From Candidatus Saccharimonadota bacterium (GTDB lineage Bacteria; Patescibacteriota; Saccharimonadia; Saccharimonadales; UBA4665), in the NCBI GenBank assembly GCA_036782475.1, contig DAIPYY010000001.1, positions 1 through 48,095 on the forward strand: 48,095 nucleotides of DNA. Reading direction: 5' to 3'. Position 1 is the first letter of the stretch, and every line of letters starts with the position of its first letter. The translations under genes were made by a program, and so were the position numbers. The notes under the pieces were generated by a model. That model searched no databases. It was given only the letters and a program-made list of their open reading frames with translations, and was not told the origin of the DNA. Shown here one piece after another: positions 1-48,095 of the stretch.

Positions 1-1
1 G

Positions 2-397
2 TATCTGGAGCGTGTCGACCTCAGTGACAAGCGTGACGTCCGGCTCGACCAGCTTTCCGGCGGCCAGCAGCAGAAAATTCAGCTCGGCATCACCATCATG
101 AACGAGCCGGAGCTTCTCATTCTCGACGAACCGACCAAGGGCTTCGACCCGGTCAACCGCCGCCTGCTTATGAGTATCATCGAGGAACACCAGCGTGCCG
201 GTACGAGCGTCATCTTCGTCACCCACCAGATGGAGGAAGTCGAGCGACTATGCGACCGCATCATCCTGCTCAAAAACGGCAAAGCCGAGGCATACGGCAG
301 GATCAGCGACATCAAGAAAAAGTACGGCGGCGCGAGCCTCGACGATATTTTCGTGCGTATCTACGGCGAAGAAAACGAGGAGGCATCCCATGCATAA
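2..397 (+). CDS. ABC transporter ATP-binding protein, C-terminal part (5' end outside window)
   Basis: Frame open from base 2. It reads DQLSGGQQQKIQLG (ABC signature), LLILDEPT (Walker B) and VTHQ (H-loop). The stop overlaps the next start (ATGCATAA). Confidence 0.9.
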   Translation, partial: YLERVDLSDKRDVRLDQLSGGQQQKIQLGITIMNEPELLILDEPTKGFDPVNRRLLMSIIEEHQRAGTSVIFVTHQMEEVERLCDRIILLKNGKAEAYGRISDIKKKYGGASLDDIFVRIYGEENEEASHA

Positions 398-1601
398 TCT
401 CGGCACCGTCTTCCGCTTCGAAGTCATGCGCACGCTCAAGAAGAAGAGTTTTTGGGTCATGGCATTCGCTTTTCCGCTGCTTATCGGGGCCATCCTGGCC
501 ATCGTGTTCTTCTCGAACAAAACGACGACCGAACTTGCCGATAAAACCAAGGAGCAGCAATTCTCCATCGGTATCACCGATCCATCGGGTATGATCAAGC
601 CCGAGCTGCTCACCGCCTACAAGATCAAAGTGATACCCGACAAGGACACCGGTATTGCCAAAGTGGAAGGACAAACGCTCGATGCGTATTTCTACATCCC
701 GGCCGATCTCACCAAGCACTCCGTCGAGATCTATGCCAAAGATGTCGGACTCTTCAACAACAGCCGGTACCAGGGCGTTGCGACCGCCCTGCTCCAAGCA
801 TCGGTGGCCGGCACGGTAGATCCGAGCGTCGCCGCGGTGCTGCAAAACCAGGTCAAGTACCAGTCGACCACCTACAAAGACGGTCAGCAATTCGACGGGT
901 TCAAGCAGGTCATCGCACCGGGCATCTTCCTGGTACTGTTTTACCTGCTCATCGCATTTTTCGGCAACCAAATGCTGACCAGTACCACCGAAGAGAAAGA
1001 AAATCGTGTGATCGAGATGATTCTGACCACCATCGAAGCGCGCACGCTCATCATCGGCAAACTCCTTTCGCTCATCGTGCTTGCCGCCATCCAGATGGTG
1101 CTCATCCTCATCCCCATTGTCATCGCGTACGTGTTCGCCAGGTCTCAGCTATCGCTGCCGAACATCGATTTCAGTAGCATCCCACTCAATCCGGCCCGGG
1201 TTGCGATCGGTTTCGGCCTGTTCGTGAGCAGCTTCCTGTTCTTTACTGGCATTCTGACCGGCATTGGTGCGGCGGTGCCGACCGCCAAAGAGGCCGGCGG
1301 ATTCCTCGGTGTTGTCATGGTCGCAATCTTCGGCCCGCTCTATGCTGTCACCTTGTTCGTTTCCAGCCCGAACGCCCCGCTCGTCACATTCCTCAGCTAC
1401 TTCCCGCTGACCGCACCGATACCGCTGATGCTCCGTAACGCCGTCGGTAATATCAGCTATCCGGCTGCTATCTTGGGTATCGCTATTTTGTCAGTTTGTG
1501 CCGTCATCGCGCTCGGGGTAGCGGTCCGCCTCTTCCGCTACGGCGCGCTCGAGTACAACAACCGCCTCAACCCCCTCACCCTCTTCCGCCGCAAACGATA
1601 G
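390..1601 (+). CDS. ABC-2 type transporter permease
   Basis: ATG at 390 overlaps the upstream stop. N-terminal TM helix, about 200-aa external loop, then about 5 C-terminal TM helices (ABC-2/NatB-like layout). The track ORF start at 195 lies inside the ATPase gene. Confidence 0.8.
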   Translation: MHNLGTVFRFEVMRTLKKKSFWVMAFAFPLLIGAILAIVFFSNKTTTELADKTKEQQFSIGITDPSGMIKPELLTAYKIKVIPDKDTGIAKVEGQTLDAYFYIPADLTKHSVEIYAKDVGLFNNSRYQGVATALLQASVAGTVDPSVAAVLQNQVKYQSTTYKDGQQFDGFKQVIAPGIFLVLFYLLIAFFGNQMLTSTTEEKENRVIEMILTTIEARTLIIGKLLSLIVLAAIQMVLILIPIVIAYVFARSQLSLPNIDFSSIPLNPARVAIGFGLFVSSFLFFTGILTGIGAAVPTAKEAGGFLGVVMVAIFGPLYAVTLFVSSPNAPLVTFLSYFPLTAPIPLMLRNAVGNISYPAAILGIAILSVCAVIALGVAVRLFRYGALEYNNRLNPLTLFRRKR

Positions 1602-1685
1602 CTGGCACCGGCCTTTTTGGACAGTTAAATCGGGGAGACAGTCCTCCTGAGAATAGTCAAATCATGTGATAATTTATTAGTGTTG

Positions 1686-2993
1686 TTATTTTGACAATAT
1701 ACTACGGAGGGCGTCTTTGGCGGTGCCAAGTTCGTCCCAGGGGTTTTCGCCGTTTACCCGCTCGATAGTCTTTTCATGGCCCTTGCCAAGCAATAGCACA
1801 GTGTCATCGGGCGATAAAGCACGGCTGAGTGCGAAGTCGATCGCCTGCGCGCGGTCGTGCACGAGGAAGAGATTTTCACCCCGCTTTTTCCCGGCTTTTT
1901 CCGCGCCGGCGGCGAGATCTTCGAGGATGGCCAGGCCGTCACAATCACGGTCATCTTCCTCTGTTATCACCACCTCGTCGGCGTACTCGGCGGCGAGTCT
2001 GCCCTGCACCGCCCGCTTCGCTTCGTCGCGGCGTCCGGCCGAGCCGAACATGACGATGAGTTTGCCCTGCACCATGGGCCGTATGTCCTTGAAGAGTTTT
2101 TCGAAACTATCCGGTGTGTGAGCGTAATCGATGATAACGCCGAACGGCTGGCCTTCGTCCACCGTCACCATGCGCCCCTCGACGCTCCGGAGCGACACGA
2201 TTCCCTGCTCTATCTGCTCTTTCGTGAGTCCCAGCGTCCGGCCGACGCATACCGCGGCGAGGGTGTTATACACGTTGAAACTCCCGGCGAGCGGGCTGGA
2301 AATGCGGTACGTCACATCGCTCGAGACGGCGCGGTAGCTGATGCCCTGCGGGGTCAGTTCGATATTTTCCGCCCGGATATCGCCGTTCTCTATGCCGTAG
2401 AGTACCGGGTTGCTTGTGGTGGTGGCATAGTCCTGACCGACGGTGTCATCGGCGTTCGCGATACCGACCTGGAGGCCCGCCGCGTTCTGCTCAGTCAGCT
2501 CAAAAAGTCGTCGTTTCGCCGCGACGTAGCGCTCGAACGTTTTGTGATAATCAAGATGCTCATGCGTCACGTTCGTCAGCACTGCTATGCTGTACGGCAC
2601 ACCCCACGTACGGTGCTGCACCAGCGCCTGCGACGTTGTCTCGAGCACCAGCCAGTCCATACCCTGGCTTTTCATCCACTTGAGCCGCTGCATCAGTTCG
2701 CGCACCGGCACGTTGGTGTAGTGGTGCATCTGCTGCTTGATATCGTTCCCGACACCGTATGCCACCGTCGTCATCAGTCCGGCGTTATACCCTGCTTCGA
2801 CCAGCATGTGGTGGATAAGATAGGTGGTGGTGGTTTTGCCGTTCGTCCCCGTCACGCCGATGACGTTCATACCGCGCCCCGGAAATCCGTAGAGCATGTT
2901 CCAAAACACCGCCTCGACGAGATGCCCCGCCGGCTCAATCCGGCGGAACAGCCCCCGCGGGATCACCGCCTTCACGATTTTGCGTATAGTCAT
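1686..2993 (-). CDS. murE: Mur ligase, UDP-MurNAc-tripeptide synthetase (MurE-like) with short N-terminal domain
   Basis: GVTGTNGKTTT P-loop, LVLETTSQAL, LTNVTHEHLDYH, IIDYAHTPDS and FGSAGRRDEAKR follow the MurE motif order. The position of the DNPR motif reads EEDDR. Confidence 0.8.
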   Translation of the reverse strand: MTIRKIVKAVIPRGLFRRIEPAGHLVEAVFWNMLYGFPGRGMNVIGVTGTNGKTTTTYLIHHMLVEAGYNAGLMTTVAYGVGNDIKQQMHHYTNVPVRELMQRLKWMKSQGMDWLVLETTSQALVQHRTWGVPYSIAVLTNVTHEHLDYHKTFERYVAAKRRLFELTEQNAAGLQVGIANADDTVGQDYATTTSNPVLYGIENGDIRAENIELTPQGISYRAVSSDVTYRISSPLAGSFNVYNTLAAVCVGRTLGLTKEQIEQGIVSLRSVEGRMVTVDEGQPFGVIIDYAHTPDSFEKLFKDIRPMVQGKLIVMFGSAGRRDEAKRAVQGRLAAEYADEVVITEEDDRDCDGLAILEDLAAGAEKAGKKRGENLFLVHDRAQAIDFALSRALSPDDTVLLLGKGHEKTIERVNGENPWDELGTAKDALRSILSK

Positions 2994-2999
2994 GCTTGT

Positions 3000-3005
3000 A
3001 GTATA
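3000..3005 (-). promoter_or_regulatory. -10 box TATACT, 6 nt upstream of the murE ATG (leaderless-type)
   Basis: mRNA strand reads cggTATACTacaagcATG. Confidence 0.4.
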
Positions 3006-3049
3006 CCGTCAGGATCGGCTCAGACGAAAGATAGATACCCTGCACCGGA

Positions 3050-4867
3050 TTATTTGACGGTTTCTATGACTTGCTTTGCGGCGGCATCGGAGAGTAGACG
3101 AATCTTTTGACCTTTGTGCAGACGGCGCGCCTCATCCCATGTCAGCTCGTTATGATCGAGGGTCTGGTCGGTAAATTTCCATATCTCAGGGGTTGTTGGG
3201 GTGGCAGCGCCATTCACGGCGTCAAGCTGCTCACGGGCGATCCACCACACCGTGCTGAAATCCTCACCATTTTCACGGGCTTCGTGGCGATCAGCGTATG
3301 AGGTCATGCGAACGAAGTCGCCCTTTTTGTCGGCCTCCGCGCCTTTGAGTCTGGTTTGGACCTGCGGCTGTACAGGGATTTCCCCGTCGTCGCCATCATC
3401 AGTATCGTCTGGGTTTCCAGGAGTCTGCTCTCCTCCGGGAGTTTGCCCTCCACCAGGGGTCTGTGTCGCCGAGACACTAGGAGTCGGTGTCGGTTGCGAC
3501 TCGACCGTCCCGGAGCCGCCTGCGCATTTTGCGAGGCCAAAAAGCGCCGCCACCGCCAAGCCCCCTGCAACGAACCCTGCCAAGAATACCCTGCCCCGTC
3601 CGTTCGGTTCGACGTCCTTCGCCGTACGCGTCTTATTGTTGTCGTCTCCACCGCCGCTGCCGGCCGCCACTACCGGCACGACCGGCGGAACGGTATTTTC
3701 CGGTTTGGAAGGATCATCTCTTTTGGGCTTGGGCACAGGCACGATAGGCGGAGCTTTTTTACCAGGAGCGCCCTGTTCTGCAGCCAGCTTTGCCCCATAT
3801 GCGCGCATAGCAGAGGCTAAATCGGCGGCAGGATTTTTTGCAGTCTGCCGTGGGTAGAGGATGTCGCTGAACATATCGAATGCCGCGGTTATCGCTGCAT
3901 CGTTCCATCCCCACTTTTCCATTTGCGCGAGGAATTCGTCGAGCAAGTCGCTTTGGTTTTTCGCAAACTCGTTATCTTCCTGGGAACGCTGGATACTGGC
4001 CGCCCACGCCGCCAGGACAGCCTCGCCGGCGAGCTTCGGCATCTTGCCATAGTCCGCACCCTCAAGGTCTGCAATATGAGATGTCTCTGCCGTTTTAGCC
4101 GTGGGTAACGCAGTCTCGGATACTACCGGTGACATCCTGAATATACTCTCTGGGAGGGGGGTTTTAAACGTAGGAACAGGCGCTTCCGCGAGATCCTTCG
4201 GCGGGAAGACGATTTCTACTTTAGGGCTTCCGTCTGCCTTCCGGCCTACGACTGCATGCGGCATGGTACCTGATGGAGATATAGCCGGAGCTTTTGCAAT
4301 CTTTTTTGACGGCAACACAGGGGGAGTACCGGCATCAGCGGTATCGATTTCGACGAGCGGTCCTACGACGCTCTTCCCGAGCGAACGATGGCTGGTTTCA
4401 TATGCCCTGCCTACGCCTTCCTTCGTTTTTTCCCAAAGCTTTTGGGTACCTTGCTTAACAGTGTCTGCGGCATGCCTAAGCGCGGCTTCGGCACGGTCGA
4501 ATGGATTCGGTTTCTTAGGGTCTTCAGGCGGGTGCGACGGCTCACTTGACGACTGGCGAACAGGCATATGCGCCATAGCTTCCGCGTCCCGTACGTTCAT
4601 CTGCATGACGGTCCCGTTCAGTGTCACCACACCGACGGCCAGCGCTGTCTGCCGTTCCGCCGTAAAACGTTCCCCTACAGTAGTAAGTGCCTTGCTTATT
4701 TTCGGCAGGATTCTCTGGGTCTGTTCGCCGATACGGGTAAACAGCGTATTGATGGTACGATCGAACCCGTCGCCCATCCTATCCAGCACATCCGGCCGAT
4801 CTTCTTCTATGACACGTCCTACGCCTATACTGAGACGGCCATCATCTGCTACTTCTCTCATTTCCAA
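3050..4867 (-). CDS. hypothetical bitopic membrane protein (large cytoplasmic N-part, one TM, Pro/Thr/Gly-rich linker, about 110-aa external C-domain)
   Basis: 605-aa ORF. TTG start at 4867 has AGGAG 7 nt upstream (alternative ATG at 4861). Single hydrophobic helix VFLAGFVAGGLAVAALFGLA. No recognisable catalytic motif. Confidence 0.65.
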   Translation of the reverse strand: MEMREVADDGRLSIGVGRVIEEDRPDVLDRMGDGFDRTINTLFTRIGEQTQRILPKISKALTTVGERFTAERQTALAVGVVTLNGTVMQMNVRDAEAMAHMPVRQSSSEPSHPPEDPKKPNPFDRAEAALRHAADTVKQGTQKLWEKTKEGVGRAYETSHRSLGKSVVGPLVEIDTADAGTPPVLPSKKIAKAPAISPSGTMPHAVVGRKADGSPKVEIVFPPKDLAEAPVPTFKTPLPESIFRMSPVVSETALPTAKTAETSHIADLEGADYGKMPKLAGEAVLAAWAASIQRSQEDNEFAKNQSDLLDEFLAQMEKWGWNDAAITAAFDMFSDILYPRQTAKNPAADLASAMRAYGAKLAAEQGAPGKKAPPIVPVPKPKRDDPSKPENTVPPVVPVVAAGSGGGDDNNKTRTAKDVEPNGRGRVFLAGFVAGGLAVAALFGLAKCAGGSGTVESQPTPTPSVSATQTPGGGQTPGGEQTPGNPDDTDDGDDGEIPVQPQVQTRLKGAEADKKGDFVRMTSYADRHEARENGEDFSTVWWIAREQLDAVNGAATPTTPEIWKFTDQTLDHNELTWDEARRLHKGQKIRLLSDAAAKQVIETVK

Positions 4868-4915
4868 GGTGTCGCTCCTAAGCTTACCGTACCATAATAC
4901 TACTTTATTGATAAT

Positions 4916-4945
4916 TTGTCAACTGCTCCCTCTCGTTGCTATACT
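4916..4945 (+). promoter_or_regulatory. promoter TTGTCA-18 nt-TGcTATACT for tsaD (ATG 9 nt after the -10)
   Basis: TTGTCA at 4916-4921 and TATACT at 4940-4945, preceded by TGc. No SD sequence before ATG 4955. Confidence 0.5.
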
Positions 4946-4954
4946 ATTTCCCAT

Positions 4955-6073
4955 ATGATCGTGCTCGGAATCGAATCAAGCTGCGACGAAACGTCCGCCG
5001 CCGTCGTTAGAAACGGTGACACTCTGCTCTCTGTAGTGACGAGCAGCAGTATGGACCTGCACGCCCAGTACGGCGGCGTCGTACCGGAGATAGCCGCCCG
5101 CAGTCACATCGAGTGCATCAACGGTGTTATTTCCCAGTCAATAGAAGAGTCCGGCTGTACTTGGGACGATATCGACGCTATCGCCGTCACCTACGGCGCG
5201 GGGCTGGGCGGCAGCCTGCTTATAGGGGTGATGACCGCCCGCACGCTCGCCATCGTCCACGACAAACCGCTGTATGCTATCAACCACGTCGAGGGCCACG
5301 TCTACGCCAATTTCATTACGCACACCGGTCTGCATCCGGCTCTTGCCGACTACCAGCTTCCCTCCAAACAGCCTATGTTTCCCCTGCTCGCGCTTATCGT
5401 CAGCGGCGGACATAGCCAGCTTGTCCTCTTCCAGGACCACTTCGACTACACCCTGCTCGGCCAGACCCACGACGACGCCATCGGTGAGGCGTTCGACAAA
5501 GTCGCGAAAATGATAGGACTCCCCTACCCTGGCGGCCCCAGCATCGCCGAAAAAGCCCAGTCCGGAAACGTCCACGCTTTCGACTTCCCCAAAGCCAAGC
5601 TGACGCACATCAGCCCCGCCCTGACTGCTCTGCGCGGCTCCGAACAGGGTCCCAGCTATGATTTTTCCTTCTCTGGTCTCAAAACAGCCGTATTACGCGC
5701 GGCGCAGGCTTCCGTAGGTGCCGACCACAGCTTCCCTAGCCGCGACCTTCCCGGACGCCTTTCTGAGCCCCAGAAGGCCGATCTGGCCGCCAGTTTCCAG
5801 CGAGTGGCAGTCGAAACAGTGGTTGACAAAGCCATCGCCGCTTACGAAGAGTTCCAGCCCACTTCGGTCGTTATCGCCGGCGGTATTGCCGCCCGTCCCG
5901 AGCTGCGCCGGCAGCTGGCAGAGCGCCTCCCTATCCCCATCGAATACACCGATCAGCGCCTCTGCTCCGACAATGCCGCCATGATTGCCACCCTCGGCTG
6001 TTTCCACATGAAATACGACCGCCCTACTGCGGATCCCTACTCCCTAGAAATCGCCCCCAACCTCAGCATGTAA
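4955..6073 (+). CDS. tsaD: tRNA N6-adenosine threonylcarbamoyltransferase TsaD (Kae1/Gcp family)
   Basis: MIVLGIESSCDETSAAVV N-terminus, HVEGHV metal motif, GGHSQL and GGIAA motifs. Start taken at ATG 4955, not the track TTG at 4916, which is the -35 box. Confidence 0.92.
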   Translation: MIVLGIESSCDETSAAVVRNGDTLLSVVTSSSMDLHAQYGGVVPEIAARSHIECINGVISQSIEESGCTWDDIDAIAVTYGAGLGGSLLIGVMTARTLAIVHDKPLYAINHVEGHVYANFITHTGLHPALADYQLPSKQPMFPLLALIVSGGHSQLVLFQDHFDYTLLGQTHDDAIGEAFDKVAKMIGLPYPGGPSIAEKAQSGNVHAFDFPKAKLTHISPALTALRGSEQGPSYDFSFSGLKTAVLRAAQASVGADHSFPSRDLPGRLSEPQKADLAASFQRVAVETVVDKAIAAYEEFQPTSVVIAGGIAARPELRRQLAERLPIPIEYTDQRLCSDNAAMIATLGCFHMKYDRPTADPYSLEIAPNLSM

Positions 6074-6877
6074 CATGGCTTGAGGCAACGCCTGTTTGGC
6101 AAGCTCGAGCAGCTCGGCATTTGAATATTTCGTTTGGGGATGGATATCTATCCACTCGCCTTCATTCCAACTGCGGTTCTTATCCCAGGCACAAATTCCT
6201 CTCAACTTCTGGTAAAATGGTACTTCGGCTGACCTCTGTAAGTGGACTACCATGTTATTCGCCACTTCCCTGCTGCGCCTCAGATACCGAGCGTTCCATT
6301 CGCTGATGGTAACATTTTCGAAATCTTTGAGCGCGCCGGTGATAAAATCGCCATGCGAGATGACTATCACATTATTGGCCGGAGGGGTTTCCCGCAGCTC
6401 AAATTCCTCCAAGCGAAGCCGTGTTGCCACCCCCGTTGACATTGACTCGCCTCCCCTGGGGCCCCATTGGTAGGGGTTGAGTTCTTTCAGGTCATGCGAT
6501 GGTCTGTACTCTTCCGGTACACCGTCGACAAAATTCATATGCTCACCCCAGTCTCTCTCGCGCCAAAAACCGCGCACTTCCCACTGCGCGCCAGTAAGTG
6601 CCAAGCAGGCCGCCGTGTGCATTGCACGCGGGATATCAGAGGTGATATAGCGGTCAAATCCGCTCGGGAATTCCCGTTCGAGGAAAATGCCGGTAATTTC
6701 CGTCTGTTCGATCGCCTCTGGGGCCAGTACCGTGAACGAATCATGTTCTTTTTTAAACCAATCAGGGAGAGCGATTCCTTCGTTGCGGTGCGCCGACGAC
6801 GCCGCATTGCGGGCCGACCTGCCATGCCGCACCAGGACCAGATTGAGGGGCAGATCGCCGAAAACTTCCAAGGACAT
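6044..6877 (-). CDS. histidine phosphatase family protein (phosphoglycerate-mutase-like)
   Basis: LVLVRHGRSARN (RHG catalytic motif) and ISHGDF second His motif. Its 3' end overlaps the tsaD 3' end by 30 nt (convergent). Confidence 0.8.
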   Translation of the reverse strand: MSLEVFGDLPLNLVLVRHGRSARNAASSAHRNEGIALPDWFKKEHDSFTVLAPEAIEQTEITGIFLEREFPSGFDRYITSDIPRAMHTAACLALTGAQWEVRGFWRERDWGEHMNFVDGVPEEYRPSHDLKELNPYQWGPRGGESMSTGVATRLRLEEFELRETPPANNVIVISHGDFITGALKDFENVTISEWNARYLRRSREVANNMVVHLQRSAEVPFYQKLRGICAWDKNRSWNEGEWIDIHPQTKYSNAELLELAKQALPQAMLHAEVGGDF

Positions 6878-6981
6878 CCGTTCTCCTCCGTTTATCCAAT
6901 CATAGCAATATGTGCGCCCAAAACCATGAGCGTTTACTGAAAATCGACAGAAGACAATCGCTTTGCCGATACTAACAGAGG

Positions 6982-6990
6982 TGATACAAT
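6982..6990 (+). promoter_or_regulatory. extended -10 TGaTACAAT for valS (ATG 9 nt downstream)
   Basis: gTGaTACAATgatgtggttATG, with no SD. Confidence 0.45.
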
Positions 6991-6999
6991 GATGTGGTT

Positions 7000-9561
7000 A
7001 TGAATCTGCCAAAAGCCTACGAACCAGCCAGTTATGAAGAACGGATGTACCAACTCTGGGAGCAGAGCAGGGCGTTCGAACCAAAGGGGAAGGGAAAACC
7101 CTACACTATCGTCATGCCGCCACCCAATGCCAACGCGAACCTGCACATCGGGTACGCGCTGACGGCTGCACTTGAGGACATCCCAGCACGCTACCACCGG
7201 ATGCGTGGCGCCCGCACGCTGCTGCTGCCAGGAGCGGATCATGCTGGGTTCGAGACACAATCAGTATATGAAAAGCATCTTGCAAAAGAGGGAAAAAGCA
7301 GGTTTGATTTTTCACGTGAAGAACTTTATGGCAATATTTACGACTTTGTGGCGGAAAATCGTGAAAACTTCGGTAAACAGTTCCGTCGGCTCGGTATCAG
7401 CTGCGACTGGAGCCGGTTTGCCTTTACCCTCGATGACAAGATAGTTTCGCAGGCATATAAGACGTTCAAGAAAATGTGGGATGACGGCCTTATCTACAGA
7501 GGTGAACGCCTCGTCAATTACTGCACGTTCCATGGCACGGCCTTCGCGGACATCGAAGTCGCCTACAAAGAGGTAAAAGGCAAGCTCTGGCATCTGCGTT
7601 ACCCCCTCGTCGACGGCAGCGGGGAAGTGATAGTCGCGACGACCCGGCCGGAAACAATGCTCGGTGACACTGCCGTCGCCGTCCACCCTGATGACGAGCG
7701 CTACGGCTCGTTCGTCGGCAAGACCGTACGGCTGCCCCTGACGGGCAGGGAAGTGCCCATCGTGGCCGATGCTTTCGTCGACCTCGAATTCGGCACCGGC
7801 GCCGTGAAAATCACGCCAGCGCACGACATCAACGACTACGACTGCGCCAAACGCCATGACCTGCCGATGAACACGGTCATCGACAACGAGGGCAAGATGA
7901 CCGACGTGCCGGAGCCGTACCGCGGCCTGCCCGTCCTGGATGCCAGGAAAGCGGTGGTAAAAGACCTCGAAGCCGGCGGCTTCCTCGTAAAAACCGAGGA
8001 TCACGTCCATAACGTGGGCCACTGCTACAAGTGCGACACCGTCATCGAGCCGCTGCTGCGCGAGCAATGGTTCGTCGACATGCAGCCGCTCGCCGCAGCA
8101 GGCATAAAGGCGCTGAAAGCCGGCAACATCACGTTCTACCCGGAAAGCAAAGGCGACCAGCTTATCAATTACCTCGAGGGGTTGCGCGACTGGAATATCA
8201 GCCGTCAGATCGCTTGGGGCATTCCCATCCCTGCATTCCAGAATGTCGACGACCCGGACGACTGGATCTACGACGAGCGGGTGAGCGAGCATACCATCGA
8301 AGTCGACGGCAAGACGTACCGCCGCGATCCGGACGTGTTCGACACGTGGTTCAGTAGCAGCAGCTGGCCGTACGCCACGCTTGGACTGGGTACCGATGAT
8401 TTCAAGACGCATTACCCCTTAAGCCTCATGGAAACGGGCGGGGAAATCCTCTACCCGTGGGTGAGCCGTATGCTCATGCTCGGCCTCTATATCGCCGGGG
8501 AGATTCCTTTCGAGAGCGTGTATATCCACGGCTACGTCATGGCTGAGGACGGCTCCAAGATGAGCAAAAGCATCGGCAACGTCGTCGATCCCATGCCCGT
8601 CATCGACCAGTACGGGTCGGACGCGCTCCGCATGGGTATCATCGCCGGACGCTCGCCGGCCGTCAACCGCGGCTACGACCCGCGCCGGGTCGAGGAAGCG
8701 CGGAATTTCTGCAACAAACTCTGGAACATCGCCCGCTACATCGGCGAGAAGTTTGAAAACAATGCCGAAGAAGGCAGGGCACACGCCGTCACGAGCGCCG
8801 ACCACTGGATACTGCGACGCCTGAACGAAACGATTGAGGCCATCGGTAGCCATCTCGACGGCTACCGTTTCGCCGAAGCCTACGAACTGCTCTACCACTT
8901 CGTCTGGGACGACGTGGCCGACTGGTACATCGAAGCGAGCAAGAGTGAGACGAACGTCGCCATGCTCGCACACGTGCTCGATGCCGTACTCAAGATTGCC
9001 CATCCCTTCGCGCCGTTCGTCACCGAAGCCATCTGGCAGACATTGGGCCGCGGCAACGGCTCGCTGCTCTGTACCGAGAAGTGGCCGGAGACGGCGAAGT
9101 TCGACGAGCGCAAGGCCGCTGATTTTGCCGAGCTGCAAGCCATCATCACCGAGTCACGCAACATCGTGAAAACGCTTGGTATCAGGGAAGGGCACCTCTA
9201 CTACACCGCCGTGCCGTTCCTGAAGGATAATGCCGCGCTCATCACCCGCATGGCACATCTCGCCGGCGTCCAAGAAGTCGAGGACGGTACGGGCCTGCAC
9301 CTTACCAGCACGGCATACCGTTGTTGGATCGACGTCGATTTTTCAATGGCAGAAGCGCATTTGGCGCGGCTGGATGCGGAGCGACAAGTGCTGGCAGGCC
9401 GCATCACGCAGCTGGAAGCCCGCCTCGGCAATAAGTCATATGTGGCAAACGCACCGAAAAATATCGTTTCTGAGACACGTAGCGCCCTCCAGGAGGCGTC
9501 GGACGCCCTGACACGTGTCAATGCCGAGTATGACCGCTTCAGCCAACTGAAAGCCTCCTAA
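7000..9561 (+). CDS. valS: valine--tRNA ligase
   Basis: PPPNANANLHIGYAL (HIGH-type), KMSKS, CP1 editing-domain layout and a C-terminal coiled coil. ATG 7000 preferred over the in-frame GTG at 6994. Confidence 0.93.
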   Translation: MNLPKAYEPASYEERMYQLWEQSRAFEPKGKGKPYTIVMPPPNANANLHIGYALTAALEDIPARYHRMRGARTLLLPGADHAGFETQSVYEKHLAKEGKSRFDFSREELYGNIYDFVAENRENFGKQFRRLGISCDWSRFAFTLDDKIVSQAYKTFKKMWDDGLIYRGERLVNYCTFHGTAFADIEVAYKEVKGKLWHLRYPLVDGSGEVIVATTRPETMLGDTAVAVHPDDERYGSFVGKTVRLPLTGREVPIVADAFVDLEFGTGAVKITPAHDINDYDCAKRHDLPMNTVIDNEGKMTDVPEPYRGLPVLDARKAVVKDLEAGGFLVKTEDHVHNVGHCYKCDTVIEPLLREQWFVDMQPLAAAGIKALKAGNITFYPESKGDQLINYLEGLRDWNISRQIAWGIPIPAFQNVDDPDDWIYDERVSEHTIEVDGKTYRRDPDVFDTWFSSSSWPYATLGLGTDDFKTHYPLSLMETGGEILYPWVSRMLMLGLYIAGEIPFESVYIHGYVMAEDGSKMSKSIGNVVDPMPVIDQYGSDALRMGIIAGRSPAVNRGYDPRRVEEARNFCNKLWNIARYIGEKFENNAEEGRAHAVTSADHWILRRLNETIEAIGSHLDGYRFAEAYELLYHFVWDDVADWYIEASKSETNVAMLAHVLDAVLKIAHPFAPFVTEAIWQTLGRGNGSLLCTEKWPETAKFDERKAADFAELQAIITESRNIVKTLGIREGHLYYTAVPFLKDNAALITRMAHLAGVQEVEDGTGLHLTSTAYRCWIDVDFSMAEAHLARLDAERQVLAGRITQLEARLGNKSYVANAPKNIVSETRSALQEASDALTRVNAEYDRFSQLKAS

Positions 9562-9710
9562 GTACCTCTTCTTGATTATCTGCTAATTTCGCTTGATTTA
9601 TACTCATTGCCCTACTGGGCGAGACCGGCAAAGTCAAGCCGTTAAGAAGATGCAGGAACTGAATGCCCGCCGGAATTTAATTCAGGGGTGATACAACAAC
9701 TAAGGGGGGG

Positions 9711-10310
9711 TTATTCCTGGTCGGCAGGGGCGTGCTGGGTGAAGTAATTAATCTCGTTTACAACATCAAGCAATGCCTGGGCGCGGACTTTGTCATCGGG
9801 GATAGCCTGCGCCGCAGCATAGGCCTCTTTGAGGAGCGCCTGGTTGTCGGTGCTCTGGATCATCATCATGGTAGTACGGAATTTCTCTTCAGGACTCTGG
9901 TCGAGGTGGTCGATCAGGGGTCCGAGGTCACCCAACGCCTGCTGTTTGAGCACGAGCAGGTCATCGTCCTGGGACTGGGCAAGTACCGGTTCGCCCGGGG
10001 TTTCGTCGAGCTCATCGGGCTGCGGCTGCATGATGGGCAAGTCGTCCGTAGGAGCGGGATCGACCCCCTCATCACCGAGACCGACGTCTCCGAGCGGGCC
10101 GGACACTGGGCCCGGTTCCGCTGTCGGTACCGCGGAAGCGCCGTCATCAAGTCCGTCCGGTGCCACGGTAGTCGTATCATCTGCCTGTGCCGCCGGCATC
10201 GCCATATCGTCAGACGGTGCCGCTGCGCCGACGATGAACGAGCTTCCCGCGGGTGCGCCTGCCGGCGTCACGTCTGTATTTTGCTGATCGTCTTGACTGC
10301 CAAAAATCAT
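9711..10310 (-). CDS. hypothetical acidic protein (Asp/Pro/Ala-rich N-half, helical C-half)
   Basis: ORF with strong SD (AGGGGGTGGA) directly before ATG 10310. The track start at 10340 is a GTG. Confidence 0.6.
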   Translation of the reverse strand: MIFGSQDDQQNTDVTPAGAPAGSSFIVGAAAPSDDMAMPAAQADDTTTVAPDGLDDGASAVPTAEPGPVSGPLGDVGLGDEGVDPAPTDDLPIMQPQPDELDETPGEPVLAQSQDDDLLVLKQQALGDLGPLIDHLDQSPEEKFRTTMMMIQSTDNQALLKEAYAAAQAIPDDKVRAQALLDVVNEINYFTQHAPADQE

Positions 10311-10357
10311 TCCACCCCCTTGTCCGGTAGCGCCGGACACGTCATTGTTGCCTTATG

Positions 10358-10379
10358 GCACCATTGTAGCAAATGGTGC
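10358..10379. promoter_or_regulatory. perfect 8-bp inverted repeat GCACCATT-N6-AATGGTGC enclosing a -10 box
   Basis: Arms at 10358-10365 and 10372-10379. On the minus strand the centre reads TGcTACAAT, a -10 for the 9711..10310 gene. Confidence 0.4.
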
Positions 10380-10422
10380 AAATAAGCACTAGCGGGAAAC
10401 GTCAGGCACAAATTTCACCCTC

Positions 10423-10431
10423 TGATACAAT
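10423..10431 (+). promoter_or_regulatory. extended -10 TGaTACAAT for argS (ATG 6 nt downstream)
   Basis: cTGaTACAATagaggcATG. Confidence 0.45.
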
Positions 10432-10437
10432 AGAGGC

Positions 10438-12189
10438 ATGAAAACAGCGTTGGAACAGGCGATCGCCGACATTGTGCGGACTCATTACGATATTGAGACA
10501 GCCGTGGAATTGACGCGGCCGGAGGTACAGTTCGGTGACTACGCCACCAACATCGCCCTGCAGCTTGCGGGCAGATTAGGACGGAACCCCCGGGAAATCG
10601 CCGAGGAAATCGCTGCGCGACTCCGCGAAGCCGGCAAGGCCTCGGAAGCCACGGTCGCCGGGGCGGGTTTCATCAATATCCGGCTGTCCGACGTGGCCCT
10701 GCTTGAGCTGGCAAAGGCACAGCCAGCAAAGCCCCGGGAAGGCACGACCGTTGTCATCGAGACGAACAATCCGAATCCTTTCAAGGCCATGCATATCGGT
10801 CATGCCATGAACGCCATCGTCGCCGACACCATCGCCAACCTGCTCCAAGCAAGCGGCGCACATACGTACCGCGTCAGTTATCACGGCGATGTCGGGCTGC
10901 ATGTCGGCAAAAGCATGTGGGCGCTGCTGCGTTACGTAGACGGCGACGCATCAAAGTTGGACGTCGTACCGGCCGGTGAGCGCAATGAGTTCATGAGCCG
11001 GATGTACGCCGAAGGTTCACAGGCGTACAAAGATGATGAAACGGCCAAGGCTGAGATCGCTGAGCTCGCAAAGCAGTCATTCACTCGCGAGGACCCGCTC
11101 TACGCCAGCGTCTATGAGACCGTGTTCGCCTGGAGCTTCATGGAAATCGACGGCAACATGCGCCGGCTCGGCAACCAGCCGGTCGAACGGAAGTTCCTCG
11201 AAAGTGACGCAGATATGCGCGGGGTCAAGATTGTCCGGGACAACGTGCCAACAGTATTTCAGGAAAGTAACGGCGCCCTCGTTTTCAAGGGGTCAGAACA
11301 TGGTACGTTTGACAATGCGTTCGTCTCGTCGAACGGGCAGGGGCTCTACGCCGCACGCGACCTGGGACTGATCCAGCTCAAGAACGAGCAGTATCATCCG
11401 GACAAAAGCTACATTATCACCGCCGAAGAGCAACGCGACTACTTCAAGGGTGTACTCGCCGCGGCCGGGCTGTGTTTTCCGGAGTTCAAAGACGTTACCG
11501 TCAATATCCCGACGGGCATGGTGAAACTGTCGACGGGCAAAATGAGCTCGCGCGACGGCGGCGTCATCACCATCTCCTGGCTGTTTGACCAGGTGGCCGA
11601 GGCTATCCGCGCACGGGGCGGGGAAGCGACCGAAGACATTATGGCCGGCGCCCTGCGATATGCGTTCCTGAAAGTCCGCGTCGGCGGCGATATCATCTTC
11701 GACATCAACGAATCAGTCAGCATCCAGGGTAATAGCGGTCCCTACCTGCAATACGCCCACGCACGGGCCAGGAGCATCTTGAGTAAAGCTCAAGATGCGG
11801 CAGCCGTGCACAGCACGGCCGCGAGCGAGAAGCGAGCGGGGGAGGAGCAGGCCGATACGAGTGGAAGCGACATATCACCTGCGGAAGGGGCAAAGCCCCT
11901 CCTATTTGATGGAGGAGAAGCCCAAACTCTTCACCCCGACGAGCGCCTCCTTCTCCGTAAACTCACCGAATACAACGCGGCGATCGAAAAGGCCATAGAC
12001 GAGCTGCTGCCCCACTACATCTGTACCTACCTCTACGAGCTCGCTCAGGAATTCAATCGGTTCTACGAAAAAAACCGCGTCATCGGCGACGAACGGCAAG
12101 ACCTACGCCTCTGGCTGGTCGAGGCCTACGCCGATACGCTCCGGAGTGGCCTTACTCTCCTTGGCATCCACGCCCCGGACAGGATGTAG
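10438..12189 (+). CDS. argS: arginine--tRNA ligase
   Basis: NPNPFKAMHIGHAMN (HIGH), class I core, and C-terminal DALR anticodon-binding domain (YICTYLYELAQEFNRFYE). A low-complexity insertion lies before the DALR domain. Confidence 0.9.
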   Translation: MKTALEQAIADIVRTHYDIETAVELTRPEVQFGDYATNIALQLAGRLGRNPREIAEEIAARLREAGKASEATVAGAGFINIRLSDVALLELAKAQPAKPREGTTVVIETNNPNPFKAMHIGHAMNAIVADTIANLLQASGAHTYRVSYHGDVGLHVGKSMWALLRYVDGDASKLDVVPAGERNEFMSRMYAEGSQAYKDDETAKAEIAELAKQSFTREDPLYASVYETVFAWSFMEIDGNMRRLGNQPVERKFLESDADMRGVKIVRDNVPTVFQESNGALVFKGSEHGTFDNAFVSSNGQGLYAARDLGLIQLKNEQYHPDKSYIITAEEQRDYFKGVLAAAGLCFPEFKDVTVNIPTGMVKLSTGKMSSRDGGVITISWLFDQVAEAIRARGGEATEDIMAGALRYAFLKVRVGGDIIFDINESVSIQGNSGPYLQYAHARARSILSKAQDAAAVHSTAASEKRAGEEQADTSGSDISPAEGAKPLLFDGGEAQTLHPDERLLLRKLTEYNAAIEKAIDELLPHYICTYLYELAQEFNRFYEKNRVIGDERQDLRLWLVEAYADTLRSGLTLLGIHAPDRM

Positions 12190-12310
12190 TTTTTCCTAAA
12201 GAATAGTTGGCGCTTTTCGGGAACGAGTAAGAATTTTCACACCGTTCCTTTTTGCTTTGTTTTATGATGCCTCTTGTAGCAAGTGTCATTAACAAGAAAG
12301 GGAACAAATC

Positions 12311-12532
12311 ATGAAATTCAATAGTGTCGACTGGGTAGCCTACGTACTAGTATTGATCGGGGCACTGAACTGGGGGCTGGTAGGAGCATTTGATTTTAAT
12401 CTCGTCGAAACACTGTTCGGTGATATGACCGCGCTGGCACGCATCGTGTACGGCCTCGTGGGTCTTTCCGCGTTGTATCTCGTCGTTACGGTAGGCAAGC
12501 TGACGAAATCCAATGGCTTATTAGACCGCTAG
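12311..12532 (+). CDS. DUF378 family small membrane protein
   Basis: 73 aa with two TM helices, the characteristic GALNWGLVG motif, and SD AAGAAAGGGA upstream. Confidence 0.8.
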   Translation: MKFNSVDWVAYVLVLIGALNWGLVGAFDFNLVETLFGDMTALARIVYGLVGLSALYLVVTVGKLTKSNGLLDR

Positions 12533-12643
12533 GTCCTCCTTACCCCAAATCTACTCCTGGGATCCTGCAATCCACTGAGAGTCTTGTCACATAGCTTCGG
12601 CGGCTGTATAGTTGGACTCATCAACGGGTGGAGGAGGACTGAT

Positions 12644-13342
12644 ATGAGACTTCACGACCTACACACCACGGCAGCCGAAGCAGTCGCGCCGTACTTCCCG
12701 ATTGAAGAGCCCGAGGCGACCAGGAGGAGGCTCAGCGAGCAGGAAGAAACGCTCCGCAAAAACGTACGCGGGATACTACGATCGGCCGCCAGGGAAGGCA
12801 TGGAGATTGAGACAAAAACCATTCCGCCGAACCTGTCGACAGAGGGGATAGGGGTGGTCAAAAAAATGCTGGCCATAGAGTTTGAGGCGACCGAAAGCTT
12901 TCAATTATTCGCAGGGAACGACCCGGATGACCTGGGCCGGGAGCTATTTGTGACTCAGACGATAGTATTTGGCACGCACGATCTTTTGGTACACGGCGGT
13001 GTGACCAGGCCCGTCCGGTCGCTCGACATCCTCACCGGTTTCATGGTGCGCGATTGGGCGACAAAAGACATCATAGACAATCATCCACTGAATGACACGG
13101 CCGTCCTCGAGAGACTGAGTCCGCGGTACCCGGTTTTCACCAACAATGAGCGATTCATGACAGGCGGTATCGCCAATCAGCTATACCCACCGCTGCTATC
13201 GGTCACCGACGAGATGGAATACGCCGCGGCGAATAGATTTCGAGGTGGCGAAGGGTGGAGCGAAGTGCTTGAAGGAATGCTCTGTGCCGTCGACCAAGCG
13301 TCGGCTGTTATCACTGGCAAATCCACCTTGAGCCTACTGTAA
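12644..13342 (+). CDS. hypothetical protein
   Basis: ATG 12644 is preceded by GGAGGAGG with 6-nt spacing. The track ORF begins 60 nt earlier at a non-ATG codon. No recognisable motifs. Confidence 0.6.
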   Translation: MRLHDLHTTAAEAVAPYFPIEEPEATRRRLSEQEETLRKNVRGILRSAAREGMEIETKTIPPNLSTEGIGVVKKMLAIEFEATESFQLFAGNDPDDLGRELFVTQTIVFGTHDLLVHGGVTRPVRSLDILTGFMVRDWATKDIIDNHPLNDTAVLERLSPRYPVFTNNERFMTGGIANQLYPPLLSVTDEMEYAAANRFRGGEGWSEVLEGMLCAVDQASAVITGKSTLSLL

Positions 13343-13470
13343 GGATTAGATATTCTGGACGCCCCCTCGGGGAGCAAGCTCCCGTTTCTTTTATCCGCTT
13401 CGCGAACCTACGACTACGCACGCTTGCAGCGTGCTGTCGTAGAACCGACTCCGTCCGGAGATAACCAAAT

Positions 13471-13498
13471 AAAAAAGGCTGGCAAGCCAACCTTTTTT
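13471..13498. terminator. bidirectional intrinsic terminator (A6-hairpin-T6)
   Basis: AAAAAAGGCTGGC-AA-GCCAACCTTTTTT. Lies after the + strand CDS and directly after the minus-strand tRNA-Arg. Confidence 0.55.
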
Positions 13499-13501
13499 AT
13501 T

Positions 13502-13578
13502 TGGTACACCTGGCAGGATTCGAACCTACGACCTTTGGCTCCGCAAGCCAACGCTCTATCCAGCTGAGCTACAGGTGC
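13502..13578 (-). tRNA. tRNA-Arg (anticodon GCG by manual fold), CCA encoded
   Basis: 77-nt cloverleaf: acceptor GCACCTG/CAGGTGT, D-arm GCTCAGCTGGATAGAGC, anticodon stem TTGGC/GCCAA with loop TTGCGGA, T-arm GTAGGTTCGAATCCTGC. Overall it resembles bacterial tRNA-Arg. Confidence 0.85.
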
Positions 13579-13721
13579 ATAACTGCGGTAACGAGACAAA
13601 ACCGATGGTTTTTTCTCGTCGCGCCGGCAAAAAGACGTGACTTTTTGTCGGGCTGCTCTTTTTTCCTTAGGGAAAAGAACGCAACAGAGGTAGATTGTAG
13701 CAGCTTTTGGTCTACTTGTCT

Positions 13722-13744
13722 ACTCCTGGCGGAGAGGGAGGGAT
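13722..13744 (-). repeat. 23-nt direct-repeat copy of the tRNA-Ser(CGA) 3' end (orphan copy)
   Basis: ACTCCTGGCGGAGAGGGAGGGAT is identical to 13841-13863. It covers half the T-loop, the 3' T-stem, the 3' acceptor strand, CCA and 5 nt of flank. Confidence 0.85.
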
Positions 13745-13840
13745 GGTCGCTGTCGCGACGCTTCGCCCGAACCCCTTTCGGGTTCAAACCCTCGCTTCTC
13801 TGACGAGCAGCCAGCAATCCGCCTGAAAGGCGTATTGCCA

Positions 13841-13863
13841 ACTCCTGGCGGAGAGGGAGGGAT
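13841..13863 (-). repeat. 23-nt direct-repeat copy (within and just 3' of tRNA-Ser(CGA))
   Basis: Identical to 13722-13744. The two copies lie 119 bp apart. Confidence 0.85.
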
Positions 13864-13936
13864 TCGAACCCTCGATGCCGTTGCCGACATACTGCATTTC
13901 GAGTGCAGCGCACTAGACCAACTATGCGACCTCTCC
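13846..13936 (-). tRNA. tRNA-Ser (anticodon CGA), class II with long variable arm, CCA encoded
   Basis: GGAGAGG...CTGCA-CTCGAAA-TGCAG anticodon arm, long variable arm TATGTCGGCAACGGCATC, T-arm GAGGGTTCGAATCCCTC, 3' end CCTCTCCGCCA. Confidence 0.9.
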
Positions 13937-13946
13937 TCGGTTGTCT

Positions 13947-13955
13947 ATTGTAACA
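13947..13955 (-). promoter_or_regulatory. extended -10 TGtTACAAT, 10 nt upstream of tRNA-Ser(CGA)
   Basis: Minus strand reads cTGtTACAATagacaaccga followed by GGAGAGG. Confidence 0.45.
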
Positions 13956-14221
13956 GATTGCAACATGGAGAGATATAGCACATACCGTGTGCGAAATAGC
14001 ACGCCGAAATTGTATGCTGCATTACAGATAACTGTGGTACAAATTGCTACGATGTGTCTGTACCAGAGGAGGGATAGATGGTACCGCGAAAGCACTACGA
14101 ACCAATCATCATCGAGGATGCGTTTATGAACGCCGACCTCAGTGAGAACGAACGCTAAGGAGCAGGACAAGCCACCGGCGGAAGAATCTACGGGGCAGGC
14201 TACCTGTGGGTACAGCGGAAA

Positions 14222-14230
14222 TGCTATGCT
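14222..14230 (+). promoter_or_regulatory. extended -10 TGcTATGCT, 7 nt upstream of ATG 14238
   Basis: aTGcTATGCTatatagcATG. Embedded in the palindrome ATGCTATATAGCAT. Confidence 0.35.
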
Positions 14231-14237
14231 ATATAGC

Positions 14238-15836
14238 ATGTTTCGGAAGCGTTTTGCGGCCATTAGCCGGTGGGTAGAACACCATCAGACTATCCTCACT
14301 GCAACCGTGGGGTCGGCCATCGTGGCCGTATGGACGGTGCTCAGGCATATCACGAACGGCATCAATTTCGATGTTGTCGGACAAATCGGGGTGGCAGCGC
14401 AGTGGACGCACGGACTGCACGGCGGCGCGGTATTCGGTGCCACTAATTATCTACTCAAAATGCCGCTCTACGCCCTTATGAATGCCACCGACTGGATACC
14501 GCCGGTGGTGCGTATCCTCCTCCTCGCACTCATCTGCAGCGCAGGCGCCTACTTACTCATCTACTTCATACTACGAAAGATCGCGCGGCTGTACAGGGTA
14601 AAGAACTTCATGCTACTGAACCTCGGCATGTTGTGGCTCGCGGTCATTATGGGGCGTGTTTTTTGGGTGGATTATGCCAATTCACGCAACCTCGAAGTGG
14701 CCGGAGGACTGGCCGTGCTGTACCTGGTGTTCCATCTCTGGGAAAAGGGGACTACTTGGCGGCGATCTATCGGCGTCGTCGGCCTAGCGACGCTGGTATT
14801 TTTCGCCGATCCACTGCAACTTTATATCATCGGCGTGGGTATGGGTGCCGCCGCGGTCGTGTTTGCGCTGCGACGAAACGGCGATGAAAGGCGACGGGCA
14901 ATGTTCTCCGGAGGAATACTCGTGGTGAGCGCAGTGCTTTCGCGCATTTTGGCATGGCTTTCAACAGTGATATTGCCGGTGAGCTACCTAGAGCCGCCTA
15001 AGACTTCTCCGACCCTCGGAGTAGACACGTTGACGGCCATTATTCAAAACTCCGCCACAAGCACGCTGCGCATCTTCGATATCAATGTGTTTTCGAAGGC
15101 ACTCAGCGTCAACAGCCTCCGGCAACTGGGCGGGATGCTGCTACTCGGATTGGCAGTGTATATCCTGATTCGCTACCGAAGGGCGGCGCCAAAACAACCC
15201 GTCCGGGTGTTGGTATGGCTGATCATATGGAACTACGCGGTGTATGCGGCAAGCGGCAACGCCCTGATGGCGATGACCGAACGGTATCTCGTCATGGTGC
15301 CGTTGCTCGTCGTTCTGCTGCTCGGGCTGTACGGCGATGTGCTGCAACCCGTATCGCTGCGTCGTCTTGCACCGCTGTGGCTCGCGGTGATTGTGCTGAG
15401 CGGCAGCTTGCTCGCCGGAGCGATCGTACTGCAATGGCCGAATCGCTACCATCTCGACCAGCCGATGTTCAAGCTGGCAGATTTCGCCCGTACAGAGCGC
15501 TATGACTTCATCGTCACGTCGCGCGGACTGGCTATCCCTGGCAATTACTACGCCGGGTATGAGACGACGGTTGTGCCGACCATGTGTGTCGACGATACGC
15601 ATATTGTGGCGACGAATCTTTTTTATGACCAGGCGGGCTACGCCGGCAAGCTGGGACGGACAGACGGCACCGTGGCGGTCGTGTTGCCCGACGAAGGAGT
15701 GATATCCGACCCGTTTCACTGTACCAGTACCGTAATCCTCACCCAGCTCGGTACACCAGACAGGGAAACAGCCTTGCCGGGGGTCGGTACGGTATACGAA
15801 TACGCCGGCGATACGAAAAGCCTGCGCAGTCTCTAG
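14238..15836 (+). CDS. polytopic membrane protein with GT-C-like glycosyltransferase architecture (about 11 TM plus a C-terminal soluble domain)
   Basis: Long ORF with many hydrophobic helices and an external C-terminal domain of about 110 aa. Function is inferred from architecture only. Start uncertain (14142, 14226 or 14238); 14238 fits the leaderless pattern. Confidence 0.55.
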   Translation: MFRKRFAAISRWVEHHQTILTATVGSAIVAVWTVLRHITNGINFDVVGQIGVAAQWTHGLHGGAVFGATNYLLKMPLYALMNATDWIPPVVRILLLALICSAGAYLLIYFILRKIARLYRVKNFMLLNLGMLWLAVIMGRVFWVDYANSRNLEVAGGLAVLYLVFHLWEKGTTWRRSIGVVGLATLVFFADPLQLYIIGVGMGAAAVVFALRRNGDERRRAMFSGGILVVSAVLSRILAWLSTVILPVSYLEPPKTSPTLGVDTLTAIIQNSATSTLRIFDINVFSKALSVNSLRQLGGMLLLGLAVYILIRYRRAAPKQPVRVLVWLIIWNYAVYAASGNALMAMTERYLVMVPLLVVLLLGLYGDVLQPVSLRRLAPLWLAVIVLSGSLLAGAIVLQWPNRYHLDQPMFKLADFARTERYDFIVTSRGLAIPGNYYAGYETTVVPTMCVDDTHIVATNLFYDQAGYAGKLGRTDGTVAVVLPDEGVISDPFHCTSTVILTQLGTPDRETALPGVGTVYEYAGDTKSLRSL

Positions 15837-17365
15837 GATTTTTTAGCGGGCAGCGTGTAGCGGCGGCCGAGGTACTTCGCGTACGACGAATCGCCCGACT
15901 CGCAGATTTCCATCGTCGGACAAACGTTGGAGTCATGCTGGGCATACGCAAAGAAGGCAGCGGCTTTTTGCGCCTCTTCGTCCGCGGAGAGATTCGCTGG
16001 ACGACCGGCGATAGGATAGCCGATGTATTTGACAAGAGGTATCGCCGTCATATCACGGTAAGTCTGCTGGTAGTATTTCAACGCCATCGTCATCAATTCG
16101 CCAGTCGCATGGTGGTCGCTATGGTCGCCGAGCACATCGGCGGAAGCATCCCCGAGAGTACGGATCTGAATCGGCTGATAGACCGCGATGAATTGCGACA
16201 ACATTTTTAGCAGCGTCTGTTTAGTATACGTCGCCTTCCCATCGATCGAAGTGAGTTCCAGGGCGGAGTTGTTGAGCAATTTCTTGAGGCTGACATCGCC
16301 GGTCGAGGGAAAGCCCTCCCCGTCGAGATTACCGTCGGGCAGGCGCAGGAAAATGACGGCGGCGGTCGGGACGCCGTCCGGCGAAGCATAGACCCGTACC
16401 GGCTGGCCCGCCGGCAGCTTCACGGTGCGAGTCTGCCATTCGCCCTCGTCACCAAGCATCACGCCATACGCGGCACGAATGCCCGCTTCGCGTTCTTCGG
16501 TGTACTCCATGCCCCAGCCATGGTCTGCGGCGGTCAAGTATACCGTGCGTACGCACGTGCCGGCATCGATTGAGGCCTGCGTATCGGGATTGATGAACGC
16601 CAGATCATCATCAGCGTGCGCCACCACTTGAAGTACGGTCCGCCCCTTACAGTTCGCCGCAGACAAGCCGTCCACCTGGAGTGGCTGTGGTCGGGGGCCG
16701 TTCGCGGCGGCATCCGCCCGTCCCTGCCCATGGGCGATCGCACGCTGTAGCGTCGATACGACCCATCCCCCCATAACCAGGGCGAATAAAATAAGCAAAC
16801 ATAGCAGCACCACGCGCAAAGAGTGCTGGCGCTCGGCGTCCCGTGTCGTCTCGGGAATTATCGGGGGCACAGTGGAAACGGAGGAAGTTTTTCTATCAAA
16901 ACGGAGCAGGATACTCGGGTGTTCCGTTGGCACTTTACGCTGCTGCGGGTTGAAAATACGGGTTTTATAAAGGTAAAAATTCCAGATAGTCGTGATGAGC
17001 AGGGCAATGGTGCGCGTTATCGTCGGCGCCAGCCACGGCTCCAGCAGCCGGGTGACCACCACAGTAAACCCAAGGTTGAAGAGTACGAGCAGCCCGACCG
17101 CGATCGCCTGGCTCAGCACGATACGATGGTGCATACGCCGGTCGCGGAACGCAAAAAGCTTCTGCAGGAAAAAAGAGACAACCAGTCCGATGAGAAATGA
17201 TATCGCCACGGCCTCCGTGGGAGTCGCTCCCCAACGCTGCGCGACCACGATGATGACCAGTTCAAGCAGGTACACCGTGCCGCCGACCGCCAGATAGCGG
17301 AAAGATCGCTTCTCATAGAGGCGACGGACACGAGCAAACAGCGATCGGTTTTTTTTCTTTGCCAT
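15833..17365 (-). CDS. GtrA-like membrane domain fused to a PIG-L/LmbE-family deacetylase domain
   Basis: N-terminal 4-TM GtrA-like segment (YLAVGGTVYLLELVIIV...FLQKLFAFRDRR), an extra TM, then VLQVVAHADDDLAFINP and DHSDHHATG (PIG-L zinc-site motifs). Confidence 0.75.
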   Translation of the reverse strand: MAKKKNRSLFARVRRLYEKRSFRYLAVGGTVYLLELVIIVVAQRWGATPTEAVAISFLIGLVVSFFLQKLFAFRDRRMHHRIVLSQAIAVGLLVLFNLGFTVVVTRLLEPWLAPTITRTIALLITTIWNFYLYKTRIFNPQQRKVPTEHPSILLRFDRKTSSVSTVPPIIPETTRDAERQHSLRVVLLCLLILFALVMGGWVVSTLQRAIAHGQGRADAAANGPRPQPLQVDGLSAANCKGRTVLQVVAHADDDLAFINPDTQASIDAGTCVRTVYLTAADHGWGMEYTEEREAGIRAAYGVMLGDEGEWQTRTVKLPAGQPVRVYASPDGVPTAAVIFLRLPDGNLDGEGFPSTGDVSLKKLLNNSALELTSIDGKATYTKQTLLKMLSQFIAVYQPIQIRTLGDASADVLGDHSDHHATGELMTMALKYYQQTYRDMTAIPLVKYIGYPIAGRPANLSADEEAQKAAAFFAYAQHDSNVCPTMEICESGDSSYAKYLGRRYTLPAKKS

Positions 17366-17373
17366 ATACTTCT

Positions 17374-17382
17374 AGTATACCA
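17374..17382 (-). promoter_or_regulatory. extended -10 TGgTATACT, 8 nt upstream of ATG 17365
   Basis: Minus strand reads TGgTATACTagaagtatATG. Confidence 0.45.
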
Positions 17383-17385
17383 AGG

Positions 17386-17811
17386 TTAGGCGTCCGTACG
17401 GCGGCGCGCTCGGATATGGGCATAGACGGTGCCGCCGACCGCCGCGGTGACGACCGGAATCCATAGGTTACCCGGACCGGTGTTGGCAAGTTCTCCTGTG
17501 GTAGTTGATGAAGTGCCGTTCGTCGCGGTGGTGCCGGTGCCCGTCGAGGTCTGAGAGGATGTCGACGTGGAGGTACTGGAAGTACTTGAGGTACTCGAAT
17601 TGCCGGAGGTACTACTGCCACTGTCTTTGCTCTTGTCCGATTCTGCTTTTTGCGACTGGGTGGTTTTTGAGGTGGTAGAAGTAGTGGTGTCCTTGTCGCC
17701 TCGCCAGAAAATAATCCATAGCACCAGCCATATGAGTGCAACGATGATGATAACTCCGATAACCCAGCCTATGATGCGGCGGATCAGCGATGGTTTTTCC
17801 TGCTCGTACAT
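17386..17811 (-). CDS. small Ser/Thr-rich surface protein with a LANTG cell-wall sorting signal
   Basis: N-terminal signal-anchor helix, about 70 aa of S/T-rich sequence, then LANTG (17476-17490), a hydrophobic segment and an RARRR tail. SD AGAGGAG upstream. Confidence 0.8.
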   Translation of the reverse strand: MYEQEKPSLIRRIIGWVIGVIIIVALIWLVLWIIFWRGDKDTTTSTTSKTTQSQKAESDKSKDSGSSTSGNSSTSSTSSTSTSTSSQTSTGTGTTATNGTSSTTTGELANTGPGNLWIPVVTAAVGGTVYAHIRARRRTDA

Positions 17812-17844
17812 GACATTCGACTCCTCTATACTCTTATAAGGAGT

Positions 17845-17853
17845 ACTATACCA
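17845..17853 (-). promoter_or_regulatory. extended -10 TGgTATAGT for the LANTG protein gene (about 27-nt leader with SD)
   Basis: Minus strand reads gTGgTATAGTactccttataagagtatAGAGGAGtcgaatgtcATG. Confidence 0.45.
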
Positions 17854-17884
17854 CTTTTCTATCTATAAATACAAATAAATGGCG

Positions 17885-18634
17885 TTAGAACTTGAGCCGA
17901 CTCATAAAACGGTCAACGGCATCGCCCTGTCGCTGCTGCATCGGCAGGACTGACCCCAGGATGTTGGTGGCTTCTTCTTCCCGGTCGGGCGGCAGGTTGA
18001 TCGTAATGAGGGGCATGAACCGCTTCAGGGGAAGCAACAGGATGCTGCGGGTCGTGGGGCTGTCCGCAGTAATGGAAAAGCCCTGGAAGTCAGCGAAATC
18101 ATACCACTTATTGCCGACTTGTACGCCCTGTACGCTGAGGCTATAGCGCTGAACGCGCGGCGGGCGGGCACTGAAAAATGCCAGCCCGATAATGGCAAGC
18201 AGTACGATGACCGAAGTAATGATATCTCGGTTTATGAAGTACACGACAGCTGCGATGACAACGGCCGCCACCACCGCCAACCCGTACCACCCGGAGCTTT
18301 TCGCATGGTGGGCGAACTCTTCCGCCTCCCAACTCAAGGTATCGGTGGACGCGGAGGCAATCTGCGGTGAGAGGCCGGCGGGCTCGGGGCGATACCATGC
18401 ATTCGCATCAGTATTGGCTGCAGGGGCCGGTGAAGGCGTCTGTGTAATGGGAGTCGTCGGTGCGGGCTGAGATGCGGGTGGAGTGGACGGCTCGGGAGAA
18501 GACTGCACGGGTGCGGGCGGCTGCTCGGGAACAGGAAGCGTCGCGGCAGATTCGGTAGAGGGAGGGGCAGTGGCAGGCGGCACGTGGCCATTGCCAAGCG
18601 GCACAATCACTTCTCCTGGCTGATGGTCTTGCAT
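17885..18634 (-). CDS. hypothetical membrane protein (Pro-rich N-part, two TM helices, C-terminal beta-rich domain)
   Basis: The ORF is open to TTG at 18679. ATG 18634 lies 7 nt after TACAAT (18642-18647). TM pair WYGLAVVAAVVIAAVVYFI and ITSVIVLLAIIGLAFF. Confidence 0.6.
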   Translation of the reverse strand: MQDHQPGEVIVPLGNGHVPPATAPPSTESAATLPVPEQPPAPVQSSPEPSTPPASQPAPTTPITQTPSPAPAANTDANAWYRPEPAGLSPQIASASTDTLSWEAEEFAHHAKSSGWYGLAVVAAVVIAAVVYFINRDIITSVIVLLAIIGLAFFSARPPRVQRYSLSVQGVQVGNKWYDFADFQGFSITADSPTTRSILLLPLKRFMPLITINLPPDREEEATNILGSVLPMQQRQGDAVDRFMSRLKF

Positions 18635-18641
18635 AAGCATA

Positions 18642-18647
18642 ATTGTA
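18642..18647 (-). promoter_or_regulatory. -10 box TACAAT, 7 nt upstream of ATG 18634
   Basis: Minus strand reads TACAATtatgcttATG. Confidence 0.3.
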
Positions 18648-18684
18648 CTACATACGATTAAGCTTATATAGCCTAGCAACCTCT

Positions 18685-19035
18685 TTATGTGGTAATTTGA
18701 TACTCTTCCATTGGTCTAATTGACCTTCGACCAGCTAAGCACTCTTTAATGAGGTACTCTTCACCGGTAGATTTCAAAATATAGAGCCAATCATAAGCAT
18801 TACTTTTAGTCTTTTTGACTACATACCCAGTCGAGTTTGAGTGTATACGACGAAGTTCAACTTCTTTGCCTCCTGAGAATCTGACCTGTACCCGGTGGAT
18901 CGCTTGTGTATCATCGACAAGAATATCATATGCTGCAGATTCGGTAACTGGCAAGGCAACATCATAGCCAAGTCTTGTGAATGTAGCGATTGCTGCCGTG
19001 ACCGCAATATCGCCTTTACGCTGAGTATCCCGCAT
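18685..19035 (-). CDS. small PD-(D/E)XK-type endonuclease-like protein (free-standing)
   Basis: 116 aa. KGDIAVTAAIATFTRLGYDVALPVTESAAYDILVD...VQVR... resembles the small PD-(D/E)XK endonucleases associated with group I introns. Clearly AT-richer than its neighbours. Confidence 0.6.
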   Translation of the reverse strand: MRDTQRKGDIAVTAAIATFTRLGYDVALPVTESAAYDILVDDTQAIHRVQVRFSGGKEVELRRIHSNSTGYVVKKTKSNAYDWLYILKSTGEEYLIKECLAGRRSIRPMEEYQITT

Positions 19036-19041
19036 AGCAGC

Positions 19042-19049
19042 AGTATACA
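19042..19049 (-). promoter_or_regulatory. -10 TATACT abutted by TG, 6 nt upstream of ATG 19035
   Basis: Minus strand reads gTGTATACTgctgctATG. Confidence 0.4.
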
Positions 19050-19075
19050 CGGTACTACATACCGTTAGCAAACTA

Positions 19076-19084
19076 TGCTATACT
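19076..19084 (+). promoter_or_regulatory. extended -10 TGcTATACT, 10 nt upstream of tRNA-Ser(TGA)
   Basis: aTGcTATACTcgtgtctgtt followed by GGAGAG. Confidence 0.5.
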
Positions 19085-19094
19085 CGTGTCTGTT

Positions 19095-19184
19095 GGAGAG
19101 ATGTCCGAGTGGTTTAAGGAGCCTGTCTTGAAAACAGGTGTGCCCGCAAGGGTACCGTGGGTTCGAATCCCTCTCTCTCCGCCA
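19095..19184 (+). tRNA. tRNA-Ser (anticodon TGA), CCA encoded
   Basis: GGAGAGATGTCCGAGTGG..., anticodon arm CCTGT-CTTGAAA-ACAGG, long variable arm, T-arm GTGGGTTCGAATCCC, 3' end CTCTCCGCCA. Confidence 0.92.
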
Positions 19185-19385
19185 AACCAGAAAACAACTT
19201 GTACTGTATATTCGCTACGAGGGAGTTATCTGGTAAAATACCTTAGTCCCGCCACGGACCAGGAGCCAAAATCACAATCCAAGGAGCGAAGCGACTGAAT
19301 GTGATTTTGAGAGGAGAAGTCTAGTTTTAAGCCGAAGCTTTTGCCGCCTGTCGGCAAAACGAGGCAAAAACTAACACTTCGACGA

Positions 19386-19478
19386 GGAGAGGTACCCAAG
19401 TGGCTGAAGGGGACGGTTTGCTAAATCGTTAGAGGGGCGTGAGTCCCTGCGAGGGTTCGAATCCCTCTCTCTCCGCCA
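19386..19478 (+). tRNA. tRNA-Ser (anticodon GCT), CCA encoded
   Basis: GGAGAGGTACCCAAGTGG..., anticodon arm ACGGT-TTGCTAA-ATCGT, long variable arm, T-arm GAGGGTTCGAATCCCTC, 3' end CTCTCCGCCA. Confidence 0.92.
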
Positions 19479-19483
19479 GAAAA

Positions 19484-19516
19484 ATGCCATCTACCGTAAG
19501 GTGGGTGGCATTTTTC
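19484..19516 (+). terminator. intrinsic terminator after the tRNA-Ser pair
   Basis: ATGCCATCTACC-GTAA-GGTGGGTGGCAT (G:U pairs allowed) followed by TTTTT. Confidence 0.6.
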
Positions 19517-19663
19517 TGTTGGTGAGACAGGCGACTTCAGAGCCCGTAATTTTGCGAAGCAAAATAGGGTTCGGCGGAGCGAATGGTAGAAAAGAAAGCG
19601 AACCGGAGGTTCATTTTCTTTTCGGAATGAGCGGAGGAGGCGAAGCCGATATCCCTCCCTCCG

Positions 19664-21316
19664 CTACTTACCCTTATGCAGCGACGCGAGAATCGCCGGC
19701 GCAGCTTTCACGAGATCGTAGGGGTTACGCCCGGCGGTAATCCCCTCCACGGCGCGCTCAAGTCCGGCCCGCTGTGCCGTCCATGCGATACGCTTATTAA
19801 CTTCCCGTACAGCCTCTTTGACATTCGCAGCGTGCACGCCCACTCTCTCTGCCAGACTCATCAATTCACGGGCGTCTTTGGGCTCATCAATATTGAATGG
19901 CGGCAAAATGTCAGTCAGCTCACGGGCACGGGCGCGAAATGCCGAGTTGGTATCCGCCATCTTCAGCATGTTTTGCTCACCTATGGCGTCGAATAAGAAT
20001 CTCTGGTATCCGTCATCGGCCGCGACGAATCGATGGGCGAGATACGATCCTTTGTAGTGATTCGTTTCAAATGCTCGTTTTGCGATTGCCCGCACGCGGT
20101 CGGCCTCCACCCCACCTGCTGCCTTGTCGCAGCGATAGAGCGCTTCAATCTCGGACGGATCGAGACGACCGCTCGCACGGTAAGCCACACCAAGCAGCAC
20201 ACTTGGCGTCGGGGTATCGATATCCGTCTCTTTCATCTGGCGCACCGCCTGGAGGTACTGTGTCAGCGCAAACTCCTGGATGCGCGTTTGGTCTTCGGGC
20301 CGGGTGTTTCTACCGATGGATCGCGCCAACGTATCGTAGTAGTATGTCAGCTCAGCGAATGCTTGTGATTTATCGCTGCTCATCATGAAGAGCTCATCCA
20401 CGAACCGACCCGCCCGCTCCATCGTACGGTCGGCCGATGCCGTGCCGAGCGCCCACGTGCTATCAGCGATGGTAATCACCGCCGATCCGTTCTCGCCGAC
20501 TGTCGTAAAGATATTCCATGCATGGCCGCTCTTCTCCCTTAGATCAGTGACGAGCGGATTATCCCGTTTATCTCCATACCCGTCACCGTCCACTCCCATA
20601 TCGATGATACAGTAGGTGTTCGCCAGCATCGTGTCTTCTGCCTGCAGGCTTTTCAGCGCATCAAACACAGCTTTAACATTCGCGGCAATATTGCGACACA
20701 CCCCGTTGCCGGCCCAGCCCGGATCCCCCCGATGCTGCAGCCCCTCCCGGAGCAAATCAAAACTAGCCGTCCGGTCCGCCCTGGTAAGACTTCTTGCCCC
20801 CAGGTCTTCCGATGAATATTTCGATACGGACCGTACGAATTCGGTACTAAACTTCACCGCCTGTTCGGGCGTAAGGTGGTGGAGCGAGGTGATACCGAGT
20901 TCCGCCGCCAGTTTTTGGCCGTCTGCGTGCCGCGTCACATACTCTTCGGCCGTCTCAAACGTGCGTTGCTGCCACAGCGCCCGGTTTTTTGTCGCCTGCC
21001 ACGTAGGGGACTGATATGTTTTCTCCGTAAACTTGCGAATGTTGGCCGGTACTTCGCGCACCAGGCCACCCGGCTGTACGTCGGGCGTAAAGTGTTCCAG
21101 GGACGTTAATGATACTTTCTGCGCCGGGACAATTTCCATCAGCACCAGTGGACGATGGTGGATTTTTTCAGCGTGCGTCGCGACTTCCGTCGAAAGAGGA
21201 ACGCCGCCGATAGCGATGAGCACCGCCGTATCCGGCTTCGCGGGGGTATCGTAGCCGTTTTCACCACTGTTCGTGGGCGGAGCGGCGATAGAAGTTTCGT
21301 GGCGTGGTATAGGCAT
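19664..21316 (-). CDS. hypothetical protein with a transglutaminase/papain-like Cys-His-Asp signature
   Basis: Start set at ATG 21316, because the track ORF extension runs into comF. Motif order GNGVCRNIA ... KSGHAWNIF ... IADSTW fits the transglutaminase-like cysteine peptidase core. No signal peptide or TM helix. Confidence 0.55.
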   Translation of the reverse strand: MPIPRHETSIAAPPTNSGENGYDTPAKPDTAVLIAIGGVPLSTEVATHAEKIHHRPLVLMEIVPAQKVSLTSLEHFTPDVQPGGLVREVPANIRKFTEKTYQSPTWQATKNRALWQQRTFETAEEYVTRHADGQKLAAELGITSLHHLTPEQAVKFSTEFVRSVSKYSSEDLGARSLTRADRTASFDLLREGLQHRGDPGWAGNGVCRNIAANVKAVFDALKSLQAEDTMLANTYCIIDMGVDGDGYGDKRDNPLVTDLREKSGHAWNIFTTVGENGSAVITIADSTWALGTASADRTMERAGRFVDELFMMSSDKSQAFAELTYYYDTLARSIGRNTRPEDQTRIQEFALTQYLQAVRQMKETDIDTPTPSVLLGVAYRASGRLDPSEIEALYRCDKAAGGVEADRVRAIAKRAFETNHYKGSYLAHRFVAADDGYQRFLFDAIGEQNMLKMADTNSAFRARARELTDILPPFNIDEPKDARELMSLAERVGVHAANVKEAVREVNKRIAWTAQRAGLERAVEGITAGRNPYDLVKAAPAILASLHKGK

Positions 21317-21389
21317 ACGTTTGTTTGTGTTTGATATACAAGTACATAATAGCACAGAATTGCTAAAAATGCAATAGATTGGCGTAGAT

Positions 21390-22064
21390 TTAGCTCGGCT
21401 GGGCGAAGACGAGGGCGTCAACCTGCTTGGCGCCTGCTTCGCGGAGCGCGCGGGCCGCTGACTCAAGCGTTGCGCCGGTGGTGCAGACATCGTCGATCAG
21501 GACGATATGCGCCCCTTTAATCTTGTCCGAGTAACGCACCCGGAACGCGCCATCAAGATGACGCAGGCGTGCGGCGCGGCTTGCACCGACTTGGTGGGCC
21601 TGGCCAAGCCTGACAAGCGGGCAGGCACTTGTACGGCCGCTTAAGCGAGACAGCTCGCGTGCTAATACGACAGCTTGGTCATAGCCACGCTCTCGCACCC
21701 GCGTCGTCGCCGTCGGCACCGGCACCAATAGTACTTCAGTACCGAAATAGACAAGCTGCGGCCGCATTAGTACCGCTATTTCCATGAGTCCGCGGCGGGC
21801 TCGTTCATACTTCGCATGCCATAGCAACGTTTTTGCCGATGCCTCATAGCGGACCACGGCAGCGACCCGTCGCAACGGTGTCTGCCGGCGGCACGACCGG
21901 CATACGTCATATTGCAGGGTCCGCGTCCGACAGCGGTAGCAACACGGCGGAACCTTCGGAAGGCTGTCGGTGCATGTCCCGCATAACAAACGATTATCCT
22001 CCGCCCCGCAATCGATGCAGCAGAACGGAGCATATAGGCTGACGAATCGATCCAAAATGCTCAT
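21390..22064 (-). CDS. comF: ComF family protein (competence-associated phosphoribosyltransferase-like)
   Basis: N-terminal Cys clusters CIDCG...CGTC...CCYRC...CRSC and a C-terminal PRTase motif VLIDDVCTTGATL. Start at ATG 22064. Confidence 0.85.
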   Translation of the reverse strand: MSILDRFVSLYAPFCCIDCGAEDNRLLCGTCTDSLPKVPPCCYRCRTRTLQYDVCRSCRRQTPLRRVAAVVRYEASAKTLLWHAKYERARRGLMEIAVLMRPQLVYFGTEVLLVPVPTATTRVRERGYDQAVVLARELSRLSGRTSACPLVRLGQAHQVGASRAARLRHLDGAFRVRYSDKIKGAHIVLIDDVCTTGATLESAARALREAGAKQVDALVFAQPS

Positions 22065-22100
22065 GTTGTATTTTTTTCGTTGTAAATAAGTATTGGTCGG

Positions 22101-22130
22101 TTGCAGGTACACCGTTATCTCAGCTATACT
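22101..22130 (+). promoter_or_regulatory. promoter TTGCAG-18 nt-TATACT for the Hsp20 gene (about 60-nt leader with SD GGAGGG)
   Basis: TTGCAG at 22101-22106 and TATACT at 22125-22130. Confidence 0.5.
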
Positions 22131-22195
22131 GATTTTAACACAAAAAGGCAACTACGAAGTATTTAACCCCTAAGTAGGGCGGAGGGTAACAACTT

Positions 22196-22681
22196 ATGGC
22201 GCGACGAAACCGCGATGATGATTTATTACTGGAAGAAGATGAACTGACTGCTGCGTTCTTGGGCGATGACACACCCATGGCGCCAGCCGATAGCGGTGCG
22301 GCTCCGGCAAACGGCGCTGCAGCCGAAGAAGAGTGGAGCGAAGAAGAAGCCGTACTGCCCGGGCAATTGGCGGTCGACGTGTACGAAACTCGCGAGAAAC
22401 TGGTCGTCAAGGCACGTACTGCCGGCGTCAACAAGAGTGATCTCGATGTCAGCATTGCCGACAATACACTGACGATCCGCGGCACGCTTTCCTCGGGTGA
22501 CGATGACGAAGTCGAGAACTACTTCATGCAGGAGTGCTACTGGGGCGAATTCAGCCGCAGCATCGCTTTGCCGCTTCCCGTCAAAGAGGAAGAAATCGAA
22601 GCAGTCCTGAAGGACGGCGTCCTGACCATCAGCTTCAGCAAGGTCAAGCAAGACACTGTCAAGAAAATCCAGGTTGTATAA
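22196..22681 (+). CDS. Hsp20/alpha-crystallin family small heat-shock protein
   Basis: LAVDVYETREKLVVKARTAGVNKSDLDVSI...GEFSRSIALPLPV...AVLKDGVLTISFSK matches the alpha-crystallin domain pattern. Confidence 0.9.
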   Translation: MARRNRDDDLLLEEDELTAAFLGDDTPMAPADSGAAPANGAAAEEEWSEEEAVLPGQLAVDVYETREKLVVKARTAGVNKSDLDVSIADNTLTIRGTLSSGDDDEVENYFMQECYWGEFSRSIALPLPVKEEEIEAVLKDGVLTISFSKVKQDTVKKIQVV

Positions 22682-22701
22682 CCTAGATACTCCCAAGACA
22701 A

Positions 22702-22735
22702 ATAATCCCCGCTTTCCGCGGGGATTATTTTAGTT
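22702..22735 (+). terminator. intrinsic terminator of the Hsp20 gene
   Basis: ATAATCCCCGC-TTTCC-GCGGGGATTAT followed by a T-rich tract. Confidence 0.65.
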
Positions 22736-22759
22736 TCCGCCTACTAGGTACGTCAGCAT

Positions 22760-22790
22760 ACAAAAACACCCGCTCCAAGGAGCGGGTGTT
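22760..22790 (-). terminator. intrinsic terminator of the pilin gene array
   Basis: Perfect 11-bp stem ACACCCGCTCC-AA-GGAGCGGGTGT. On the minus strand it is followed by TTTTTGT. Confidence 0.7.
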
Positions 22791-22810
22791 TGCAAACGGA
22801 ACCTTGTCGC

Positions 22811-23233
22811 TTATGCCGCGATAGTGCTTGTTTTGTTGAGCACGAAGTGAACGATGACCTGTGCCAGCGCCACGATAACGAGGCCGATAAGCGCGTAGAT
22901 GATGGTGTTTTTCGCGTTCGTGATCTTGCCGCTCTCGCCACCGGAGGTGATGTATTTGGCACCGCCCCAGATAATCATGATGACGGCGATCACACCGACT
23001 ACTACGGAGATGATGTTCACGATAAGGGTAATGATGTCGGTCAGGTTGTCACCTGTCGAAGTGTCACCCGGGGTACAATCACCGCTTAAGTCGCCATCGA
23101 GGTTAGTTCCTTGCGATAGACAGTCGGTAATGCTCGATTGAGCGTATACCGGTGCCGAAAGGGCAAGGGGAACTCCAACGACCGCCAGAGCGACTAAAAG
23201 GCCGGCGGCAATTCTTTTTATCTTTGCTATCAT
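22811..23233 (-). CDS. T4SS pilin, VirB2/TrbC-like (paralogue 1, candidate major pilin)
   Basis: Signal peptide ending PVYA/QS, Cys pair (DC...DC), two hydrophobic helices flanking the loop AKYITSGGESGKITNAKN. Own promoter, SD and terminator. Confidence 0.8.
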   Translation of the reverse strand: MIAKIKRIAAGLLVALAVVGVPLALSAPVYAQSSITDCLSQGTNLDGDLSGDCTPGDTSTGDNLTDIITLIVNIISVVVGVIAVIMIIWGGAKYITSGGESGKITNAKNTIIYALIGLVIVALAQVIVHFVLNKTSTIAA

Positions 23234-23269
23234 ATCAGTTCATTTCCTTTCTTATTGCTTTACGTTTAG

Positions 23270-23297
23270 TGTATATCACGTTTGGGGCATTTTTCAA
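23270..23297 (-). promoter_or_regulatory. promoter TTGAAA-16 nt-TGaTATACA in front of pilin paralogue 1
   Basis: Minus strand reads TTGAAAaatgccccaaacgTGaTATACA, then a leader of about 30 nt with AAGGAAA. Confidence 0.55.
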
Positions 23298-23313
23298 CTA
23301 TAAACCCTCTCTT

Positions 23314-23745
23314 TTACCCGAGCGGCACGAGGCGGACTATAGAAGTTTTCTCTTTTGGAGTAGCAGCCTCCTTCGTCACTTTGAGCACATTACGCACGAG
23401 GAATTGTGCAAGGGCTACGATAACGAGACCGATGACGGCATAGATCAGGGCATTTTTTGCGGTCGTGACTTTGTTGGTATCACCGCCGGACGTGATGTAC
23501 TTCGCACCAGCGAAGATTATCATGATCACGGCCAGCAGACCGACAATGATACTGAGCACGTTGATGACCGACCGTATGACACTGGTAAGATCACCGCCGC
23601 CGTTGTCGTCGCAGTTCGTTCCGCTGCCGACAGCCTCGCAGACCGTTTCTTTGGTGGTCGCGGCACTTGCTGTCGCGGGCGTCGCGACGATTGCCGTCAG
23701 GGGGACAATGATGCTGAGCGTAAGTATGAGAAACCATTTTTTCAT
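23314..23745 (-). CDS. T4SS pilin, VirB2/TrbC-like (paralogue 2)
   Basis: Signal peptide ending ATASA/AT, Cys pair (VCEAVGSGTNC), helix-loop-helix with AKYITSGGDTNKVTTAKN. Starts 1 nt after the upstream stop, with SD AGGGGG inside the upstream gene. Confidence 0.8.
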   Translation of the reverse strand: MKKWFLILTLSIIVPLTAIVATPATASAATTKETVCEAVGSGTNCDDNGGGDLTSVIRSVINVLSIIVGLLAVIMIIFAGAKYITSGGDTNKVTTAKNALIYAVIGLVIVALAQFLVRNVLKVTKEAATPKEKTSIVRLVPLG

Positions 23746-23746
23746 A

Positions 23747-24154
23747 TTATAAAAACCCCCTTATGATCGCTACTATTATGACATCTGCAAGCGCGATAAT
23801 CACAAGGCCGACGAGCGCTCCAATGAGCGCATTACGCGCACCGACCGCCTTTTGGGTGTCACCGCCGGAAGTGATATACCGCATTCCCGAGACGATGATG
23901 ATAAAGACGGCGGCGATACCCGCTATAAGCGCGATAAGCTGAGTAACTCTGATAAGTATTCCGTCGCTTCCTGTAAGTGGGTTTGCTTCCGGGTCAGTAG
24001 TTTCACAGGTAGGTGAATCAGTGGCTTTACCAGTGCATGCTTCTTCGAGTATGTTAGTCTCAGCCGCAAATACCGGCTGTGTGAGGGTGAATGGCGCAGC
24101 AAGTCCACTGAGCATGAGCAGGGAAATCACCATTAGCATAATCTTCCGAATCAT
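23747..24154 (-). CDS. T4SS pilin, VirB2/TrbC-like (paralogue 3)
   Basis: Start at ATG 24154 (TGATG overlap with the upstream stop). Signal peptide ending PVFA/AE, Cys pair (ACTGKATDSPTC), loop MRYITSGGDTQKAVGARN. Confidence 0.8.
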   Translation of the reverse strand: MIRKIMLMVISLLMLSGLAAPFTLTQPVFAAETNILEEACTGKATDSPTCETTDPEANPLTGSDGILIRVTQLIALIAGIAAVFIIIVSGMRYITSGGDTQKAVGARNALIGALVGLVIIALADVIIVAIIRGFL

Positions 24155-24471
24155 CAGGATACTCCCTGGATAGCAAAGGTGACAATAGCGACTGCCGATA
24201 CCGAGACTATTAGCCCGATTGCGGCATACAAGATGCCCTGGCGGGCTTCCGCCATCTTTTGCGGCTCGCCGTTCGCGGTGATATACCGGAAACCGTTGAT
24301 GACGATCATCAGCAGGGCAATTGCAGCAGCAAGTCCGAACGCGATGGTCAAGCCATTGCGCCACAACATTTTCGCGCGGTCGCCCGGATCCATATTCGGC
24401 AAGGGAGAGAGGTCTATCTGCGGCGTGGTTGCCGCCACCTTGAGCAGGAAGGCGTGAAGTTGTGTCATCAT
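24154..24471 (-). CDS. VirB2/TrbC-like pilin paralogue 4 (short, no classical signal peptide, no Cys pair)
   Basis: 105 aa with two hydrophobic helices flanking FRYITANGEPQKMAEARQ. ATGA overlap with the upstream gene and TGATG overlap with the downstream gene. Confidence 0.7.
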   Translation of the reverse strand: MMTQLHAFLLKVAATTPQIDLSPLPNMDPGDRAKMLWRNGLTIAFGLAAAIALLMIVINGFRYITANGEPQKMAEARQGILYAAIGLIVSVSAVAIVTFAIQGVS

Positions 24472-25244
24472 GATGTCAAAGCCTTTCCGAGGAAGACAAC
24501 GACTCCCCTTGCTACAAGCGCAACTGCCAGCGCAATAAGCGCATTGATAATCGTACTCTGGGCGCGCTTCGTTATATCGGGCGTACCTTGGCTCGTGATG
24601 TACTGTATGCCTCCTGTCACGATGAATGCGATGGCGATATAGGCAGTGACAATGAGAAGGTCATCGACAATGGCAAGTGCGACCGCCGGGATTACGCCTA
24701 CGTTACCCCCCGAGGGTAGCAACGGTAGGTCCTGGCTGACATTACAAGTCTGAGGGTTGATTTGATTCTGCGGAATATATGCATACCATGTTTTGAGGCC
24801 AAGGAATTGGCGCTGACAGCTCACGCCGCTCGTCTGTACGACATTATATGGGGTCATAAACTGTACGAACGAGCCGAGCAACAGGAATGCCACAAGCCCC
24901 ACCAGCGCCTGCGTGATGGTACGTTTGCCCTTGGCGACCTTTTGCGGATCGCCGGCCGAAGAGCCATATTGTATGGCACCCCATATGATACCACCGACAA
25001 CAGCAACTCCTGCAACTATGGCAAGGAGTCGTATGAGCGGGTTGACATACTTTGCGACGGCGCATGACGTTGCATCACCTTGCGACCCCGTCGGGCAGCA
25101 GACTCTGCCCTGCTTATCACTCGTAAGCGGCGTTTGGCCGGCAGGACATGCCGCACTCGCGACCGGCGGGAACGCCATAGTGACCGTCAAGAACAAGCCG
25201 ACTGATACAAACAGAAGCGCGATACACGAAAGCAATCGTTTCAT
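24468..25244 (-). CDS. tandem double-module VirB2/TrbC-like pilin
   Basis: Signal peptide ending VASA/AC. Module 1 loop is IQYGSSAGDPQKVAKGKR and module 2 loop is IQYITSQGTPDITKRAQS. Each loop sits between two hydrophobic helices and each module follows a Cys-containing external segment. Confidence 0.75.
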   Translation of the reverse strand: MKRLLSCIALLFVSVGLFLTVTMAFPPVASAACPAGQTPLTSDKQGRVCCPTGSQGDATSCAVAKYVNPLIRLLAIVAGVAVVGGIIWGAIQYGSSAGDPQKVAKGKRTITQALVGLVAFLLLGSFVQFMTPYNVVQTSGVSCQRQFLGLKTWYAYIPQNQINPQTCNVSQDLPLLPSGGNVGVIPAVALAIVDDLLIVTAYIAIAFIVTGGIQYITSQGTPDITKRAQSTIINALIALAVALVARGVVVFLGKALTS

Positions 25245-25252
25245 TAAGCATA

Positions 25253-25258
25253 ACTATA
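25253..25258 (-). promoter_or_regulatory. -10 box TATAGT, 8 nt upstream of the tandem-pilin ATG
   Basis: Minus strand reads acagTATAGTtatgcttaATG. Confidence 0.35.
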
Positions 25259-25316
25259 CTGTTTTGTTATTGTTCAATCAAGTATCAAAGAGCTTGTTTC
25301 CTCTTGGTAAATCGAG

Positions 25317-26510
25317 TTATTCGATTCGCTCAAGACCGCCAAGCCATTTCGACCGCGACCAATCGCAAATGACAATATTAGGGTTGTAGCTCAACGTTGC
25401 TTGCTGCGAATCCTCGACCATGGGAGGAGTAATATTTTGCATCATATCCCAGTCCATGAATCCATCAAGCCCATCTTTTCGTTGACTCACATGGAAAAAT
25501 TGCACAAGTGAAAATTTGCCACTCTCAGGAGCAATCTGTCCTGATGGGTTATAGTATGCTTCGCTTACTCCTGCTTCCGGCGCATACACCGCCATGGTCA
25601 GCACGCTATTTCTTTTCTCATCGGAGTTTTTTTGCTGGTCGCGAGCAGCTGCAAATACATATAACGCACCGTCGGGATTGTTTATAGGATCGTATTCGGC
25701 ACATTTTGCATCACCGCCCCTTGAAGTTATCCATTCATAGTCGTACGCGAGCGGCTTTTGTCCGCCCCAGTCCGGATGGTATGAATTAATAATAATCGTA
25801 GGATCGGCCACGTTGTCCCGCATCCACTCTTCACGAGTGCCGATACCCCAGAAGGGATCTTGCGCGTATTCGTAAACCCCTTTTGGCCGCACGTCGAGCA
25901 TAGAAATGACTTTGCGTGCATTCGTACGATCACCGTTTTGGTAGAGTAGCTTCGCCGTTTTTTGTAACATAGACAAACGGATCATTAACATCTGGGGGTC
26001 ATCGACGGATGTTGCCATCCAAGGGGCATAGCCTGCTTCGAGCGTTTCTACGATTTGCTCCCTCAGTTTTGCGTTTGAAACTTTGGAACCTTCGACCAGA
26101 TCATGCGTGATGCCCTGTAAGAACTGTGATTTAGTCTCTGGATCCTGTCCTATGAATTTCTTTTCGCTCATCTTTTTGGCCTTTGCGTACTTCGGGGGCA
26201 CCTCATAGCTCGACTGCGGGGCCTGCTCTGAAGGGGTGGCACTGGACGAGGGACTGGATTCGGTCGCGGTGGGTGTAGGTGTCTCCGAGGCGGGCGGAGT
26301 GGTAGGATCAAGCGTAGAAGAAACGGGAGTCGGAGTTGTGTCGGCGGGATTGATTTCACCGGGAGCGGTAGCGCAGCCGGACAGGGCAAAGGCCCCGACC
26401 GCAGTTATCGCGACGGCTTTTCGGGACATACGTTCATATATACCGACCACTGTCTGTCTTACATAATCAAAAGCTCGCGCGCTTTCTTGATGCAGTGCTG
26501 TCTCGCCCAT
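25317..26510 (-). CDS. putative lipoprotein (Pro/Thr/Ser-rich linker plus about 300-aa globular domain), heads the pilin region
   Basis: Lipobox AFALSGC after a hydrophobic segment. ATG 26510 has a strong SD (GAGGAGGaaacgATG). An internal ATG at 26429 would give a canonical MSRKAVAITAVGAFALSGC signal. Confidence 0.7.
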   Translation of the reverse strand: MGETALHQESARAFDYVRQTVVGIYERMSRKAVAITAVGAFALSGCATAPGEINPADTTPTPVSSTLDPTTPPASETPTPTATESSPSSSATPSEQAPQSSYEVPPKYAKAKKMSEKKFIGQDPETKSQFLQGITHDLVEGSKVSNAKLREQIVETLEAGYAPWMATSVDDPQMLMIRLSMLQKTAKLLYQNGDRTNARKVISMLDVRPKGVYEYAQDPFWGIGTREEWMRDNVADPTIIINSYHPDWGGQKPLAYDYEWITSRGGDAKCAEYDPINNPDGALYVFAAARDQQKNSDEKRNSVLTMAVYAPEAGVSEAYYNPSGQIAPESGKFSLVQFFHVSQRKDGLDGFMDWDMMQNITPPMVEDSQQATLSYNPNIVICDWSRSKWLGGLERIE

Positions 26511-26536
26511 CGTTTCCTCCTCTCAGTTGATGACTA

Positions 26537-26542
26537 ACTATA
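26537..26542 (-). promoter_or_regulatory. -10 box TATAGT upstream of the lipoprotein gene
   Basis: Minus strand reads ttcTATAGTtagtcatcaactGAGAGGAGGaaacgATG. Confidence 0.3.
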
Positions 26543-26575
26543 GAATGAAACTATCCTTGTCTCTTTGCAATATTT

Positions 26576-26591
26576 TGTGACAAAAATCACA
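26576..26591. promoter_or_regulatory. perfect palindrome TGTGA-N6-TCACA (CRP/FNR-type half-sites) in the divergent intergenic region
   Basis: TGTGAcaaaaaTCACA lies between the lipoprotein/pilin unit (minus) and the VirB6-like gene (plus). Confidence 0.4.
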
Positions 26592-26718
26592 CTCAGAGCC
26601 ATGCACGCGACACAAGGCGGATATCAATTTTTGCGCAATTATGACGGTTTCCTGTAGCTTTTACGGTAGTTTTCGTGTTAAATATAACTATAAGCATAGG
26701 CGATACGTCTGAACCATC

Positions 26719-29700
26719 ATGAAACATAAACTGAAACTTTCTTTTTGGGCACTGGGAATCCTCGTCCTCATCATGTCCCAGCTTTTCCTCCTCGCCCCCG
26801 CGCAGAAAGCTTCCGCGCAAAGCCTGACTATTGATAGCCTACGGGATAAGACTCATGCTTTCGCGGTATACACCGTATGGCATAGATGTCTCTCCGAATA
26901 CGATGGGACTAGAGTAACAAATTTGAGGATGAACCTTAATTTCGGTACGAACCAGAAAACGTACATCCTCGGTTTTGCACGATCTGACGGTGACAATAAC
27001 GACGGGACAATAGCATGTTCTGACGCGGCGCGGCTCTGGGCTGCTCTTGCGGGCTACTCGGATGCAGACACCATGATGAAGGATCTCGGTTTTACGGTAA
27101 CGGTGCCTGGCTGTACCAGCGCACCCTGCACGACCGCCGGAGTTACATACTATGAGCTTGGTAAAACAACATCGAAATCATCTCTTCCCGGTAAGGTCGA
27201 GTCCATTTCTAGAGAGAAGGGAATTGCTACGTCTCTCCCCACGTGGGGTAGGTATATTCTTTCGGCCACAGCGGCAGAGGCAAAATGCCAGCCATCAAGC
27301 ACGACGGGGCCGGCAGCCCGCGCCAATCCAACGGTTAGTATTAACGTAGTTGGAGATGATATGGGCACCCTGGTCAGCAAGACATATGATGTCAGCACCT
27401 CCGAAATCGTGCCTGCATACCCGAACATGAGCGGAGGGAATAATGCGAGCTGTAAGTATCTAACCGATGATATTAAGGCCAGTGCCACAAAGTTTAGCAG
27501 TGCCCTTGTCGAAGACCGCATCACCACCGCTATTTCGCTTGCCGAAACTGCCATTTGCGAGCAGTTGCAAATAACAAACGACCGGGAAAAACAGAATTGT
27601 CTCAGTAACTTTGGTTCTTACCTTAAAACCTGTATCGACGACTACTACACCGGTAATCTGACGTCGGGTACTCGCAGCAGGGCAGATCCATTTGACACGG
27701 ATTACGTAGCAACTTGCGTCGAAACCAAAGCAAAAAAAGCAGGCTACAATATCTCTGCAGAAGATATCTCATCCATTCTAGGCGACGCTCAAAATCAAGC
27801 TACACCGAGCACAACCCCTTCGAGCGATTCGGCTACCGATATATGTGACATCCTTGGTGAAGAAGTGCCCATGAAGTGGATGGCATGCGCGGTACTCACT
27901 GCCATGAACGGTATCGTCAACGCCCTCTACGACATGATTCAAAACCTGCTCTACACCCCCATCGACCAAACATTGGCATCGAATCAGTACAATACAAGCA
28001 TCTCGAATTTCCGCATCTTCGGCATGGCTTTTATCTTCATCATCGGACTTATCATGGTGATAGCACAGGCAACAGGATCCGAGATAGTCGACGCATACAC
28101 CGTGCGAAAGGTCCTGCCAAAACTTGGCATTGCTATCATCGGCATTGCTATCGCCGTACCTATCCTCAAGATTCTTATCACCTTCACCAATGACCTCGGT
28201 ATAATGGCGGGCAATTTTATTACCGACATAGCGCCGACAGAGGTCATTAAATCAAATGCAGTAAAAAGTGATGCCGTGGGAGCTCTCGTCGGAACGGGTA
28301 CGCTTGGTATTATTGGCATACTAACCGCCGCAGTCGCACTGGTTGCCCAAGGGCCGGCGGCACTCACTTACATAGTCGTGGCCGTGGTGGCGCTACTCAT
28401 CGCCTTCGTCACGCTAGCCATGCGGCAGCTCGTCATCATCGTGCTTATCCTTTTCGCGCCTATTGCTATAGCCGCTTCCGCACTGCCCGGCACAGAAAAA
28501 CTTTGGAAGTTTTGGCGCGGCACGCTCATCACCACGCTCATGATGTTCCCCATCATCATGATCTTTCTCAAATCCGGTGTTTTCATGGCGTCAATCTTTG
28601 GCAATATCGGCGACCAGCTGAACAACCAAATGTACTACCTCATCGCAGCAGTCATATTTATCGCACCGTATTTTATGCTACCGCTCGCATTCAAGATGGC
28701 CGGTGGCCTCGTCGGCAATATATTTGGCATGGTCAATGACCGCAGCAAAGGCCTCTTCGACCGCATGCGCAATATGCGAGGCAATGCGATGAAGAAAAAC
28801 TGGCAAGGTTTAATGGAGGGGAATAGATACAAAGGGAATACAAGACTTGGCAACTTCATAAACAAGGCCGGAACTACTGCAAACGCATTTAGAACTGGCC
28901 AGGTAGGATACGATATGTCCCAATGGGGATCGCAAGTTAGGAGCGCTCAATCGAGGCAAGACCTTACGGCCGCAGAAGAAGCCCTGCAGAAGAATCCTCA
29001 TATGATGCGTCTCAAGTCCAATGACGACTACATGAGTGCTGCGATTCGCTTCCAAAATGCCGAGCAGCAGAAGGCTTTCCTCATGAACAAAGGCTACAGC
29101 GACACAGAATCAAGCGAAGCGGTTGCAACGATACGTTCTGCACGACGAAGCATGTCAAATGAAGCATTTGAAAATGCTGCCATGTTAGCGCTCCCCGGAA
29201 CCGGCACGTATGCGAAAACTGTGTGGAATGCTCAAACCCAGCAGTTTGAGGGCGGTAAGGCAGAGATGCTTCAGGATATTTTACGTCTTAGCAATGGAGA
29301 TCAAAACCGTGCCGACACCCTGCTTGCTATGATGCGTCAAGGCGCCCAAGGCGCAAGGCGGTTCGATCTTGCTGGCGGTAGCTATGGTGACGATAGAAGC
29401 AGAATGTATGCATTCGCAAGTGGCACAAGGAGCTCGGATGAGGTCAATAAGGAGTCTATCCAGGACTTCATCAAATCAAATGGTGCGGGTGCTATAGCTC
29501 AGGTCCGCGGTAATACGGTCAAACCTTTCGCGGAAGTTATTGCCCAGGATCTCCAAGCGGCTCAGCAGCAATACGGGTTTAATTCTCCTGAATTCCAGAA
29601 GAAGCTCGCCTCCGTTGCTGGCCTATACGATACCATGGGGTCTGCCTCTCCTGAGAATGCTGAAGAATACGCAGACGTGGTTATGTCCTTGCAGTTTGCT

Positions 29701-29898
29701 GGCGGTACACAGGATGTCCAGCAGCTAATCGAAGCCAACAGGGCAAACCCAGACTTTGTTAAAATGCGGCGTGAATATCAGAGTCAATATGCATATCAAG
29801 CAGCCCAAGCGGCTCAGCAACAACCGCCTCCCGCTGGTGGGCCAGGAGGACCTGGTGGACCTCAACCTGGTCAGCCAGGAGGACCTGCTGGACCCTGA
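26719..29898 (+). CDS. VirB6/TrbL-like polytopic T4SS membrane protein with a large Cys-rich ectodomain and a long cytoplasmic tail
   Basis: Signal peptide (..AQKASA/QS), a Cys-rich external domain of about 400 aa, about 7 TM helices (aa about 425-665), then a tail of about 390 aa ending QQQPPPAGGPGGPGGPQPGQPGGPAGP. Confidence 0.65.
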   Translation: MKHKLKLSFWALGILVLIMSQLFLLAPAQKASAQSLTIDSLRDKTHAFAVYTVWHRCLSEYDGTRVTNLRMNLNFGTNQKTYILGFARSDGDNNDGTIACSDAARLWAALAGYSDADTMMKDLGFTVTVPGCTSAPCTTAGVTYYELGKTTSKSSLPGKVESISREKGIATSLPTWGRYILSATAAEAKCQPSSTTGPAARANPTVSINVVGDDMGTLVSKTYDVSTSEIVPAYPNMSGGNNASCKYLTDDIKASATKFSSALVEDRITTAISLAETAICEQLQITNDREKQNCLSNFGSYLKTCIDDYYTGNLTSGTRSRADPFDTDYVATCVETKAKKAGYNISAEDISSILGDAQNQATPSTTPSSDSATDICDILGEEVPMKWMACAVLTAMNGIVNALYDMIQNLLYTPIDQTLASNQYNTSISNFRIFGMAFIFIIGLIMVIAQATGSEIVDAYTVRKVLPKLGIAIIGIAIAVPILKILITFTNDLGIMAGNFITDIAPTEVIKSNAVKSDAVGALVGTGTLGIIGILTAAVALVAQGPAALTYIVVAVVALLIAFVTLAMRQLVIIVLILFAPIAIAASALPGTEKLWKFWRGTLITTLMMFPIIMIFLKSGVFMASIFGNIGDQLNNQMYYLIAAVIFIAPYFMLPLAFKMAGGLVGNIFGMVNDRSKGLFDRMRNMRGNAMKKNWQGLMEGNRYKGNTRLGNFINKAGTTANAFRTGQVGYDMSQWGSQVRSAQSRQDLTAAEEALQKNPHMMRLKSNDDYMSAAIRFQNAEQQKAFLMNKGYSDTESSEAVATIRSARRSMSNEAFENAAMLALPGTGTYAKTVWNAQTQQFEGGKAEMLQDILRLSNGDQNRADTLLAMMRQGAQGARRFDLAGGSYGDDRSRMYAFASGTRSSDEVNKESIQDFIKSNGAGAIAQVRGNTVKPFAEVIAQDLQAAQQQYGFNSPEFQKKLASVAGLYDTMGSASPENAEEYADVVMSLQFAGGTQDVQQLIEANRANPDFVKMRREYQSQYAYQAAQAAQQQPPPAGGPGGPGGPQPGQPGGPAGP

Positions 29899-29910
29899 TC
29901 ATAGATGCCA

Positions 29911-31668
29911 CTATAATCCCACTGCTCGCTGTTCCATTTCAGCAATACCATTGTGAATGCGCTCTACGATAGAAGACTGGGGCGTCTGGCTAAGACCGAC
30001 ATACTCGGGTACACTTTTAGAGCTCTCCTTTGCATCTAGAGCCCGCCTTAACCTTTTAGCAAAGAGATTATTATCGCCGCGAACCGCCTGTCGTCCATTT
30101 ATATTAGAGGTAACATTTTTCTTCAGTAGATTAGTTGTTTCGTATACTTCACCGTCAATAGTAACTACGTAATATGACTTTATATCACCACCCTGCGAAG
30201 TTGATTCTAGTAGCCAACCTTGAGTAGTCTTGCTACTTACGTAATTGATTATCCCATCTTCTGGTGTGTTAAAAATAGGAAGTCCCGTATACTGTTCCAA
30301 TGTAAATTTAGAACGCGTAAATCGTTTAGCTGGCTCAAGGACCTCAATTTCCTGAGTTGGTACTGAGGCCCTCATAGCCTCCAGTGCACTTTGGAAGCGT
30401 TCCATGTCACGCTGGAATAGCTCATCAGCGCTGGGCAGTGCATCAACCTCGGCTAAATTTTTTGCGCGTTTTATGTCCCTAATTCTTCTTTGAGCCTCTT
30501 TTGCCGCCTTAGCCGCATCCTTCTTTTCCTTTTCGGTAAAGTCCCAGTGTGACACGGCCTTTCCGTCGCCCCTCGGCTCATTATCTTCTTCGCCAATAAG
30601 CCCCTGCCGAACAGGGCGAGAAAGTCCCATTGACTGTAATGTGGTTGGCACTACCATACTTACTAGCTGAGCCATCTGCGCTAATTGGGTCTCTGAGAAA
30701 CCATCGCCTGGAGTTGACTCTGCGGGCGCTTGCACCTCTGGCTGCCCAAGCCCTGGAGTGAGAAAGTCAATATTATTTACCCTTTCAGCGGACGGGTCAC
30801 TTGGGTTTCTTTTGATTGCAAAATCTTTGATTTTCATATTGCCAAGCTCGTTTGGATCCTCTGTGGCATTGCCAGTACTCTCGGCTGCAGGGGGAATGGC
30901 GAGACCACCCAAAGTGGCCGCAACTGCCGTGAAGGCGGCATGCCTCTCCTTTGGCGTACCCATGGGGTCAGGGATATCAATGACAAGAGCGCTTCGATCG
31001 TCTTTTTTTCTACCGGCACTTATCAATGCTTGCGCTGCCGCTTCAGCATTAAGCCCATCAGTAGCATTTTTAAGATCTTCGGCCGAGAGAAGTTCGTCGC
31101 CTACATCACCCGTAACGCCGTCAGATACGATGATTATACGATCACCAGGCCTGCATAGAAGTGTACCGACTTGAGTGGCGCTGAGTCCGCCCTTGCCAAC
31201 CCAGTTTGCAAGCGTACTCTCGTGACCCTCATCAGTGCTTATCTGATGAATCGTATTGCCGCTCACCCAATAAACCCTCGAATCGCCAATAGATGCCCAC
31301 GCGGCTGTTATACTGCCGTCTTTCTCTTCGACCGTTCGGACCACTGCCGCGGTTGTTGCACCATCACTGCCAAATTCTTTTTCTACGGATTTAGATGCAA
31401 TTGTTAATACATTCTTGAGCCAACCTGCCGCAGCACTAGCTGGCAGCGCCCAAGGGGCGCGGTCAGCGTTTACGCCGTTTTTTAGAATCTCCGCAGTCAT
31501 CTGTGCCGCTTCCGCTCCGGCTGATAACGATCCGACGCCGTCAAATACGCCGAATAGGCCTTCTTTGGGCATATTAAGTATGACGTCTTGACCTTTGAGG
31601 GCTTGCATCGCTTCACCGGAATTCACAAGAGGAGGGGTTGGCTGGCCGAATTCATGAGAGGCATTCAT
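29911..31668 (-). CDS. PP2C-family Ser/Thr phosphatase domain protein with an uncharacterised C-terminal region of about 330 aa
   Basis: GLFGVFDGVGS, IGDSRVYWV, RIIIVSDGVTGDV and KDDRSALVIDI follow the PP2C motif order. No signal peptide or TM helix. Confidence 0.75.
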   Translation of the reverse strand: MNASHEFGQPTPPLVNSGEAMQALKGQDVILNMPKEGLFGVFDGVGSLSAGAEAAQMTAEILKNGVNADRAPWALPASAAAGWLKNVLTIASKSVEKEFGSDGATTAAVVRTVEEKDGSITAAWASIGDSRVYWVSGNTIHQISTDEGHESTLANWVGKGGLSATQVGTLLCRPGDRIIIVSDGVTGDVGDELLSAEDLKNATDGLNAEAAAQALISAGRKKDDRSALVIDIPDPMGTPKERHAAFTAVAATLGGLAIPPAAESTGNATEDPNELGNMKIKDFAIKRNPSDPSAERVNNIDFLTPGLGQPEVQAPAESTPGDGFSETQLAQMAQLVSMVVPTTLQSMGLSRPVRQGLIGEEDNEPRGDGKAVSHWDFTEKEKKDAAKAAKEAQRRIRDIKRAKNLAEVDALPSADELFQRDMERFQSALEAMRASVPTQEIEVLEPAKRFTRSKFTLEQYTGLPIFNTPEDGIINYVSSKTTQGWLLESTSQGGDIKSYYVVTIDGEVYETTNLLKKNVTSNINGRQAVRGDNNLFAKRLRRALDAKESSKSVPEYVGLSQTPQSSIVERIHNGIAEMEQRAVGL

Positions 31669-31675
31669 GATCTTT

Positions 31676-31683
31676 ATTATACA
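31676..31683 (-). promoter_or_regulatory. -10 TATAAT abutted by TG, 7 nt upstream of the PP2C ATG
   Basis: Minus strand reads agTGTATAATaaagatcATG. Confidence 0.45.
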
Positions 31684-31738
31684 CTACGCTTGTGTTTTTT
31701 GCAATAGTTTTATGTAGTCGTAGTGGTTTTCGCAGCGA

Positions 31739-34564
31739 TTATCTCAAGGCGCCGCGGATGTGTTGGGGTGAGTGGGTGAAGAGAGTGCGGCGGGTGTGAG
31801 TGCGGGAGTGATGACGCAGACGGTGGCCAAGCTCGCGGATGAAGATAAATATGGCGGCAGCGGCAAGAGCGAGCAGCCAATCGACCAGCCCAAGCGGTGC
31901 GGTCCGGAAATAGCTGCTGAGCGGCGTATAGATGATGGCAATCACGCAGACGAGCGAGAGGACCATCGCGCCCCACAAGTGGCGGTTATGCAGCTGGTAA
32001 CGCGTGAAAAGGCCATGCTCGGAACGACGCTGGAGGATATTGGCGAGCTGCGTTAGCACGATGGTGAGATACGTTATGGTCGTAGCGCCCATGTGGAGGA
32101 CGCTGTCGACATCTACATGGCCCGCACCGAGCCCGCGGCGCCAGTAGTAGAGGAGGTAGTTGCCGAAGGCCAGCGTGCCGATGAGCAGGCCCGCCCACAG
32201 CAAGTCGGCGATGCTGCGACGGTTCAGGATATGTTCGTGCAGGTTTCGCGGGCGTTCTTTCATGAGCTCGCCCTCGGGACGGTCGCGGCCGAGCGCGGCG
32301 ATAGGGAACAGCTCGGCGATGAGGTCGATGGCGAGGATTTGCATGACCGACAGCGCGAGCGGTATATGGAACAGGGCGGCGGCCGCAAGGCTGGCAAGGC
32401 TCGTGAAGAGCTCTGCCATATTGCTCGTGAAACAGCTGAGCGTGCCCTTTTGGATATTGCGGAAGATGGTACGGCCGTCCTGGACGGCGCCGACAAGCGT
32501 ATGGAAACTGTCATCGAGCAGGATGATGTCGGCGGACTGCTTAGCGACATCGGTGCCGGTCAGACCCATCGCCACACCGATGTTGGCACGTTTCAGGGCC
32601 GGCGCGTCGTTGATGCCATCACCGGTCACCGCGACGACCAGGCCGGCTTTTTCGGCGAGTTCGACGATGCGGAGTTTGTCCTCGGGCGCGACACGGCTGA
32701 AAATGGTGCCGCCGCGCCGGATGTGGGTGAGGATCTGGGCATCGCTCAGCCCTGGCAGTTCGTCGCCGGCGACGACCACGAGGTCTTCCGGTTTGTTTGC
32801 CAGACGCGCCCTAACGGCGACGGCGCGGGCGGTCACGGCGAAATCACCAGTGATGATGGAGACGTTCATATGAGCGTGATGCGCCGCGTCCATGGCCGCG
32901 GGTACTTCGTCGCGGAGCGGGTCCACCATACTGACGATACCGAGGAATGTCAGGTCGTGCTCGGCCGCTTCGAGATGCTGGTTGCGGGCGTCGAAGCCCC
33001 TCGGCAGCACACGATAGGCGTAAGCGAGGTTGCGTTGGGCAGCAGCAGCGTGCTGTTCGTTATACCCCAGGAAAAACTGGCGGTCACCCTCGCTAAGGGA
33101 CCGGACATGGCCGTGATCCCAGAGCTCGGTCGATTGCTCGAGCACCGTTTCGGGGGCGCCTTTGACGAAGAGGTACAGCTGGCCGCCGACTTCGCGTACC
33201 GAACTCATCCGTTTGCGGGCGCTGTCGAAAGCATACTCTTTGTGCTCGGGAAAGCGGGCGGCGAGCTCCAGTGGTTCGAGACCGGCTTTGCGGGCAAGCG
33301 TGATGAGCGCACCCTCCGTCGGGTCGCCGACCACGTGCCAGGCGGCATGTTCGCTGTCGGGCGGGTTCACGAGCGCGTTGCTGGCAAGCGCGCCTGTCTC
33401 GAAGAAAAGGTGCAGGTCCTTCAGTGCGGCGCCACTGAGGGGCTTACCGTGCCGGTCGCAGATGGCGCCATTGGCTTCGTAGCCGGTGCCGGTTACTTTG
33501 TATTCGGTGCGGCCGGCCAGCACCTGCTCGACGGTCATCTGGTTTTTGGTGAGCGTGCCGGTTTTGTCGGTCAGGATGACATTGGTCGCGCCGAGCGTTT
33601 CGACGGCCGACAGTTTTTTCACGAGCGCACGGACGCGGGCAAGTTTGCCGGCGGCACCGGCAAGAGCGGTGTTGATTTCCGCAGGCAATCCCTGGGGGAT
33701 GATGGAACTGGCGATACCGATCGCGAAGAGGAATGCTTCGCGGTAGGGAAGGCCGATCTTGATGGCGATAGGTAGCAGGATGGCACAGAGTATCACAGTA
33801 CCTTGGGTGACCCTGGTAGCGATATTGGCCATTTCACGCTGCAAGGGGCTCATGAGCTCGGTGGCAGCCTGGCTGAGACGGGCGAGCCGGCCGATCTCCG
33901 TCTGCATGCCGGTGCCGACCACGACAGCGAGGGCTTCACCGGTCGCGACCGTCGTTCCCATGAACACGAGGTTTTGCCGTCCGGACAGCGGCACGTCGGC
34001 ACTGAGGGCATGCTTGAATTTGCGGGTCGGATTGCTTTCGCCCGTCAGTGCGAAGTCGTTCGTCGCCAGTTCTTCTTCGGTAAGTACGCGCAGATCGGCC
34101 GGTACGCTGTCACCGGCTTCGATATGAACGATATCGCCGGGCACTAATTCCGCCGACTCGACTTCCCTGGCAACGCCGGAACGGATGACGCGGGCACGGG
34201 CGATGACGAGTTTTTCGAGTGCTTTGAGGGTTTTTTCAGCTTTGAACTCCTGCAGAAACCCGATGGTGGTGTTGAAGAAAACGAGCACGCCGAGCACGAT
34301 TGCCGCGCGCCGGTCTCCCAGATATAACGAGAGAGCACTACTGGCGAGTAGCAGGATGATCATGGCGTCCCAAAATTGCCGCAGATAGGTAATGGGCCAC
34401 GGCTCGCGCCGCTCCACCACGAGGACGTTCCTGCCGCCTTCAGTGAGACGTCTCGCCGCCTCCTCGTCGCTCAGGCCGTCCCGGGATGACGACAGCGCCG
34501 CCAGGACATCGTCCGGCGACATAAGGTAGTATGCATGCTGTTTGTCAGCGCCCACCGCAGCCAT
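31739..34564 (-). CDS. P-type (P2-like) cation-transporting ATPase
   Basis: Cation_ATPase_N-like start (LSDEEAARRLTEGGRNVL), TGES, DKTGTLT, TGD and GDGINDAPALK, with about 10 TM helices. The TM4 motif reads PQGLP. Confidence 0.9.
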   Translation of the reverse strand: MAAVGADKQHAYYLMSPDDVLAALSSSRDGLSDEEAARRLTEGGRNVLVVERREPWPITYLRQFWDAMIILLLASSALSLYLGDRRAAIVLGVLVFFNTTIGFLQEFKAEKTLKALEKLVIARARVIRSGVAREVESAELVPGDIVHIEAGDSVPADLRVLTEEELATNDFALTGESNPTRKFKHALSADVPLSGRQNLVFMGTTVATGEALAVVVGTGMQTEIGRLARLSQAATELMSPLQREMANIATRVTQGTVILCAILLPIAIKIGLPYREAFLFAIGIASSIIPQGLPAEINTALAGAAGKLARVRALVKKLSAVETLGATNVILTDKTGTLTKNQMTVEQVLAGRTEYKVTGTGYEANGAICDRHGKPLSGAALKDLHLFFETGALASNALVNPPDSEHAAWHVVGDPTEGALITLARKAGLEPLELAARFPEHKEYAFDSARKRMSSVREVGGQLYLFVKGAPETVLEQSTELWDHGHVRSLSEGDRQFFLGYNEQHAAAAQRNLAYAYRVLPRGFDARNQHLEAAEHDLTFLGIVSMVDPLRDEVPAAMDAAHHAHMNVSIITGDFAVTARAVAVRARLANKPEDLVVVAGDELPGLSDAQILTHIRRGGTIFSRVAPEDKLRIVELAEKAGLVVAVTGDGINDAPALKRANIGVAMGLTGTDVAKQSADIILLDDSFHTLVGAVQDGRTIFRNIQKGTLSCFTSNMAELFTSLASLAAAALFHIPLALSVMQILAIDLIAELFPIAALGRDRPEGELMKERPRNLHEHILNRRSIADLLWAGLLIGTLAFGNYLLYYWRRGLGAGHVDVDSVLHMGATTITYLTIVLTQLANILQRRSEHGLFTRYQLHNRHLWGAMVLSLVCVIAIIYTPLSSYFRTAPLGLVDWLLALAAAAIFIFIRELGHRLRHHSRTHTRRTLFTHSPQHIRGALR

Positions 34565-34572
34565 ATAGTTCT

Positions 34573-34580
34573 AGTATACA
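34573..34580 (-). promoter_or_regulatory. -10 TATACT abutted by TG, 8 nt upstream of the ATPase ATG
   Basis: Minus strand reads gTGTATACTagaactatATG. Confidence 0.45.
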
Positions 34581-34649
34581 CGCCCTTCGGTGGTATGCGT
34601 ATGGGAGTATGGCAGCGTTTTCTATGATTTTTGCTAAATGATATTTTTG

Positions 34650-34658
34650 TGATATAAT
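34650..34658 (+). promoter_or_regulatory. extended -10 TGaTATAAT, 6 nt upstream of ATG 34665
   Basis: tgTGaTATAATatgagcATG. Confidence 0.45.
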
Positions 34659-34664
34659 ATGAGC

Positions 34665-35294
34665 ATGGTACGACCTCATCGGCAAGCAGAATCCGATCCT
34701 AACTCCAGCCAAGACCACCCTTCACCCTACGGCGATATCGTCGAAGCGGTGACAACGGCGAAGTCCAAGCGCGAGATCATCGCCTCTCCCATGGACAAAG
34801 TGACAAGGTCGGTGATGAAAGGAGTGGCCCTGATCCCTCGTTTCGGCCATACTTTTGAGACGGCGGCGTATTCCAGGATAGATCTGCGCCTGAGGCGCCT
34901 CAGGGAGCATGGCATGATAACAGAGGTAGCTCAGGATACGCTCCTCAACTTTTTCGGTCATCCCAACGGTCACTCCATCGCCCGCGAAGATTACGAGAAG
35001 AGCCTGCGGACCATGCATGATCATATCGAAACAGCCGTCTTGAAGGAGCGGGAAAAAGCCCCGGAATCAGATGAGGGACCGCACAAGCAGACGATGAGCG
35101 AGATAGCCTTCGCAGTAGGCCGGTATTCTATGCATATGGCGATGAAATATGAAATTGGCAGTCCAACTGTCATGGCAAAAGGAGCGGGATTCCACACGCT
35201 TATTGAGCAAATGAGGCCGGAAGCACAGACCACGATACAGGCATGCGTCGGGTATGCGCTCCCGTCAGTCTTATATCGGGAACCAAAGATATAA
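34665..35294 (+). CDS. hypothetical protein
   Basis: ORF open from ATG 34659. That ATG abuts the -10 box, so ATG 34665 (MVRPHRQ...) is preferred. No recognisable motifs. Confidence 0.55.
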   Translation: MVRPHRQAESDPNSSQDHPSPYGDIVEAVTTAKSKREIIASPMDKVTRSVMKGVALIPRFGHTFETAAYSRIDLRLRRLREHGMITEVAQDTLLNFFGHPNGHSIAREDYEKSLRTMHDHIETAVLKEREKAPESDEGPHKQTMSEIAFAVGRYSMHMAMKYEIGSPTVMAKGAGFHTLIEQMRPEAQTTIQACVGYALPSVLYREPKI

Positions 35295-35296
35295 CG

Positions 35297-35302
35297 TATA
35301 CT
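35297..35302 (+). promoter_or_regulatory. -10 box TATACT, 7 nt upstream of the polA ATG
   Basis: cgTATACTtataactATG. Confidence 0.4.
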
Positions 35303-35309
35303 TATAACT

Positions 35310-37964
35310 ATGGCAGCGCCGCAGAAATTGGTCGTAATCGACGGAAAATCGGTGTTTTACCGCGGCTACTACGCCATGCCGAATCTCAGCACCAAAGACG
35401 GGCACCCGACCGGTGGGGTATTCGGCTTCGCGACGATGGCGCTCGAAGTCATCAAGCGGCTCAAGCCTGATTACGTCGCCGTAGCCTGGGACAAACCGAA
35501 GACGAACATCCGCTCCCGCCTCGCCATCTACCCTCAGTACAAAGCCGGCCGCAAACCGGCACCGCCTGATTTTTATGAGCAAATACCCGTCCTGCATGAA
35601 GTGCTAGACGCCTTCGGCTGGCCGCTCTACGAGCTGGACGACTATGAAGCGGACGACCTCATGGGTACGTTGGCGAAACAGGCGAGTGAACAGGGCATCG
35701 AGACGCTGCTCGTCACATCCGACATGGATGCGCTGCAGGTCGTCGGACCGCTCACGAAAGTGTTCGCACTGAAAAAGGGCCTGAGCAGTATCGAGCTTTA
35801 CTCGCCCGAGAGTTTCACGGCCAAATACGGGCTGGATGTCAGCCAGTTCCTCGACCTCAAAGCACTCAAGGGCGACAGCAGCGACAATATCCCCGGCGTG
35901 CCGGGTATCGGCGAAAAAACGGCCATCCAGCTGCTTCAGGAGTATGAAACGCTCGACGGCATTTATGACAACATCGTACTCATCAAAGATTCGGTACGGA
36001 AAAAGCTCGAAGCCGGCAAAGAGAGTGCCTATATGAGCAAAAAACTGGGCGCCATCTGGTGCGATGCACCGCTGCCGCTCGACCTTGAGCGCATGGACGG
36101 ACATCATGCGAACCCGGAGCGCATACGGGAACTGTTCGAGCAACTGGAATTCCGCAGCCTGGTCCGCCAGCTCCCCGAAGCCATGCAGGTGCTCGGTGAT
36201 ACCGGTACGTTCCATCCGGCGTTCGCGGGGCACGATCTCGCCGTGCCGAAACTGACGGTCATCGATGATGAGGAGAAGCTACAAGATGTCGCCATCCCTG
36301 AGGGTGCGGAGTGGGTCGTCATGTCGCGCTCGGCGGGGCAGGCCGGGCGGGATCCAGAGCTCGTAATCCTGTCTCCTTCGCCGGATACCGCCTACGCGTT
36401 CGATCTTACGAAAATCAGTGCGGAGAAAGTGGTAGCCACCCTCGGATCACGGGTGACACGGGTCATCGGGTACGACGTGAAGTCGTCACTGAAAACCCTG
36501 CTTGGCATGGGGCTCACGGACCTGCCGGAAGTCGCCCATGACGCGCTCGTCGCGAGTTTCGTCCTGAACAGCCTGCGCCGTGACTTGTCCCTGACCGAAC
36601 TGGCGGGAGACGTCGGGTATGATGGTTCGCCGTTCGAGGACCTGAGCGACGAAGAACTCATCGTCCGTGCACCGGAAATCGTCGGTATCCTGCGTGCGCT
36701 CGCCGCCCAGCAACGTGCCGCGCTCGTGGAAACACCGTCGCTCCAGCGCGTCGCCGAAGACATCGATTACCCGGTAATCCCGGCGTTAGCCCGGATGGAA
36801 TTCCGCGGCATCCAGCTCGACACGGATTATCTGAAGAAGTTCGCCGTCCAGCTCGACGACAGCGTCTCGGACCTGCAGCAGGAAATCTACGGCTATGCCG
36901 ACCAGGAATTTAATATCAGCAGCCCGGTGCAGCTGTCAGATGTACTTTTCGTTACACTCGCGCTGCCGACGCAGGGCATCAAACGGGGTAAGACCGGCTA
37001 CAGCACCGCCGCGAGCGAACTCGACAAGCTGCGTGCCCTGCATCCTATCATCGACCTGATCACCCAATACCGCGAAGTTACGAAGCTTAAAAACACGTAT
37101 GTCGACACCTTGCCGACCCAGGTCGACGGCCATAATCGTATCCATACGACGTTCAACCTCACCATCGCCCAGACCGGTCGCCTCAGCAGCACCGAACCGA
37201 ACCTGCAGAACATTCCCGTGCGCACGGAGCTCGGCAAACACATCCGTACCGCCTTCGTCGCGGGCAAGGGGAAGCGGCTCGTCAGCGCCGACTACAGCCA
37301 GTTCGAACTGCGCCTCGCTGCGGCAATGAGCGGCGACCACGACATGATAGCGGCGTTCAACCGCGGTGCGGACATCCATACGCTGACGGCGGCGGAAGTA
37401 TACGGCCGGCAGCCCGAAGACGTCACGAAACAGATGCGCTCTGCTTCCAAAACGGTCAATTTCGGCGTGCTGTACGGCATGAGCCCGCACGGGCTCAGCG
37501 CCGCGACCGGCATGACATTCACCCAGGCAAGGGAATTCATCGACAAATATTTCGCGCTCCGGAAACCGCTGCTCGGCTACCTGGAAAGCCTGAAAGAAAA
37601 GGCGAAAACGGACGGCTACGTCGAGACGCTCCTGGGCCGCCGACGGCCGATGCCGGATATCCATTCATCGAATTTTGCCGTGCGTTCCGCCGCGGAACGC
37701 GCCGCCATGAATATGCCTATCCAGGGGACCGAAGCTGACCTCATGAAGATCGCCATGGTCACCGTCGATAAAAAGCTTGCCGAAACGGTACCAAGTGCCC
37801 AACAACTGCTGCAGATACACGACTCTATCCTGGTGGAATGCGACGAAGCAGACGCCGAGGCGGTAGCAAAACTGCTCAAAGAAACGATGGAATCGATTTA
37901 CCCGGACCTGCCTGTCGCCCTCGACGTCGACACGAGCATCGGCGGCAACTGGGGCGAGCTGTAA
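35310..37964 (+). CDS. polA: DNA polymerase I (5'-3' exonuclease, degenerate 3'-5' exonuclease-like linker, family A polymerase)
   Basis: 5' nuclease motifs (YKAGR, DDLMGT, GDSSDNIPGVPGIGEKTA). Polymerase motif A (LVSADYSQFELRL), motif B (RSASKTVNFGVLYGMS) and motif C (LQIHDSILVE). Confidence 0.93.
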   Translation: MAAPQKLVVIDGKSVFYRGYYAMPNLSTKDGHPTGGVFGFATMALEVIKRLKPDYVAVAWDKPKTNIRSRLAIYPQYKAGRKPAPPDFYEQIPVLHEVLDAFGWPLYELDDYEADDLMGTLAKQASEQGIETLLVTSDMDALQVVGPLTKVFALKKGLSSIELYSPESFTAKYGLDVSQFLDLKALKGDSSDNIPGVPGIGEKTAIQLLQEYETLDGIYDNIVLIKDSVRKKLEAGKESAYMSKKLGAIWCDAPLPLDLERMDGHHANPERIRELFEQLEFRSLVRQLPEAMQVLGDTGTFHPAFAGHDLAVPKLTVIDDEEKLQDVAIPEGAEWVVMSRSAGQAGRDPELVILSPSPDTAYAFDLTKISAEKVVATLGSRVTRVIGYDVKSSLKTLLGMGLTDLPEVAHDALVASFVLNSLRRDLSLTELAGDVGYDGSPFEDLSDEELIVRAPEIVGILRALAAQQRAALVETPSLQRVAEDIDYPVIPALARMEFRGIQLDTDYLKKFAVQLDDSVSDLQQEIYGYADQEFNISSPVQLSDVLFVTLALPTQGIKRGKTGYSTAASELDKLRALHPIIDLITQYREVTKLKNTYVDTLPTQVDGHNRIHTTFNLTIAQTGRLSSTEPNLQNIPVRTELGKHIRTAFVAGKGKRLVSADYSQFELRLAAAMSGDHDMIAAFNRGADIHTLTAAEVYGRQPEDVTKQMRSASKTVNFGVLYGMSPHGLSAATGMTFTQAREFIDKYFALRKPLLGYLESLKEKAKTDGYVETLLGRRRPMPDIHSSNFAVRSAAERAAMNMPIQGTEADLMKIAMVTVDKKLAETVPSAQQLLQIHDSILVECDEADAEAVAKLLKETMESIYPDLPVALDVDTSIGGNWGEL

Positions 37965-38119
37965 GTTTCGCCGTATATTTTTCACGACTTTTCACGGAAG
38001 GTATTTCTCTCTGTTATTTTGGAACTTGAGTCCGCATGCAGTAAAACCGCTTACTGCCAGTACTGTGTCAGTGGAGTAGGCTAGAATGTGGCAATGGTAA
38101 CCATAACGAAGGGAGGAAA

Positions 38120-38380
38120 ATGGGAGTAGAAGAAGGAACGAACCGGATCATGCAGCTGAGGCAGCTCGCAGCAAACCACGGCGCTATGGACAACGATCCA
38201 TTCATGCCAGGCACCTACCCGGTGGCTGCCATGGAGGACGAAACTACCGATGAACCGGTCCCTGCAAGCATACCGCACCCGATACCAGAGGCGCTTTCGG
38301 AGGTAGCCCCGCCACTGCACACGCGGGTCATCGCCAAGATACGGGAAGCCATCAGACCATACCTGCGCGAAGCCGCCTGA
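38120..38380 (+). CDS. hypothetical small acidic protein
   Basis: 86-aa ORF with a strong SD (GAAGGGAGGaaaATG). Confidence 0.5.
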   Translation: MGVEEGTNRIMQLRQLAANHGAMDNDPFMPGTYPVAAMEDETTDEPVPASIPHPIPEALSEVAPPLHTRVIAKIREAIRPYLREAA

Positions 38381-38450
38381 CCCGTCTGACCAAAAGAATG
38401 CATATAGCACCGTCTACGAGCGTTCTTTTGCGTCAGAATGAAGTCACCGC

Positions 38451-38459
38451 TGCTATACT
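38451..38459 (+). promoter_or_regulatory. extended -10 TGcTATACT, 6 nt upstream of the dut ATG
   Basis: cTGcTATACTagatgtATG. Confidence 0.5.
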
Positions 38460-38465
38460 AGATGT

Positions 38466-38900
38466 ATGCATATTGCAGTGAAACGGCTGTCGGAGAAGGC
38501 GAGCCTGCCGGTGTACCAGACCGAGCATAGTGCCGGCATGGACCTGGCGGCGTGTATCGACGAGCCTGTTGTTATCGCACCGCACGAGCGGGCGGTCATC
38601 TCCACCGGCATCGCCATCGCCCTGCCCGAAGGCTACGAGGCGCAAGTCCGCGGCCGCAGCGGCCTGGCGGCGAAATTCGGCGTCATGCCGGCGAACGGCG
38701 TTGGCACGATTGATGCGGATTACAGAGGTGAAATCGGCGTGATTTTACTGAATACGAGCACCAAACCATTTACTGTGGAGCCCGATATGCGCGTGGCACA
38801 GCTCGTTATCGCGCGGTATGAACGCGCCGAATGGACAGAGGTCGATGATTTGGATGAAACAGCGAGAGGCGCCGGCGGCTTCGGCAGCACGGGGAAGTAG
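38466..38900 (+). CDS. dut: dUTP diphosphatase
   Basis: SAGMDLAA, RGRSGLAAKFGV, GTIDADYRGEIGVILLN and a C-terminal RGAGGFGSTG motif. Confidence 0.93.
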   Translation: MHIAVKRLSEKASLPVYQTEHSAGMDLAACIDEPVVIAPHERAVISTGIAIALPEGYEAQVRGRSGLAAKFGVMPANGVGTIDADYRGEIGVILLNTSTKPFTVEPDMRVAQLVIARYERAEWTEVDDLDETARGAGGFGSTGK

Positions 38901-38902
38901 CT

Positions 38903-39337
38903 ATGGAGCGGGACCTCTATTTCATCGCCGTAAAACTACTACTCCGTGACGGTGATAAGCTGCTCGTGACACACGACATTTTTGGCGACTGGGACCTGCC
39001 CGGCGGCCGCATCCGCATGAATGAATTCGAGACACCCATCTTCGATATTATCGAGCGAAAGGTGCAGGAAGAGCTAGGCACGGCAGTACGGTATACTCTC
39101 GGTAAACCTGTGGTGACATTCCGGGTGGAACGCTTCGAAGCGACTCTCCAAAAGAAGGTGCATATATTCGCTGTCGGATATGAGGCCACCTACCGGGGCG
39201 GTGAGATTATCCTGGGTGAGCACCATGATGATATGAAATGGGTTGATGTAACAACATACGACCCGGCGGCAGATTTTACCGGGGGATGGCTGAAGGGACT
39301 GCAAGAATATTTTGAGAACCTGGAGGGGGATTCGTAA
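38903..39337 (+). CDS. NUDIX hydrolase
   Basis: Nudix box LPGGRIRMNEFETPIFDIIERKVQEELG. Starts 2 nt after the dut stop. Confidence 0.8.
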   Translation: MERDLYFIAVKLLLRDGDKLLVTHDIFGDWDLPGGRIRMNEFETPIFDIIERKVQEELGTAVRYTLGKPVVTFRVERFEATLQKKVHIFAVGYEATYRGGEIILGEHHDDMKWVDVTTYDPAADFTGGWLKGLQEYFENLEGDS

Positions 39338-39766
39338 ATGGCGGAGCAACTATTTCACATCGGCATAAAAGCACTCGTCGTTAACGGCGGCGGGGAAATA
39401 TTGATGCTCAAGGAAGTGTTCCCGGACGGCGGCATGCAGTGGGATGTCCCCGGCGGCCGGATGGATCCGGGCGAGACGTTCCTAGAGACACTCTCGAGGG
39501 AGCTGCGCGAAGAGATCGGAGTCGAAGAATATTTGACGGCGGAACATTTTGCGACAGCGCTCTCCAACAAGCAGATCCGGACAGAACAAGGCCCGGTCGC
39601 GCTGGTGCTCATCGTTTTCAGGGTCACCCTGGCGGATGCGGTCATGCCGCAAGCCCTCGAAAAGGGCGTGGAGTTGAGCTGGCAGCCAATTGACCAGGCG
39701 GCGGAGCTGTTACTCGACAAATATCCGCGCGAATTCGTCGAAAAGATCACGGAGATGGCCGCCTGA
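39338..39766 (+). CDS. NUDIX hydrolase
   Basis: Nudix box VPGGRMDPGETFLETLSRELREEIGV. Starts immediately after the previous stop. Confidence 0.85.
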   Translation: MAEQLFHIGIKALVVNGGGEILMLKEVFPDGGMQWDVPGGRMDPGETFLETLSRELREEIGVEEYLTAEHFATALSNKQIRTEQGPVALVLIVFRVTLADAVMPQALEKGVELSWQPIDQAAELLLDKYPREFVEKITEMAA

Positions 39767-40650
39767 TGTGGAGGCGGTTCGGGGCATATCGGGCAGGGCG
39801 AAAGGTACCGGTCCAGCAGGGAGAGTTGTTCGCACGTGTCGCCCAAACACTGCGCAGCGAGGTGCGTATCCCACGGCGACGCTGGAGGCGACACACCGAC
39901 TTCCAGTACCTGCGCCCGCTTATCGAAGAGGCAAAAAACCGAACGAGGTACGCCGCGCAGCGTGCCGAACCGCAGGCGCTCGCAGCGGCGTGGCTGGAAG
40001 CACTCGTCCTGCAGGCACCGGGAGCGGTCCTGGCACAAGTCCAGATGGACAAGCACAAACATAGCTACCACAACAAGGCCGCACGCGTCATGGAGCTCAT
40101 CGATTTCAACGATTCATACGTCAGCGCGGTGCTCACGGTGCCGCCGGATCATTTGCATACTTTCAACAGTGATCTCAAGCGGCTCATCGACTGGTTCTGT
40201 GCGCGCGTCGGCGCGTGGACATTCACTGACAAGCAGTTCGAGGCGATCACGCACGGCCTGAGCCGGGAAATCGCCGTTTACCACGCGGCGAGGGCTGCTG
40301 GGTTCCAGGTGGTAATGACCACGCGTACCGAAGATGCCCTCGGTATTGACATGCACATCACCGACCCGGCGACCAGCCGGCGCGTCCATATCGACACCAA
40401 AACCAACTCGGCATTCCACTACCGCCTCATAGAGCTGCTCAGAGAAGGACGTCTCACCCAGGCGGACATCGACTTGGCGGAACGGCGGGGCTACACCGCT
40501 GTCATGAATGGGCACGGCGACGAGCGGGTGCGCGTGGTACTCTGGCGGATCGACCATGGCACACTGGGAACGATCGAGGATTTTGCCTTTGAGCGTACCG
40601 ACAGGCTCATAGCAGAACTTGTCGCGATACTCCGGGAGTACGGCGAGTAG
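39766..40650 (+). CDS. hypothetical protein (possible PD-(D/E)XK-like core in the C-half)
   Basis: TGATG overlap with the upstream NUDIX stop. The C-half has E...LGIDMHI...VHIDTKT, resembling a D...(D/E)xK nuclease motif. The true start may be internal. Confidence 0.5.
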   Translation: MWRRFGAYRAGRKVPVQQGELFARVAQTLRSEVRIPRRRWRRHTDFQYLRPLIEEAKNRTRYAAQRAEPQALAAAWLEALVLQAPGAVLAQVQMDKHKHSYHNKAARVMELIDFNDSYVSAVLTVPPDHLHTFNSDLKRLIDWFCARVGAWTFTDKQFEAITHGLSREIAVYHAARAAGFQVVMTTRTEDALGIDMHITDPATSRRVHIDTKTNSAFHYRLIELLREGRLTQADIDLAERRGYTAVMNGHGDERVRVVLWRIDHGTLGTIEDFAFERTDRLIAELVAILREYGE

Positions 40651-40712
40651 AGCACTTGCCGCGAAAACTGGGTAGCCCGGTGGCAAAAACCAGCCAATAA
40701 GCGTAAGGAGAA

Positions 40713-40721
40713 TGCTATACT
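40713..40721 (+). promoter_or_regulatory. extended -10 TGcTATACT, 9 nt upstream of the PrgI-like gene ATG
   Basis: aaTGcTATACTactaggagaATG. Confidence 0.5.
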
Positions 40722-40730
40722 ACTAGGAGA

Positions 40731-41840
40731 ATGGCTACCTATAAAGTACTACAGGATATTGAGGCAGAGGACAAGCTCGTCGGTCCGTTTACTTTGTGGC
40801 AGTTCATCTATCTGTTCGTGGCGGGCGCTTGCGGCTACCTGAGCTTCATCTCAATCGCAAAGAATGTGCCGATTTTCCTTATCCTTCTCCTGCCGGTTAC
40901 CTTGTTTGCGGGCTTCTTAGCCATCCCCTGGGGGAGTGACCAGCCGACAGAGATATGGGCACTTGCGAAACTGCGGTTTTTCCTGAAGCCGCGGCGACGT
41001 ATCTGGAACCAGGACGGCATGACTGAACTCGTCAGTATTACGGTGCCGAAGACGATCGAACGGCAGCTGACGAACGGGCTCAATCAGCATGAAGTCCATA
41101 GCAGGCTGAACGCCCTCGCAAGTACGCTCGACAGCCGTGGATGGGCGGTCAAGAATATTAATGTCAATTTATCCGCTTTGCCCACAGCCACGATGCAGCC
41201 GTCCGACCGCCTCGTCGATGTCGGGTCAATACCCCAAGAAGTGATAGCGGTGGATGTACGCCCGGGAGACGATATCTTGGATGAGACTGCCAATACGGTC
41301 GCTCATAATTTCGACGCGATGATCGACGAAAGAACCTCCCAGAAGCGGCAAAAACTGGTTGATTTCATGAACAACCCCTTGCCGGAATCGCCGTCAGCCG
41401 TCCCCGCGGCTGCACCGCTGCCGGCAGTATCTGCCGCACAGCCTGTTTCGGCGCCCGCTCAAGCGGCCCAGTGGTTTGCTCCGCCTCCTACTGCCGCTGC
41501 TCCATTTGCTGCCCCCATCATGTCGCCTGCCGCACCGCAGCCCGTCATGAGCATGGCAGTTCCGCAGGCGGTGGAGCCGACCGCCGCCGAAGAGGCGCTT
41601 GTCGCTCAGCTGAAAGCAAAAAACGAGCAACAGGAAAGCGCCTACACGCACCTGCAAAGTATCAAGACACCGGAAGAGCTGGAGGCGGAAGCGGCAGCCC
41701 AGCAAGTTGCTCCCCCAGAGACGCCGCCGCGTATGACATCAGAGAAGCAGGCTGCTATAATGAACCTATCACGAGACGACAATAAAAGTATTGCAACGCT
41801 CGAGAAAGAAGCGAATGAAGTGGTAATTTCGCTTCATTAG
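40731..41840 (+). CDS. PrgI/VirB3-like T4SS membrane protein with a long Ala/Pro-rich C-terminal extension
   Basis: N-terminus YKVLQDIEAEDKLVGPFTLWQFIYLFVAG plus two TM helices is the PrgI-family pattern found directly upstream of VirB4 in Gram-positive-type T4SS. About 250 extra residues follow. Confidence 0.7.
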   Translation: MATYKVLQDIEAEDKLVGPFTLWQFIYLFVAGACGYLSFISIAKNVPIFLILLLPVTLFAGFLAIPWGSDQPTEIWALAKLRFFLKPRRRIWNQDGMTELVSITVPKTIERQLTNGLNQHEVHSRLNALASTLDSRGWAVKNINVNLSALPTATMQPSDRLVDVGSIPQEVIAVDVRPGDDILDETANTVAHNFDAMIDERTSQKRQKLVDFMNNPLPESPSAVPAAAPLPAVSAAQPVSAPAQAAQWFAPPPTAAAPFAAPIMSPAAPQPVMSMAVPQAVEPTAAEEALVAQLKAKNEQQESAYTHLQSIKTPEELEAEAAAQQVAPPETPPRMTSEKQAAIMNLSRDDNKSIATLEKEANEVVISLH

Positions 41841-41866
41841 AGAGCGAACGAACAGGGTGGCATAAT

Positions 41867-42802
41867 ATGAATCCAAACCAACAATATCAACAACCAACTC
41901 AGCCACAACCCCAGTATGTACCACCAGCTGGCATGCCGGCAGCACAGCCGCAGTACGCCGCTACAGCACAGCCTATGCCAATCAATACCATACCGCCCGC
42001 TCCCTTGCAGGCCGTCAGTGCCGCGCCGGGTCAGCAGGCTCCGCCCGCCGGAGCTGGGGCAATAGCACCCAAGACAAATCCCAACAGCACGCAGAACACG
42101 CTTCTCATATCTGAAATTCGCGACGGTGTCGTCATCATGAGCGACGGCAGCTTCCGGGCGGTCGTCATGGTCAAAAGCATCAACTTTGACCTGATGAGCC
42201 CGCAGGAGCAAGAAAGCATCGAATACGGGTACCAGGGGTTCCTGAACTCGTTGTATTTCCCGATTCAGATTTTCCTGCGGTCGGAAAAAGTCGATTTACA
42301 GCCCTACATCGAGCGCCTCGACAAAATCCGCACCGAACACGACAACATGCTGCTCGCCATGCTGATGGAAGATTACATCAACTACATCGACCAGCTGGCA
42401 CTCCAGACCAACATCATGGACAAGAAGTTTTACATCGTGATACCGTATTTCCCGACCGCCAACCCAGAGATGGCGACGACCCAGAACAAGAATTTCTTTA
42501 AAGGGCTCGTCGAGATGTTCAGTAAGCAGGAAAACCATATTGTCATCAATGAGGCGGACCTGGAAAAAGCCAAGGCCGAGCTGCGCAACCGTGTCCAAGC
42601 GGTGTTGGGAGGGCTGCAGCAATGTTCCATCCAGGGGCTGCCGCTTGACACCCAGGAGCTCATCGAGCTGTACTATGACACCTACAACCCGGATACCGCC
42701 ACCAGGCAACAGCTCAAGAATTTCAATGATTTGACCGCTGACATCGTCACGAAAGGCGAGGGCATGGCACAACAGGCACATCTGCAAAGGGAGTTACAGT
42801 AA
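41867..42802 (+). CDS. stand-alone VirB4 N-terminal-domain-like protein with a Gln/Pro-rich N-terminus
   Basis: No P-loop. The segment order parallels the N-domain of the next gene: FRAVVMVKSINFDLMS with ARTYYVYGYPRQVFTG, FPIQIFLRSEKVDLQPYIERL with IDISIYVYPVESQLVLDNL, and KKFYIVIPYF with FFRFGLYFTIYA. The TAATG overlap couples it to VirB4. Confidence 0.55.
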   Translation: MNPNQQYQQPTQPQPQYVPPAGMPAAQPQYAATAQPMPINTIPPAPLQAVSAAPGQQAPPAGAGAIAPKTNPNSTQNTLLISEIRDGVVIMSDGSFRAVVMVKSINFDLMSPQEQESIEYGYQGFLNSLYFPIQIFLRSEKVDLQPYIERLDKIRTEHDNMLLAMLMEDYINYIDQLALQTNIMDKKFYIVIPYFPTANPEMATTQNKNFFKGLVEMFSKQENHIVINEADLEKAKAELRNRVQAVLGGLQQCSIQGLPLDTQELIELYYDTYNPDTATRQQLKNFNDLTADIVTKGEGMAQQAHLQRELQ

Positions 42803-44715
42803 TGGCAAAACAAAAGATCGATCCCGTCCTCTTGGCGCAGCAACAGCGGGCCCGCGAGCAGGCTGAAGTAGCCGAAGCATTCCGCAAAGGCGTGACGGCG
42901 CTCCGCGATTTTATCGCCCCCAGCAGTATTGAGTTCTTCGGCAGCTATTTCCAGCTTGGCACGCGCCTGGCCCGAACCTACTATGTCTACGGCTACCCCC
43001 GACAGGTGTTTACCGGCTGGCTCAGCGGACTCGTCAACCTCGATGAAATCATAGATATATCGATTTACGTCTATCCTGTCGAGAGCCAGCTTGTGCTCGA
43101 TAACTTACGCAAGAAAGTCACCCAGCTCGAAGCGGGCCTCCAGATCGACGCAGAAAAGGGCCGGGTACGCGATCCGAGCAAGCAGGCTGCCATCCTCGAC
43201 GCCGAGGAAATGCGGGACAAACTCCAGGTGGGCGAGGAGCGGTTCTTCCGTTTCGGACTGTATTTCACCATCTACGCCAACTCACAGGATGAGCTTGAGT
43301 TCATCAGCCATAAAGTGGAAAGTATGCTCGGCCAGCAGCTTGTCTACAGCAAAGCCGCGACCAGCCAACAGGAACAGGGACTCAACAGCGTCGCACCGCA
43401 GATGGTCGACCAGCTTCAAATCCGGCGTAACATGTCGACAGGCGCCATCAGCACGAGCTTCCCGATCACTTCGGCCGATCTTACCCAGGATAATGGCATC
43501 CTTTACGGCATCAACATGCATAATAGCGGATTGGTCATTTTCGACCGGTTCACACTCGAGAACGGCAACTCGGTCGTCTTCGCGAAATCCGGCGCCGGCA
43601 AATCATTCACCGTAAAACTTGAAGCATTGCGCAGCCTGATGTTCGGCACGGAAATCATCATCATCGACCCAGAGAATGAGTATGAACGCATGTGCGACGC
43701 TGTCGGCGGAGCGTATGTCCGGCTCAGCCTCAATTCTTCGACACGCATCAACCCGTTTGACCTGCCGAAAGTCGTTGACGTCGAAGAGGCCGACAACGCC
43801 CTTCGCTCCAGCCTGATCACACTGCACGGACTGCTCCGCCTCATCATGGGCGGCGCACAGGCGCAGCTCGTCGGCGGCAACACCACGATTATGCCGGCGC
43901 TCAGCCCGTCGGAAGAAGCCGACCTCGACGCGGCACTCATCACGACATACGAGAAAGCGGGTATCACCCAAGATCCTCTGACTCATACCGGAATCCCACC
44001 TACTATAACCGACCTCTATGATACGCTGCTACACATGGGTGGTAATGGGCCGCAGCTGGCCCAGCGGCTACGCAAGTATACTAGCGGCACGTTCGCCGGC
44101 ATATTCAGCCAGCAGAGCAACATCGACATCAACAACCCGATGGTCGTCTTCAACGTCCGCGATCTCGAGGACGAACTGCGGCCGGTCGCGATGTACATCG
44201 TATTGAATTACATCTGGAACAAGACGAAGAGTGACCAAAAACGCCGCATCCTCATCGTTGACGAGGCATGGCAGCTCATGAAGTACGAAGACAGCGCTAA
44301 CTTCCTTTTCAGCCTCGCCAAGCGCGCACGTAAATACAATCTCGGTATTACGACTATCACGCAAGATGTCGAGGATTTCATGGGATCGCGCATGGGCCGT
44401 GCTATCGTCGCCAATGCCAGTATGCAGATACTCCTCAAACAGAGCCCGAGCGCCATCGACGTTCTTGCCGACGTGTTCAAACTGACAAGCGAGGAGAAAA
44501 AGCGTCTTGGACAATTCCCAGTAGGACAAGGCCTGTTTTTCGCCGGCCAAAACCATGTCCACATCCAGGTCGTCGCCAGCCCCACCGAAACGGGACTCAT
44601 CACCACCAATCCGACGCAAGTACAGGCTATCAAGCAAGGCGACCTAAACCAGCCCCAGGGAACCATCGACCTTCAAAACCAACTCTACCCCGGGAGTATG
44701 AATAACTTGTCGTAA
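42802..44715 (+). CDS. virB4: T4SS VirB4-family ATPase (Gram-positive PrgJ/TcpF type)
   Basis: Walker A AKSGAGKSF (about 43582-43608), IIIDPENEY, Walker B RILIVDEAWQL, ITTITQDVEDF. Confidence 0.88.
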   Translation: MAKQKIDPVLLAQQQRAREQAEVAEAFRKGVTALRDFIAPSSIEFFGSYFQLGTRLARTYYVYGYPRQVFTGWLSGLVNLDEIIDISIYVYPVESQLVLDNLRKKVTQLEAGLQIDAEKGRVRDPSKQAAILDAEEMRDKLQVGEERFFRFGLYFTIYANSQDELEFISHKVESMLGQQLVYSKAATSQQEQGLNSVAPQMVDQLQIRRNMSTGAISTSFPITSADLTQDNGILYGINMHNSGLVIFDRFTLENGNSVVFAKSGAGKSFTVKLEALRSLMFGTEIIIIDPENEYERMCDAVGGAYVRLSLNSSTRINPFDLPKVVDVEEADNALRSSLITLHGLLRLIMGGAQAQLVGGNTTIMPALSPSEEADLDAALITTYEKAGITQDPLTHTGIPPTITDLYDTLLHMGGNGPQLAQRLRKYTSGTFAGIFSQQSNIDINNPMVVFNVRDLEDELRPVAMYIVLNYIWNKTKSDQKRRILIVDEAWQLMKYEDSANFLFSLAKRARKYNLGITTITQDVEDFMGSRMGRAIVANASMQILLKQSPSAIDVLADVFKLTSEEKKRLGQFPVGQGLFFAGQNHVHIQVVASPTETGLITTNPTQVQAIKQGDLNQPQGTIDLQNQLYPGSMNNLS

Positions 44716-44724
44716 GGACCATTC

Positions 44725-47700
44725 ATGGCATCGTCACAAACACTCATTCCTACGGGAGAAAATCAATACGACGACGAAGATATGGAGCGCCTGAGGCGCC
44801 AGGAACGTGGTGTCACAGCCGCGGAAGACGGCGCTCCGACCGATGCTGTCGATATGAGCGGCATTGACCCGACCGCTGACCCCGACTATGTCGCACCTGC
44901 CGGAAAAGCTGGCGGCACTGCTGCCGGCGCCCCTAACTCCGCCTCAAACCTCGAACAAACAGCCCTTGGCAACCAGCCGGGCCTCGACGCGGAAGACGGT
45001 TTTTATACGGGAGGTGGAGGAAAGGGCAGAAAGCGCCGAAAATTCTGGACCAGACGACGGGCAATGGCGGGCGGCACTATCGCTGGATTTTTTGTAGGCG
45101 GGGGTATTCTCCTGTCGCCGTTCGTGATGGGTCCGCTTGAGTTCATCCATTTTGCACAGAGCCTTTCGGGCCCACACTTCGGTATATCCGAGCGTGCCAG
45201 CACACGAAATATAACCCGGTTCTATAAATTTATAACCGGGAGGGGCACAAGCACCTGTACCGCAAAAAACTGTCTCGTCCAAGATGGCGGCAAAGGAGAC
45301 ACACGCCTGAATTTCCTCGAGAGAAAATACAATAAAGTTATTTTCAAGAACATCGAGAGTAAGGGCTTCAAGATGTGGACCGATTCGAGGACGCAAACTT
45401 TTAAGGGATGGCGTATTGATACGTCCTCTAAAAATTCGCCGTTCAAGGGCATGAATGAGTCGATGATCGAAGATGCCCTGAAAGCATACGGCGTTAAAAA
45501 AGCAGATATTAAAAAAGTGGGCGGCACCGGGGGGTACTGGATAAAAAACGAGGCGCTGTTTAAGCGCGGCCAGACAAGGCTTGTAATGGCGATGTTGCAA
45601 GAGTCCGGCTATAGCAAAGTAGGATCGTGGATTAGGGCACGGCAACTCTGTAAATTCGCCGGCTGTGGTTTCCACCCCCTGAAAATATTGGACGAAAAAC
45701 TCAATGACAAACTCGACAAGGGACTCAAAAAACTGAAAGAAGAGTATGAAAAAAGCCGCAGGGCCAGTATCACCGGCACTGAAGCGTCAGGGGCGACTAT
45801 CGATACCACCAACACGGAGGAGCAAACAACCGGCGAGGACGGAGAACGCACCAACCAGTCTGTCGATGAATCCCTGAAGACCACGAAAACCACGACATCG
45901 CCGACGGCAATCAGTGATTTCATGAAATCTTTTGCCGCTCGTCCTTCCACGAAGATAAGTGCCAATGTTCTTGATGTTGTCGGTTATGCGTGTCTCGCCG
46001 CCAATATATATAAGGCTGCCGGCGATATCAACTTCGACCAAACTGTTATGCCGGCAATTAGGTTGGCAACGGAGCAAATCGCGACAGGCTCCCAAATAGA
46101 AGCAAGCAGCCTCATAGATGGTACCTTTAATTCAACAAGTCTTGAGCTTGCACATGAATACCTCGAGGCAAAGGATTCTTCTGGCAAAACAACAAGCTGG
46201 AGCGATGCTGCAAATATCCGCCAAAACAACGGTCTTAGCGGCGGGACGGATATTTCCTCGGATAAAAAAGAAATCTTATCGAACCCGGGCAAAGGCCCAT
46301 CCTGGCTTGAGTGGACCGAACCGATGGTAGACTTTTGCAGCAATCAAGCCATACAAGCTACTATGGGGGTACTTAGTATTGGGATAGGAGTGTTGAGTGG
46401 TGGTATGGTATCTACGATCGTGGGGGCTGTCGTTGGGTATTTTGCCGCCCCGGCAGCCCTAAATTTAATCGCGCAGAGTGTGGCAGGTAATGCTCTCGAT
46501 ATTGCCGGAGTAAAAGGAATCGAGATGGGTCAGTACGCTGATTTTGGGGCATTCTTTGGTGCTAATCTCGCAAGGCAGATGCGTGGAGGTAGGATCCTCA
46601 GCAGCGCAAGCGCGCTCAAACTTGCGCAAGATAATATGGATACCAAAAACGAAGAATTCGCATCGCAAAGTATCGCCTATAAACTCTTCAATGCATATGA
46701 CAGCAAATCGCTCATCTCGCGGGTCGTCGATACCCAGTCTACCTATGCGACCGAAAACATTGCGTCGACGATTAATAACTTCCTGGGTATCGGTACGAGC
46801 ACATTATCAACCATCGGCGGACTTTTCTCGAAAAAATCGAGCGCAGCAACTACTATGTACGATTATGGCATCCCGATGGTTGGATTCAGCCTCGAAGAGC
46901 AGGAAAACCCCCTTACGGAAAACCCGTATGAGAACGCAGCAATCGTAGGTGCCTTCCTCGACACTCCTGCCAGTAGCAGCCTCAAGGATCGTGCGCTGCG
47001 TTGTAACGGTGTAGAGTTCTACAAAGACGATCAATTTGGCTGGAGCATACGTAGCATCGCCGATCCGAACGCGGGCGCCGAGAATAATGTATTTCAAAAA
47101 TATGTCACCGGACATCTTGATAGTGACTGCGGTACCGATCCGGTCATCGCCGCCGCTGATTCGGATGCTACCGTTGCGACGGGAACGGGGTACGTAGCAG
47201 CAGCGGAAGATGACATGTGGACGCGCATGCGGAAGTTCATCGACGACCTCAGTGAGTTTGAGTCATACACGTGTCTTATGGCCGATGATGAAACCTCATG
47301 CGATAACAGCGGCTTCGGAGCTACTACTGCCGCCAGCAGTAGCACGGTCAATACCGACGACCTATACAAGGACTCAACCTCTATAAGTTGCGACACTCGC
47401 ACGAAAGATCTAGGAACACAAGAGGTCCAGCATGAAAGCAGTACATTTAAAATCAGGGTCTGCGGGATAAAAGAAATACCCAGTTCTGGACAGGAAAGCA
47501 CCAAAGGAAACCAGTACTACATCGAAGGCGCCGATGGCATGACAATCGTCAACTCAAGAGTATCGACGATCTTTATGAACCTGGCAGAGGATGCGACTGC
47601 GAATAATACTAAACTTTCAAGTAGCTCAAGTTTCCGCATGCACTCACATCAGCAAGATTTATGGAACGCCAATCCCGACCCGGAAGCAGTGGGGCCCCCG

Positions 47701-47925
47701 GGAAAAAGCAATCACGAAGTAGGAATAGCGGTGGACTTCAATACGGGTGGGTCGAAAAAATCAGGCGCATCATGCGACGCGAGGGCGACAAGTAGCTCAG
47801 CCATGTGGAAGTACCTCAACGGCTCATCGGGAGAGCCGGGCGCACAGAAATTCGGAATATACCAGTACGCCGTCGAGCCGTGGCATTGGGATGCATCCCC
47901 GACACGCTGTAAGGAGCCTTTGTGA
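44725..47925 (+). CDS. large membrane-anchored protein with a C-terminal M15 (VanY-type, LAS fold) D-Ala-D-Ala peptidase domain; candidate T4SS cell-wall hydrolase
   Basis: TM helix near aa 115-140 and a central TM cluster near aa 545-590. C-terminus has SSFRMHSHQQDLW, SNHEVGIAVDF (47707-47739) and EPWHWD (47875-47892), the SxxR / SxHxxGxAxD / ExxH zinc-peptidase pattern. Confidence 0.75.
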   Translation: MASSQTLIPTGENQYDDEDMERLRRQERGVTAAEDGAPTDAVDMSGIDPTADPDYVAPAGKAGGTAAGAPNSASNLEQTALGNQPGLDAEDGFYTGGGGKGRKRRKFWTRRRAMAGGTIAGFFVGGGILLSPFVMGPLEFIHFAQSLSGPHFGISERASTRNITRFYKFITGRGTSTCTAKNCLVQDGGKGDTRLNFLERKYNKVIFKNIESKGFKMWTDSRTQTFKGWRIDTSSKNSPFKGMNESMIEDALKAYGVKKADIKKVGGTGGYWIKNEALFKRGQTRLVMAMLQESGYSKVGSWIRARQLCKFAGCGFHPLKILDEKLNDKLDKGLKKLKEEYEKSRRASITGTEASGATIDTTNTEEQTTGEDGERTNQSVDESLKTTKTTTSPTAISDFMKSFAARPSTKISANVLDVVGYACLAANIYKAAGDINFDQTVMPAIRLATEQIATGSQIEASSLIDGTFNSTSLELAHEYLEAKDSSGKTTSWSDAANIRQNNGLSGGTDISSDKKEILSNPGKGPSWLEWTEPMVDFCSNQAIQATMGVLSIGIGVLSGGMVSTIVGAVVGYFAAPAALNLIAQSVAGNALDIAGVKGIEMGQYADFGAFFGANLARQMRGGRILSSASALKLAQDNMDTKNEEFASQSIAYKLFNAYDSKSLISRVVDTQSTYATENIASTINNFLGIGTSTLSTIGGLFSKKSSAATTMYDYGIPMVGFSLEEQENPLTENPYENAAIVGAFLDTPASSSLKDRALRCNGVEFYKDDQFGWSIRSIADPNAGAENNVFQKYVTGHLDSDCGTDPVIAAADSDATVATGTGYVAAAEDDMWTRMRKFIDDLSEFESYTCLMADDETSCDNSGFGATTAASSSTVNTDDLYKDSTSISCDTRTKDLGTQEVQHESSTFKIRVCGIKEIPSSGQESTKGNQYYIEGADGMTIVNSRVSTIFMNLAEDATANNTKLSSSSSFRMHSHQQDLWNANPDPEAVGPPGKSNHEVGIAVDFNTGGSKKSGASCDARATSSSAMWKYLNGSSGEPGAQKFGIYQYAVEPWHWDASPTRCKEPL

Positions 47926-48095
47926 TGAGATTTAGTCGGACGACAAGGTGGTCACGCAGACACTCTGCTTTACTGGCGTATAGTATCCTTATTTCGTTTA
48001 TACTGGTAGTTTCTTCGAGTCCGGCAGTGCAAGCTGCCCTAAGTGACGAGCAAAAAGCTGTATTCAAAAGGGAAATCGGTGCATTTGATGTAGAC
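47925..48095 (+). CDS. secreted hypothetical protein, N-terminal part (3' end outside window)
   Basis: ATG 47925 overlaps the previous stop (TGATG). Translation MRFSRTTRWSRRHSALLAYSILISFILVVSSSPAVQA/ALSDEQ... is a typical signal peptide. Not in the ORF track because no stop is reached. Confidence 0.6.
   Translation, partial: MRFSRTTRWSRRHSALLAYSILISFILVVSSSPAVQAALSDEQKAVFKREIGAFDVD

Follow-up and report, generated by a model that had tools for sequence, protein, structure and literature searches.

The 1066-aa protein encoded at positions 44725-47925 (+ strand) of the window, the whole stretch of 48,095 nucleotides that was analysed, corresponds in position to SEML1_0007 of Southlakia epibionticum, the orthology resting on position and architecture, and is probably an SEML1_0007-type T4SS protein of Saccharibacteria that helps to open the wall so that the channel and pilus can pass. 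It bears on how Saccharibacteria and other Patescibacteria get through two walls of the Gram-positive type to live on their hosts; the T4SS of these bacteria is the first secretion system found to be essential to its own carrier. Chemistry can be predicted for no part of this T4SS other than the 1066-aa protein and its lysozyme-type neighbour, which are therefore the most direct experimental handle on it. The result for the window was mainly known already through SEML1_0007; the additions are at the level of the family and may help the choice of constructs and comparative tests of host specificity. They comprise an unnamed conserved module, a single anchor, heads that are often exchanged and a mosaic origin for the window's copy.

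Operon context and the Southlakia counterpart

The open reading frame (1066 codons and a stop codon) was recovered at exactly 44725-47925, as originally predicted, and all features given below lie on the same + strand. The operon half begins with a PrgI/VirB3-like gene (40731-41840; Pfam PrgI, E = 1.2e-8), followed by a TrsD-like gene for the detached N-terminal part of VirB4 (41867-42802; NCBIfam TrsD, 1.1e-6), the product of which also matched the front end of VirB4 models and the slot of which is labelled TraC-like in relatives, by the VirB4 ATPase of the CD1110 (monoderm) family (42802-44715; NCBIfam NF045971, 353.6 bits, cut-off 325; Pfam P-loop_TraG, 7.7e-29), by the 1066-aa gene and by a secreted partner. 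The last two gaps measure 9 nt and -1 nt, an AAGGA sequence overlaps the virB4 stop, and no terminator was found between the VirB4, 1066-aa and partner genes. The predicted position directly after virB4 in a T4SS operon was borne out, the same slot being filled by the same kind of protein in relatives and in Southlakia epibionticum. The relatives' loci keep the order PrgI, TrsD, VirB4, module protein and Phage_lysozyme2 partner, and their module gene (approximately 860 residues encompassing tail, anchor and conserved region) followed virB4 wherever the fetched stretch reached the upstream gene.

Only the start of the partner gene is present (47925-48095), the contig end cutting off the rest. 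Its ATG, preceded by AAGGAG, overlaps the TGA stop of the 1066-aa gene, and the translation begins with a signal peptide followed by ALSDEQKAVFKREIGAFDVD; in relatives, this slot encodes a secreted multi-domain wall hydrolase of the Phage_lysozyme2 type. A tblastn search for the missing part, using nine partner proteins from relatives against the other 79 contigs of the genome (86.5% complete), returned no match. The locus is predicted to encode two wall enzymes, of which the 1066-aa protein is only one and, because the glycosidase is on the partner gene, the partner (lysozyme-type in relatives) would be the closer analogue of VirB1, PrgK and CwlT.

SEML1_0007 belongs to the T4SS cluster SEML1_0006-0019 of Southlakia epibionticum ML1 (Wang et al., 2023; PMC10633639, Tables S1 and S2), where it lies directly after VirB4 and encodes 1113 aa with an ECOD Hedgehog/DD-peptidase domain at residues 951-1105 (PMC10633639). 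Its Tn-seq insertions numbered 123 in the input DNA, 29 at T0 and 1 at both T1 and T2, and it was called essential, the essentiality shown for Southlakia by this procedure being for epibiotic growth (PMC10633639). It has also been noted as a protein that might stand in for VirB1 (Quinonero-Coronel et al., 2025; PMC12102498). The two proteins share the slot after PrgI, a short TrsD-like gene and VirB4, a similar size (1113 versus 1066 aa), a C-terminal Hedgehog/DD-peptidase (LAS) fold as the sole assignable domain, a lysozyme-type secreted protein as the next gene product, and the same phylum-level group. Unlike in Southlakia, the T4SS of the window is split into two loci approximately 11 kb apart, the half carrying the 1066-aa gene does not adjoin dnaA within the contig, and the head subtype may differ. 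As a separate observation on this genome, the relatives of its PolA were all from Saccharibacteria/Saccharimonadales.

Domain architecture of the 1066-aa protein

Residues 1-112 (44725-45060) were assigned from alignment and composition as an acidic, poorly conserved cytoplasmic tail, probably disordered, with a YDD motif at residues 15-17 and, immediately ahead of the anchor, the basic patch KGRKRRKFWTRRR. A scan of hydrophobicity and insertion energy identified a single robust transmembrane anchor at residues 113-135 (45061-45129) with the N-terminus inside. Over 143 family members the insertion energy of this segment had a median of 1.4 kcal/mol and was below 5 kcal/mol in all, and the family median of the flanking charge was six K+R before the anchor and zero after it, so that the membrane anchoring originally proposed holds across the family. 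Two transmembrane regions had been proposed, but only this one proved robust, the other hydrophobic segments being marginal and Gly-rich. They comprise a helix at residues 411-429 (45955-46011; median 4.7 kcal/mol), in which G420 and C423 are invariant, and a stretch at residues 541-588 (46345-46488), which may form a helical hairpin or a buried helix pair. Cysteines 760, 802, 850 and 859 are invariant in the family and, together with the paired C1017 and C1062 of the head, would fit an extracytoplasmic location, and the topology is predicted to place the head outside the cell membrane.

Residues 136-865 (45130-47319) form a conserved unnamed module delineated from family alignments, to which the anchor from residue 113 is also counted. 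The proposal of approximately 800 aa of unassigned domains at residues 100-900 was correct in that this region carries no assignable domain, but its bounds were revised to approximately 113-865. The module is marked by the motifs GPLEFIHFAQ, GDTRLN, FHP, IRQNNG, GQYAD, SIAYKLFN, YDYG, NPYxNA and DxxWxRxRxFIxD and ends with C850...S858-C859...G863. At E<=1e-30 its relatives make up 425 representative clusters; they were detected only in Saccharimonadales, with matches below 1e-40 in at least 40 of 120 genomes of the order and matches to large ORFs in many of its families. No strongly conserved 8-mer exists in the family; further word-index searches for relatives yielded only two new proteins (P0009 and P0010), and a pattern scan returned one locus in genome contigs and none in metagenomes.

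Searches of the module against Pfam, NCBIfam, PHROG and PDB sequence profiles gave no match. Structure prediction, originally put forward as a means of interpreting this region, gave no confident fold: AlphaFold2 modelling of the whole protein from a ten-sequence alignment reached a mean pLDDT of 49 and a pTM of 0.47, and a Foldseek search against the PDB returned nothing below E 1. Because the model is poor, neither the topology nor the module fold is backed by structure. Two candidate identities were rejected. Likeness to a phage tape measure found no support in Pfam, NCBIfam, PHROGs or PDB profiles, and a degenerate VirB6 fused to a hydrolase, for which profile similarity to VirB6/TrbL and five or more strong transmembrane helices were sought, was dismissed with an hhalign probability of 1% against the system's VirB6-like protein (window 26719-29895) and one robust transmembrane segment only.

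Residues 866-941 (47320-47547) comprise a Ser/Thr-rich linker and then a beta-rich stretch (CxxxTxDLG...IRxC) with which the head begins; the VanY/M15B (LAS) zinc peptidase domain extends over residues 942-1055 (47548-47889). The HMM search proposed as a check on the peptidase assignment placed this domain well above the Pfam cut-off (VanY PF02557, 39.2 bits versus a curated cut-off of 25, E = 7.2e-10), and a VanY scan of the whole genome returned the same site (47548-47889) with 41.7 bits and E = 5.8e-11. The three motifs from which a C-terminal LAS pattern had been predicted are all present (SSFRMHS, residues 968-974; SNHEVGIAVDF, 995-1005; EPWHWD, 1051-1056). A profile built from ten heads of VanY type matched the LdcB, YodJ and VanY structures in the PDB with E values of 1.5e-12 to 1e-8, and in these alignments the SxxR, SxHxxGxAxD and ExxH motifs of the head coincided with the known ones. 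By alignment, R971 (47635-47637), which corresponds to the SGYR/SGFR of LdcB/YodJ, is the substrate-carboxylate Arg of S-x-[FY]-R, H997 and D1004 (47713-47736; S-x-H-x-x-G-x-A-x-D) are the first two Zn ligands, and E1051 and H1054 of E1051-P-W-H1054 (47875-47886; ExxH) are the catalytic Glu and the third Zn ligand. All five residues are invariant in the 62 family heads of VanY type, and the metal ligands were thereby found to be kept on careful alignment. C889 and C913 occur together in 56 of these 62 heads, and C1017 and C1062 are jointly present or absent in 53. Judged by its residues, the VanY/LdcB-like head appears catalytically intact, and it is predicted to be an active peptidase that would cut a stem-peptide bond. 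No domain cleaving glycan strands (SLT, muramidase or glucosaminidase) was matched in the 1066-aa protein by Pfam or NCBIfam.

Head exchange and the mosaic origin of the window's copy

The C-terminal heads carried by the module encompass VanY, other LAS types, CHAP, NlpC/P60, M23, Amidase_2, Amidase_3, Beta-lactamase2 and Alginate_lyase2, or are missing altogether. On a tree of 126 labelled modules the head type changes at least 39 times, compared with a mean of 58 and a minimum of 51 for shuffled labels. LAS/M15-type heads are the commonest, with 99 of the 126 labelled members; the query's own head contributed to the ranking of this sample and so biases the census. The original prediction was accurate in describing a membrane-anchored protein with an intact VanY-type LAS end in a T4SS operon slot, but not in regarding the pairing with an M15 peptidase as unusual, since such heads prevail in the family and the Southlakia counterpart had already been annotated with a DD-peptidase fold, called essential and mentioned as a possible substitute for VirB1. 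A short tail or no head at all follows the module in about 25 of 151 sampled members (approximately one in six), and in two head-less relatives the ORF is complete (803 and 854 aa), stops immediately behind the module and has the partner gene next to it; the head is therefore dispensable to the family.

The window's own copy is a module/head mosaic. Its module is 49.7% identical to those of P0003 and P0004, which bear another VanY subtype, whereas the head shares 67% identity with the one in P0006, the module of which is only about 30% identical. GC3 is low across the whole 1066-aa gene, and a drop in GC confined to the head, as a sign of recent import, was not seen. Many unrelated C-terminal enzymes on one conserved N-terminal region, the pattern by which polymorphic effectors are recognised, were thus found in this family; the next gene in the relatives' loci read encodes another secreted hydrolase, with no small immunity-like gene seen there. 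The X-Tfe effectors of the bacteria-killing T4SS of Xanthomonadales are peptidoglycan hydrolases in which the delivery part is constant and the enzyme part varies, and resemble the present family in joining a constant region to many exchangeable wall-degrading domains and in belonging to a T4SS acting at the contact between bacteria. However, they are soluble, carry their constant signal at the C terminus and have immunity genes, whereas the 1066-aa protein is anchored, its constant region is N-terminal and no immunity gene was seen in the loci read.

Proposed role and competing readings

The protein would be bitopic, with a short cytoplasmic tail, the N-in anchor at residues 113-135, an external module of approximately 730 residues, the Ser/Thr linker and the peptidase head. 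The module would tie it to the secretion machine, an association suggested here, the head would cut peptidoglycan stem peptides beside the machine and the lysozyme-type secreted partner would cut glycan strands, so that the two together might open the wall for the channel and pilus; the wall concerned may be the producer's own, the host's or both. The VirB1-type wall hydrolases of Gram-positive T4SS, which include PrgK (pCF10), TraG (pIP501), CwlT (ICEBs1), TcpG (pCW3) and Orf14 (Tn916), likewise combine a T4SS-operon gene near virB4, an N-terminal anchor and a modular peptidoglycan-cleaving domain. They are needed for their machine to work, which is counted among the shared traits. However, proteins of the PrgK/TraG/CwlT type join a glycosidase (SLT or muramidase) to CHAP, NlpC/P60 or LytM and have no large conserved non-enzymatic module, whereas the 1066-aa protein has no glycosidase and carries an M15B peptidase after an unrelated module of approximately 730 residues. 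Several points weigh against wall opening. The closest solved relatives, LdcB and VanY, are carboxypeptidases that trim stems and do not open cross-links, whereas making a hole calls for endopeptidase activity, which goes beyond what the motifs indicate; about one sixth of the members are head-less, including the two complete ORFs with a partner gene after them; polarity on essential downstream genes could account for part of the Tn-seq loss in Southlakia; and the poor AlphaFold model lends the topology and the module fold no structural backing.

That the protein is a housekeeping DD-/LD-carboxypeptidase which matures the producer's own peptidoglycan and merely adjoins the T4SS genes is highly improbable, although its nearest solved relatives are the LdcB/YodJ/VanY carboxypeptidases. 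The LD-carboxypeptidases LdcB/YodJ/DacB and the DD-carboxypeptidases VanY (MEROPS M15B; PDB 4ox3, 4mph, 4ox5, 5hnm) share the SxxR, SxHxxGxAxD and ExxH motifs but, unlike the 1066-aa protein, are small housekeeping or resistance enzymes of about 190-270 aa. The head differs from them in having a beta-rich extension at its N-terminus, a loop inserted at residues 1006-1020 and additional pairs of Cys. The same genome encodes a separate canonical anchored VanY of 270 aa scoring 136 bits, compared with 39-42 bits in Pfam searches for the head (41.7 in the same genome scan); therefore the head is not the housekeeping copy, and this reading was rejected. The head, moreover, sits on a module of approximately 860 residues kept after virB4 in the relatives' loci examined and is freely replaced by unrelated enzymes.

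Such replacement bears on another reading, in which the module is a T4SS-bound carrier whose swappable enzyme breaches the host wall or capsule at contact, the heads changing with host envelopes. We regard this as a possibility well short of even. The 39 or more head changes, the range of bonds attacked, even non-peptidoglycan targets (e.g. Alginate_lyase2 and Beta-lactamase2), and the different nearest relatives of the window's head and module are all consistent with it. The T4SS is chromosomal and its VirB4 largely monophyletic in Patescibacteria; a head aimed at the producer's own wall would therefore be expected to meet an unchanging target, and frequent swapping on such a system is compatible with action on the host wall. 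Moreover, the essentiality of the T4SS is confined to the setting of epibiotic growth. However, the anchor lies in the producer's membrane, where its own wall is the first barrier met, modularity is just as marked in the hydrolases with which conjugative T4SS of Gram-positive bacteria act on the donor wall, an immunity-like gene was not seen next to the protein's gene in the loci read, and the head census is skewed by the query's own head. It is accordingly only tentatively suggested that head exchange tracks host envelope chemistry and that the protein is a host-range determinant of Saccharibacterial epibiosis.

Compared with the preferred wall-opening role, it is unlikely that the module is itself the functional part, serving the T4SS as a structural subunit that crosses the wall zone or organises it, with the head an accessory that possibly binds the wall or is redundant. 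The complete head-less relatives of 803 and 854 aa and the approximately 25 of 151 members with a short or missing tail favour this reading, as do the further hydrolase domains always added by the partner gene and the presence of the module (at least 40 of 120 genomes of the order below 1e-40), which is far more conserved than that of any head. On the other hand, most members keep some enzyme head, and every catalytic residue is invariant in all 62 heads of VanY type, which argues for selection on head activity.

The C-terminal head and its anchorage

The open reading frame at 44725-47925 (plus strand) was found to be real, coding for 1066 aa, and the three motifs on which the original prediction of a VanY-type M15 peptidase rested were located at residues 968-974, 995-1005 and 1051-1056. 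The assignment was borne out by HMM search, in which the Pfam VanY model (PF02557) matched residues 942-1055 with an E-value of 7.2e-10 and 39.2 bits, above its curated cut-off of 25 bits; the same model was placed at 47548-47889 in an independent whole-genome scan. A head profile (alignment A4) made from ten heads of the same VanY subtype matched B. subtilis YodJ (4ox3, 1.5e-12), LdcB-type 4mph and 4jid (about 2e-12), VanY-type 5hnm (2.7e-11), S. pneumoniae LdcB (4ox5, 1.1e-8) and phage Ply500 (2vo9, 2.7e-6), and the profile alignments brought S-x-[FY]-R, S-x-H-x-x-G-x-A-x-D and E-x-x-H into register with the known motifs of solved M15B enzymes. In LdcB and VanY these motifs carry the substrate arginine, two zinc ligands, the catalytic glutamate and the third zinc ligand, which in the 1066-aa protein are R971, H997, D1004, E1051 and H1054. 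All five residues are invariant among the family heads of this subtype (62/62); a loss of metal ligands, named beforehand as grounds for rejection, is thus absent, with H997, D1004 and H1054 kept throughout.

The two transmembrane regions proposed originally were upheld in part. A robust anchor was identified only at residues 113-135 (143 members; median insertion energy 1.4 kcal/mol), and the Gly-rich stretches 411-429 and 541-588 are marginal, with medians of 4 to 6 kcal/mol; these may be buried helices or a hairpin. The 16 residues preceding the anchor contain a family median of six Lys and Arg, against none after it, from which the N-terminus is predicted to be inside. In either case for 411-429 and 541-588, the C-terminal part would lie outside, judging from the presence of only one anchor, the richness of the linkers in Ser and Thr, the acidity of region 430-865 and the cysteine pattern. 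Cysteines 760, 802, 850 and 859 are invariant, and C1017 and C1062 are jointly present or jointly absent in 53 of the 62 heads. The AlphaFold model of the protein was too weak to inform topology. Within the cytoplasmic tail, otherwise unconserved, a [VI]-Y-D-[DPE] motif lies close to the very N-terminus (residues 14-18; 44764-44778). Among 127 full-length members, 37 have it in their first 40 residues, and it may serve for docking of a partner in the cytoplasm, for example VirB4 or TrsD.

The conserved module and its heads

In an exhaustive search the number of representative clusters was 1324 at E≤1e-3, falling to 1048 at E≤1e-10 and to 425 at E≤1e-30, and most of the best 150 matches aligned over residues ~100-870. 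The alignments delineate a conserved body running from the anchor to C850...S858-C859...G863, followed by a linker and a variable end. No match to the body was obtained in Pfam, NCBIfam, PHROGs or the PDB, and kinship with the VirB6-like protein of the system was ruled out (hhalign probability 1%). Of 401 genomes taken from across the phylum, a single-sequence search detected the body in six, every one belonging to the same order. A ten-row profile gave matches in 105 of 121 genomes of that order, small VanY genes matched by the head alone being counted too; body matches below 1e-40 occur in at least 40 of these genomes and fall in ORFs 786-1232 aa long.

A total of 147 family members were cut past the module end and the tails were clustered, with representatives checked against Pfam. 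The heads comprised the VanY subtype of the window (62, a share inflated because the sample was ranked by a query that includes the VanY head), another VanY subtype (4), about 32 of a third LAS type, which has HxxGxAxD and HxH, CHAP (10), M23 (4), Beta-lactamase2 (4), NlpC/P60 (3), one each of Amidase_2, Amidase_3, Peptidase_M15_4 and Alginate_lyase2, and three that were unassigned; about 25 members have a short tail or none. In a FastTree tree built from the module, head type must change no fewer than 39 times over the 126 labelled leaves, compared with 51 to 64 times when the labels are shuffled; the heads are therefore partly inherited yet often swapped. The gene in the window is a mosaic; the modules nearest to its own (members P0003 and P0004, 49.7% identity) both carry the other VanY subtype, and its nearest head (member P0006, 67% identity) sits on a module outside the eight best module matches.

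At the locus of member P0007, CHAP is found on the carrier and Peptidase_M15_4 on the partner, the secreted protein encoded next to it; carrier and partner genes seem to divide a toolkit of glycosidase plus peptidases between them. At the locus whose family member is CHAP-headed (L015, 9644-11683; L016, 6009-8048), the partner combines Phage_lysozyme2, Exo_endo_phos (endonuclease/phosphatase) and Peptidase_M15_4; in a wall-hydrolase partner of a T4SS, a domain of nuclease or phosphatase type would not be expected. Some partners have a GDSL/SGNH-like motif (GDSLSVG, GDSITHG) past their common N-terminal motif (L008, 1-650; L012, 1-774) and could be peptidoglycan O-acetyl esterases.

Operon setting and the counterpart in Southlakia

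Upstream of the gene lie a PrgI/VirB3-like gene (40731-41840), a TrsD-like detached VirB4 N-terminus (41867-42802) and a CD1110-family VirB4 (42802-44715; 353.6 bits, cut-off 325), the virB4 stop being 9 nt from the start of the gene. The stop codon of the gene and the ATG of the one after it overlap in TGATGA, with AAGGAG upstream of the second gene, and the terminator scan gave no convincing plus-strand terminator between the operon genes. In the next gene (47925-48095, plus strand) a signal peptide is encoded first and then ALSDEQKAVFKREIGAFDVD, before the gene is cut at 48095 by the end of contig C1, which the window covers completely; no continuation of the gene was found in the other 79 contigs of the genome (0.81 Mb, completeness 86.5%). 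Motifs resembling ALSDEQKAVFKREIGAFDVD come after the signal peptides of partner hydrolases in relatives, where the family gene follows VirB4 wherever the fetched stretch included the upstream gene and is itself followed by a secreted protein, usually Phage_lysozyme2 plus a second domain. The PolA of the window shares 63-78% identity with the PolA of about 80 MAGs, named nearly all as Candidatus Saccharibacteria or Saccharimonadales, and recF-dnaN-dnaA adjoins the T4SS block in typical genomes.

In Southlakia epibionticum ML1, epibiotic growth requires the T4SS encoded by SEML1_0006-0019 (Wang et al., 2023; PMC10633639). In this cluster PrgI (SEML1_0010), a 293-aa gene (SEML1_0009) and VirB4 (SEML1_0008) are followed by SEML1_0007, a 1113-aa protein whose sole assigned domain is ECOD Hedgehog/DD-peptidase (residues 951-1105) and whose top Foldseek matches name Peptidase M15B and M23 domain proteins; SEML1_0006 has a cysteine proteinase and two lysozyme-like domains (PMC10633639). 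Tn-seq insertions in SEML1_0007 numbered 123 in the input DNA and 29 at T0, and a single one was left at each of T1 and T2, with calls of GD, ES and ES (PMC10633639). Quinonero-Coronel et al. (2025; PMC12102498) mention SEML1_0007 as possibly standing in for VirB1. From the order and architecture in these tables, the gene at 44725-47925 is the positional and architectural counterpart of SEML1_0007. The pairing with an M15 peptidase, originally called unusual, is therefore not so for the Saccharibacterial lineage, having been published for a cultured relative, while the substance of that interpretation stands.

The genes valS and argS lie near T4SS genes in the window (6994-12189 and the T4SS loci), as do valS, argS, tsaD and murE in Southlakia (SEML1_0027, 0044, 0048 and 0049); the wider synteny of this chromosomal region therefore seems conserved, although the T4SS of the window's genome is split by ~11 kb. 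GC3 sorts the window's genes into two groups (22811-31668 and 44725-47925 versus 31739-44715), with values of 0.49-0.63 in surface-exposed T4SS genes (0.545 in 44725-47925, 0.536 in the VirB6-like gene, 0.513 in the neighbouring 25317-26510 gene and 0.485-0.631 in the pilins), 0.43 in the adjacent PP2C gene, and 0.70-0.75 in housekeeping genes and likewise in virB4 and the TrsD-like gene.

Possible targets and other wall enzymes

We consider it probable that the 1066-aa protein is bound to the T4SS and anchored in the membrane, where its external zinc peptidase head would sever stem peptides alongside the machine, acting jointly with the neighbouring lysozyme-type protein. The solved enzymes nearest to the head are carboxypeptidases, and other M15 members are endopeptidases. 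The protein would function like a VirB1-type enzyme, though outside that family. PrgK, TraG, CwlT and TcpG unite glycosidase and peptidase in one protein, whereas here the two would be split between neighbours; those proteins are also without the large module, which the 1066-aa protein has while being without a glycosidase domain.

As to the wall that is cut, a variable target, namely the host envelope and not the cell's own wall, is a tentative and rather unlikely reading, yet it explains the swaps more easily, because heads, with an alginate lyase and a domain resembling beta-lactamase among them, are frequently exchanged on a T4SS that is chromosomal and mostly passed on vertically. The existence of head-less members keeps alive a still less probable reading, in which the essential part would be the module as such. 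A housekeeping role for the head-bearing protein is very unlikely, given a canonical membrane-anchored VanY/LdcB-type carboxypeptidase elsewhere in the genome (L098, G000:C66:2483-3292, plus strand; 270-codon open frame, 136 bits on PF02557), which is presumably the housekeeping enzyme and makes the T4SS head a separate, divergent copy.

A second large wall hydrolase is encoded outside the T4SS loci (L100, G000:C15:1673-4486, minus strand) in a 938-codon open frame, taken stop to stop with no start chosen. Besides a hydrophobic segment and a long linker rich in Pro and Thr, it contains a region with motifs like those of lytic transglycosylases and ends in a VanY domain (33 bits), an SLT-plus-peptidase layout nearer to PrgK/TraG than that of the T4SS-linked protein.
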